Shown: in pieces, positions 1 to 64,000 of the stretch
Layout of the letters: each line of letters begins with the position of its first letter
Numbering within the stretch: position 1 is the stretch's first letter
Assembly: GCF_036365525.1 (NCBI RefSeq)
Contig: NC_090378.1
Coordinates: forward strand, 122,125,593 to 122,189,592
Length of the DNA stretch: 64,000 bases
Direction of reading: 5' to 3'
DNA from: Heterodontus francisci
Lineage: Eukaryota
Made by a program: the position numbers and the translations under genes
Notes under the pieces: model-generated
Told to the model about the DNA's origin: nothing
The model's database searches: none
Seen by the model: only the letters and a program-made list of their open reading frames with translations

Positions 1-3000
1 CCTGCACTGACACATCCCACAGTTATATATAATATATAATAATGGACACACAGTCCCACCTCCTGCACTGACACATCCCACAATCATATATAATATATAA
101 TAATGGACACACAGTCCCACCTCCTGCACTGACACGTCCCACAGTTATATATAATATATAATAATGGACACACAGTCCCACCTCCTGCACTGACACATCC
201 CACAGTTATATATAATATATAATAATGGACACACAGTCCCACCTCCTGCACTGACACATCCCACAGTTATATATGATATATAATAATGGACACACAGTCC
301 CACCTCCCGCACTGACACATCCCACAGTTATATATAATATATAATAATGTACACACAGTCCCACCTCCCGCACTGACACATCCCACAGTTATACATAATA
401 TATAATCATGGACGCACAGTCCCACCTCCTCGACTGACACCTCCCACAGTTATATATAATATTTAATAATGGACACACAGTCCCACCTCCCGCACTGACA
501 CATCCCACAGTTATATATAATATATAATAATGGACACACAGTCCCACCTCCCGCACTGACACATCCCACAGTTATATATAATATATAATAATGTACACAC
601 AGTCCCACCTCCCGCACTGACACATCCCACAGTTATATATAATATATAATCATGGATGCACAGTCCCACCTCCTCGACTGACACCTCCCACAGTTATATA
701 TAATATATAATAATGGACACACAGTCCCACCTCCTGCACTGACACATCCCACAGTTATAAATAATATATAATAATGGACACACAGTCCCACCTCCTGCAC
801 TGACACATCCCACAGTTATATATAATATATAATAATGGACGCACAGTCCCACCTGCTGTACTGACACATCCCACAGTTATATATAATATATAATAATGGA
901 CACACAGTCCCACCTCCTGTACTGACACATCCCACAGTTATATATAATATATAATAATGGACACACAGTCCCACCTCCCGCACTGACACATCCCACAGTT
1001 ATATATAATATATAATAATGGACACACAGTCCCACCTCCCGCACTGACACATCCCACAGTTATATATAATATATAATAATGGACACACAGTCCCACCTCC
1101 TGCACTGACACATCCCACAGTTATATATAATATATAATAATGGACGCACAGTCCCACCTCCTGTACTGACACATCCCACAGTTATATATAATATATAATA
1201 ATGGACACACAGTCCCACCTCCTGTACTGACACATCCCACAGTTATATATAATATATAATAATGGACACACAGTCCCACCTCCCGCACTGACACATCCCA
1301 CAGTTATATATAATATATAATAATGGACACACAGTCCCACCTCCCGCACTGACACATCCCACAGTTATATATAATATATAATAATGGACACACAGTCCCA
1401 CCTCCTGCACTGACACATCCCACAGTTATATATAATATATAATAATGGACACACAGTCCCACCTCCCGCACTGACACATCCACAGTTATATATAATATAT
1501 AATAATGGACACACAGTCCCACCTCCCGCACTGACACATCCACAGTTATATATAATATATAATAATGGACACACAGTCCCACCTCCTGTACTGACACATC
1601 CCACAGTTATATATAATATATAATAATGGACACACAGTCCCACCTCCCGCACTGACACATCCCACAGTTATATATAATATATAATAATGGACACACAGTC
1701 CCACCTCCTGCACTGACACATCCCACAGTTATATATAATTTATAATAATGAACACACAGTCCCAACCCCTGCACTGACACGTCCCACAGTTATATATCAT
1801 ATATAATAATGAACACACAGTCCCAACCCCTGCACTGACACGTCCCACAGTTATATATAATATATAATAATGAACACACAGTCCCAACCCCTGCATTGAC
1901 ACGTCCCACAGTTATATATAATATATAATAATGAACACACAGTCCCAGCCCCTGCACTGACACGTCCCACAGTTATATATAATATATAATAATGGATACA
2001 CAGTCCCACCTCCTGCACTGACGCAGCCCACAGTTATATATAATATATAATAATCGACACACTGTCCCACCTCCTGCACTGACACATCCCACAGTTATAT
2101 ATAATATATATTAATGGACACACAGTCCCACCTCCCGCACTGACACATCCCACAGTTATATATAATATATAATAATGGACACACAGTCCCACCTCCCGCA
2201 CTGACACATCCCACAGTTATATATAATATATAATAATGAACACACAGTCCCACCTCCCGCACTGACACATCCCACAGTTATATATAATATATAATAATGA
2301 ACACACAGTCCCAACCCCTGCACTGACACGTCCCACAGTTATATATAATACATATTAATGAACACACAGTCCCACCTGCTGTACTGACGCATCCCACAGT
2401 TATATATAATATATAATAATGAACACACAGTCCCAACCCCTGCACTGACACGTCCCACAGTTATATATAATATATAATAATGGACACACAGTCCCACCTC
2501 CTGAACTGACACGTCCCACAGTTATATATAATATATAATAATGAACACACAGTCCCAACCCCTGCACTGACACGTCCCACAGTTACATATAATATATAAT
2601 AATGAACACACAGTCCCAACCCCTGCATTGACACGTCCCACAGTTATATATAATATATAATAATGAACACACAGTCCCAACCCCTGCACTGACACGTCCC
2701 ACAGTTATATATAATATATAATAATGAACACACAGTCCCAACCCCTGCATTGACACGTCCCACAGTTATATATAATATATAATAATGAACACACAGTCCC
2801 AACCCCTGCATTGACACGTCCCACAGTTATATATAATATATAATAATGAACACACAGTCCCAACCCCTGCATTGACACGTCCCACAGTTATATATAATAT
2901 ATAATAATGAACACACAGTCCCAACCCCTGCATTGACACGTCCCACAGTTATATATAATATATAATAATGAACACACAGTCCCAACCCCTGCATTGACAC

Positions 3001-6000
3001 GTCCCACAGTTATATATAATATATAATAATGAACACACAGTCCCAACCCCTGCACTGACATGTCCCACAGTTATATATAATATATAATAATGAACACACA
3101 GTCCCAACCCCTGCACTGACACGTCCCACAGTTATATATAATATATAATAATGAACACACAGTCCCAACCCCTGCATTGACACGTCCCACAGTTATATAT
3201 AATATATAATAATGAACACACAGTCCCAGCCCCTGCACTGACGCGTCCCACAGTTATATATAATATATAATAATGGATACACAGTCCCACCTCCTGCACT
3301 GACGCAGCCCACAGTTATATATAATATATAATAATCGACACACTGTCCCACCTCCTGCACTGACACATCCCACAGTTATATATAATATATATTAATGGAC
3401 ACACAGTCCCACCTCCCGCACTGACACATCCCACAGTTATATATAATATATAATAATGGACACACAGTCCCACCTCCCGCACTGACACATCCCACAGTTA
3501 TATATAATATATAATAATGAACACACAGTCCCACCTCCCGCACTGACACATCCCACAGTTATATATAATATATAATAATGAACACACAGTCCCAACCCCT
3601 GCACTGACACGTCCCACAGTTATATATAATACATATTAATGAACACACAGTCCCACCTGCTGTACTGACGCATCCCACAGTTATATATAATATATAATAA
3701 TGAACACACAGTCCCAACCCCTGCACTGACACGTCCCACAGTTATATATAATATATAATAATGGATACACAGTCCCACCTCCTGCACTGACGCATCCCAC
3801 AGTTATATATAATATATAATAATCGACACACAGTCCCACCTCCTGTACTGACACATCCCACAGTTATATATAATATATAATAATGAACACACAGTCCCAC
3901 CTCCTGTACTGACACATCCCACTGTTATATATAATATATAATAATGGACACACAGTCCCACCTCCTTTACTGACAAATCCCACAGTTATATACAATATAT
4001 AATAATGGACACACAGTCCCACCTCCTGTACTGACACATCCCACAGTTATATATAATATATGATAATGGACACACAGTCCCACCACCTGCAATGACACAT
4101 CCCACAGTTATATATAATATATAATAATGGACACACAGTCCCACCACCTGCAATGAAACATCCCACAGTTATATATAATATATAATAATGGACACACAGT
4201 CCCACCTCCTGTACTGACACATCACACAGTTATATATAATATATAATAATGGACACACAGTCCCACCTCCTGTACTGACACATCCCACAGTTATATATAA
4301 TATATAATAATGGACACACAGTCCCACTTCCCGCACTGACACATCCCACAGTTATATATAATATATAATAATGGACACACAGTCCCACCTCCTGTACTGA
4401 CACATCACACAGTTATATATAATATATAATAATGGACACACAGTCCCACCTCCTGTACTGACACATCCCACAGTTATATATAATATATAATAATGGACAC
4501 ACAGTCCCACCTCCTGCACTGACACATCCCACAGTTATATATCATAAATAAAAATGGACACACAGTCCTACCTCCTGTACTGACACATCCCACACTTATA
4601 TATAATATATAATAATGGACACACAGTCCCACCTCCTGGACTGACACATCCCACAGTTATATATAATATATAATAATGGACACACAGTCCCACCTCCGGT
4701 ACTGACAAATCCCACAGTTATTTACAATATATAATAATGGACACACAGTCCCACCTCCTGCACTGACACATCCCACAGTTATATATAATATATAATAATT
4801 GACACACAGTCCCACCTCCGGTACTGACAAATCCCACAGTTATATATAATATATAATAATGGACACACAGTCCCACCTCCTGCACTGACACATCCCACAG
4901 TTATATATAATATATGATAATGGACACACAGTCCCACCACCTGCAATGACATATCCCACAGTTATATATAATATATAACAATGGACACACAGTCCCACCT
5001 CCTGTACTGACACATCCCACAGTTTTTTATCATATATGATAATGGACACACAGTCCCACCACCTGCAATGACACATCCCACATTTATATATAATATATAA
5101 TAATGGAGACACAGTCCCACCTCCTGTCGTGAAACATCCCACAGTTAGATATAAAAATAATAATGGACACACAGTCCCACCTCCGGTACTGACACATCCC
5201 ACAGTTATATATATAAATAATAATGGACACACATTCCCACCTCCTGTACGGATACATCCCTCATTTATATATAATATATAATAATGGAGACACAGTCCCA
5301 CCTCCTGTAGTGACACATCCCACAGTTAGATATAATATATAATAATGGACACACAGTCCCACCTCCTGTAGTGACATGTCCGACAGTTATATAGAATATA
5401 TAACAATGGACACACAGTCCAAACTCCGGTACTGACACGTCCCACAATAATATATAACATATACTCATAGACACACAGTCCCACCTCCTGCACTGACACA
5501 TCCCACAGTTATATATAAAAATAATAATGGACACACAGTCCCACCTCCTGCACTGACACATCCCACAATAATATATTATATAGAACAATGGACACACAGT
5601 CCCACCTCCTGTACTGACACATCCCACAGTTATATATAATATTTGATAATGGACACACAAGCCCACCACCTGCAATGACACATCCCACAGTTATATATAA
5701 TATATAATAATGGACACACAGTCCCACCTCCTGTACTGACACATCCCACAGTTTTTTATAATATATGATAATGGACACACAGTCCCACCTCCTGGACTGA
5801 CACATCCCACAGTTATATATAATATATAATAATGGACACACAGTCCCACCTCCTGTACTGACACATCCCACAGTTATATATAATATTTGATAATGGACAC
5901 ACAGTCCCACCACCTGCAATGACACATCCCACATTTATATATAATATATAATAATGAACACACAGTCCCACCTCCTGTCGTGAAACATCCCACAGTTAGA

Positions 6001-9000
6001 TATAAAAATAATAATGGAGACACAGTCCCACCTCCGGTACTGACACATCCCACAGTTAGATATAAAAATAATAATGGACACACAGTCCCACCTCCTGTAC
6101 TGACACATCCCACAATCATATATAATATATAATAATGGACACACAGTCCCACCTCCTGTACTGACACATCCCAGACTTATATATAATAAATAATAATGGA
6201 CACACAGTCCCACCTCCTGGACTGACACATCCCACAGTTATATATAATATATAATAATGGACACACAATCCCACCTCCTGTACTGACACATCCCACAATC
6301 ATATATAATATATAATAATGGACACACAGTCCCACCTCCTGTACTGACACATCCCACAATCATATATAATATATAATAATGGACACACAGTCCCACCTCC
6401 TGCACTGACACATCCCACAGTTATATATAATATATAATAATGGACACACAGTCCCACCTCCTGTACTGACACATCCCACAGTTATATATAATATATAATA
6501 ATGGACACACAGTCCCACCTCCCGCACTGACACATCCCACAGTTATATATAATAAATAATAATGGACACACAGTCCCACCTCCTCGACTGACACGTCCCA
6601 CAGTTATATATAATATATACTAATGGACACACAGTCCCACCTCCTGCACTGACACATCCCACAGTTATATATAATATATAATAATGGACACACAGTCCCA
6701 CCTCCTGCACTGACACATCCCACAGTTATATATGATATATAATAATGGACACACAGTCCCACCTCCCGCACTGACACATCCCACAGTTATATATAATATA
6801 TAATAATGTACACACAGTCCCACCTCCCGCACTGACACATCCCACAGTTATACATAATATATAATAATGGACACACAGTCCCACCTCCCGCACTGACACA
6901 TCCCACAGTTATATATAATATATAATAATGGACACACAGTCCCACCTCCTGCACTGACACATCCCACAGTTATAAATAATATATAATAATGGACACACAG
7001 TCCCACCTCCTGCACTGACACATCCCACAGTTATATATAATATATAATAATGGACGCACAGTCCCACCTGCTGTACTGACACATCCCACAGTTATATATA
7101 ATATATAATAATGGACACACAGTCCCACCTCCTGTACTGACACATCCCACAGTTATATATAATATATAATAATGGACACACAGTCCCACCTCCCGCACTG
7201 ACACATCCCACAGTTATATATAATATATAATAATGGACACACAGTCCCACCTCCTGTACTGACACATCCCACAGTTATATATAATATATAATAATGGACA
7301 CACAGTCCCACCTCACGCACTGACACATCCCACAGTTATATATAATATATAATAATGGACACACAGTCCCACCTCCTGTACTGACACATCCCACAGTTAT
7401 ATATAATATATAATAATGGACGCACAGTCCCACCTCCTGCACTGACACATCCCACAGTTATATATAATATATAATAATGGACGCACAGTCCCACCTCCTG
7501 TACTGACACATCCCACAGTTATATATAATACATAATAATGGACACACAGTCCCACCTCCTGCACTGACACATCCCACAGTTATATATAATATATAATAAT
7601 GGACGCACAGTCCCACCTCCCGCACTGACACATCCCACAGTTATATATAATATATAATAATGGACACACAGTCCCACCTCCTGTACTGACACATCCCACA
7701 GTTATATATAATATATAATAATGGACACACAGTCCCACCTCCTGTACTGACACATCCCACAGTTATATATAATATATCATAATGGACACACAGTCCCACC
7801 TCCCGCACTGACACATCCCACAGTTATATATAATTTATAATAATGGACACACAGTCCCACCTCCCGCACTGACACATCCACAGTTATATATAATATATAA
7901 TAATGGACACACAGTCCCACCTCCTGCACTGACACATCCCACAGTTATATATAATATATAATAATGGACGCACAGTCCCACCTCCCGCACTGACACATCC
8001 CACAGTTATATATAATATATAATAATGGACACACAGTCCCACCTCCTGTACTGACACATCCCACAGTTATATATAATATATAATAATGGACACACAGTCC
8101 CACCTCCTGTACTGACACATCCCACAGTTATATATAATATATCATAATGGACACACAGTCCCACCTCCCGCACTGACACATCCCACAGTTATATATAATA
8201 TATAATAATGGACACACAGTCCCACCTCCTGCACTGACACATCCCACAGTTATATATAATATATAATAATGGACACACAGTCCCACCTCCCGCACTGACA
8301 CATCCACAGTTATATATAATATATAATAATGGACACACAGTCCCACCTCCCGCACTGACACATCCCACAGTTATATATAATATATAATAATGGACACACA
8401 GTCCCACCTCCTGTACTGACACATCCACAGTTATATATAATATATCATAATGGACACACAGTCCCACCTCCCGCACTGACACATCCCACAGTTATATATA
8501 ATATATAATAATGGACACACAGTCCCACCTCCTGCACTGACACATCCCACAGTTATATATAATATATAATAATGGACACACAGTCCCACCTCCCGCACTG
8601 ACACATCCACAGTTATATATAATATATAATAATGGACACACAGTCCCACCTCCCGCACTGACACATCCCACAGTTATATATAATATATAATAATGGACAC
8701 ACAGTCCCACCTCCTGTTCTGACACATCACACATTTATATATAATATATAATAATGGACACACAGTCCCACCTCCTGTACTGACACATCCCACAGTTATA
8801 TATAATATATAATAATGGACACACAGTCCCACCTCCTGCACTGACACATCCCACAGTTATATATAATATATAATAATGGACACACAGTCCCACCTCCTGT
8901 TCTGACACATCACACATTTATATATAATATATAATAATGGACACACAGACCCACCTCCTGTTCTGACACATCACACATTTATAAATAATATATAATAATG

Positions 9001-9052
9001 GACATAGTCCCACCTCCCGCACTGACACATCCACAGTTATATTTATTATATC
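1..9052. repeat. 61-bp tandem satellite array (about 148 units; continues beyond the window start)
   Basis: Consensus unit cccacagttatatataatatataataatggacacacagtcccacctcctgcactgacacat repeated head to tail, with point variants and occasional 60-bp units. Confidence 0.98.
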
Positions 9053-9479
9053 ATAAACAGACGGTGTATTAAAACAGTTGCTTCAATCTCCTGTCTTACC
9101 TATCTGGGAAATATTTGCTGTTTTGTGCATTGCTGCCACATGTGTCGATGAGAGTGTTGACAGAAACATTCCCCTGAACGGTGTGAGGAATTGGGAAAGG
9201 ATGGAGGAGTTTAGAGAGGACTAGGAGCTGCTTTCTTCATCAGTGAGAATCTCACAGCTCTGGAGATTTGACATTTTGCTTCATTCGATTCTCTCTGGGT
9301 TCTCGTGGAGTCGCTTCATGAGCAAAGACTAATTATTGATCATTATTATTGACCCCCCATCCCAGGTCAGACACCCCAGGTCAGTTACTATGGAAACAGG
9401 TTTCTTCTCATCTGATTGGACAATCTGGTTGACACAATTTTCACCAATCAAAATCCAATTTAGAAAAGTGTCGAAATGA

Positions 9480-9905
9480 ATAAAACTGAAATCATAAATA
9501 GAAAGCAAACTGAACAAATTAAAGCCTGATTTTATTTTCACTATCCACTACAGTCTCCTGTCCCTGTGGTGCCCACTGCAGCCTGAAGGCCTCAAGTGAC
9601 ACAGCAGACACCCCCTGCTCCTTCTCCAGGGCCACCCGGGTGGGGACAATGCCATGGTAGAGAGACTGGCAGCCAGTGCCACCACCCCCATGGGTCCCAT
9701 CCAACTCGGGCCTGTGGATGGACACCTTGGCCAGGCCCAGGAGCAGACCCACGAGGAGGGGCCTCCAACCTGCCCACTCCCCTCTACACTGGGTGGCCAA
9801 AGATCAGGAGCGTGGGCCTGAATTAGAACCAGAGGATGAGGAGCAGCCCCTTCAAATAATGGAACAGGGGCCACAACCTCTCCCACTCCATGTAGACATG
9901 ATCCA
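9480..9905 (-). mobile_element. Tx1/L1-clade non-LTR retrotransposon 3' fragment
   Basis: Minus-strand peptide LLVGLLLGLAKVSIHR...RVALEKEQGVSAVSLEAF closely matches the C-terminus of the larger element at 29966-30505 (LLIGLLLGLAKVAIHR...RVSLEKEQAVSAGSIEAF). Confidence 0.8.
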
Positions 9906-10257
9906 CTGACTCTGAAACTCACTGTTTTCAAATGGTCCATGAGGAAGAGCAGAGTCAGCAACAGAAACATCACATTTACAGAAACACCCCTCCCCTTTTT
10001 TCCAGGGCACAGGCAGGTGAGCTCGGTTTGCTGGGAGATTTTCATTTTCCAGGAATTGAGTGGCTCCAGGCTTTTCCATCTGATGTGGTGGGAAGAGCAG
10101 CTGGAAGATTTATCATCGACAAGTAGAATTCCCAACTTTCCCAAGCACGGCAGCATGGAATTCAGACAGAGAGAGAGAGTGAAACAGAGACAGTAGGAGA
10201 GAGAGAGAAACAGAGACAGTGGGAGAGAGAGAATGACAGAAAGAGAGACATTGGGGG

Positions 10258-10418
10258 NNNNNNNNNNNNNNNNNNNNNNNNNNNNNNNNNNNNNNNNNNN
10301 NNNNNNNNNNNNNNNNNNNNNNNNNNNNNNNNNNNNNNNNNNNNNNNNNNNNNNNNNNNNNNNNNNNNNNNNNNNNNNNNNNNNNNNNNNNNNNNNNNNN
10401 NNNNNNNNNNNNNNNNNN
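10258..10418. other. Assembly gap (161 N) flanked by GA-rich low-complexity sequence
   Basis: Run of N characters, with GA-rich tracts at 10166-10257 and 10419-10540. Confidence 0.99.
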
Positions 10419-10435
10419 TAGACAGAGGGAAAGAG

Positions 10436-10508
10436 CACTAACCACTAACCACTGACCACCTCCAGGCGCGTATCCATTGTCTCTCGAGATAAGGAGGCCC
10501 AAAAGAAG
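10436..10508 (+). mobile_element. Possible RTE-type LINE 3' terminus
   Basis: ccacctccaggcgcgtatccattgtctctcgagataaggaggcccaaaagaaga resembles, from memory, 3' ends of shark RTE LINEs. Not verified. Confidence 0.3.
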
Positions 10509-10538
10509 AGCACAAGAGGGACAGCGTGAGAGAGAGAG

Positions 10539-11308
10539 ATGGCTGGTTGTCCCAGTGGACATTGGGACTCTGACGTCTGGCCTATATGAGGGTCCCGAGC
10601 CTGCCCATGTCATCAGCACTCGCCGGAGCAACTTTCTGGGAGGCAGCCTCCTAATTGGTCACCTCCACACTCACTGTCCTATGAATGATGGCGGTCAGGC
10701 TCCCGAGCCTGCAGGCCCAATCAGAGGGCCCACAGTGATGTCAGGCTGGCAGCTCCACCGGGAGAGGTGGGCCCTGCTGAAACAGGCAGGCGAGAGTGAG
10801 GGCCCCTCAACATGGAGATGCCCTCGGCTGCCTGCAGAGGAATAGTAAAATAAAAAGGGCTGAAGCCAGTTGGGCCATCAGGTTGAAGAGGGTTAGGATT
10901 AGGAAACTCCTCCACAGGATTATTCACAGGCGGGACTGCAGCTTTTCATCCCTGTAGCTCATTGGGACATAGAGTCTCCGTCTCCGATGGTCCCCTGGCC
11001 TGCTGCCGGGAGGGCTCCTCCATTGAGCTGGCGGCCTCCACACTCAGGGGTGGGGAGGCCGCTCCGACATTGGTAAAATACCAGCACCGGCTCAAAATGG
11101 CCCCTAAATGTGAACTTCATTGCTCTAATTGTCTGCCCATCTGCATGGAGCCAGCAGATGACCGGTTCCCAGTACACCCATGGGAAAGTAACCCGGAGGC
11201 GGGAATGTGTCAGGGAGCCATGTTGACACAGCTCGTCGTATTTTTCCCAGTCCTGCCCAACCTCCAAATGAGAACCCCGTCTCCATGGCACCGGGAGAAT
11301 TCATCCCA
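10539..11308. mobile_element. Putative non-autonomous DNA transposon (Harbinger-like) inserted into the GA tract
   Basis: GC-rich block interrupting GA-rich sequence on both sides. Ends are imperfect inverted repeats (ggctggttgtccc ... gggagaattcatccc). No credible ORF. Confidence 0.3.
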
Positions 11309-11315
11309 GTCTGTT

Positions 11316-11974
11316 AGAGACAGAGAGAGAGAAAGTGAGAGAGAGAGAAAGAGAGAGAGAGTGAGAGGGAGAAAAAGAGAGACAGAGTGAGAAAGAGAGA
11401 CAAAGTGAGAGAGTGAGAGAGAGAGAAAGAGAGAGATAGTGAGAGGGAGAAAAAGAGAGACAGAGTGAGACTGAATGAGAGAGAGTGAGAGTGGGAAAGA
11501 GAGAGAGAGTGAGAGAGAGAGAAAGAGAGAGACAGTGAGAGGGAGAAAAAGAGAGACAGAGTGAGGGAGTGAGAGAGATTGAGAAAGAGAGACAGAGTGA
11601 GTGAGGGAAAGAGAGAGACAGATTGAGAGAGAGTGTGAGAGAGAGAGAGCGTGTGACAGAGACAGAGTAACAGGGAGTGAGAGAGAGGGACATAATGAGA
11701 GAGTGAAAGAGACAGAGTGAGAGAAAACAATGAGAGAGAGACAGAATGTGAGAGAAACCCAAAGTAGCAGAGACAGAGTGTGACACACTGTGAACGACAC
11801 ACACAGACAGACAGACAGAAGCACACATAGAGACAGAGACAAATAGATATATATAGAGAGAGTGTGCGAGACAGAGACACACATACACACAGGCAAAGAG
11901 CGACAGAGAGAGAGACACAGTGACAGTGAAAGACAGAGAGAGGGTGAGAGTGAGTGAGTGAAACAGAGAGCAGA
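11316..11974. repeat. Degenerate (GA)n/purine-rich microsatellite immediately 5' of the J RSS
   Basis: About 660 bp of gagaga/gacaga/gtgaga with internal duplicated blocks (gtgagagggagaaaaagagagacagagtga). Confidence 0.95.
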
Positions 11975-12013
11975 GGATATTGTACAGCCCCTGCACTGGA
12001 AGCTGTCAGTGTG
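11975..12013 (-). promoter_or_regulatory. V(D)J recombination signal sequence of the J segment (23-bp spacer)
   Basis: On +: nonamer GGATATTGT (11975-11983; consensus GGTTTTTGT), exactly 23-nt spacer (11984-12006), heptamer CAGTGTG (12007-12013; consensus CACTGTG) abutting the J coding end. A J-side 23-RSS is the kappa configuration. Confidence 0.92.
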
Positions 12014-12048
12014 GTTTACGTTCGGTAAAGGAACCAAGCTTAGACTGA
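12014..12048 (+). CDS. IGKJ: Immunoglobulin light-chain J segment (kappa/type III), germline unjoined
   Basis: G TTT ACG TTC GGT AAA GGA ACC AAG CTT AGA CTG A = FTFGKGTKLRL with the FGXG motif, followed by consensus donor GTAAGT (12049-12054). The phase-1 A joins GC of the C exon to give Ser. Confidence 0.95.
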
Positions 12049-12584
12049 GTAAGTAAACCTCAATCCTCTGTTACTAATCCTTTAAATACAAAACTTTCTA
12101 AAACACAAATGCTGAATAGTGGAAGGTGTTAGAAAGGAGCTCCAGTCAATGAAATGGTTCATTGAAGAGCACTGTGTATAACAGGGTGCCCAGCTGTATT
12201 TCTTTAGTTACATTCCCCCTTTAACCAGCAAGATATAAGTAACCAACTTTTACCGAGTGTGTAGAGGAGATCTGGACGTTTGCAGACTGTGGTCACATTC
12301 CTGCTCCATGGTGTGAAATCCCTCACTGGACTCCTGCCAGTCTCAGTGTGAGCTCTGGGTCTCTGTCACAGTCTCTGATATAACTGATCTCAGCACCAGC
12401 ACAGTGAGACACCGAGGTCCCACCTCCCCCAGCTTTAACTCTGCTCTGTCCACTCCCTGCTTATCTCTTGTCAAAGTTCTGATGAAAAACAATGACAGCA
12501 GGGCTCCCAATCCAGTGGCTTCAGTGTTCCAGGGTTTTGGGGAAACTCTCAGTTGCTTTGTCTTTGGGTCGAGTTCAGGTCGAT

Positions 12585-13536
12585 TGTTCTGACCAGGTGA
12601 TGAAAGTCTCTCGGGGTCTTTCACAGCCTTCACCTGGTCTTACTGTAACAAGATTTAATTTGAAACACACTGTGTTTTGAGCTCCTTCTCGGTGAATCCT
12701 TGTTCACCGCTTTCCAATTGTGAGGCAAAGAAATGAGCACAAACAGGTTTTCTTAGGTTTAAAGAAGAAAGGTGAAATTTATTAAAACTTAAACTAAAGC
12801 TCTAATTCAGTTAACGCGTACGGATACACGCCCCGCCCCACGCTAGCATGCATATGCGATACACACATGCAAATAGAGACAGAAAAGAGCAGAAGAAAAA
12901 TAAAGTGCAGAGGTTTGAGGCAATCTCTGAAGAGAGTTTTTGTTACTGTGCTTCGAGCTCACTGTAGTCCTTGCTTGTCGGTAGATCTTGCTTTTCATTG
13001 GGGCCCAGTATTCTTCTTAAACCTTGTTCACTGTGGGAGACTTTTCCCTCTTGCGGTTCATATGTCTTCAATGATTTCTGAAGCTGGTGAGAGAGATGAA
13101 AGCCGACGGGAGAGAGACAGTGGCAAGCCAGCCATGAAAAGTCTTTTCAGTCCAGGAGCAAACAGCTTTCTGAGTTCAAATTCTCTGTGGCAAGTTCAAA
13201 TTTAAAAAACTACAACAGCCAGTTAGTCATGTGACTAAACTGGTCTGGCCATGTCCGATGGTGTAGTCGGCCATCTTAGCAGTCAAGCTGGAATGGGAGC
13301 TCCTCCACCCTCAATGTCTGGTAATCAAAAGTCCATTGTGGATTGAATTTGTCAGGAAATGGTCTTTTGTCCCTTCCAAGTACTGTCTGTTATTATGCCA
13401 ATGTCTTTCCAGTCAAGGGCGTGGTGCTGTTTTTTAAAAACAAGTTCTTTCTTTACTCCAGCAACAGATTAAAAAGCAGTGTTCATATGGTGAAATTAAT
13501 GTGCCTCATTCTTGGCAGGTGGGGGCCTGCATGACA
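12585..13536 (-). mobile_element. Putative solo LTR in the J-C intron
   Basis: Termini TGTTCTGA...CATGACA (TG...CA), imperfect 5-bp flanks tcgat/ctgat, minus-strand AATAAA (tttatt 12778-12783) about 200 bp from its 3' end, and no coding content. Confidence 0.6.
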
Positions 13537-13569
13537 CTGATATTTATCTCTGAACCGACGTCACTGAAA

Positions 13570-13745
13570 ATGTTCATTTACCTCATTGCTGTTTGTGGGA
13601 TCTTGCTGTGCACAAATTGTCTGCCACATTTCCTACATTCCAACAGTGACTGCTCTTTAAACAAGTCCTTCATTGTCTGTAAATGACTTTGGGAGGTCCT
13701 GAGGTGTGAAATACTCGATATAAATACAAGTCTTTCTTTTCTTTT
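13570..13745 (+). mobile_element. Deu-type SINE 3' fragment
   Basis: gggatcttgctgtgcacaaatt...ctttggga..tcctgaggt...aaatacaagtctttcttt is shared with the fuller copy at 14150-14537. Confidence 0.65.
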
Positions 13746-14149
13746 TATTAACCGGGAGCTCCCACAATACCCTGTTGATTAAAGCTGAACCCAGCAGAAA
13801 ATCCACAGAAAACTGACTAATGTTTGTCTGATTTGTCTGTGTGTTTATTAGACATGACTGAGCAGATAGCAAGAGTTTCAGCAGCAACAAAGGTGTCACT
13901 CTAGTGCCCCTCCCACTTTCCCCATCGACTTACATAATACTTACAGGGAAAGGGCTCAGCATCTGCCATCGACTGGTTAAATGTCACCCCTCTAGACTAC
14001 AGGTCTCCCGCAATCTGCTCTCCATCTCTCTCCTGAAGGCACTATCTCTGGCTGGGGCACAGCTCCACCCTCCCCAAGTGGCCTCATTCCTCCAAGTGTG
14101 AGCCGGGAGGTTGAGAATGGCAGACTATTCGACTGTGAGGTGTTAGTGT

Positions 14150-14537
14150 TGTCTCAGTGGGTAACACTCTCACCTCTGAGTCAGAATGTCGTGGCTTCAG
14201 GTCCCACTCCAGAGACTGGAGCACATAATCCAGGCTGACACTGCAGTGCAGTATTGAGGGAGTGCTGCATTGTCAGAGGTGCTGTCTTTCAGATGAGACA
14301 AACTGACGTCTGCCCTCTCAGGTGAATGTAAAGGATCCCACTGCACTATTAGAAGAGCAGGGGAATTCTCCTCGGTGTCCTGGACAATGTTTATCATTCA
14401 ACCAACAGCACTGAAAATCAGATTATCTGCTCATTATCACTCAGCTGTCTGGGATCTTGCTGTGCACAATTGGCCATAAAACACTTTGGGACATTCTGAG
14501 GTGGTGACAGGCACTATAGAAATGCAAGTCTTTCTTT
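14150..14537 (+). mobile_element. tRNA-headed SINE (DeuSINE/SacSINE1-like)
   Basis: Pol III A-box-like tcagtgggtaac and B-box-like gcttcaggtcc, central aaaggatccca..gcactatt.gaagagcagggg..ttctcc..ggtgtcctgg block, and tail aaatgcaagtctttcttt. Confidence 0.7.
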
Positions 14538-14969
14538 GAGTTTGGAGACTCCTGATCCTGACCCTCGCGCACACTCTCACCTTCCAGGGGTCATGGGATC
14601 ATTTGGAGCAGTGACCCTGCCTGACCCCAGTACACTGAGACTGATTATAACCTCACCCTTGACCTCACCCCAGTGTTGGACAAGAAGGTTTGAAATGAAA
14701 TCGAAACCTTCCACACCGACACCCAACATGAATCCTTTCTGACATGTGTTGATACAAGTCTGCTCCAGTGTTCCGGAGAAAGTTCTCCGGATGTGTGTGT
14801 GATCTGAGATTTGTTAACACTGAGCCTGTTTCCTCCAGATAGACTGATCTACAGTTCGAGCTTCCTGTCAGGTTAACAGTGTCTTAAAGGGACACTGAGT
14901 CTTTAAACACTCTTACTATTAACCATTTCAGTGCTGAATTGGTGATAAACCTTCATTAGAGACGTTTAA

Positions 14970-17900
14970 ACAGAGAAACATAGAAAGATTTACAATGCAG
15001 ATGAGGCCATTCGGCCCATGGTTTCCATGCCAGCTGAAAATGAGTTAACAAACCTAATCCCACTTTCCAGCTCTTATTCCCATATCCCTGTAGGTTTCGG
15101 CACCTCAAGTGCATATCCAAGTGTTTTTTCAATGTGATGAGAGTTTCTGCCTCTACCACCCTTTCAGGCAGTGAGTTCCAGACCCCCAACACCCTCTGGG
15201 TGAAAAAATTACTCCTCAATTCACCTCTCATCCTTCCACCAATTAATTTAAATCTATGCCGCTGGGTTATTGACCTCTCTGCTGCGGGAAGTAGGTCCTT
15301 CCTATCCACTCTATCTAGGCCCCTCATAATTTTATACACCTCAATTAAATCTCCCCTCAGTCTCCTCTGTTCCAGAGATAACAATCCCAGCCGATCCTAT
15401 CTTTCCTCATAGGTAAAATTCTCCATTCCTGGTAACATCCTCGTAAATCTCCTCTGTACCCCCTCTTGTTTGATCACATCCTTCCTGTAATGTGGTAACC
15501 AGAACTGTACACAGTTTTCTAGCTGTGGTCTAACTAGTGTTTTCTACAGTTCTGGCATAACCTCCTTAACCTTATACTCCAGGCCTCAGCAAATAAGGGC
15601 AAGCATCCCGTAAGCCTTCTTAACCACCTTATCTAGCTGTCCTGCTACCTTCAGGGATCTGTGGACATGAACTCCAAGGTCCCTCAGTTCCTCTACACTT
15701 CTCAGTATCATCCCATTTATTGGATATTCCTTTGCCTCGTTTGTCCTCCCCAAATGCATTACCTCACATTTCTCTGGACTGAATTCCATTTGCTATTTTT
15801 CTGCCCACCTGACCAGTCCATTGATATCTTCCTGCAGTCTGCAGCCTTGTTCCTCATTATCAACCGCAAGGCCTATTTTTGTATCATCTACAAACTTCTT
15901 AATACCCCTTCCATTTAAATCTAAATCATTGAAAGACACTATAATCAGCAGTGGACCCAGTACTGAGCCCTGCAGAACCCCACTGAAAACAGCTTTCCAC
16001 TCACAAAAACACCCACCGACAATAAAACTTTGCTTCCTGTCACTGACTCAATTTTTGATCCAATTTCCCACTTTTCCTTGGATCCCATGGGCTTTTAATT
16101 TTCTGATCAGTCTGCCATGTGGGATCTTATCAAAGGCCTTGCTAAAATCCATGTCGACTCTTTCAAACATGACGCCCACTTTGACACTCCTTGTAACCTC
16201 CTCATGAAATGTAATCGTTAGTCAGACACAAACTTCCCTTAACAAATCCATGCTGACTGTCCTGAATTAATCCCGTGCTTCTCTAAATGATGGTTTTTAC
16301 TGTCTCTCAGAACTTTTTCCAATAATTTTCCCACTGCCGAGGTTATGCTGACTGATCTGTAATTACTTGGTCCATCCATTCTTTCCTTTTTAAACAACAG
16401 TAGAACATTAGCAGTCCTCAGGTACCATGCCTTTAACCAGAGAGAATTGGAAAATGAGGATCAGAGCCTCCGCTATTTCTTCCATTGCTTCCTTTGCAGC
16501 CTGGGATACATTTCACCTGGGCCTGGTGATTTATCCATTTTCAAGGATGTAAAACACCTTAATATTTCCTCCCTCACTAAGTTTATCCCATCCAAGATTT
16601 CACACTCCTCCTCCTTCACTACAATGTCTGCTTTGTCACTCTCTGTGAAAAAAGGCACAAAGTATTCATTCAGAAACATGTCCACATCCTCCGCCTCCAC
16701 ACACAGGTTAGGTTTTTGGACTCCAATTTACCCCGCTCTTTTCTTAGTGATTCTCCGGCTCTTTATGTATTTATTAAACATCTTTGGGTTTTCCTTGATT
16801 TTACTAGCTCATATTTTTTCATGTCCTCTCTTTGTTTCCCTAATTTCCTTTTCAATTTCACCCCTGAACTCTCTACACTTCTCCAGGTTTTCTGCAGTAT
16901 CAAGATCTCAGAATCTGATACAAGTTTCCCTTTTGTACCTTATCCTACTGTGTATGCTCTTTGCCATCTGTGGTAAATGGAGATTTGGGAGTCTCACCCT
17001 TTTTCTTTGTGGGAACATGTTTGTTCTGAGCCCTCACTATCTCCTCCTTGAATGCCTCCCACTGCTCTGACACTGGTTTACCTTCAAGTAGCTGTTTCCA
17101 GTCTAATTCTGACAAATCACATCTCAGCTTAGTAAAATTGGCCTTTCCCCAGTTTAAAACTTTTACTCTTGGTCCATCTTTATCCTTTTCTATAACTGCT
17201 CTAAATCTAACTGAATTATAATCACTGCCACTAAAACACTCTCACATTGATCCCCTTCCACCTGCCCAGATTCATTCCTGAAAACTAAGTCCAGAACTGT
17301 ATCTTCTCTTGTTGGTCTTTCTACTGATGAGAAAAGTTCTCCCGAATGTATTTTAGGAATTCTGCGCCCTCTGTACCTTTTATACTGAATTTATCCCAGT
17401 TAATATTTGGAAAGTTGAAATCCCCTCCTATTACTGGCCTGTTGTTTCTGCACTTTTCAGTAATTTGCCGACACATTTGCTCTTCTCTCTCCCTCTGACT
17501 GTTTGAGGGTCTATAGCAGGAGTCTGGAACCTGCGACTCCGGAGCCACATGTGACTCTTTAACAGCTCATTTACAGCTGCCAACCTTTTCCAGTTGGATC
17601 ACATTAACATGAAAAAGGCCGAAAAAATTCAGTCAAGGAAAGTAAACCGTGTTTTTATTGTGGGGATAAAAGACTAATCATTATGTTGTACTTTATAGTT
17701 TCAAATGATTATTTGAATGAAAAGCATCATCATTGTCTAAATGAACTTGTTTGAGTGGTACAGCTTCCATTGGAGGAACAGTTTTTATGTTTGTGACCAT
17801 TATTGTTTCTAATATCACTGAGATGATAAATTATTCTGCTATTACAAACTTCTTTTTTATTACGAGAATCAATAGCTGAAAAAATTGTCTTAATTCTGCA

Positions 17901-18450
17901 CATCTGAATTTAAATTTTTTTTTTAAATTTTGACTTTACTGACAAAATTATACAAAAACAAGTCAAAAAATGCAATAATTCAGAGTGAAACCTATTCTGA
18001 TTTTGACTTTTTTTCTATTGATACATAAATTCAATACATGTATTTTATTTATTATATATACAAAGTGTGCATTCTACCAGAGGCACTTGGCAATTTAGAA
18101 GGTATTTGGTTTAGAAATGCTGAATTTTGGTCTTGACACTGCCAGTAGTTTTTATTTTAGGTAATATTTTTGAAAACAGTCTCTTCAGGTAATAAAGGTT
18201 ACCGACCCCTGGTCTATATATAGTGCAGCAATGTGATTGCCCCTTTTTTGTTCCTACGTTCATTCAAATGTCCTCATTCGATGATCCTGCTTGAATATCA
18301 TCCCTCCTCACAGCTGCGATTTTTTCTTTTGACTAATATTGTGAAACCCTTCTCCTTTTTTCTCTCCCTCTCTATCCCATTGGGAAACTCAGTATCAGGA
18401 ATATTGAGCTGCCATTCCTGCCCTTCTTTCAGACTCATTTCAGTAATAAC
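14970..18450 (-). mobile_element. Decayed CR1 LINE (ORF2 remnants), interrupted by a hAT insertion
   Basis: Minus-strand peptides LEQRRLRGDLIEVYKIM, FSPEKCEVMHLG, KSPGPGEMYPR and GDFNFPNINW. 3' end near 14970. The sequence resumes at 18212 after the hAT element. Confidence 0.92.
17517..18211. mobile_element. Non-autonomous hAT (Charlie-like) DNA transposon, 695 bp
   Basis: TIRs caggagtctggaacct / aggttaccgacccctg (13/16 match) and 8-bp target duplication gtctatag (17509-17516) / gtctatat (18212-18219). AT-rich interior. Confidence 0.88.
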
Positions 18451-18451
18451 T

Positions 18452-19303
18452 GTCATCAAGGCAGCATTTGAGTCTGGAATCAAGAAGCCCGAGCAAAACT
18501 AGAGTCAGTGTGAATCAGGGGGAAATCTCTCGACTGTTTGGAGTCATACCTAGCGCAAAGGAAGATAGCTGTGGTTGTTGGAGGTCAATCATCTCAGCTC
18601 CAGGACGTCACTGCAGGAGTTCCTCAGCATAGTGTCCTAGGCCCAACCATCTTCAGTTGCTTCATCAATGACCTTCCCTCCACCATAAGGTCAGAAGAGC
18701 GGATGTTCGCTGATGATTGCACAACCTTCAGCACCATTCGCGAATCCACAGAAACGGAAACAGACTATCTAGAAATGCAGCAAAACCTGGACACTGTCCA
18801 CGCTTGGGCTGATAAGTAACAAGTAACATTCGCGTCACACAAGTGAAAGGCAATGACTATCTCAAATAAGAAAGAATCTAACCATCTCCCCTTGACATTC
18901 AATGGCATTACGATCGCTGAATCCCCCACTATCAACATCCTGAGGGTTACCATTGACCAGAACCTGAACTGCAGTAGCCCTGTAAATACTGTGGCTACAA
19001 GAGCAGGTCAAAGGCTGGCCACCTAGGAGGAAAGGCCAGCAGTTGTATGGGAACACCAACACCTGCAAGTTCTCCTCCAAGCCACACACCATCCTGACTT
19101 GGAACTATATCGCCGTTCCTTCACTGTCACTGGGTCAAAATCCTGGAACTCCCTGCCTAACAGCACTGTGGGTGTACCTACCCCACATGGACTGCAGCAG
19201 TTCAAGAAGGCAGCTCACCACCACCTTCTCAAGGGCTATTAGTGATGGGCAATAAATGCTGGCCTGGCCAGCGACGCCCACATCCCATGAATGAATAAAA
19301 AAA
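18452..19303 (+). mobile_element. CR1-clade LINE 3' fragment (second family)
   Basis: RT motifs GVPQHSVLGPTIF and MFADDC, with 3' tail gggcaataaatgctggcctggccagcgacgcccacatcccatgaatgaataaaaaaa. The same family occurs inverted at 29530-29878. Confidence 0.88.
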
Positions 19304-19494
19304 ACTACCATATCATACTTCCAAGAGCAGTCGAACACAATTTAACCAGTTGAACATCAAACCATCCACTGTCTTTGTATTTTAGACTAAACCTAGCAAG
19401 CGAGGCAAATTAAGAAGTGATGGTGCTCATTTCTAACGATTCAACACCAGCCGTAGTTCATTAACTCAGCTGTCTGTTATCTGATGTGACATAT

Positions 19495-19730
19495 CCAAAC
19501 ACAGAAACACCCACAGAAACATACACATAAATATACACATAGAACACACAAATATACACAGAGAATACACAAATGTACAGACAGAACACACAAATAAATA
19601 CATGAAACACACAAATATATACAGAGGACACACAAATATACCGACAAAAGACACAAATATATACATAAAACACACAAATATATACAGAGAGCAAAAAATA
19701 TACAAATAGAACACAGAAATACACAAACAT
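19495..19730. repeat. AC-rich degenerate minisatellite just upstream of the C-exon acceptor
   Basis: About 21-bp units such as acacacaaatatacacagaga. Confidence 0.75.
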
Positions 19731-19763
19731 GCAGTGATTAACAGTTTTTCTCTTCTCTTTCAG

Positions 19764-20092
19764 GCCGAGAGAAGTCTCAACCCACACTGACCCTGATGCC
19801 CCCCTCGCCGGAGGAGGTCAAGGCCAAGGGCACTGCCACCCTGGTGTGCCTTGCCGATCACTTCTATCCCGATGAAGTGGGGGTGGAGTGGAAGAAGGAC
19901 GGTGCAGCCATTTTGGCCGGAGTTCAGACCAGCAATTACCTGCGAGCTTCGGACAGCACCTACAGTGTCAGCAGCCTGCTGACCCTCTCTGGCTCTGACT
20001 GGGAGTCCAACGCCCGCTTCTCCTGTGCCCTCACCCACGAGACCCTGTCCTCTCCCCTCAGTAAGAGTGTGAGCAGATCAGAATGTGTGTAG
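19764..20092 (+). CDS. IGKC: Immunoglobulin light-chain constant exon, cartilaginous-fish kappa (type III/NS4) class
   Basis: Acceptor ttttctcttctctttcag at 19763. Open frame (S)REKSQPTLTLMPPSPEEVKAKGTATLVCLADHFYPDEVGVEWKK...YSVSSLLTLSGSDWESNARFSCALTHETLSSPLSKSVSRSECV*. C1-set Ig motifs (ATLVC, FYP, W, CxxxH) and a penultimate Cys for the heavy-chain disulfide. In frame with J. Confidence 0.96.
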
Positions 20093-20521
20093 AATGTTAG
20101 AGACAGTCCGCAGAGGAGACACAACTTTAAATATAACAGGGGTGAGCTGGGAGGATAAAGGTCATTGTCAGCACGGAATTTCAACTCTCTTCCTTCTCGT
20201 GACTGGGTCTGAGACACCTCTGAGGATCAGGGGTCAAGGCACTAAATTGGGACAGTGTAGAGGGGGCTTTACTCTGTATCTAACCTGTACTGTACCTGCC
20301 CTGGGAGTGTTTGATTGGACAATGTAGACTCGTGATGCCAAGTAAAACCTCTCTAAGATGCTGAAGACTGTCAGCTGAGCTAAAATAATATGAACCTCAG
20401 AAGTCACCGCTCAGTAAACCAGACCTCCTTCCTGCTCACCCTGCAGTTACAATTTAAAGTTTAGTCTCTGTTTAAAGCGACAGGATTCTCATGTTATTGA
20501 GAAAATCTCCACAACTGTTTT

Positions 20522-20622
20522 AATAAACCTTCATTCTCCCTGTGAATTTCTCCAGCTTCCTCTCACTGAGCTGTTTATTCAAGTCTTTTTACTGTAAATG
20601 TAAATCTGTAAAAGGTAATAAA
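20522..20622 (+). terminator. Candidate polyadenylation signals of the light-chain transcript
   Basis: AATAAA at 20522-20527 and 20617-20622, about 430 and 525 bp after the stop codon. Confidence 0.55.
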
Positions 20623-20774
20623 CATTAAGAATATTCAGTAAATGTCTCGGGAGTACTTTGGAAATGTCCCACATTCCTGTCAGTTGATTGGCTGTATTTC
20701 AGCAAGTGATTCTAATGATTGGCTGGTTAAACTCTCAATCAATAGCACATTAGCATAAGATTTGATTACAAACA

Positions 20775-21296
20775 GAAATACAAACATATGAATTAGGAGC
20801 AGGAGTAGGCCACTCGGCCCCTCGAACCTGCTCCACCATTCAATAAGATCATGGCTGATCTGATTGTAATCTCAACACCACATTCCCTCCTAGCCATGAT
20901 AACCTTTCACCCCCTTGCTTATCAAGAATCTATCTTCCTCTGCCTTAAAAATATTTATAGACTCTGCTTCCATTGCCTTTTGAGAAAGAGAGTTCCAAAG
21001 AGTCACGACCCTTGGAAATAAAAGAATTCTCAACTCTGTATTAAATGGGTGACACCTTATTTTTAAATAGTGACCCCAAGTTCTAGTTTCTTCAACAAGA
21101 AGAAACAACCTTTCCACATCCACCCTGTCAAAACCCCTCAGGAATCTTATATGTCTCCATCAAGTCACCTCTTACTCTTCTAAACTCCAGTGGATATAAA
21201 CCTAACCTGTCCAACCTTTCCTCAGAGGAAAACCTGCACATTCCAAGTATTAGTCTAATAAACCTTCTCTGAACTGATTCCAACACATTTACATCC
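20775..21296 (-). mobile_element. CR1 LINE 3' fragment
   Basis: Minus-strand LESVQRRFIRLI...EERLDRLGLYPLEFRRVRGDL and RVVTLWNSLSQKAMEAES, with the typical 3' UTR. Confidence 0.9.
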
Positions 21297-24200
21297 TGTA
21301 GGTGTGTGTTTCGGAGTGTGTGTGGGTTACCCAATACTGTCTGTTCGGTGTGTGTGTCTGAGTGTGTGTGGGTTACCCTGTACTGTCTGTAGGTGTGTGT
21401 GTCTGCATGTGTGTGGGTTACCCTGTATTGTCTGGAGGTGTGTGTGTCTGAGTATGTGTGGGTTACCCAGTACTGTACGTCGGTGTGTGTGTCTGAGTGT
21501 GTGTGGGTTACACAGTACTGTCTGTAGGTGTGTGTGTCTGTGTGTGTGTGGGTTACCCTGTACTGGCTGTAGGTGTGTGTGTCTGCGTGTGTGTGGGTTA
21601 CCCTGTACTGTCTGTAGGTGTGTGTGTCTGAGTGTGTGTGGGTTACCCTGCACTGTCTGTAGGTGTGTGTGTCTGAGTGTGTGTGGGTTACCCTGTATTG
21701 TCTGGAGGTGTGTGTGTCTGAGTGTGTGTGGGTTACCCAGGACTGTATGTCAGTGTGTGTGTCTGAGTGTGTGTGGGTTACCCAGTACTGTCTGTAGGTG
21801 TGTGTGTCTGAGTGTGTGTGGGTTACCCTGTAATGTCTGCAGGTGTGTGTATCTGAGTGTGTGTGGGTTACCCTGGACTGTCTGTAGATGTGTGTGTCTG
21901 AGTGTGTGTGGGTAACCCAGTACTGTCTGTAGGTGTGTGTGTCTGAGTGTGTGTGGGTTACCCTGTGCTGTCTGTAGGTGTGTGTGTCTGAGTGTGTGTG
22001 GGTTACCCTATACTGTCTGTAAGTGTGTGTGTCTGAGTGTGTGTGGGTTACCCTGTCCTGTCTGTAGGTGTGTGTGTCTAAGTGTGTGTGGGTTACCCTG
22101 TCCTGTCTGTAGGTGTGTGTCTCTGAGTGTGTGTGGGTTACCCAGTACTGTCTGTAGGTGTGTGTGTCTGAGTGTGTGTGGGTTACCCAGTACTGTCTGT
22201 AGTTGTGTGTGTCTGAGTGTGTGTGGGTTACCCTGTCCTGTCTGTAGGTGTGTGTCTCTGAGTGTGTGTGGGTTACCCAGTACTGTCTGTAGGTGTGTGT
22301 GTCTGAGTGTGTGTGGGTTACCCTGTCCTGTCTGTAGGTGTGTGTCTCTGAGTGTGTGTGGGTTACCCAGTACTGTCTGTAGGTGTGTGTGTCTGAGTGT
22401 GTGTGGGTTACCCTGTCCTGTCTGTAGGTGTGTGTCTCTGAGTGTGTGTGGGTTACCCAGTACTGTCTGTAGGTGTGTGAGTCTGAGTGTGGGTGTGTTA
22501 TAGAATCATAGAGTTATACAGCACAGAACCAGGCCCTTCAGCCCATCGTGTCTTTGCCAACCATCAAGCACCTATCTATTCTAATCACATTTTCTGGCAC
22601 TTGGCCCATAGCCTTGTATGCTATGGCATTTCAAGTGCTCATCTAAATACATCTTAAATGTTGTGAGGGTTCCTGCCTCTACCAAGTGTTCAGGCAGTGC
22701 ATTCCAGATTCGCACCACCCTCTGGGTGAAAATTCTTTTCCTCTAAGCCTCCTGCCTCTTAGTTTCAATCTATGCACACTGGTTATTGACCCCTCCACTA
22801 AGGCAAAAGGTTTCTTCCTATCTATCCTATCAATGCACCTCATAATTTTATATACCTCAATCAGGTCCTCCATCAGCCTTCTCTGCTCTAAGGAAAACAA
22901 CCCTAGCCTATCCAGTCTCTCTTCATAGCTATCCAGTACTCTCAGTAGGTTTGTATGTCTAAGGATGTGTGTATTACACAGTGCAGTCATTTGGTGGGTT
23001 CCTCTGAGAATGGGTCTGTTACCCAGTATTGTCTGTAGGTGTGTGTCTCTGAGTGTGGGTGTGTTACCCAGTACTGTCTGTAGGTGCGTGTCTCTGAGTA
23101 TGTGTCTTACCCAGTACTGTCTGCAGGTGTGTGTCTCTGAGTGTGTGTGTGTTAAACAGTACTGTCTGCAGGTGTGTGTCTCTGAGTGTGGGTGTGTTAC
23201 CCAGTACTGTCTGTAGGTGTGTGTCTCTGAGTTTGAGTGTGTTACCCAGTACTGTCTGTAGGTGTGTGTCTCTGAGTTTGAGTGTGTTACCCAGTACTGT
23301 CTGTAGGTGTGCATCTCTGATTGTGGGTGAGTTACCCAGTTCTGTCGGTAGGTGTGTATCTCTGAGTGTGGGTGTGCTACCCAGTTCTGTCTGGAGGTGT
23401 GTATCTCTGAGTTTGGGTGTGTTAGCCTGTACTGTCTGTAGGTGTGTGTTTCTGAGTGTGGGTGTGTTACCCAGTACTGTCTGTAGGTGTGTGTCTCTGA
23501 GTTTGAGTGTGTTACCCAGTACTGTCTATAGGTGTGTAACTCTGATTGTGGGTGAGTTACCCAGTACTGTCGGTAGGTGTGTATCTCTGAGTGTGGGTGT
23601 GTTACCCAGTTCTGTCTGGAGGTGTGTATCTCTGAGTGTGGGTGTGTTCCCCAGTACTGTCTGTAGGTGTGTATCTCTGAGTGTGGGTGTGTTACCCAGT
23701 TCTGTCTGGAGGTGTGTATCTCTGAGTGCGGGTATGTTACCCAGTACTGTCTGTAGGTGTGTATCTCTGAGTGTGGGTGTGTTACCCAGTTCTGTCTGGA
23801 GGTGTGTATCTCTGAGTGTGGGTGTGTTACCCAGTACTGTCTGTAGGTGTGTGTCTCTGAGTGTGGGTGTGTTACCCAGTACTGTCTGTAGGTGTGTGTC
23901 TCTGAGTGTGGGAGTGTTACCCAGTACTGTCTGTAGGTGTGTGTCTCTGAGTGTGGGTGTGTTACCCAGTACTGTCTGTAGGTGTGTGTCTCTGAGTGTG
24001 AGTGTGTTACCCAGTACTGTCTGTAGGTGTGTGTCTCTGAGTGTGAGTGTGTTACCCAGTACTGTCTGCAGGTGTGTGTCTCTGAGTTTGAGTATGTTAC
24101 CCAGAACTGTCTGTCGGTGTGTGTCTCTGAGTTTGAGTGTGTTACCCAGTACTGTCTGTCGGTGTGTATCTCTGAGTTTGAGTGTGTTACCCAGTACTGT

Positions 24201-25650
24201 CTGTAGGTGTGTGTCTCTGAGTTTGAGTGTGTTACCCAGTACTGTCTGTAGGTGTGTATCTCTGAGTTTGAGTGTGTTACCCAGTACTGTCTGTAGGTGT
24301 GTGTCTCTGAGTTTGAGTGTGTTACCCAGTACTGTCTGTAGGTGTGTGTCTCTGAGTTTGAGTGTGTTACCCAGTACTGTCTGTAGGTGTGTGTCTCTGA
24401 GTTTGAGTGTGTTACCCAGTACTGTCTGTAGATGTGTGTCTCTGAGTGTGGGTGTGTTACCCAGTACTGTCTGTAGGTGTGTGTCTCTGAGTGTGGGTGT
24501 GTTACCCAGTACTGTCTGTAGGTGTGTATCTCTGAGTGTGGGTGTGTTACCCAGTATTGTCTGTAGGTGTGTATCTCTGAGTGTGGGTGTGTTACCCAGT
24601 TCTGTCTGGAGGTGTGTATCTCTGAGTGCGGGTATGTTACCCAGTACTGTCTGTAGGTGTGTATCTCTGAGTGTGGGTGTGTTACCCAGTTCTGTCTGGA
24701 GGTGTGTATCTCTGAGTGTGGGTGTGTTACCCAGTACTGTCTGTAGGTGTGTGTCTCTGAGTGTGGGTGTGTTACCCAGTACTGTCTGTAGGTGTGTGTC
24801 TCTGAGTGTGGGAGTGTTACCCAGTACTGTCTGTAGGTGTGTGTCTCTGAGTGTGGGTGTGTTACCCAGTACTGTCTGTAGGTGTGTGTCTCTGAGTGTG
24901 AGTGTGTTACCCAGCACTGTCTGTAGGTGTGTGTCTCTGAGTGTGAGTGTGTTACCCAGTACTGTCTGCAGGTGTGTGTCTCTGAGTTTGAGTATGTTAC
25001 CCAGAACTGTCTGTCGGTGTGTGTCTCTGAGTTTGAGTGTGTTACCCAGTACTGTCTGTCGGTGTGTATCTCTGAGTTTGAGTGTGTTACCCAGTACTGT
25101 CTGTAGGTGTGTGTCTCTGAGTTTGAGTGTGTTACCCAGTACTGTCTGTAGGTGTGTATCTCTGAGTTTGAGTGTGTTACCCAGTACTGTCTGTAGGTGT
25201 GTGTCTCTGAGTTTGAGTGTGTTACCCAGTACTGTCTGTAGGTGTGTGTCTCTGAGTTTGAGTGTGTTACCCAGTACTGTCTGTAGGTGTGTGTCTCTGA
25301 GTTTGAGTGTGTTACCCAGTACTGTCTGTAGATGTGTGTCTCTGAGTGTGGGTGTGTTACCCAGTACTGTCTGTAGGTGTGTGTCTCTGAGTGTGGGTGT
25401 GTTACCCAGTACTGTCTGTAGGTGTGTATCTCTGAGTGTGGGTGTGTTACCCAGTACTGTCTGTAGGTGTGTATCTCTGAGTGTGGGTGTGTTACCCAGT
25501 ACTGTCTGTAGGTGTGTATCTCTGAGTTTGAGTGTGTTACCCAGTACTGTCTGTAGGTGTGTATCTCTGAGTGTGGGTGTGTTACCCAGTACTGTCTGTA
25601 GGTGTGTATCTCTGAGTTTGAGTGTGTTACCCAGTACTGTCTGTAGGTGT
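21297..25650. repeat. 45-bp GT-rich tandem array in two subfamilies, split by a CR1 insertion
   Basis: Left unit gtgtgtgggttaccctgtactgtctgtaggtgtgtgtgtctgagt. Right unit gtgggtgtgttacccagtactgtctgtaggtgtgtgtctctgagt. The ORF track shows 15-aa periodicity. Confidence 0.97.
22501..22930 (-). mobile_element. 5'-truncated CR1 LINE inserted in the 45-bp array
   Basis: SYEERLDRLGLFSLEQRRLMEDLIEVYKIM on the minus strand, with the 3' tail at 22501. Confidence 0.92.
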
Positions 25651-25747
25651 GGCTGCTATGTTTTGAAGATGCAATGGCACGTTTCACTATCACAGACGTC
25701 ACAAGGAAAAAGGCCTTACTTTGACACTTGGAGGTGAAGAATTAGAA
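25645..25747 (+). mobile_element. Gypsy gag N-terminal remnant
   Basis: WLLCFEDAMARFTITDVTRKKALL*H.GGEELE resembles the W..RF.....I....K.ALLLH..G.E gag motif. Same strand as the pol remnant at 27071. Confidence 0.5.
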
Positions 25748-27070
25748 TATGGTTTTCCAGCATACGGCCCACGGGCCAGACTTCAGCCCTGCAAAGCACT
25801 TCGGTGGGCAGCTCTATTTTTGTGAGGATCCCCGACCCACACAACGTGGCTGTGCCCAGCGGGAGAGTGTCATTCACATCCTGTCTCTGTAATCCACATT
25901 GATGGAGAATGAACAGATGGGGAATGGGCAGCAGAGACAGGGGAGCCGGGATTGTAGGGCGGGGAGTGGAAAGCGAGGAGTGGAGCGTGGAGTGGGGATT
26001 GGAGAACGGACAGTGGGGAGTGGAGAGCGTGGAGTGGGGAGTGGTGAACGGACAGTGGGGAGTAGAGAGCGTGGAGTGGGGAGTGGAGAACGGACAGTGG
26101 GGAGTGGAGAGCGTGGAGTGGGGAGTGGAGAACGGACAGTGGGGAGTGGAGAGCGTGGAGTGGGGAGTGGAGAACGGACAGTGGGGAGTGGAGAGCGTGG
26201 AGTGGAGAACGGACAGTGGGGAGTGGGGAGCGTGGAGTGGAGAACGGACAGTGGGGAGTGGAGAGCGTGGAATGGGGAGTGGAGAAAGGACAGTGGGGAG
26301 TGGAGAGCGTGGAGTGGGAATGGAGAACGGACAGTGGGGAGTAGAGGCGTGGAGTGGGGAGTGGAGAACGGACAGTGGGGAGTGGAGAGCGTGGAGTGGG
26401 GAGTGGAGTGTGGGTAGTGGGGAGAGGAGAGTGGGCAGTGGAGAGTGGGCAGTGGAGAGCGGGAAGTGGAGGGTGGGGAGCAGGGATCAGGGACTGGGGA
26501 GCAGGCAGTGAGGAGGAGGGAATGAGAGACAAACAGAGAAAGAGAGCAGGGAGTAAGAGAAAGAAGGGGCAGAGAGAGAGGGAGAGAGAGAGACAGAGAG
26601 AGGGGATAGTGGGACAGACAGAGGGAGACTGATAGAGAGAGTGGGGAGACAGAGGTAGGGGAGAGGGTGGGACTGAGAGGGGGAGAGAGAGATGGAGGGG
26701 GGAAAGAGAGACAGAGAGATACAGAGAGCAAGAGGAGAGAGGAAGAAAGATCAATATCTCTCTGACACATGGACATCATTCTGGAATACACTGCATTGCT
26801 ACGTCAAGTGTGTGGGCAGAGATTGAGTATTAATGCAAGCAAAAACAATGTCAGGTAGGTCACTAAATCAATGTTCAACATAGTAATGAGAAAGTAAGTC
26901 AATAAATTACTTCTCATTTAAAGCTTCTTCATAAAAATGCACATTTGTTATAGTTTTCATACAAGGATACATTTTTAATGCCTTTATCGTCCGAAATGTT
27001 CTCACTGGCCCCCTACTGGAGGGTAAAAATTGTAATCTGGCCCCTGACACGAAAAGGTTGGACATCCCTG
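25748..27070. mobile_element. Putative non-autonomous hAT element carrying an internal G-rich minisatellite
   Basis: Clear right end ctggcccc...aaaaggttggacatccctg (27070). Degenerate left end ggttttccagcatacggcccacgggccaga with Charlie-type GGCCC subterminal motifs. Confidence 0.55.
25960..26750. repeat. 42-bp G-rich minisatellite followed by GA-rich low-complexity sequence
   Basis: Unit ggagtggggagtggagaacggacagtggggagtggagagcgt (14-aa periodicity GSGERGVGSGERTV) to about 26410, then a purine-rich tract. Confidence 0.9.
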
Positions 27071-28590
27071 CTATCAAATCACGAAAGTGGAAAGACGTGA
27101 TCGAGAAATGTCTACAGATTAATTCTGACACACTACAAGATCTTCACACCAATGTTCGAAATGAGCTCACTGTTACAACGACATCTGATCTCATATTACA
27201 CAACAACTGTATGGTCATTCCACACTCATTAAGAGAATGTGTTGTTGATAAAGGACACCAGGGAATAGTCACTAGCAAACAACTCCTTAGGCAAATGGTT
27301 TGGGTTCCAGGAATGAACTGCATGGTAGAGATAAAATCAATCAATGTTTACCATGTCAACTACCCACAATGTCAAATCTTCATGATCCTCTCGTGATGTC
27401 TGAACTACCTCCAGGACCAGGGATTGTGTCAGTGTTGATTTCACAGATTTACCCACAGGTGAACACCTGCTTGTTGTCACTGACGACTACAGCAGATTCC
27501 CAATCGTGGAATTAGTTAAGTCAACTCCAACAAAAGCAGTGATTCCAAAGCTTGACCAGATCTTTACCTTGTTTGGAATCCCTCAAACAGTAAGAAGTGA
27601 CAATGAACCCCCATTCAACAGCAATGAGTTCAGTAAATTCACAAACTACCTAGTGTTCACTCATAGGGAAATCACACCCCATTGGCCAAGAGCTAATGGA
27701 GAAGTCGAGACATTTATGTGAACCTTGAAAATAGTGATACGTACAGCTACAGCTGTGAACAAGTCATGGGAGCAAGAGTTATATCACTTTCTTCATAATT
27801 ACAGAGTGACTCCAAACTCAACTACTGGAAAACCTCCAGTTACTCTCATCTTTACACATCCTCTGTGCACACGTCTTCCTCAATTATCCTACGGAGATAA
27901 TGATCAACATATACATCAACACGATCGATATCAGAAGGATAGATTGAAGGTAAATGCAGAACGAAACATGAAACTTCGAGGCTACACCACTAAAACCAGG
28001 AGATAAAGTACTTGTGAAACGTGATGGTCATGTTGGAAAGCAAACAACCCCTTATAACATCCAACCATTTGTTGTGACCAACACAAAAGGATCAATGATC
28101 ACTGCTGAGCACGATTCACAAATTATCACAAGAAACGTGTCATTCTTCAAACACTGAAAACACCTCTCGTAAACATTGAATCCGATTTCAGCATCGACAC
28201 CTCCGATGAAGAACATGAGTTAAATGAAACTTCACCTGATGTCAGACAATATCCTACTTGTGAGAGAAAATGCCCATCATACATAGGTGACTATCTAACG
28301 AAGTGAACTATTTATGTGTAAGTTTATACTTTACATTTTTGGAAACAAACCATTGACACATACTACATCTCTCATTTACTGAGAAGGGGAGGAATGTCGT
28401 GTTGCAGTGTTTTGAAATTGCATTGTACATTTTGTTAACTTGAAGCCACTGTAGAACACACAGGCTAGCAAAGGGAAAGTGGAAATAAAACAGAATAAAG
28501 AAGAAGCCTTTGTGTTTAACAGCCTGCAGTCTCAGTCTCACATATCTCATCCTAAACTCGGCTAAACCTCACTAAGTCCCGAGGACATCA
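27071..28590 (+). mobile_element. Gypsy LTR retrotransposon remnant: integrase, polypurine tract and 3' LTR
   Basis: HQGIVTSKQLLRQMVWVPGM, C..CQ, FGIPQTVRSDNEPPFNSNEF, TPHWPRANGEVE and YRVTPNSTTGKPP, frameshifted. PPT gagaaggggaggaa (28381-28394) followed by TG...CA LTR of about 28395-28590 with AATAAA. Confidence 0.88.
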
Positions 28591-28599
28591 CTCTCCATT

Positions 28600-29010
28600 G
28601 GGCTGGAGTGGGCTGTGAGTGATTGGGCAGTGGAGAGGATCGTCACCCTCTTGGCATCGTGAGGGCAGAAGAACAGGGGGCGAGGCTGCCACAGACAATT
28701 GGGTGGCCATGTGACCAGCGGGAAGGCAGCCAGGCCTCTGGCTTTGCTGGACCATTATGTAAATCAAGTGCTCTGTGTTCTCCCACTCTGCAGTATGAGC
28801 ACTCAAACAGCGGCCACAGGAATGGCTGCCGTGGTGAGTTTAAATTGGACTCACACTTGAGCTGCCCCCCAAAACCCCCGTTATTGCATTAATTAACTGG
28901 TCACCACTGTGAAACCCGGAACTCATTTCTGTTTTCCCCCAGGGACGGGTTTGGGACCCGGAAACAGTCCCGACGTCCATTTCCTGCCCCCGATATGAAA
29001 ATCCAGCCCC
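28600..29010. mobile_element. Possible Harbinger-type transposon end
   Basis: GC-rich block ending in gaaaatccagcccc. A similar terminus (ggggctaaatttt) occurs at about 40253. Family assignment is from memory only. Confidence 0.3.
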
Positions 29011-29529
29011 ATCCACCTGATTGGAGAGATTCAAAGAGGGAAGTCTGGGGAAAATGGGCACAGAGTAATGAGGCAAAAATACATTCACACTTTGGAGAGG
29101 AAAGGGAGATTAGTGATGGGGTAGTTTACAAGGACACATTGGTTGAGTGTGGATTTTTTGAGGAGATGGTGATGGTGATGATGATGATTTTGAGAGCGAG
29201 GGGGTCATTACCTGTGGAAAGCCCGAACCTCTGATACCTGAACTCTCCCAGTGAAGCTTTCCCTCGGCTACTTTATCTCTCTCATCATGGCTCCAAACTG
29301 TAATCTGAATAATTCCAATGGTTTTCCCTCTGTTTCCTTGTTTTCCTGATTATTCCAAACATATTCCCCTCTGAGTCAGGACTATTTACCTGATCGATGC
29401 TGTAATTTTTCTGTCACTACTTTCCATTAATGTCATCAGCTTTTACCATCGAATCCGAGAATCACACAACACTGTAGGAGGCCATTCAGCCCCTCCGGCC
29501 TGTTGTTGGAATCTGCTTTGATCTACATT

Positions 29530-29878
29530 TTAAAAATTCTTTCTTGGGATGTGGGTGCCGCTGGCCAGGCCAGCATTTATTGCCCATCCCTAATTGCCCT
29601 TGAGAAGGTGGTGGTGAGCTGCCTTCTTGAACTGCTGCAGTCCGTGTGGTGTAGGTGAACCCACAGTGCTGTTAGGAAGGGAGTTCCAGGATTTTGACCC
29701 AGTGACAGTGAAGGAACAGCGATATAGTTCCAGGTCAGGATGGTGTGTGGATTGGAGGGGAAATTACAGGTGGTGCTGTTCCCATGTATTTGCTGCCCTT
29801 GTCCTTCTTGGTGGTAGAGTTCGTGGGTTTGGAAGGTTCTGTCTAAGGAGACTTGGTGCGTTGCTGCAGTGCATCTTG
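29530..29878 (-). mobile_element. CR1-clade LINE 3' fragment (same family as 18452-19303)
   Basis: Reverse complement of 19020-19290. Near-identical spurious ORFs MNCCSPCGVG... occur at 19023-19205 and 29627-29971. Confidence 0.9.
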
Positions 29879-29879
29879 T

Positions 29880-32800
29880 TTATTTTGAAGGAAGCCTTTA
29901 TACCCCAGGCCCCTGTTATTTTGCTGAGGGGGCCTTTATTGCTCAGGTCCCCTTTAAAATGCATTTTATAAAATAACTTTATTAAAAACAGATAAATAGA
30001 ACAAAAATCTAATTAAAATGCCATTCTCAGCATTGATGATGCACTCCAGCCCCTGCGGTGACCACGGGTCGCAGAAGGCCTCGATCGAACCCGCGGACAC
30101 TGCTTGCTCCTTCTCCAGGGACACCCGGGCGCGAACATAACTTGGGAAGAGGAGCAGGCAATCAGGGCGGATGGACCCCCTGACGGTCCGCAGCCTGGAC
30201 CTGTGAATTGCCACCTTGGCCAGGCCCAGGAGCAGACCGATGAGGAGATCCTTCCCCCGGCCCACGCCCCTCCGCTCCGGGTGGCCAAAGATCAGGAGCG
30301 TGGGACTGAAGTGCAGCCAAAACTTGAGGAGCAGCCCCTTCAAATACTCAAAGACGGGCAGCAACCTCGCACATTCCATATAAACATGGAACACAAACTT
30401 GTCCAGGCTGCAGAAATTACAGGCGGCCTGGGGGTCCGTGAACCTACTTAAAAGACTAGTGCATGGGACTGCCCTGTGCAGCACCCTCCACCCCAGGTCC
30501 CCCATGTAAAGGGGGAAGAGTCCTGCTTAGAGAGACCTCCACTGTGGTTTCCCCTCGCTGCCAGATGTCAACACGGATTGCCAGGCCGTGTCCAGCCCGC
30601 TGACGAGGGCGAGGAAGTAGAGAGTGTGCAGGAATAGCCTGTACAGGAAACACCTCCACGCCGATTGGAATGGCACGGAGGGCATTTCCAAGAAGCGGCT
30701 TGGTTTGTGCGAGACCGGCTCCCGAGGACGGTTTTGGGGCCTGGGTCCGATGAGCAGTTCCGCCAAATGGGGCTCAGTTCTGCTGGGAACGCTTCCAAGT
30801 CCCCTCGTCACCTGCAATGAGGGGCGTCCCAGAGGCTTCAGCTACTCCTTCACCCGTTGGTCCATCGCCGGAGTTGGCCACCCGGACAGCCGAGGCGCTC
30901 TCCTCCGCCGACGGGGGAACGCGCTGACTGGAGGCGAACATGTTCCAGACTCTGAATAGATCCCGGTAAAAGACAGGCAACTCCCTCAGAGAGGCACAGC
31001 TAACGTTCTCCAGTGGGAGCTGCGTGTTGTCTTGAAGGCAGTGCCCTTGGCAGCACACCCCATCTGGGAGGCAGCTCCGCGTACAGGGTTTGAAGGCGGA
31101 GCGTCACAGCCTGGGTCCGGACGCACACCAGCGACTGGCCGCCCTCCTCAATTGGGAGACTCAGGACCGCAGCAGAGACCCAGTGTTTCCTCTTGCCCCA
31201 GAAGAAATCGACGAGCTTCTTCTGGATCTTGGTGGCAAATGCAGGAGGTGGAGCCAAAATGGCCAACCATACCACAGCATCAAGGCCACCAGTTGGTTTA
31301 TGACCAGCGCACGGCCCCTGTCGGAAAGCACTCGGAGCAGTCCTGTCCAGCGCCCCAGCCAACTGGTGACTTTCGCCTCCAATTCCTGCCACTTTGCCGG
31401 CCAGGCTTCCTCAGTGGGGCTAAGTTGGACTCCCAGATAGAGGAGGTGCGTGTTGCTCCACGCAAAAGGTGTCAACTCCTCTGGCAGTGAGTCGACCCGC
31501 CACTGACCCACCAGGAATCTGGAATATTTCTCCCAACTGATCCTTGCGGAGGACATGGGAAAGGTCTGCCGGCAGTCACGCATCCTCCGCAAGTCAATGG
31601 GACCTATGATCGTGAGGAGCACGTCATCGGCGTAAGCCAAGAGGACAACCCGCATGGCCAGCCCTTCAACTTCCTGTGAAGCAAGCAAAGGAATGGCTCC
31701 ACACAGATGGTGTACAATTGGCTGGAAATGAGGCATCCCTGGCGCACTCCTCTCCCAAAGCGAAGGGGCGCCGTCAAGGACCAGTTAACTTTGACCAGAC
31801 ACTCTGCAGCGACGTATAAAAGTCATACCCGGGCCACAAAATGCGGCCCAAGTCTGAATGTGCGCAGAGTCCTGAAAAGGTATTCTTGATCCACCCTGTC
31901 GAACGCCTTCTCCTGATCAAGGGAGAGAAAGGCGATCAACAGAGCAATCCTCTGGAAAAGCTGGATCAGGTCTCGGACGAGGAGGATGTTGTCCTGGATG
32001 GACCGGCCCGGAATATTGTAGAACTGGTCGGGGTGGATCATGTGGGCCAGCACAGAGCCCAGGCTGGTACTGAGGACGGAGACCGGACTTTAAGCAAGTG
32101 GAGATTGCGCCTCTTCAGCAGCAGGATGATGACCGACCTGCACCACGAGAGGGGCATCTCGCCGGTCGCCTGGCTTTCCACCAAGGCCCACACGTAATCG
32201 TCCCCCAGAACCCATGCATAATCGTCCCCCAGGACGTCCCAGAACATCCTGAGGAACTCCACGGTCAGCCGATCCAGCCCCAGGGAATTGCCCTTCGAGA
32301 GCTGGTGCAGGGCACCAGTCAGCTCTGCCAACGTGAGCGGAGCCTCCAATCCTTTGGCACCGTCCGGGCTGACCTGCGGCAGGTCCTCACACAAAACTCT
32401 GCTTGTATCCTCATTGGATGGATCCGGAGAGAATAACACACTGTAATAGGTGCGGACAAGGAGGCCCATTCCCTCCGGATCCGTGATGGAGGATCCGTCA
32501 TCAGCCAGCAGCTCAATGAGCTGCTTAATGACGCCCCGCCATTTTTCCAGCGAGTAGAAGAAGGGTGAGACGTGGTCCAAATCTTCCAGTATCTGGATCC
32601 ACGACCTCATGTACACGCCTCGGACTCTACGAGCTGCAGGTTCCTCAGCGCACCCTTCTTCTCTTTGTACACCTGCCACAGGGCCGGGTCCCTGACGTCA
32701 TGACCGAAGCGGGACTCCAAGTCGAGCATCTCCCTCCCTCAGTGCCCGATCTCGGCTTCCCGCCTCTTGGTTGACACCTTCACGTACCCCTGACAGAAGA

Positions 32801-33000
32801 CACGGATGTGAGTGTTGCCCACATCCTACCATAGCGTCAAGGAGGGGAAGCCCCCCCTGCTTCCTTCTCCAGTCGGCCCAGAATCGATGGAACGAATCCT
32901 GGAATTGCTCATCCTCCAGCAATCGGTTGTTAAAGTGCCAGTACGTGGACCCTGCCCTCATGCTGAGTGGAATGAACTCCAACCACACCAGGTGGTTCTG
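29880..33000 (-). mobile_element. Tx1/L1-clade non-LTR retrotransposon ORF2, frameshifted and 5'-truncated
   Basis: Colinear minus-strand motifs YWHFNNRLLEDEQF, GLDRLTVEFLRMFWDVLG, IHPDQFY.IPGRSIQDN, SLDQEKAFDRVD, LAYADD, YLGV and a C-terminal CNFC...HVYMEC zinc knuckle. Confidence 0.93.
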
Positions 33001-33104
33001 TCCTTGGGCAGCTCCATCTGGACATTGTGTTCTGTCCCAGAGCAGAGTCTTGGGATCCCATGGAAGAAGTGGGAGAAATAGCAATGATGGCAGTTGTTGG
33101 CACA

Positions 33105-33450
33105 CCCAATGATTAGAAGGACCTTGGCAGTGTGCATATAGATTTTATAGAATCTCTTCCAACTTCCAGCAGTGGGAATAAATACTGTTTATTCTGGTTG
33201 ATAACTTCACCAAATGGGTTGAGGCAGTTCCATGTAACGCAGCTACCCACTGAACTATCTCGAAAATCCTGGTGAAGGAGATATTCTCCAGAAGGTGACT
33301 ACCACGGATCATGGGATCAGATCAGGAAAGACACTTTACTGGAAAGGGAATGCCAGTGACTTTGAAACTGCTGGATATTGAAGGGAAATAGCACATAAAT
33401 CATAATCCACAGTCCTCAGTAATTGTAGAGCACATGAATAAAACCCATTT
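33105..33450 (+). mobile_element. Retroviral/LTR-element integrase core remnant
   Basis: GPWQ..HIDFIESLPTSSSGNKYC..LVDNFTKWVEAVP...KILVKEIFSR..LP....SDQ..HFTG...HNPQSS.IVEHMNKT, with stops and frameshifts. Confidence 0.8.
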
Positions 33451-33459
33451 GGCCCGTCA

Positions 33460-36400
33460 TTTCTGTGAACACCTGGAAAGCATAAATGGGATTGGACAAA
33501 GTCAGCATGGGTTTACGGAAGGGAGATCATGCTTATCAAATCGACTGGAGTTTTTTGAGGCTGTAACTCGTAGAATAGATAAGGATGATAAGGATAATAG
33601 ATAATAGATAACCAGTGGATGTGGTGTATTTGGATTTTCAGAAGGCTTTTGATAAGGTCCCACGTAAGAGGTTCGTGGGCAAAATTAAAGCACATGGGAT
33701 TGGGGGTAATATATTGGCATGGAATGAGAATTGGTTTACAGACAGGAAACAGAGAGTAGGAATAAATGGGTGTTTTCCGAGTGGCAGGCAGTGACTAGTG
33801 GGGTATGGCAGGGATCAGTGCTTGGGCCCCAGCTATTCACAATATCTATTAATGACTTGGGTGAGGGAACTAAATGTTTCCAAGTTTGCAGACGACACAA
33901 AGCTGGAGGAGGGGGGCAGGGGGTGGGGTGCGAGTGATCTGTGAGAAGGATGCAAAGAGGCTTCAATGTGATTTGCACAAGTTGGATGAATGGGCAAATG
34001 CATGGCAGATGCAGTATAATGTGGATAAATGTGAAGTAATCCACTTTGGTTGTAATAATAGAAAGGCAGATTATCTGTATGGTGATAGATTGGGTAAGGG
34101 GAAGGTGCAACGAGACATGGGTGTCCTTGTGCACCAGTCACTGAAAGCAAGCATTCAGGTGCTGCAAGCAGTTAGGAAGGCAAATGGTATGTTGGCCTTC
34201 ATTGCAAGAGGATTTGAGTACCGGAGTAAGGATGTCTTACTGCAGACGAGAGTGGTCCTAAAGGAAGGGTGCTAAATTGGGGGAAGGCCAACTATACCAA
34301 AATTCGGCAGGAGCTGGGGAATGTAGATTGGGAGCAGCTGTTTGAAGGTAAATCCACTTTTGATATGTGGGAGGCTTTTAAAGGGAGGTTGATTAGCATA
34401 CAGGAGAGACATGTTCCTGTGAAAATGAGGGGTAGAAATGGCAAGATTAGGGAACCATGGATGACAGATGAAATTGTGAGACTAGCTAAGAGGAAAAAGG
34501 AAGCACACATAAGGTCTAGGCGGCTGAAGAAAGACGAAGCTTTGAAAGAATATCGGGATTGTAGGCGCAATCTGAAACGAGGAATTAAGAGGGCTAAAAG
34601 GGGTCATGAAATATCTTTAGCAAACAGGGTGAAGGAAAATCCCAAAGCCTTTTATTCATATATAAGGAGCAAGAGGGTAACTAGAGAAAGGATTGGCCCA
34701 CTCAAGGACAAAGGAGGAAAGTTATGCGTGGAGTCAGAGAAAATGGGTGAGATTCTAAACGAGTACTTTGCATCGGTATTCACCGAGGAGAGGGACATGA
34801 CGGATGTTGAGGTTAGGGACAGATGTTTGATTACTCTAGGTCAAGTCGGCATAAGGAGGGAGGAAGTGTTGGGTATTCTAAAAGGCATTAAGGTGGACAA
34901 GTCCCCAGGTCCGGATGGGATCTATCCCAGGTTACTGTGGGAAGCGAGAGAGGAAATAGTTGGGGCCTTAACAGATATCTTTGCAACATCCTTAAACACG
35001 GGTGAGGTCCCGGAGGACTGGAGAATTGCTAATGTTGTCCCCTTGCTTAAGAAGGGTAGCAGGGAAAATCCAGGTAATTATAGACCGGTGAGCCTGACGT
35101 CAGTGGTAGGGAAGCTGCTGGAGAAGATACTGAGGGATAGGATCTATTCCCATCTGGAAGAAAATGGGCTTATCAGTGATAGGCAACATGGTTTTGTGCA
35201 GGGAAGGTCATGTCTTACCAACTTAATAGAATTCTTTGAGGAAGTGACAAAGTTGATTGATGAGGGAAGGGCTGTAGATGTCATATACATGGACTTCAGT
35301 AAGGCGTTTGATAAGGTTCCCCATGGTAGGCTGATGGAGAAAGTGAAGGCGCATGGGGTCCAAGGTGTACTAGCTAGATGGATAAAGAACTGGCTGGGCA
35401 ACAGGAGACAGAGAGTAGCAGTAGAAGGGAGTTTCTCAAAATGGAGACGTGTGACCAGTGGTGTTCCACAGGGATCCGTGCTGGGACCACTGTTGTTTGT
35501 GATATACATAAATGATTTGGAGGAAAGTATAGGTGGTCTGATTAGCAAGTTTGCAGACGACACTAAGATTGGTGGAGTAGCAGATACTGAAGGGGACTGT
35601 CAGAGAATACAGCAGAATATAGATAGACTGGAGAGTTGGGCAGAGAAATGGCAGATGGAGTTCAATCAGGGCAAATGCGAGGTGATGAATTTTGGAAGAT
35701 CCAATTCAAGAGTGAACTATACAGTAAATGGAAAAGTCCTGGGGAAAATTGATGTACAGAGAGATTTGGGTGTTCAGGTCCATTGTTCCCTGAAGGTGGC
35801 AACGCAGGTCAATAGAGTGGTCAAGAAGGCATACGGCATGCTTTCCTTCATCGGACGGGGTATTGAGTACAAGAGTTGGCAGGTCATGTTACAGTTGTAT
35901 AGGACTTTGGTTCGGCCACATTTGGAATACTGCGTGCAGTTCTGGTCGCCACATTACCAAAAGGATGTGGATGCTTTGGAGAGGGTGCAGAGGAGGTTCA
36001 CCAGGATGTTGCCTGGTATGGAGGGCGCTAGCTATGAAGAGAGGTTGAGTAGATTAGGATTATTTTCATTAGAAAGACGGAGGTTGAGGGGGGACCTGAT
36101 TGAGGTGTACAAAATCATGAGAGGTGTAGACAGGGTGGATAGCAAGAAGCTTTTTCCCAGAATGGGGGATTCAATTACAAGGGGACACGAGTTCAAAGTG
36201 AAAGGGGAAAAGTTTAGGGGGGATATGAGTGGAAAGTTCTTTACGCAGAGGGTGGTGGGTGCATGGAATGCATTACCAGCGGAGGTGGTAGACGCGGGCA
36301 CGATAGCGTCTTTTAAGATGTATCTAGACAGATACATGAATGGGCAGGAAGTAAAGAGATACAGACCCTTAGAAAATAGGCGACAGGTTTAGATAGAGGA

Positions 36401-37066
36401 TTTGGATCGGCGTCGGCTTGGAGGGCCGAAGGGCCTGTTCCTGTGCTGTAATTTTCTTTGTTCTTTGTTCTTTGTTCTTTATACAGGGCCTTGGTGAGAC
36501 CACGTCTGGAGTATATTGTGCAGTTTTGGTCTCCTCATCTGAGGAAGATGTTCTTGCCATGGAGGGAGTGCAAAGAAGATTTACTAGGCTGATTCCTGGA
36601 ATGGCAGGATTGACGTATGATGAGAGAATGGATCGACTAGGCCTATATTCACTAGAGTTTAGAAGAATGAGAGGGGATCTCATAGAAACCTATAAAATTC
36701 TAACAGGACTAGACAGGCTCGATGCAGGTAGGATGTTCCTGATGGCTGGGGAGTCCAGAACCAGGGGTCACAGTCTCAGGATATGGAGTATGGCATTTAG
36801 AACCGAGATGAGGAGAAATTTCTTCACTCAGAGGGTGGTGAACCTGTGGAATTCTCTACCGCAGAAGGCAATGGAGGCCAAGTCATTAAAATATATTCAA
36901 GAAGGAGAAAAATATATTTCTGAATGCCAAAGGGATCAAGGGATATGGAGAGAAAGTGGGAACAGGAAACTGAATTAAACTATCAGCCATGATCTTTTTT
37001 GAATGGCGGAGCAGGCCTGAAGGGCCGAATGGCCTATTCCTGCTCCTATTTTCTATGTTTCTATGT
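33460..37066 (+). mobile_element. Older CR1 LINE (33460-34245 and 36481-37066) split by a younger CR1
   Basis: Reading ...EYRSKDVLLQ | LYRALVRP... continues across the insertion (ctgcag ... ttatacagggccttggtgagacc). 3' tail tttctatgtttctatg at about 37066. Confidence 0.9.
34269..36392 (+). CDS. Uninterrupted CR1 ORF2 portion (reverse transcriptase and C-terminus) of a young 5'-truncated element spanning about 34246-36480
   Basis: 707-aa open frame with KSPGPDGIYPR, NYRPVSLTS, QHGF, DFSKAFDKV, GVPQGSVLGP and FADD. No endonuclease domain or native start. Tail (ttctttg)n. Confidence 0.92.
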   Translation: MLNWGKANYTKIRQELGNVDWEQLFEGKSTFDMWEAFKGRLISIQERHVPVKMRGRNGKIREPWMTDEIVRLAKRKKEAHIRSRRLKKDEALKEYRDCRRNLKRGIKRAKRGHEISLANRVKENPKAFYSYIRSKRVTRERIGPLKDKGGKLCVESEKMGEILNEYFASVFTEERDMTDVEVRDRCLITLGQVGIRREEVLGILKGIKVDKSPGPDGIYPRLLWEAREEIVGALTDIFATSLNTGEVPEDWRIANVVPLLKKGSRENPGNYRPVSLTSVVGKLLEKILRDRIYSHLEENGLISDRQHGFVQGRSCLTNLIEFFEEVTKLIDEGRAVDVIYMDFSKAFDKVPHGRLMEKVKAHGVQGVLARWIKNWLGNRRQRVAVEGSFSKWRRVTSGVPQGSVLGPLLFVIYINDLEESIGGLISKFADDTKIGGVADTEGDCQRIQQNIDRLESWAEKWQMEFNQGKCEVMNFGRSNSRVNYTVNGKVLGKIDVQRDLGVQVHCSLKVATQVNRVVKKAYGMLSFIGRGIEYKSWQVMLQLYRTLVRPHLEYCVQFWSPHYQKDVDALERVQRRFTRMLPGMEGASYEERLSRLGLFSLERRRLRGDLIEVYKIMRGVDRVDSKKLFPRMGDSITRGHEFKVKGEKFRGDMSGKFFTQRVVGAWNALPAEVVDAGTIASFKMYLDRYMNGQEVKRYRPLENRRQV

Positions 37067-37154
37067 GCTGGTTCTCAGAATGAGCAATTCAGAGTGTGCC
37101 ACACTCCCGCCTTCTCCCCGTAGCCCTGCACATTCTTCCTTTTCAGACAATAAT

Positions 37155-38070
37155 AAAAAGGCAGTGGAAGCAGAGTCCTTAAATATTTTTAAGGCAGAGG
37201 GAGATAGATTCTTGATAAGGAAGAGGGAGAAAGGTTCTCAGACGGAGGTGGGAATGTGGAGTCGTGGTTACAATCAGATCAGCCATGATCTTATTGAATA
37301 GTGCAGCAGGCTCGAGGGGCCGAGTGGCCTCCTCCTGCTCCTAATTCCTATGTTCGGATGCTTGTATCTGTTTCCACCACACTCTCAGACAGTGCATTTC
37401 AGATTCTAACCACTCGCTGTGTGAAAAGGTTTTCTTCATGTCTCCATTGCTTCTTTTGCCGATTATCTTAAATCTGTGCCCTCTGGTTCTCGATCCTTCC
37501 TTCAGTGGGAACAGTTTCTCTCTATCTGCTCTGTCCAGACCTCTCATGATTTTGAATACCTCGATCAAATCCCCTCTCAGCCCCAGCTTCTCCAATCTAT
37601 CTACATAACTGAAGTTCCTCGTTCCTGGAACTATTCTTGTGAATCTTTTCTGCACCCTCTCTAATGCCTTCACATCCTTCCTTTCGTGTGGTGCTCAGAA
37701 CTGGATGCAATGCTCCAGTTGACGATGAACCGGTGTTTTATACATGTTTAACATAACTTCCTTGCTTTTGTACTCTGTGCCCTTACTGATAAAACTTAGG
37801 ATGATGTCTGCTTTATTAACCACCCTCACAACCTGTCCTGCCACTGCACTGATTTACACACATATACACCCAGGTCCCTCTGTTACTGCACCCACTTTAG
37901 AATCTTACCCTTTATTTTATATTGTTTCTCCACATTCTTTCTACCGAAATAAATCACTTCACACATTTCTACATTAAATTTCATCTGCCACTTGTCTGCC
38001 CATTCCACCAACCTGTCTATGTGCTTTGGAAGTTCTACACTATCCTCCTCACAATTCACAATGCTTCCAA
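37155..38070. mobile_element. Two CR1 3' fragments (37155-37352 on +, 37370-38070 on -)
   Basis: KAVEAESLNIFKAE on +. ALERVQKRFTR...GDLIEVFKIM and WADKWQMKFNV on -. Confidence 0.88.
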
Positions 38071-39099
38071 TGTGATCACAAATGACAGAATCTGCCCACA
38101 CTGACAGTGAGTGAACTACACAGCACATTCAGACAGACCCGAACCACATCCCTATCCTATTAAATGATGCACGAACTTTGTTTCTCAGTGAAATCAGTAA
38201 TAATCAACATCACAGGAACCAGCTCGGAAATTATTTTCGAGAAACACAATTTAACTTCAAGCACGAATGCCCAGCAAGCTGTACAAAGAATGTTACTGTT
38301 TATAAAGCAGCAAAGCAGTGAACTGCATTAGGCCCAGGATAGTTTAACTACTTAGTAAAGGGTGCCCTCTATTGACTGTCATCACTGTCACATACACAGA
38401 ATACACTGAACCATTAGTCATACTCAAGTATGGTCGACAGGAGTTTATAATCCACCAGGGCCCTGAGCAGACATTTGCTTCCAGGTGTCTCTTGGTCTGT
38501 TGCTCTGGAATGTTGGATGTGGGAGATACACACAAGGATTTAGGAAAGCATATAACAAGAAAAGGCCATTCTGCTCATCAAGCCTGCTCCTTTCACTGAC
38601 AAGGTACAAATCTTCCCTGTTCTCGATTATATTCCCACTGAATCTCAGAAGAGAAGTTTCTGTGTAAATACACTTTGATTGCCAAACATAATCAAACAAA
38701 ATTAGAGAATAGTAATTCATCTTCCCATTTTCACCCCTGGATTGCTATCCTCGAGGGATCAATTTCCTCTTTGGAATATGTTAACAGACCTCATTATCTC
38801 AAACTGATATGGTTGTACAAAATGTACCATCCTGGATCAATGGTTTAATTGAAATTAATTTTCAATGTGTGTGTGTTCTGTGCAAATAATTCTTCACAAA
38901 TCAAATTAACAATAGCATCAAATTAATCACCTCAATTGCTCCAAGGTTAAACAGGTTGACAGTGTTTGGCAACAGGCTATTCAATCATGGGGGCATCACA
39001 GGAAACCTGATTCTGTAATAATCTGACATCCCTACATACAGACTTTCTAGTGAGTAACATGTACAGTGATTGGAAACTGACACTTTAATTTAATTCAAG

Positions 39100-39445
39100 T
39101 TAGTTTAGAGTTACAGCACTGAAACAGGCCCTTCGGCCCACCGAGTCTGTGCCGACCATCAAGCACCCATTTATACTAATCCTACACTAATTCCATATTC
39201 CTACCACATCCCCACCTGTCCCTATATTTCCCTACCACCTACCTATACTAGGGGCAATTTATAATGGCCAATTAACCTATCAACCTGCAAGTCTTTGACA
39301 TGTGGGAGGAAACCGGAGCACCCGGAGGAAACCCACGCAGACACAGGGAGAACTTGCAAACTCCACACAGGCAGTGCCCAGAATTGAACCTGGGTCGTTG
39401 GAGCTGTGAGGCTGCGGTGCTAACCACTGCGCCACTGTGCCGCCC
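39100..39445 (-). mobile_element. HE1-like V-SINE (tRNA head, V domain, CR1-derived tail)
   Basis: Minus strand gggcggcacagtggcgcagtggttagc (A box), ggttcaattc (B box), V-domain tctgcgtgggtttcctccgggtgctccggtttcctcccaca and tail gggccgaagggcctgtttc. Confidence 0.9.
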
Positions 39446-39514
39446 CAAGTTTTTATATAAAACTCACAAACTCCTGTTAAAATGCATTTGTGAAGTTACC
39501 AAATATTGTCTTGT

Positions 39515-39900
39515 ATTCCTCTGAGTTTAGAAAGTTGAACAGATGATTTAATTAAGGTGCTTAAAGTAATAAAAGGATTTGATAGGTTTGATAAGAGAAG
39601 TTATTTTATCAAGTTCGGGAATCCACAACAAGGTGACATAATCCTAAAATTAGAAGATTCGAAATCAGGAAGTACTTCTTCACACAAAGGGTGGTGGAAA
39701 TTGGAATTCTCTCCTCTAAAACATTGGAGATGTTGGTCAATTGACATTTTAAAGGCAGAGATTGACTGATATTTATTAGATAAGAATAACAAGGAATATG
39801 GATCAAAGGCAGGTAACTGGAGTACAGATCAGACATGATTGAACTGAATGATGGAACAGTCTTGAAGGGGCTGAATGGCCTACCCCTGTTCCTATATTCT
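39515..39900 (+). mobile_element. Decayed CR1 3' fragment
   Basis: DLIKVLKVIKGFDR..., ttcttcacacaaagggtggtg and tail gggctgaatggcctac. Confidence 0.8.
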
Positions 39901-40534
39901 ACATAGCAGAGTAACAGTTAAGTGCTCATTTGGAGGCTCATATCTGGGGCTTTGTTCTTTGCTGGGTTTCTGCTTCTGTGTTTACTTCCCGAGATAATAA
40001 ACACAAAACACAACTTCACAAATTGAGTCAGAAGCAGCATCTTCAGCTACAGATGAAAGTTGATTTTCGCTGCCAGTTCAAAGTGCAGCACATTAGGGTC
40101 ATTACAGTCGTAACCTTGGAGCGACTTCCAATTTCCACCAGCTGCTCCTGAGGAGTATCGATAAGAGGGAGACGGACAAGTCCCCACCCTCCCCCGCTCT
40201 CCTCCACATGTCGGGGGTGGGGAATAGGTGCTTAACCGTGGTTGCAGCAGGGGGGCTAAATTTTGCTCAGGGTGGGAATACGACATTATTCCCGACTGTC
40301 CGATTCTGCTCCCTTTCCCAGACCATGGTGCCATTGACAGGAAACACTGGGTCACTAAACACTGGGCGGACACATACAGCAATTTTACAGAATAAAAATT
40401 GGGTCACACTCACATTCACCTGTGTCTAAAGAATATTCTTGGTCTGATGTTGGATATTGAATCATCAGGTAACAGAAATAGGTCCTTGGTATTTATTCTG
40501 GAAAAAGTAAATCCCAACAATTACTTCCAATTAA

Positions 40535-40770
40535 ATTATGACAAGAGCGAGAGGCCACACATTCAAACTAGTTAAAGGCAGCTTCAGGACTAATATCAAG
40601 GAGTCTTTCTTCACATCAGAGTGACTAATCATGGAATGGATTCCCAGATAAAGTAATGGAAATGAAAGTCATGGAAGAACCAGCTGGATGCTGCATTGGG
40701 GAGACTTTAGAGTCATCATCAATGGAGGAGTTAAGGTGGGCCGAATGGCCTTCCTCTTCCATTAATATCT
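40535..40770 (+). mobile_element. Highly decayed CR1 3' fragment
   Basis: RGHTFKLVKGSFRTNIKESFF remnant and tail gggccgaatggccttcctc. Confidence 0.65.
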
Positions 40771-41433
40771 TGTAATATATAGAGGAAAGGGGCAATGTCT
40801 GTCATCGTAAATGAAAGAACTGGATATTGAGGATTAGTGACTTGTTGAAACTGAAGTGTTCACACTCTTTGTTTCAGAGACAGGATCAGTGACACCTACA
40901 ATGAGATTTTTCTCAGCAATTTACCGAGACCTCAATATGCTGAGGAAATCTGTCCGAGTGTGGCACTGGGTACAGAAATTTAAAGTGAAATATAACCATT
41001 ATTTCAGAACATCAGGAAATCCTTTTAAAAGTGATTCATTATCTTCACAAAGACTGCTGTGATGAACCAGTTCTCTGAGGAAGATCTTAATGTGTGTGAT
41101 GTTTCAAAACATTGGCTTCAAACAGAGACTAGAAACATGCTTTCCTGCCCTCTGTCAGAATAGCTACAGTGATAAACCTGGGCCTAGGAATTCAGGTGCA
41201 CCTATTTTTGGGAATGTGAACAATGATCCCAGTACCTGAATGGTGAAGTCCACGGCACCACCAACACTGGGTCACTGATCTCATTTCCATTGGGCTGGTG
41301 AGTTGTGGACAGCAACAGGTTTCTCTTTCTGAGGTCTGGTCTGCACTTTGGGCCACCAGACAATCCAGTAGAAATGAGGAACTCACCACAGGAGGAAAAG
41401 TGGAGGTGGAATGGCACTGTGATACTTTGAGGA

Positions 41434-42340
41434 ATGGCTGAACGTGTGAGAGAGCGTGCACCAAGCTTTTCTGATGATGTGTTACAGGTCTTGGTGGAAG
41501 AAGTGGAAAGAAGGAGAAACACCCAGTATCCACTGAGAGGCAGGAACTCCTCCAGATAGATGATCAAGAGACAGTGTGAAGAAGTAATAGCAGAGCTCAA
41601 TGTCAGGAGTGTTGCTCCAAGAACAAGGATGCAGGAAGAAGTTTAATGATCTGACACGAGTTGTCAAGGTGACTGAGTTCATCTTCAAATGGCAGATCCT
41701 ACCAACTGCATCACTAACCTCATCCATTGCTCAATTCACCAAACCCACATCACCCAGCCACCAACAGTCTCTATAAATCAGTATTCAACCCTTCAATTCA
41801 TAGGATTTACCTCACCCTCACACACTTAGCATTACTGCCAACCTTGTACCAACAACTCACAGCTAGCACACAGCTATTCAACCATGACAGCCACATCAAA
41901 CATATTACAGGACACTCACTCTCACACTTCTCTCTTTCTTATAGGAGAAGGTGGTTCATAATAGAGGCAACAAGAAGGAACTGGAGGCGGACAAGCAGAT
42001 CTGCAGATTTTAACCCTCACGGAGGAGACAGTGCTGGTCAATATGGGAAGGGGCATCGCTGAGGCTATGGACACTGGTGGGGCTGGAGAGATCGATGATA
42101 AGGTTGTCTGTATACCTTATCCTCCTTCTCTCATCACACAATCTCTTCAGACTCTCAAGCTGCAGACGGTGTAAACATGCACTTCTTACTTTCTCCTCTC
42201 CCCTCACCACAACCCAATCCTTGTCCATATTCATTTCAGGTACCCGAAAACTGGGAGCTTCCCAGTCAGGGAGGAAGAGGCAGAAAACAAGGAAGATAAA
42301 GAGACACCATCACTCAATCTTACACTTACAGCCACCAGTA
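41434..42340 (+). pseudogene. Spliced Myb/SANT-like DNA-binding protein gene remnant (Harbinger/PIF accessory ORF, NAIF1/MYPOP-like)
   Basis: Exon 1 41434-41668: MAERVRERAPSFSDDVLQVLVEEVERRR...*...VIAELNVRSVAPRTRMQ/RKKFNDLTRVVK|gt. Exon 2 from ag|41945: EKVVHNR/QQEGTGGGQADLQILTLTEETVL. Acidic exon 3 from tttcag|42240. One stop and two frameshifts. Confidence 0.75.
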
Positions 42341-42470
42341 TTTTAGAGGCTAAGATAGAGGAGGGATCCAGATAGACTGATTTATAGTGAGAGTTTCTGC
42401 CAGGTTAACAGTGTCTTAAAGGGACACGGTCTCTTTAATTACTCTTACTATTAACCATTTCAGCACTGAA

Positions 42471-45400
42471 ATGTTTCTGCCTCCACCACCCTTTCAGACA
42501 GTGAGTTCCAGACCCCCACCACCCTCTGGGTGAAAAAATTACTCCTCAACTCACCTCTAATCCTTCCACCAATTACTTTAAGTCTATGCCTCCTGGTTAT
42601 TGACCTCTCTGCTGAGGGAAATAGGTCCTTCCTATTCACTCTATCTTGGCCCCTCATAATTTTATACACCTCAATTAAACCTCCCCTCAGCCTCCTCTGT
42701 TTCAAAGATTATAACCCCAGCCAATCCAATCTTTCCTCATAGCTGAAATTCTCCATTCCTGGTAACATCCTTGTAAATCTCCTCTGTACCCTCTCTTGTG
42801 TGATCACATTCTTCCTGTAATGTGGTGACCAGAACTGTACACAGTACTCTAGCTGTGGTCTAACGATCCACTGATTTAAGGTGATTGGTGGAAGGATTAG
42901 AGAGGACATGAGGAAACACATTTTCACCCAGAGGGTGGTGGGTATCTGGAATTCACTGCCTGGATCGGTGGTGAAGGCAGAAACCCTCAACTCATTGAAA
43001 AGGTACCTGGACCTGCACCTGAAGTGCTGTAACCTGCCAGGTTATGGACCAGGTGCCGGAAGGTGGGATTAGAATGGGCAGCTTGTTTGTTCAGCCAGCG
43101 CAGCCACGATGGGCTGAATGGCCTCTTTCTGTGCCGTAACCTTTCTCTGGTTCTAACTAGTGTTTTATACAGTTCCAGAATAACCGCTTTGCTCTTATAG
43201 TCTAGGCTCAGCTAATAATGGAAAGTATTCCATATGCCTTTTTGACCACCTTTTCTACCTGTCCTGCTACTTTCAGGGAGCTGTGCAGATAAACTCCAAG
43301 TTCCCTCTATTCCTCTACACTTCTCAGAATCCTCCATTTATTGTATATTCATTTACCTGGTTTGTCCTGCCCAAATTCATTCCCTCTCACTTCTCTGGAT
43401 TAAGTTCCATTTGCCATTTTTCTGCTCACCTGACCAGTCCATTGATATCTTCCTGCAGTCTACAGCTTTCTTCCTCACTATCCACCACACGGACAATCTT
43501 TGCATCATCTGCAATCTTTTTAATCATGCCCCTACATTGAAGTTTAAATCACTGATATATACACAAATAGTGAGGGACCCAGTACTGAGACCTGTGGAAC
43601 CCACTGGAAAGAAACTTCCAGTCACTAAAACACCTGCCAACCAGAATCCTTTGCTTCCTGTCACTGATCCAATTTCCCACTTTCCCTTGGATCCCATGGG
43701 CTTTTAATTTTCTGAACAGTCTGCCATGTGGAACCTTATCAAAAGCCTTGCTAAACTCCATGTAGACTGCATCAAACATGCTGCCCTCATTGACGCTCCT
43801 TGTAACCTCCTCAAAAAATTCAATCAACTTAATCAGACATGACCTTCCCTTAACAAATCCAAGATCACTGTCCTGGATCAATCTGTGCCTCTCTAAATGA
43901 TGATTTATATGGTCTATCAGAATGTTTCCAATAATCTTCCCACCACTGCAGTTAGGCAGACTGGCCTGTAATTGCTCGGGTTTTCCCTTCCTTGTGCTGT
44001 GCTAGATATTATTTGCTCTTTGACAGGATGTAGAATAGATTGGTTAAAATGTTACCTTGATTTCACTAAGTAGTGAGAATCGATGCAAGGTTAAGGGGTA
44101 TAAAAGTGCTACTCACTTTCGGTGAGGTGATGACAACACATTAAGGTCACTAAAGACTGTTGTAATTCTGTGAAATTGTTGTAATTCTGTAATTCAGTTG
44201 AAATCCCCCACTATTACTGTTTAATTGTTTTTGCAGTTCTGAAATTTATCTACATATTTGCTCTTCTCTCCCCTTCTAACAGTTTCAGGGTCTATAGCAC
44301 ACTCCCAGTAGTGTGATTGCCCCTGTTTTGTTCTTCAGTTCAACCCATATGGCAACATTTGTTTATCCTTCTACCATATCTTCTCTCCTCACAGCTATAA
44401 TTGTTTCTTTAATCAATATTGCAACTCACCCCCTCCTGAGATATCCCCATCTCTGTCTCGTCTGAAAACCCTGTAACTAGGAATGTTGAGCTGCCATTCC
44501 TGCCCTTCTTTCAGCCATGTCTCAGTAATCGCTAAAATATCATACTGCCATGTGTCAATCTGTGCTCTCAGCTCATCAGCCTTATTTCCTCAACTTGGAT
44601 TATTTAGCTCTGTCAAACTCCCTTGTTTATTTTCTAACCTTCGTTTTCTCTGCCTTCCAAAGACGCTGACTAATTTACTGCCTTCCATTTCCAACTTTTC
44701 TTCTCTCTCTTCTGAATCTACTCTCAGGTTCCCATCCCTGTGCTCAGCTAGTTTAAACTCTCCCCAACAGCACGAGTAAAACTCACTGCGAGGATATTGG
44801 TCCCGGCCCTGTTGATTTGCAAACAGTCCGTCTTGTACAGGTCCCACCTCCTCCAGAAGCAGTCCCAAAGCCTCAGGAATCTAAAGCCCTCCCTCCTGCA
44901 TAATCTCTCCAGCTCTATGTATTCATCAGCTCTATCTTCCTATTTCTGTACTCACTAACACGTGGCACTGGGAGTAATCTAAAGATTAATACTTTTGAGG
45001 TTCTGCTTTTCAATCTCCCTCCTAGCTGCCTAAATTCTGCCTCAGGACCTCATCCCTCCTTCTGCCTCTGTCATTGGTGCCAATATGGACCACGACCTCT
45101 GGCTGTTCACTCTCCCCTGTCAGAATGTCCTGCTGACGCTCAGTGATATCCTTGTCCCTGGCACCAGGGAGGCAACATACCATCATGGTAACACCTCTGC
45201 AGTCACAGAAGCACCTGTCTATTCTCCTCACTATCGAAGTCCCTCCCACTATTGCTCTTCAACTCTTCTTCCTCCCTCCCTGTACAGCTGAGAAACCCAT
45301 GGTGCTGTGGACTTGGCTCTGCCTGCACTCCCCAGTGGAACCATCACTCTGACCAGTATTCAGAACTGAATACCAGTTAGAGATTGAGACGCACTCATGG

Positions 45401-45720
45401 GATCACTGTCCTGCATGCCTGGTCCTCCTTGTTCTTCTGGCCCTCACCCATTCCCCCTCTGCCAGCACATTTTTAAACTGCAGGGTGACCACCTCCAGAA
45501 AGCTCTCAGCCTCGTGGACGCTGCATAGTGACTCCAGTCAGTGCTCAAACTCCGAAACCCAGAGCTCGAGCTGCTGTAACCGGTGACACTTCCTGTACAT
45601 GTGGTCATCCAGGTCATGAGAAGTGTCCAGGATTTCCCACATGACACAGGATGTGTATTCCACGGGGCTGAGGTTCCCTGCCATGTTTTACTTTCTAGAC
45701 TATTATCTAGAAACACTTAG
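42471..45720 (-). mobile_element. Near full-span but internally deleted CR1 LINE (ORF1 esterase plus ORF2 remnants)
   Basis: Minus strand: CLPGA...VVVHIGTND (SGNH/GDSL esterase of ORF1, 45022-45249), GFVKGRSCL...FSKAFDKVPH and QRRLRGGLIEVYKIM. Confidence 0.88.
42865..43153 (+). mobile_element. Short CR1 3' fragment nested in opposite orientation
   Basis: IGGRIREDMRKHIFTQRVVGIWNSLP on +. The host LINE reads ggtctaac ... taactagtgtttt across it. Confidence 0.85.
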
Positions 45721-46364
45721 AGCTGATCACCAGGTCTCGCTGTCTCCCGCTCCATCACTCAGCCTGCTCCGTGTTTTGCAAAAGATCAGAACAGAATCTC
45801 TTCAGTCATTGCACTGAATTCTCTCAATCCCCAATTCTCCGAGTTAGGTATCTGTTGAAGCAGTACTCCATCAAGCTGGACTTGGTGCTGGGCTGCTGGG
45901 TGAGCCTGCAAGCCCCTTTGAGCACTGGCATCCACAGCCATGATGGCAGCAGTCTGAGCCTGTGTGGCAGCAAGCTCAGATTACAATACCACAGTCTGAG
46001 CTTCCACTGGAGCACTCAGACATTGGGGTGGCCTCTACTTGTACTGCAATTCACTCATCCATGTCTCTGATACTCTGGAAATGTTAATCTGCTCACTTGT
46101 GTTTATATTATTCAAATCATCAGAGGAATTTGTAACAGCAATATAATCATGGAGCTTCAGAGGGCAATATAACCATTGAAACAGGATGATTTGAAGGGAT
46201 AGAGAGGAATAAAGAGCCTTTGCTGGCTCCATGTGGTTATTCTGATATCACTTTTATGGATCTTTGATGTCCTCTGATTCAGTGGCAGTATGAATGGAAT
46301 GTAGATGTAGATAAAGTAGAATTAGGATAAGACTTGTGAGTTAAACACTGCATGTTGTATTCAT

Positions 46365-49300
46365 ACTGGATTGTGAAGTGTGATGTTCCTGAGTACACAG
46401 ACTGGATTGTGAAGTGTGATCTACCTGAGTACACAGACAGGACTGTGAAGCGTGATGTTCCTGAGTACACAGACTGGATTGTGAAGTGTGATGTATCTGA
46501 GTACACAGACTGGATTGTGAAGTGTGATGTTCCTGAGTACACAGACTGGATTGTGAAGTGTGATGTTCCTGAGTACACAGACTGGATTGTGAAGTGTGAT
46601 GTACCTGAGTACACAGACTGGATTGTGAAGTGTGATGTCACTGAGTACACAGAATGGATTGTGAAGTGTGATGTACCTGAGTACACAGAATGGATTGTGA
46701 AGTGTGATGTTCCTGAGTACACAGACTGGATTGTGAAGTGTGATGTACCTGAGTACACAGACTGGATTGTGAAGTGTGATGTCACTGAGTACACAGAATG
46801 GATTGTGAAGTGTGATGTACCTGAGTACACAGAATGGATTGTGAAGTGTGATGTACCTGAGGACACAGAATGGATTGTGAAGTGTGATGTACCTGAGTAC
46901 ACAGACCGGATTGTGAAGTGTGATGTACCTGAGTACACAGACTGGATTGTGAAGTGTGATCTACCTGAGTACACAGACAGGACTGTGAAGCGTGATGTTC
47001 CTGAGTACACAGACTGGATTGTGAAGTGTGATGTACCTGAGTACACAGACTGGATTGTGAAGTGTGATGTTCCTGAGTACACAGACTGGATTGTGAAGTG
47101 TGATGTACCTGAGTACACAGACTGGATTGTGAAGTGTGATGTCACTGAGTACACAGAATGGATTGTGAAGTGTGATGTACCTGAGTACACAGAATGGATT
47201 GTGAAGTGTGATGTACCTGAGGACACAGAATGGATTGTGAAGTGTGATGTACCTGAGTACACAGACCGGATTGTGAAGTGTGATGTATCGGAGTACACAG
47301 ATTGGATTGTGAAGTGTGATGTACCTGAGTACACAGAATGGATTGTGAAGTGTGATGTACCTGAGGACACAGACCGGATTGTGAAGTGTGATGTATCTGA
47401 GTACACAGATTGGATTGTGAAGGGTGATGTACCCGAGTACACAGACTGGATTGTGAAGTGTGATGTAACTGAGTACACAGACAGGACTGTGAAGCGTGAT
47501 GTTCCTGAGTACACAGACTGGATTGTGAAGTGTGATGTACCTGAGTACACAGACTGGATTGTGAAGTGTGATGTTCCTGAGTACACAGACTGGATTGTGA
47601 AGTGTGATGTACCTGAGTACACAGACTGCATTGTGAAGTGTGATCTACCTGAGTACACAGACAGGACTGTGAAGCGTGATGTTCCTGAGTACACAGACTG
47701 GATTGTGAAGTGTGATGTACCTGAGTACACAGACTGGATTGTGAAGTGTGATCTACCTGAGTACACAGACAGGACTGTGAAGCGTGATGTTCCTGAGTAC
47801 ACAGACTGGATTGTGAAGTGTGATGTACCTGAGTACACAGACTGGATTGTGAAGTGTGATGTTCCTGAGTACACAGACTGGATTGTGAAGTGTGATGTAC
47901 CTGAGTACACAGACTGGATTGTGAAGTGTGATGTTCCTGAGTACACAGACTGGATTGTGAAGTGTGATGTACCTGAGTACACAGACTGGATTGTGAAGTG
48001 TGATGTCACTGAGTACACAGACTGGATTGTGAAGTGTGATGTCACTGAGTACACAGAATGGATTGTGAAGTGTGATGTACCTGAGTACACAGAATGGATT
48101 GTGAAGTGTGATGTACCTGAGGACACAGAATGGATTGTGAAGTGTGATGTACCTGAGTACACAGACCGGATTGTGAAGTGTGATGTACCTGAGTACACAG
48201 ACTGGATTGTGAAGTGTGATCTACCTGAGTACACAGACAGGACTGTGAAGCGTGATGTTCCTGAGTACACAGACTGGATTGTGAAGTGTGATGTACCTGA
48301 GTACACAGACTGGATTGTGAAGTGTGATGTTCCTGAGTACACAGACTGGATTGTGAAGTGTGATGTACCTGAGTACACAGACTGGATTGTGAAGTGTGAT
48401 GTCACTGAGTACACAGAATGGATTGTGAAGTGTGATGTACCTGAGTACACAGAATGGATTGTGAAGTGTGATGTACCTGAGGACACAGAATGGATTGTGA
48501 AGTGTGATGTACCTGAGTACACAGACCGGATTGTGAAGTGTGATGTATCGGAGTACACAGATTGGATTGTGAAGTGTGATGTACCTGAGGACACAGACCG
48601 GATTGTGAAGTGTGATGTATCTGAGTACACAGATTGGATTGTGAAGGGTGATGTACCCGAGTACACAGACTGGATTGTGAAGTGTGATGTAACTGAGTAC
48701 ACAGACAGGACTGTGAAGCGTGATGTTCCTGAGTACACAGACTGGATTGTGAAGTGTGATGTACCTGAGTACACAGACTGGATTGTGAAGTGTGATGTTC
48801 CTGAGTACACAGACTGGATTGTGAAGTGTGATGTACCTGAGTACACAGACTGGATTGTGAAGTGTGATCTACCTGAGTACACAGACAGGACTGTGAAGCG
48901 TGATGTTCCTGAGTACACAGACTGGATTGTGAAGTGTGATGTACCTGAGTACACAGACTGGATTGTGAAGTGTGATCTACCTGAGTACACAGACAGGACT
49001 GTGAAGCGTGATGTTCCTGAGTACACAGACTGGATTGTGAAGTGTGATGTACCTGAGTACACAGACTGGATTGTGAAGTGTGATGTTCCTGAGTAAACAG
49101 ACTGGATTGTGAAGTGTGATCTACCTGAGTACACAGACAGGACTGTGAAGCGTGATGTTCCTGAGTACACAGACTGGATTGTGAAGTGTGATGTACCTGA
49201 GTACACAGACTGGATTGTGAAGTGTGATGTTCCTGAGTACACAGACTGGATTGTGAAGTGTGATGTACCTGAGTACACAGACTGGATTGTGAAGTGTGAT

Positions 49301-52300
49301 GTCACTGAGTACACAGAATGGATTGTGAAGTGTGATATACCTGAGTACACAGAATGGATTGTAAAGTGTGATGTACCTGAGGACACAGAATGGATTGTGA
49401 AGTGTGATGTACCTGAGTACACAGACCGGATTGTGAAGTGTGATGTATCGGAGTACACAGATTGGATTGTGAAGGGTGATGTACCCGAGTACACAGACTG
49501 GATTGTGAAGTGTGATGTACCTGAGTACACAGAATGGATTGTGAAGTGTGATGTACCTGAGTACACAGACCGGATTGTGAAGTGTGATGTATCTGAGTAA
49601 ACAGACTGGATTGAGAAGTGTGATGTATCTGAGTACACAGAATGGATTGTGAAGTGTGACGTATCTGAGTACACAGAATGGATTGTGAAGTGTGATGTAC
49701 CTGAGTACACAGACCGGATTGTGAAGTGTGATCTACCTGAGTACACAGAATGGATTGTGAAGTGTGATGTACCTGAGTACACAGACCGGATTGTGAAGTG
49801 TGATGTACCTGAGTACACAGACTGAATTGTGAAGTGTGATGTATCTGAGGACACAGAATGGATTGTGAAGTGTGATGTATCTGAGTACACAGAATGGATT
49901 GTGAAGTGTGATGTACCTGAGTACACAGACCGGATTGTGAAGTGTGATGTACCTGAGTACACAGACTGGATTGTGAAGTGTGATGTATCTGAGTACACAG
50001 AATGGATTGTGAAGTGTGATGTATCTGAGTACACAGAATGGATTGTGAAGTGTGATGTACCTGAGTACACAGACCGGATTGTGAAGTGTGATGTACCTGA
50101 GTACACAGAATGGATTGTGAAGTGTGATGTATCTGAGTACACAGAATGGATTGTGAAGTGTGATGTACCTGAGTACACAGACCGGATTGTGAAGTGTGAT
50201 GTATCTGAGTACACAGATTGGATTGTGAAGTGTGATGTACCTGTGTACACAGATTGGATTGTGAAGTGTGATGTACCTGTGTACACAGACTGGATTGTGA
50301 AGTGTGATGTATCTGAGTACACAGAATGGATTGTGAAGTGTGATGTACCTGAGTACACAGACCGGATTGTTAAGTGTGATGTACCTGAGTACACAGAATG
50401 GATTGTGAAGTGTGATGTACCTGAGTACACAGACAGGATTGTGAAGTGTGATGTACCTGAGTACACAGCCCGGATTGTGAAGAGTGATGTACCTGAGTAC
50501 ACAGACTGGATTGTGAAGTGTGATGTACCTGAGTACACAGACTGGATTGTGAAGTGTGATGTACCTGAGTACATAGCCCGGATTGTGAAGAGTGATGTAC
50601 CTGTGTACACAGACTGGATTACGAAGTGTGATGTACCTGAGTACACAGACTGGATTGCGAAGTGTGATGTACCTGTGTACACAGACTGGATTGCGAAGAG
50701 TGATGTAACTGAGTACACAGTCTGGTTTGTGAAGTGTTATATACCTGATTACACAGACTGGATTGTGAAGTGTGATGTACCTGAGTACAAAGACTGGATT
50801 GTGAAGGGTGATGTTCCTGAGTACACAGAATGGATTGTGAAGTGTGATGTATCTGAGTACACAGACTGGATTGTGAAGTGTGATGTACCTGAGTACACAG
50901 ACTGGATTGTGAAGTGTGATGTACCTGAGTACACGGACTGGATTGTGAAGTGTGATGTATCGGAGTACACAGACTGGACTGTGAAGTGTGATATACCTGA
51001 GTACACAGACTGGATTGTGAAGTGTGATATACCTGAGTACACAGACTGGATTGTGAAGTGTGATGTACCTGAGTACACGGACTGGATTGTGAAGTGTGAT
51101 GTACCTGATTACACAGAGTGGATTCTGAAGTGTGATGTACCTGAGAACACGGACTGGGTTGTGAAGTGTGATGTACCTGAGTACACAGACTGGATTGTGA
51201 AGTGTGATGTACCTGAGTACACAGACTGGATTGTGAAGTGTGATGTACCTGAGTACACAGACGTGATTGTGAAGTGTGATGTACCTGAGTACACAGACTG
51301 GATTGTGAAGTGTGATGTACCTGAGAACACGGACTGGATTGTGAAGTGTGATGTACCTGAGTACACAGAGTGGATTGTGAAGTGTGATGTACCTGAGTAC
51401 ACAGACTGGATTGTGAAGTGTGATGTACCTGAGTACACAGACCGGATTGTGAAGTGTGATGTACCTGAGAACACGGACTGGATTGTGAAGTGTGATGTAC
51501 CTGAGTACACAGACTGGATTGTGAAGTGTCATGTACCTGAGTACACAGACTGGATTGTGAAGTGTGTTGTACCTGAGTACACAGACGGGATTGTGAAGTG
51601 TGATGTACCTGAGTACACAGACCGGATTGTGAAGTGTGATCTACCTGAGAACACGGACTGGATTGTGAAGTGTGATGTACCTGAGTACACAGAATGGATT
51701 GTGAAGTGTGATGTACCTGAGTACACAGACTGGATTGTGAAGTGTGATGTACCTGAGTCTCCAGACTGGATTGTGAAGTGTGATGTACCTGAGTACACAG
51801 ACTGGATTGTGAAGTGTGATGTAACTGAGTACTCAGACAGAATTGTGAAGTGTGATGTACCTGAGTACACAGAGTGGATTGTGAAGTGTGATGTACCTGA
51901 GTACACAGACTGGATTGTGAAGCGTGATGTACCCGAGTACACAGACTGGATTGTGAAGTGTGATGTACCTGAGTACACAGACTGGATTGTGAAGTGTGAT
52001 GTACCTGAGAACACAGCCCGGATTGTGTAGAGTGATGTACCTGAGTACACAGAATGGATTGTGAAGTGTGATGTACCTGAGTACACAGACTGGATTGTGA
52101 AGTGTGATGTACCTGAGTACAGAGCCCGGATTGTGAAGAGTGATGTACCTGTGTACACAGACTGGATTACGAAGTGTGATGTACCTGAGTACACAGACTG
52201 GATTGCGAAGTGTGATGTACCTGTGTACACAGACTGGATTGCGAAGTGTGATGTACCTGAGGACACAGTCTGGTTTGTGAAGTGTTATATACCTGAGTAC

Positions 52301-55300
52301 ACAGACTGGATTGTGAAGTGTGATGTACCTGAGTACACAGACTGGATTGTGAAGTGTGATGTTCCTGAGTACACAGACTGGATTGTGAAGTGTGATGTAC
52401 TTGAGTACACAGACTGGATTGTGAAGTGTGATGTACCTGAGTACACAGACTGGATTGTGAAGTGTGATGTACCTGAGTACACGGACTGGATTGTGAAGTG
52501 TGATGTACCTGAGTACACAGAATGGATTGTGAAGTGTGATGTCCCTGAGTACACAGACCGGATTGTGAAGTGTGATGTACCTGAGTACACAGACTGGATT
52601 GTGAAGTGTAATGTATCGGAGTACACAGACTGGATTGTGAAGTGTGATATACCTGAGTACACAGACTGGATTGTGAAGTGTGATGTGCCTGAGTACACAG
52701 ACTGGATTGTGAAGTGTGATGTACCTGAGTACACAGAATGGATTGTGAAGTGTGATGTACCTGAGTACACAGACTGGATTGTGAAGTGTGATGTTCCTGA
52801 GTACACAGACTGGATTGTGAAGTGTGATGTACCTGAGTACACAGACTGGATTGTGAAGTGTGATGTACCTGAGTACACAGAATGGATTATGAAGTGTGAT
52901 GTACCTGAGTACACGGACTGGATTGTGAAGTGTGATGTACCTGAGGACACAGAATGGATTGTGAAGTGTGATGTACCTGAGAACAGGGACTGGGTTGTGA
53001 AGTGTGATGTACCTGAGTACACAGACTGGATTGTGAAGTGTGATGTACCTGAGTGCACAGACTGGATTGTGAAGTGTGATGTACCTGAGTACACAGACGG
53101 GATTGTGAAGTGTGATGTACCTGAGTACACAGACTGGATTGTGAAGTGTGATGTACCTGAGAACACGGACTGGATTGTGAAGTGTGATGTACCTGAGTAC
53201 ACAGAGTGGATTGTGAAGTGTGATGTACCTGAGTACACAGACTGGATTGTGAAGTGTGATGTACCTGAGTACACAGACCGGATTGTGAAGTGTGATGTAC
53301 CTGAGAACACGGACTGGATTGTGAAGTGTGATGTACCTGAGTACACAGACTGGATTGTGAAGTGTCATGTACCTGAGTACACAGACTGGATTGTGAAGTG
53401 TGTTGTACCTGAGTACACAGACGGGATTGTGAAGTGTGATGTACCTGAGTACACAGACCGGATTGTGAAGTGTGATGTACCTGAGAACACGGACTGGATT
53501 GTGAAGTGTGATGTACCTGAGTACACAGACTGGATTGTGAAGTGTCATGTACTGAGTACACAGACTGGATTGTGAAGTGTCATGTACCTGAGTACACAGA
53601 CTGGATTGTGAAGTGTGTTGTACCTGAGTACACAGACTGGATTGTGAAGTGTGTTGTACCTGAGTACACAGACGGGATTGTGAAGTGTGATGTACCTGAG
53701 TACACAGACCGGATTGTGAAGTGTGATCTACCTGAGAACACGGACTGGATTGTGAAGTGTGATGTACCTGAATACACAGAATGGATTGTGAAGTGTGATG
53801 TACCTGAGTACACAGACTGGATGGTGAAGTGTGATGTACCTGAGTATACAGACTGGATTGTGAAGTGTGATGTACCTGAGTACACAGACTGGATTGTGAA
53901 GTGTGATGTAACTGAGTACTCAGACAGAATTGTGAAGTGTGATGTACCTGAGTACACAGAGTGGATTGTGAAGCGTGATGTACCCGAGTACACAGACTGG
54001 ATTGTGAAGTGTGATGTACCTGAGTACACAGACTGGATTGTGAAGTGTGATGTACCTGAGAACACAGCCCGGATTGTGTAGAGTGATGTACCTGAGTACA
54101 CAGAATGGATTGTGAAGTGTGATGTACCTGAGTACACAGACTGGATTGCGAAGTGTGATGTACCTGTGTACACAGACTGGATTGCGAAGTGTGATGTACC
54201 TGAGGACACAGTCTGGTTTGTGAAGTGTTATATACCTGAGTACACAGACTGGATTGTGAAGTGTGATGTACCTGAGTACACAGACTGGATTGTGAAGTGT
54301 GATGTTCCTGAGTACACAGACTGGATTGTGAAGTGTGATGTACTTGAGTACACAGACTGGATTGTGAAGTGTGATGTACCTGAGTACACAGACTGGATTG
54401 TGAAGTGTGATGTACCTGAGTACACGGACTGGATTGTGAAGTGTGATGTACCTGAGTACACAGAATGGATTGTGAAGTGTGATGTCCCTGAGTACACAGA
54501 CCGGATTGTGAAGTGTGATGTACCTGAGTACACAGACTGGATTGTGAAGTGTAATGTATCGGAGTACACAGACTGGATTGTGAAGTGTGATATACCTGAG
54601 TACACAGACTGGATTGTGAAGTGTGATGTGCCTGAGTACACAGACTGGATTGTGAAGTGTGATGTACCTGAGAACACGGACTGGATTGTGAAGTGTGATG
54701 TACCTGAGTACACAGAGTGGATTGTGAAGTGTGATGTACCTGAGTACACAGACTGGATTGTGAAGTGTGATGTACCTGAGTACACAGACTGGATTGTGAA
54801 GTGTCATGTACCTGAGTACACAGACTGGATTGTGAAGTGTGTTGTACCTGAGTACACAGACGGGATTGTGAAGTGTGATGTACCTGAGTACACAGACCGG
54901 ATTGTGAAGTGTGATCTACCTGAGAACACGGACTGGATTGTGAAGTGTGATGTACCTGAGTACACAGAATGGATTGTGAAGTGTGATGTACCTGAGTACA
55001 CAGACTGGATTGTGAAGTGTGATGTACCTGAGTCTCCAGACTGGATTGTGAAGTGTGATGTACCTGAGTACACAGACTGGATTGTGAAGTGTGATGTAAC
55101 TGAGTACTCAGACAGAATTGTGAAGTGTGATGTACCTGAGTACACAGAGTGGATTGTGAAGTGTGATGTACCTGAGTACACAGACTGGATTGTGAAGCGT
55201 GATGTACCCGAGTACACAGACTGGATTGTGAAGTGTGATGTACCTGAGTACACAGACTGGATTGTGAAGTGTGATGTACCTGAGAACACAGCCCGGATTG

Positions 55301-58300
55301 TGTAGAGTGATGTACCTGAGTACACAGAATGGATTGTGAAGTGTGATGTACCTGAGTACACAGACTGGATTGTGAAGTGTGATGTACCTGAGTACAGAGC
55401 CCGGATTGTGAAGAGTGATGTACCTGTGTACACAGACTGGATTACGAAGTGTGATGTACCTGAGTACACAGACTGGATTGCGAAGTGTGATGTACCTGTG
55501 TACACAGACTGGATTGCGAAGTGTGATGTACCTGAGGACACAGTCTGGTTTGTGAAGTGTTATATACCTGAGTACACAGACTGGATTGTGAAGTGTGATG
55601 TACCTGAGTACACAGACTGGATTGTGAAGTGTGATGTTCCTGAGTACACAGACTGGATTGTGAAGTGTGATGTACTTGAGTACACAGACTGGATTGTGAA
55701 GTGTGATGTACCTGAGTACACAGACTGGATTGTGAAGTGTGATGTACCTGAGTACACGGACTGGATTGTGAAGTGTGATGTACCTGAGTACACAGAATGG
55801 ATTGTGAAGTGTGATGTCCCTGAGTACACAGACCGGATTGTGAAGTGTGATGTACCTGAGTACACAGACTGGATTGTGAAGTGTAATGTATCGGAGTACA
55901 CAGACTGGATTGTGAAGTGTGATATACCTGAGTACACAGACTGGATTGTGAAGTGTGATGTGCCTGAGTACACAGACTGGATTGTGAAGTGTGATGTACC
56001 TGAGTACACAGAATGGATTGTGAAGTGTGATGTACCTGAGTACACAGACTGGATTGTGAAGTGTGATGTTCCTGAGTACACAGACTGGATTGTGAAGTGT
56101 GATGTACCTGAGTACACAGACTGGATTGTGAAGTGTGATGTACCTGAGTACACAGAATGGATTATGAAGTGTGATGTACCTGAGTACACGGACTGGATTG
56201 TGAAGTGTGATGTACCTGAGGACACAGAATGGATTGTGAAGTGTGATGTACCTGAGAACAGGGACTGGGTTGTGAAGTGTGATGTACCTGAGTACACAGA
56301 CTGGATTGTGAAGTGTGATGTACCTGAGTGCACAGACTGGATTGTGAAGTGTGATGTACCTGAGTACACAGACGGGATTGTGAAGTGTGATGTACCTGAG
56401 TACACAGACTGGATTGTGAAGTGTGATGTACCTGAGAACACGGACTGGATTGTGAAGTGTGATGTACCTGAGTACACAGAGTGGATTGTGAAGTGTGATG
56501 TACCTGAGTACACAGACTGGATTGTGAAGTGTGATGTACCTGAGTACACAGACCGGATTGTGAAGTGTGATGTACCTGAGAACACGGACTGGATTGTGAA
56601 GTGTGATGTACCTGAGTACACAGACTGGATTGTGAAGTGTCATGTACCTGAGTACACAGACTGGATTGTGAAGTGTGTTGTACCTGAGTACACAGACGGG
56701 ATTGTGAAGTGTGATGTACCTGAGTACACAGACCGGATTGTGAAGTGTGATGTACCTGAGAACACGGACTGGATTGTGAAGTGTGATGTACCTGAGTACA
56801 CAGACTGGATTGTGAAGTGTCATGTACTGAGTACACAGACTGGATTGTGAAGTGTCATGTACCTGAGTACACAGACTGGATTGTGAAGTGTGTTGTACCT
56901 GAGTACACAGACTGGATTGTGAAGTGTGTTGTACCTGAGTACACAGACGGGATTGTGAAGTGTGATGTACCTGAGTACACAGACCGGATTGTGAAGTGTG
57001 ATCTACCTGAGAACACGGACTGGATTGTGAAGTGTGATGTACCTGAATACACAGAATGGATTGTGAAGTGTGATGTACCTGAGTACACAGACTGGATGGT
57101 GAAGTGTGATGTACCTGAGTATACAGACTGGATTGTGAAGTGTGATGTACCTGAGTACACAGACTGGATTGTGAAGTGTGATGTAACTGAGTACTCAGAC
57201 AGAATTGTGAAGTGTGATGTACCTGAGTACACAGAGTGGATTGTGAAGCGTGATGTACCCGAGTACACAGACTGGATTGTGAAGTGTGATGTACCTGAGT
57301 ACACAGACTGGATTGTGAAGTGTGATGTACCTGAGAACACAGCCCGGATTGTGTAGAGTGATGTACCTGAGTACACAGAATGGATTGTGAAGTGTGATGT
57401 ACCTGAGTACACAGACTGGATTGCGAAGTGTGATGTACCTGTGTACACAGACTGGATTGCGAAGTGTGATGTACCTGAGGACACAGTCTGGTTTGTGAAG
57501 TGTTATATACCTGAGTACACAGACTGGATTGTGAAGTGTGATGTACCTGAGTACACAGACTGGATTGTGAAGTGTGATGTTCCTGAGTACACAGACTGGA
57601 TTGTGAAGTGTGATGTACTTGAGTACACAGACTGGATTGTGAAGTGTGATGTACCTGAGTACACAGACTGGATTGTGAAGTGTGATGTACCTGAGTACAC
57701 GGACTGGATTGTGAAGTGTGATGTACCTGAGTACACAGAATGGATTGTGAAGTGTGATGTCCCTGAGTACACAGACCGGATTGTGAAGTGTGATGTACCT
57801 GAGTACACAGACTGGATTGTGAAGTGTAATGTATCGGAGTACACAGACTGGATTGTGAAGTGTGATATACCTGAGTACACAGACTGGATTGTGAAGTGTG
57901 ATGTGCCTGAGTACACAGACTGGATTGTGAAGTGTGATGTACCTGAGTACACAGAATGGATTGTGAAGTGTGATGTACCTGAGTACACAGACTGGATTGT
58001 GAAGTGTGATGTTCCTGAGTACACAGACTGGATTGTGAAGTGTGATGTACCTGAGTACACAGACTGGATTGTGAAGTGTGATGTACCTGAGTACACAGAA
58101 TGGATTATGAAGTGTGATGTACCTGAGTACACGGACTGGATTGTGAAGTGTGATGTACCTGAGGACACAGAATGGATTGTGAAGTGTGATGTACCTGAGA
58201 ACAGGGACTGGGTTGTGAAGTGTGATGTACCTGAGTACACAGACTGGATTGTGAAGTGTGATGTACCTGAGTACACAGACTGGATTGTGAAGTGTGATGT

Positions 58301-61300
58301 ACCTGAGTACACAGACGGGATTGTGAAGTGTGATGTACCTGAGTACACAGACTGGATTGTGAAGTGTGATGTACCTGAGAACACGGACTGGATTGTGAAG
58401 TGTGATGTACCTGAGTACACAGAGTGGATTGTGAAGTGTGATGTACCTGAGTACACAGACTGGATTGTGAAGTGTGATGTACCTGAGTACACAGACCGGA
58501 TTGTGAAGTGTGATGTACCTGAGAACACGGACTGGATTGTGAAGTGTGATGTACCTGAGTACACAGACTGGATTGTGAAGTGTCATGTACCTGAGTACAC
58601 AGACTGGATTGTGAAGTGTGTTGTACCTGAGTACACAGACGGGATTGTGAAGTGTGATGTACCTGAGTACACAGACCGGATTGTGAAGTGTGATGTACCT
58701 GAGAACACGGACTGGATTGTGAAGTGTGATGTACCTGAGTACACAGACTGGATTGTGAAGTGTCATGTACCTGAGTACACAGACTGGATTGTGAAGTGTC
58801 ATGTACCTGAGTACACAGACTGGATTGTGAAGTGTGTTGTACCTGAGTACACAGACTGGATTGTGAAGTGTGTTGTACCTGAGTACACAGACGGGATTGT
58901 GAGGTGTGATGTACCTGAGTACACAGACCGGATTGTGAAGTGTGATCTACCTGAGAACACGGACTGGATTGTGAAGTGTGATGTACCTGAATACACAGAA
59001 TGGATTGTGAAGTGTGATGTACCTGAGTACACAGACTGGATGGTGAAGTGTGATGTACCTGAGTATACAGACTGGATTGTGAAGTGTGATGTACCTGAGT
59101 ACACAGACTGGATTGTGAAGTGTGATGTAACTGAGTACTCAGACAGAATTGTGAAGTGTGATGTACCTGAGTACACAGAGTGGATTGTGAAGCGTGATGT
59201 ACCCGAGTACACAGACTGGATTGTGAAGTGTGATGTACCTGAGTACACAGACTGGATTGTGAAGTGTGATGTACCTGAGAACACAGCCCGGATTGTGTAG
59301 AGTGATGTACCTGAGTACACAGAATGGATTGTGAAGTGTGATGTACCTGAGTACACAGACTGGATTGTGAAGTGTGATGTACCTGAGTACAGAGCCCGGA
59401 TTGTGAAGAGTGATGTACCTGTGTACACAGACTGGATTACGAAGTGTGATGTAACTGAGTACACAGACTGGATTGCGAAGTGTGATGTACCTGTGTACAC
59501 AGACTGGATTGCGAAGTGTGATGTACCTGAGGACACAGTCTGGTTTGTGAAGTGTTATATACCTGAGTACACAGACTGGATTGTGAAGTGTGATGTACCT
59601 GAGTACACAGACTGGATTGTGAAGTGTGATGTTCCTGAGTACACAGACTGGATTGTGAAGTGTGATGTACTTGAGTACACAGACTGGATTGTGAAGTGTG
59701 ATGTACCTGAGTACACAGACTGGATTGTGAAGTGTGATGTACCTGAGTACACGGACTGGATTGTGAAGTGTGATGTACCTGAGTACACAGAATGGATTGT
59801 GAAGTGTGATGTCCCTGAGTACACAGACCGGATTGTGAAGTGTGATGTACCTGAGTACACAGACTGGATTGTGAAGTGTGATGTATCGGAGTACACAGAC
59901 TGGATTGTGAAGTGTGATATACCTGAGTACGCAGACTGGATTGTGAAGTGTGATGTGCCTGAGTACACAGACTGGATTGTGAAGTGTGATGTACCTGAGT
60001 ACACAGAATGGATTGTGAAGTGTGATGTACCTGAGTACACAGACTGGATTGTGAAGTGTGATGTTCCTGAGTACACAGACTGGATTGTGAAGTGTGATGT
60101 ACCTGAGTACACAGACTGGATTGTGAAGTGTGATGTACCTGAGTACACAGAATGGATTATGAAGTGTGATGTACCTGAGTACACGGACTGGATTGTGAAG
60201 TGTGATGTACCTGAGTACACAGAATGGATTGTGAAGTGTGATGTACCTGAGTACACAGACTGGATTGTGAAGTGTGATGTATCTGAGTACACAGACTGGA
60301 TTGTGAAGTGTGATGTACCTGAGTACACAGACTGGATTGTGAAGTGTGATGTATCTGAGTACACAGACTGGATTGTGAAGTGTGATGTACCTGAGTACAC
60401 AGAATGGATTGTGAAGTGTGATGTACCTGTGTACACAGACCGGATTGTGAAGTGTGATGTATCTGAGTACACAGAATGGATTGTGAAGTGTGATGTACCT
60501 GAGTATAGAGACTGGATTGTGAAGTGTGATGTACCTGAGTACACAGACTGGATTGTGAAGTGTGATGTACCTGAGTACACAGACCGGATTGTGAAGTGTG
60601 ATGTACCTGAGTACACAGAATGGATTGTGAAGTGTGATGTACCTGAGTACACAGACTGGATTGTGAAGTGTGATGTTCCTGAGTACACAGAATGGATTGT
60701 GAAGTGTGATGCACCTGAGTACACAGACCGGATTGTGAAGTGTGATGTACCTGAGTACACAGACTGGATTGTGAAGTGTGATGTATCGGAGTACACAGAC
60801 TGGATTGTGAAGTGTGATATACCTGAGTACACAGACTGGATTGTGAAGTGTGATGTACCTGAGAACACGGACTGGATTGTGAAGTGTGATGTACCTGAGT
60901 ACACAGAGTGGATTGTGAAGTGTGATGTACCTGACTACACAGACTGGATTGTGAAGTGTGATGTACCTGAGTACACAGAATGGATTGTGAAGTGTGATGT
61001 ACCTGAGTACAGAGACTGGATTGTGAAGTGTGATGTACCTGAGTACACAGACTGGATTGTGAAGTGTGATGCACCTGAGTACACAGACGGGATTGCGAAG
61101 TGTGATGTACCTGAGTACACAGACTGGATTGTGAAGTGTGATTTTCCTGAGTACACAGACTGGATTGTGAAGTGTGATTTTCCTGAGTACACAGACTGGA
61201 TTGTGAAGTGTGATGTACCTGAATACACGGACTGGATTGCGAAGTGTGATGTACCTGGGAACACAGACTGGATTGTGAAGTGTGATGTACCTGAGTACAC

Positions 61301-64000
61301 AGACTGGACTGTGAAGTGTGATGTACCTGAGTACACAGACCGGATTGTGACGTGTGATGTACCTGAGTACACGGACAGGATTGCGAAGTGTGATGTACCT
61401 GAGTACACAGACTGGATTGTGAAGTGTGATTTTCCTGAGTACACAGACTGGATTGTGAAGTGTGATTTTCCTGAGTACACAGACTGGATTGTGAAGTGTG
61501 ATGTACCTGAATACACGGACTGGATTGCGAAGTGTGATGTACCTGGGAACACAGACTGGATTGTGAAGTGTGATGTACCTGAGTACACAGACTGGACTGT
61601 GAAGTGTGATGTACCTGAGTACACAGACCGGATTGTGACGTGTGATGTACCTGAGTACACGGACAGGATTGCGAAGTGTGATGTACCTGAGTACACAGTC
61701 TGGATTGTGAAGTGTGATGTACCTGAGCACACAGACCGGATTGTGAAGTGTGATGTACACGAGTACACAGATTGGATTGTGAAGGGTGATGTATCTGTGT
61801 ACACAGACTGGATTGTGAAGTGTGATGTTCCTGATTACACAGACTGATTGTGAAGTGTGATGTACCTGTGTACACAGACTGGATTGTGAAGTGTGATGTA
61901 CCTGAGTACACAGACCGGATTGTGAAGTGTGATGTACATGAGTACACAGTCAGGTTTGTGAAGTGTTATATACCTGAGCACACAGACTGGATTGTGAAGT
62001 GTGATGTTCCTGAGTACACAGACTGGATTGTGAAGTGTGATGTACCTGGGTACACAGACCGGATTGTGAAGTGTGATGTACATGAGTACACAGTCAGGTT
62101 TGTGAAGTGTTATATACCTGAGTACACCGACTGGATTGTGAAGTGTGATGTTCCTTAGTACACAGACTGGATTGTGAAGTGTGATGTACTTGAGTACACA
62201 GACTGGATTGTGAAGTGTGATGTACCTGAGTACACAGACTGGATTGTGAAGTGTGATGTACCTGAGTACACGGACTGGATTGTGAAGTGCGATGTACCTG
62301 AGTACACAGAATGGATTGTGAAGTGTGATGTACTTGAGTACACAGACTGGATTGTGAAGTGTGATGTACCTGAGTACACAGACTGGATTGTGAAGTGTGA
62401 TGTACCTGAGTACACGGACTGGATTGTGAAGTGTGATGTACCTGAGTACACAGAATGGATTGTGAAGTGTGATGTCCCTGAGTACACAGACCGGATTGTG
62501 TAGTGTGATGTACCTGAGTACACAGACTGGATTGTGAAGTGTGATGTATCGGAGTACACAGACTGGATTGTGAAGTGTGATATACCTGAGTACACAGACT
62601 GGATTGTGAAGTCTGATGTACCTGAGTACACAGACTGGATTGTGAAGTGTGATGTACCTGAGTACACTGAATGGATTGTGAAGTGTGATGTACCTGAGTA
62701 CACAGACTGGATTGTGAAGTGTGATGTTCCTGAGTACACAGACTGGATTGTGAAGTGTGATGTACCTGAGTACACAGACTGGATTGTGAAGTGTGATGTA
62801 CCTGAGTACACAGAATGGATTGTGAAGTGTGATGTACCTGAGTACACGGACTGGATTGTGAAGTGTGATGGACCTTAGTACACAGAATGGATTGTGAAGT
62901 GTGATGTACCTGAGTACACAGACCGGATTGTGAAGTGTGATGTATCTGAGTACACAGACTGGATTGTGAAGTGTGATGTACCTGAGTACACAGACTGGAT
63001 TGTGAAGTGTGATGTATCTGAGTACACAGACTGGATTGTGAAGTGTGATGTACCTGAGTACACAGAATGGATTGTGAAGTGTGATGTACCTGAGTACACA
63101 GACCGGATTGTGAAGTGTGATGTATCTGAGTACACAGAATGGATTGTGAAGTGTGATGTACCTGAGTACACAGACTGGACTGTGAAGTGTGATGTACCTG
63201 AGTACACAGACCGGATTGTGAAGTGCGATGTACACGAGTACACAGATTGGATTGTGAAGTGTGATGTACCTGAATACACGGACTGGATTGCGAAGTGTGA
63301 TGTACCTGAGAACACAGACTGGATTGTGAAGTGTGATGTACCTGAGTACACAGACGGGACTGTGAAGTGTGATGTACCTGAGTACACAGACCGGATTGTG
63401 ACGTGTGATGTACCTGAGTACACGGACAGGATTGCGAAGTGTGATGTACCTGAGTACACAGTCTGGATTGTGAAGTGTGATGTACCTGAGCACACAGACC
63501 GGATTGTGAAGTTTGATGTACACGAGTACACAGATTGGATTGTGAAGGGTGATGTATCTGTGTACACAGACTGGATTGTGAAGTGTGATGTTCCTGATTA
63601 CACAGACTGGATTGTGAAGTGTGATGTACCTGTGTACACAGACTGGATTGTGAAGTGTGATGTACCTGAGTACACAGACCGGATTGTGAAGTGTGATGTA
63701 CATGAGTACACAGTCAGGTTTGTGAAGTGTTATATACCTGAGCACACAGACTGGATTGTGAAGTGTGATGTTCCTGAGTACACAGACTGGATTTTGAAGT
63801 GTGATGTACCTGGGTACACAGACCGGATTGTGAAGTGTGATGTACATGAGTACACAGTCAGGTTTGTGAAGTGTTATATACCTGAGTACACCGACTGGAT
63901 TGTGAAGTGTGATGTTCCTTAGTACACAGACTGGATTGTGAAGTGTGATGTACTTGAGTACACAGACTGGACTGTGAAGTGTAATGTACCTGAGTACACA
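46365..64000. repeat. 36-bp tandem satellite array (about 490 units; continues beyond the window end)
   Basis: Consensus gattgtgaagtgtgatgtacctgagtacacagactg, with 12-aa periodicity (IVKCDVPEYTDW etc.) in several frames on both strands. Confidence 0.99.

What the first reader, a model, noticed from the sequence alone, without database searches (positions are those of the whole stretch)
1..20092. Intact Ig kappa J-C unit with no V segment nearby
Seen: J has a 23-RSS, an open frame and a consensus donor, and C is intact and in phase. I found no leader, V exon or 12-RSS in the 12 kb upstream (satellite, Tx1 fragment, GA tract) or the 44 kb downstream. Known: cartilaginous-fish Ig genes are V-J-C miniclusters whose V-J intervening DNA is usually short. 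Inference: one of three cases applies. The V lies more than 12 kb away across a satellite array, or this is an orphan J-C that could be used only by another cluster's V or as a V-less J-C transcript, or the V is lost in the 10258-10418 gap. Even in the last case V-J spacing would be at least 1.5 kb.
Basis: partly seen in the sequence, partly recalled or inferred. Interest (0 to 1): 0.7.

Follow-up and report, generated by a model that had tools for sequence, protein, structure and literature searches.

The report
Satellite-stretched shark kappa antibody gene
This shark antibody light-chain gene is not missing its V piece: the V sits 36,000 bases upstream, beyond a tandem repeat that lies between V and J in all 28 such genes of this genome (7.5-217 kb apart, against about 500 bases in nurse shark), and because a V of this sequence appears joined to J in transcripts, B cells likely cut the whole repeat out.

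Summary
The J and C are intact as described and no V lies in the window, but the unit is no orphan. An intact leader, V and perfect 12-RSS lie 24.3 kb before the window; V-J span 36,284 nt, of which 33,283 nt is a 61-bp satellite starting 5 nt after the nonamer. This is the rule in this genome: 28 V, 28 J and 28 C form 28 ordered V-J-C clusters, V-J 7.5-217 kb, satellite behind the V-RSS in 28 of 28; 89 of 89 sampled satellite hits genome-wide fall inside these intervals. Nurse shark kappa has about 500 bp (PMC2193156); another light-chain cluster here has 373 nt. Contigs from three RNA-like runs join this V's 3' end to J with different junctions. Most likely a normal split kappa cluster whose excised spacer expanded as a fast-changing tandem array. 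This challenges the published picture that shark miniloci need no long-range joining. The scan found the same architecture before, from other clusters of this genome (e1-9868038, e1-9991153).

The parts
1..9056 (+). 3' part of the 61-bp satellite array; the whole array is 33,283 nt (about 546 units) and begins 24.2 kb before the window, 5 nt after the V nonamer. The cluster's leader, 186-nt GT-AG intron, V exon (298 nt, open) and perfect 12-RSS lie OUTSIDE the window at G000:C8:122100789-122101349 (L045:498-1058; about 24.8 to 24.2 kb before window position 1), + strand, with a TATA-like box at -67 and an ATTTACAT motif at -114 from the ATG
   Evidence: array; V: V-set E 8e-19, 77% identical to nurse shark chain P0008, leader splice in RNA-like contigs
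9057..11974 (.). post-array spacer (about 2.9 kb) with GA-rich tract; long parts shared with 19 of 28 clusters' J sides (this one included), only a short piece with the other 9
11975..12013 (-). J 23-RSS (CACACTG-23-ACAATATCC), facing the V 12-RSS: deletional orientation
12014..12048 (+). J kappa segment FTFGKGTKLRL, donor GTAAGT follows
12049..19763 (+). J-C intron, 7,715 nt
   Evidence: sequence; J-C 4.0-10.8 kb across 28 clusters
19764..20092 (+). C kappa exon, intact; the AAILAG allele (one base) is private to this cluster and its twin, 2 of 28
20522..20622 (+). two AATAAA polyadenylation-like signals (20522, 20617); use not tested
   Evidence: sequence

Best explanation
This is a complete, split kappa V-J-C cluster whose V and J are 36 kb apart because a 61-bp repeat behind the V recombination signal likely multiplied in place, and RAG likely deletes the whole 36 kb in B cells to join V to J. 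SHOWN: intact L-V-12RSS, facing 23RSS-J, intact C; same layout in 28 of 28 clusters; none joined in this assembly; the repeat is confined to these intervals as far as sampled; array length changes much faster than the flanks; spliced V transcripts and V-J junctions of different kinds exist. INFERRED: (1) the unit sat behind the V-RSS before the clusters duplicated and each copy then grew or shrank by unequal exchange or slippage; (2) expansion is tolerated because the DNA is excised and carries no coding load, so it is probably close to neutral; (3) joining over 7.5-217 kb needs a long-range step (loop extrusion with RAG scanning, or diffusion helped by the consensus V-RSS), as known from mouse Igk/Igh, not just local access; (4) most joins stay within the cluster.
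For: V found 24,270 nt before the window with perfect 12-RSS, array starts 5 nt later. 28 V / 28 J / 28 C in strict V-J-C order, V-J 7,539-216,649 nt, median 48,950. Array starts 4-7 nt after the nonamer in 28 of 28; 28 of 28 V frames open; 26 of 28 without an evident signal defect; 28 of 28 C frames open. Mid-interval 5-kb samples from 20 of the 28 clusters: 17 of 20 at least 99.8% satellite, the others 98, 94 and 71%, the last two interrupted by young LINE pieces, which fits weak constraint. Two rare unit variants searched genome-wide: 33 of 33 and 56 of 56 hits inside V-J intervals; 0 of 20 non-kappa V loci carry the repeat. Twin clusters 18 and 24 differ at 1 of 1,728 exon/flank bases yet their arrays differ by many unit indels (33,283 vs 32,388 nt); 19/25 differ at 3 bases, 22.6 vs 28.5 kb; 20/26 at 17 bases plus 4 gaps, 81.3 vs 7.5 kb. 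At 99% likeness, contigs in 3 of 3 RNA-like runs follow this V to its last bases and continue into J, with an in-frame junction (X2, X7) and an out-of-frame one (X1) (frames read by me). A DNA-like run of another organism holds an 85%-identical V, RSS and the first 46 nt of the unit on one contig, plus 61-nt tandem joints (X15), so the unit and its position are likely older than this species.
Against: One assembly, one haplotype; absolute array lengths were not checked with long reads. Runs X1, X2, X7, X3 are one sample, 'RNA' is the tool's guess, and all are short contigs. Clusters 18 and 24 cannot be told apart. The J type seen (TTACGTTCGG) is shared by 11 of 28 clusters and the base that narrows it to 4 lies one position beyond the printed ends, so within-cluster joining is consistent, not proven. 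One X2 contig carries a V end like this one followed by a J of a type this cluster does not have. No DNA-level check on a short or joined allele was obtained. Neutrality is argued from turnover, not tested; retention in 28 of 28 clusters and in another organism could also reflect selection.
Confidence: 0.8

Rival explanations
1. The array is a selected brake: distance, heterochromatin or decoy signals lower the joining rate per cluster and so help light-chain exclusion among 28 near-identical genes. The top strand, which faces the J-RSS, is packed with CAC motifs that a scanning RAG could cut, leaving a dead V-satellite-J allele.
For: Kept in 28 of 28 clusters, always gene-oriented, starting within 7 nt of the nonamer. 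2,740 CAC on the top strand vs 14 on the bottom in this array; 965 CACAGT. The consensus unit holds CACAGTT-23-ACACAGTCC, matched by 15 of 3,000 dinucleotide shuffles (test chosen after seeing the motif). Convergent CAC is a low-level RAG-scanning target in mouse (PMC11153149, passages); mouse gamma-satellite cryptic signals rearrange (PMC2193808, passages).
Against: Length varies about 60-fold (about 55 to 3,460 units) and changes between near-identical twins; LINE pieces sit inside arrays. No 12-spaced nonamer among the common unit forms (5 or more mismatches), which a J 23-RSS partner would need; 0 perfect heptamers in this array. The nonamer-like word is simply the second CACAGT of the unit. 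Thousands of kappa V contigs were laid from X1 and X2. Nurse shark has 50-70 kappa genes with short spacers (PMC2193156, PMC2435157).
Confidence: 0.15
2. The locus works partly as a translocon: once RAG reaches 100-200 kb, a V can join the J of a downstream cluster, giving combinatorial pairing.
For: 6 of 26 distances from a V to the next cluster's J are shorter than the longest within-cluster distance; 2 of 26 are under 124 kb. One X2 contig shows a V end like cluster 18/24 with a TTAACGTTTGG J, a type carried by clusters 20 and 26 among others (V24-J26 244 kb, V18-J20 322 kb).
Against: One contig of 4 informative loose ends; tandem hypermutation of a cluster 2-type V could give the same letters; 2 of the other 3 show the own J type and 1 is compatible with it. 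Published nurse shark IgH joins are almost all within the minilocus (PMC2435157, passages).
Confidence: 0.15
3. The long intervals or some twin clusters are assembly artefacts (over-expanded repeats, duplicated haplotypes).
For: Clusters 6 and 12 are identical in 1,731 bases and in interval length (27,375); three mirror pairs are identical in exons and flanks. No long reads were available.
Against: No N in the array pieces where N was counted (not counted, 78); arrays carry ordered, cluster-specific variants; the V-RSS-repeat junction is seen in short-read contigs of X1 and X15; no short or joined kappa cluster among 28 matches in the whole assembly. An artefact could change copy number or lengths but hardly the presence of multi-kb arrays in all clusters.
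Confidence: 0.05
4. Orphan J-C used in trans or as a V-less transcript.
For: None beyond the absence of V inside the window.
Against: V present upstream in the right order and orientation; 1:1:1 V, J, C counts.
Confidence: 0.01

Closest known systems
Nurse shark NS4 (Ig kappa, type III) split V-J-C clusters, Lee et al. 2000, PMC2193156
   Same: One V, one J, one C; 186-bp leader intron (identical length); V 77% and C 84% identical to nurse shark chain P0008; split V and J flanked by RSS
   Different: V-J 502-524 bp there, 7.5-217 kb here (15- to 425-fold, this cluster 71-fold), filled by one satellite; about 10% germline-joined there, 0 of 28 here
Horn shark Ig kappa records (P0002-P0005; names as given by NCBI/nr)
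   Same: C 94-99% identical; P0004 is a full V-J-C chain of this family
   Different: The gene models P0002, P0003, P0005 bridge V and J with extra residues, as if the interval were an intron; none of the names mentions the spacer
Nurse shark IgH miniloci, Malecek et al. 2008, PMC2435157
   Same: Independent clusters on which exclusion must act
   Different: Segments about 400 bp apart; the paper argues long-distance recombination and contraction are absent. 4 of 28 intervals here exceed the 90-kb mouse VH-D gap quoted there
Cryptic RSS in mouse gamma satellite, Cowell et al. 2003, PMC2193808
   Same: Tandem repeat with heptamer-like motifs and 23-spaced nonamer-like words
   Different: There 6% of the genome and not tied to Ig genes; here about 1.5 Mb (upper estimate) placed between each V and J; activity untested

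Membership tests
Chondrichthyan Ig kappa (NS4 / type III) split cluster | C domain closest to shark kappa C | tested here: met
   30 of 30 hits at E<=1e-30 are shark proteins, 72-99% identical, most named kappa light chain; nurse shark P0008 84%
Chondrichthyan Ig kappa (NS4 / type III) split cluster | One V, one J, one C in the same orientation | tested here: met
   28 of 28 triplets
Chondrichthyan Ig kappa (NS4 / type III) split cluster | V with 12-RSS facing J with 23-RSS (kappa pattern; recalled as defining) | tested here: met
Chondrichthyan Ig kappa (NS4 / type III) split cluster | Somatic V-J joining and spliced transcript | tested here: met
   186-nt GT-AG leader splice and varied V-J junctions in RNA-like contigs; clusters 18 and 24 not separable
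Chondrichthyan Ig kappa (NS4 / type III) split cluster | Joining stays within the cluster | tested here: inconclusive
   J type shared by 11 of 28 clusters; one discordant contig
Compact shark minilocus (segments about 400-500 bp apart) | Short V-J distance | tested here: not met
   36,284 nt here; minimum 7,539 of 28
Germline-joined kappa gene | V-J fused in germline DNA, RSS absent | tested here: not met
   0 of 28
Orphan J-C unit | No linked V in cis | tested here: not met
Translocon | Several V share one J-C set | tested here: not met
   1:1:1 order; cross-cluster use not excluded
Functional cryptic-RSS satellite | RAG cleaves or joins at the repeat | not testable with these tools
   motif counts only

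The most novel reading that the evidence does not exclude
A shark whose entire kappa repertoire must be assembled across 7.5-217 kb of a kappa-specific, strand-polarised satellite: the repeat acts as a length-tunable rheostat (distance plus CAC decoys facing the J signal) on how often each cluster rearranges, and the long reach lets V segments join J-C of neighbouring clusters, making the locus a living intermediate between cluster and translocon organisation.
Probability: 0.2. Interest if true: 0.88.

Novelty: new variant of a known kind. Interest (0 to 1): 0.62.

Why it matters
Shark Ig miniloci are the standard example of V(D)J joining that needs no long-range step (PMC2435157). Here 28 near-identical genes with near-identical promoters and RSS differ 29-fold in V-J distance, and twin pairs differ in little else. 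That is a natural experiment on whether distance sets V usage, whether loop extrusion or RAG scanning already operates in cartilaginous fish B cells, and whether clusters stay autonomous. It also warns that short-read or windowed annotation will call these J-C units orphans and that gene predictors treat the interval as an intron. Even if neutral, about 16% of a 9.2-Mb Ig region being one locus-specific satellite (upper estimate) is unusual.

Tried and rejected
V inside the window or in the N stretch: rejected (161 nt is under the 298-nt exon). Genome-wide inflation of all Ig spacers in a 6-Gb genome: not supported by the one control obtained, a split light-chain cluster of another isotype on C36 with 373 nt V-J (1 of 20 fetched V loci was such a cluster, the other 19 were other V types, joined genes or unresolved, and no IgH cluster was measured). 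A CTCF-like site at the V-RSS or post-array spacer: none with 2 or fewer mismatches to a recalled consensus on the V side, two weak hits in the J-C intron. PDB search gave only generic Ig constant-domain hits. No RNA holder listed as on record; DNA run X3 left the V 3' end and RSS uncovered: neither is used as evidence. Earlier-findings look-ups by satellite sequence and by relatives returned nothing. Supplement table of PMC12227049 listed no kappa cluster coordinates in the hits shown. Papers not held: Hsu 2016, Iacoangeli 2017, Hsu and Criscitiello 2006, Criscitiello and Flajnik 2007; the original horn shark type III paper was not looked up. The C allele private to this cluster was not checked in RNA: both read-laying runs went to the V. 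No structure or complex prediction was run; not relevant.
Full report
1. Observation. The J (12014-12048, FTFGKGTKLRL, donor GTAAGT) has a 23-RSS at 11975-12013 and the C exon (19764-20092) is open and in phase. The window holds no V: tblastn with four shark kappa chains hit only J and C and there is no 12-RSS within 3 mismatches. Positions 1-9056 are a 61-bp satellite and 46365-64000 a 36-bp one.

2. The V exists. The window is G000:C8:122125593-122189592. In 100 kb fetched upstream there is one V: leader, 186-nt intron, open V exon and CACAGTG-12-ACAAAAACC with the heptamer 24,270 nt before the window. The satellite starts 5 nt after the nonamer and runs without N for 33,283 nt; 2,961 nt then lead to J; V-J span 36,284 nt. 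V is 77% identical to the nurse shark chain P0008, C 84%; the nearest named records are Heterodontus francisci kappa chains at 94-99%.

3. It is the rule in this genome. DNA searches gave 28 C, 28 V and 29 J matches; 28 of each lie on C8 115.67-124.82 Mb in strict V-J-C order, 15 on the minus strand to the left and 13 on the plus strand to the right; the 29th J is a degenerate copy on C2. V-J distances are 7,539-216,649 nt, median 48,950. I fetched both ends of all 28 intervals: the repeat starts 4-7 nt after the nonamer in 28 of 28 and ends 2.7-5.4 kb before J; all 28 V frames are open; cluster 4 has a leader donor AT and cluster 13 a J heptamer CATACTG; none is germline-joined. All 28 C frames are open. 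Mid-interval 5-kb samples from 20 of the 28 clusters were at least 99.8% satellite in 17, and 98, 94 and 71% in three; the last two hold inserted LINE pieces with short target duplications (LINE label from the reverse-transcriptase-like frame, recalled, not tested by a family search). Clusters 18 and 24 were read whole; the other interiors were only sampled, so the total of about 1.49 Mb and 24,000 units is an upper estimate.

4. The repeat is locus-specific as far as sampled. A 42-nt core has 5,077 exact hits, only the first 100 listed, all in cluster 1; that is below the roughly 7,100 expected from these intervals alone at the 29% exact-match rate of the V-side samples. Two rare variants were listed in full: 33 of 33 and 56 of 56 hits lie inside V-J intervals. 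Diverged copies elsewhere would be missed. 0 of 20 non-kappa V loci carried it. One of those 20 is a split light-chain cluster of another isotype (sigma-like by my recall of its sequence features) with V-J 373 nt: a single control against genome-wide inflation.

5. The arrays change fast. This cluster (18) and cluster 24 differ at 1 of 1,728 exon and flank bases and are 99.94% alike over 11 kb upstream, but their arrays differ by numerous unit insertions and deletions, mostly in the middle. Pairs 19/25 (3 differences; 22.6 vs 28.5 kb) and 20/26 (17 plus 4 gaps; 81.3 vs 7.5 kb) show the same. The tree of all 28 groups mirror pairs 9/23, 10/22, 11/21 and tandem pairs 6/12, 18/24, 19/25; 8 of 21 inner forks are open. 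False duplication of some pairs cannot be excluded.

6. Expression and joining. The runs are RNA only by the tool's guess, but X1 and X2 show the 186-nt GT-AG leader splice and V ends running into J. At 99% likeness, where the V's last bases are private to clusters 18 and 24, contigs in X1, X2 and X7 follow this V to position 1029 or 1031 and go on into J: by my reading an in-frame junction in X2 and X7 and an out-of-frame one in X1, as somatic joining gives. The J type in X2 and X7 is that of this cluster but is shared by 11 of 28. Against a clean picture: a fourth loose end (X2, position 1023) continues into a J type of clusters 2, 4, 6, 9, 12, 20, 23, 26; it may be a cross-cluster join or a hypermutated other V. 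All four runs are one sample. X1 also has a contig reading V-RSS-repeat unjoined (993-1092).

7. Age. Run X15 (organism C, DNA-like) has one 807-nt contig with leader, V, RSS and the first 46 nt of the unit at about 85% identity, and 61-nt tandem joints; X13 (organism B) has one such joint. So the unit, its place and some tandem amplification are likely shared with other sharks; V-J distance there could not be measured. Unchecked scan notes report a 61-bp repeat in the V-J gaps of another genome (e1-10288194), an 18-kb gap in another (e1-9542912) and a compact cluster in a third (e1-9510767).

8. Mechanism. Shown: anatomy, ubiquity, turnover, V-J junctions. Inferred: in-place amplification, copying with cluster duplication, tolerance because the DNA is excised, deletional RAG joining over tens of kb by a long-range step. 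23 of the 26 perfect 12-RSS in the genome are these V signals; strong RSS favour diffusional joining in mouse Igk (PMC11153149, passages), but this need not be an adaptation to distance. The array is strand-polarised (2,740 vs 14 CAC) and has a 23-RSS-like pattern (15 of 3,000 shuffles, post hoc), yet lacks a 12-spaced nonamer, so a decoy role is possible but unsupported. 6 of 26 V-to-next-J distances are within the longest own interval, so cluster autonomy is open.

9. Literature. PMC2193156 (passages and section 13 whole): NS4 V-J 502-524 bp, 186-bp leader intron, about 10% joined. PMC2435157 (passages): segments about 400 bp apart, long-distance recombination and contraction said to be absent. 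PMC4279169, PMC5192425, PMC12227049, PMC13320880 (passages; supplement hits of PMC12227049): cluster organisation; no long kappa spacer in the passages seen. PMC2193808 (passages): active cryptic RSS in mouse gamma satellite. Nine searches (listings only unless named above) showed no paper on a satellite between shark V and J; one search listed 20 of 66. Four key papers were not held and subscription papers and bioRxiv supplements are outside reach, so absence from print is not established.

10. Verdict. The orphan reading is wrong; the cluster is an ordinary member of this genome's kappa family. The family's architecture is the finding: a new variant of a known kind. I reached this reading before the look-up, which showed that the scan had reported it from other clusters of this genome. 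Interest 0.62.

Noticed in passing
L068:4950-5056 (G000:C2:125446248): A real orphan: a kappa pseudo-J with its GA-rich upstream flank, degenerate heptamer and donor GTAAAT, no V or C in the 10 kb around it, on another contig.
   Followed up: partly
G000:C8:115.67-124.82 Mb: The kappa region is a 9-Mb mirror: 15 clusters on the minus strand, then 13 on the plus strand, V ends towards the centre; pairs 9/23, 10/22, 11/21 are identical in 1,732 bases.
   Followed up: partly
whole genome: Only 26 perfect CACAGTG-12-ACAAAAACC sites in 6 Gb; 23 are kappa V signals and 3 lie within 13 kb on C34.
   Followed up: no
window 46365-64000 and about 46.7 to 37.3 kb before the window (L004-L005): The same 36-bp satellite lies on both sides of this cluster, downstream of C and upstream of V.
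   Followed up: no
L163 (cluster 7), L172 (cluster 17), window 10443-10509, L009: A young LINE-like element (99-100% alike between copies; 465-codon open frame in the 1,461-nt copy) has inserted into two arrays, both times in the AT-rich part of the unit, and its end also lies in this cluster's post-array spacer.
   Followed up: partly
P0004: The deposited kappa chain looks, by eye, like a V of clusters 11/21 (51-kb interval) with an FTF J, and its C is major-type in the first half and cluster 17-type in the second: allele, conversion or cloning chimera.
   Followed up: no
L017 (cluster 4), L036 (cluster 13): Two clusters with single signal defects: leader donor AT, and J heptamer CATACTG; frames otherwise open.
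   Followed up: no
all 28 V promoters: ATTTACAT instead of the canonical ATTTGCAT octamer (recalled) in 28 of 28.
   Followed up: no
G000:C407, C761, C779, C1675, C2233, C876: Many V genes with 23-RSS on several small contigs, some of near-identical layout; possibly a T-cell receptor V array assembled in redundant pieces.
   Followed up: no
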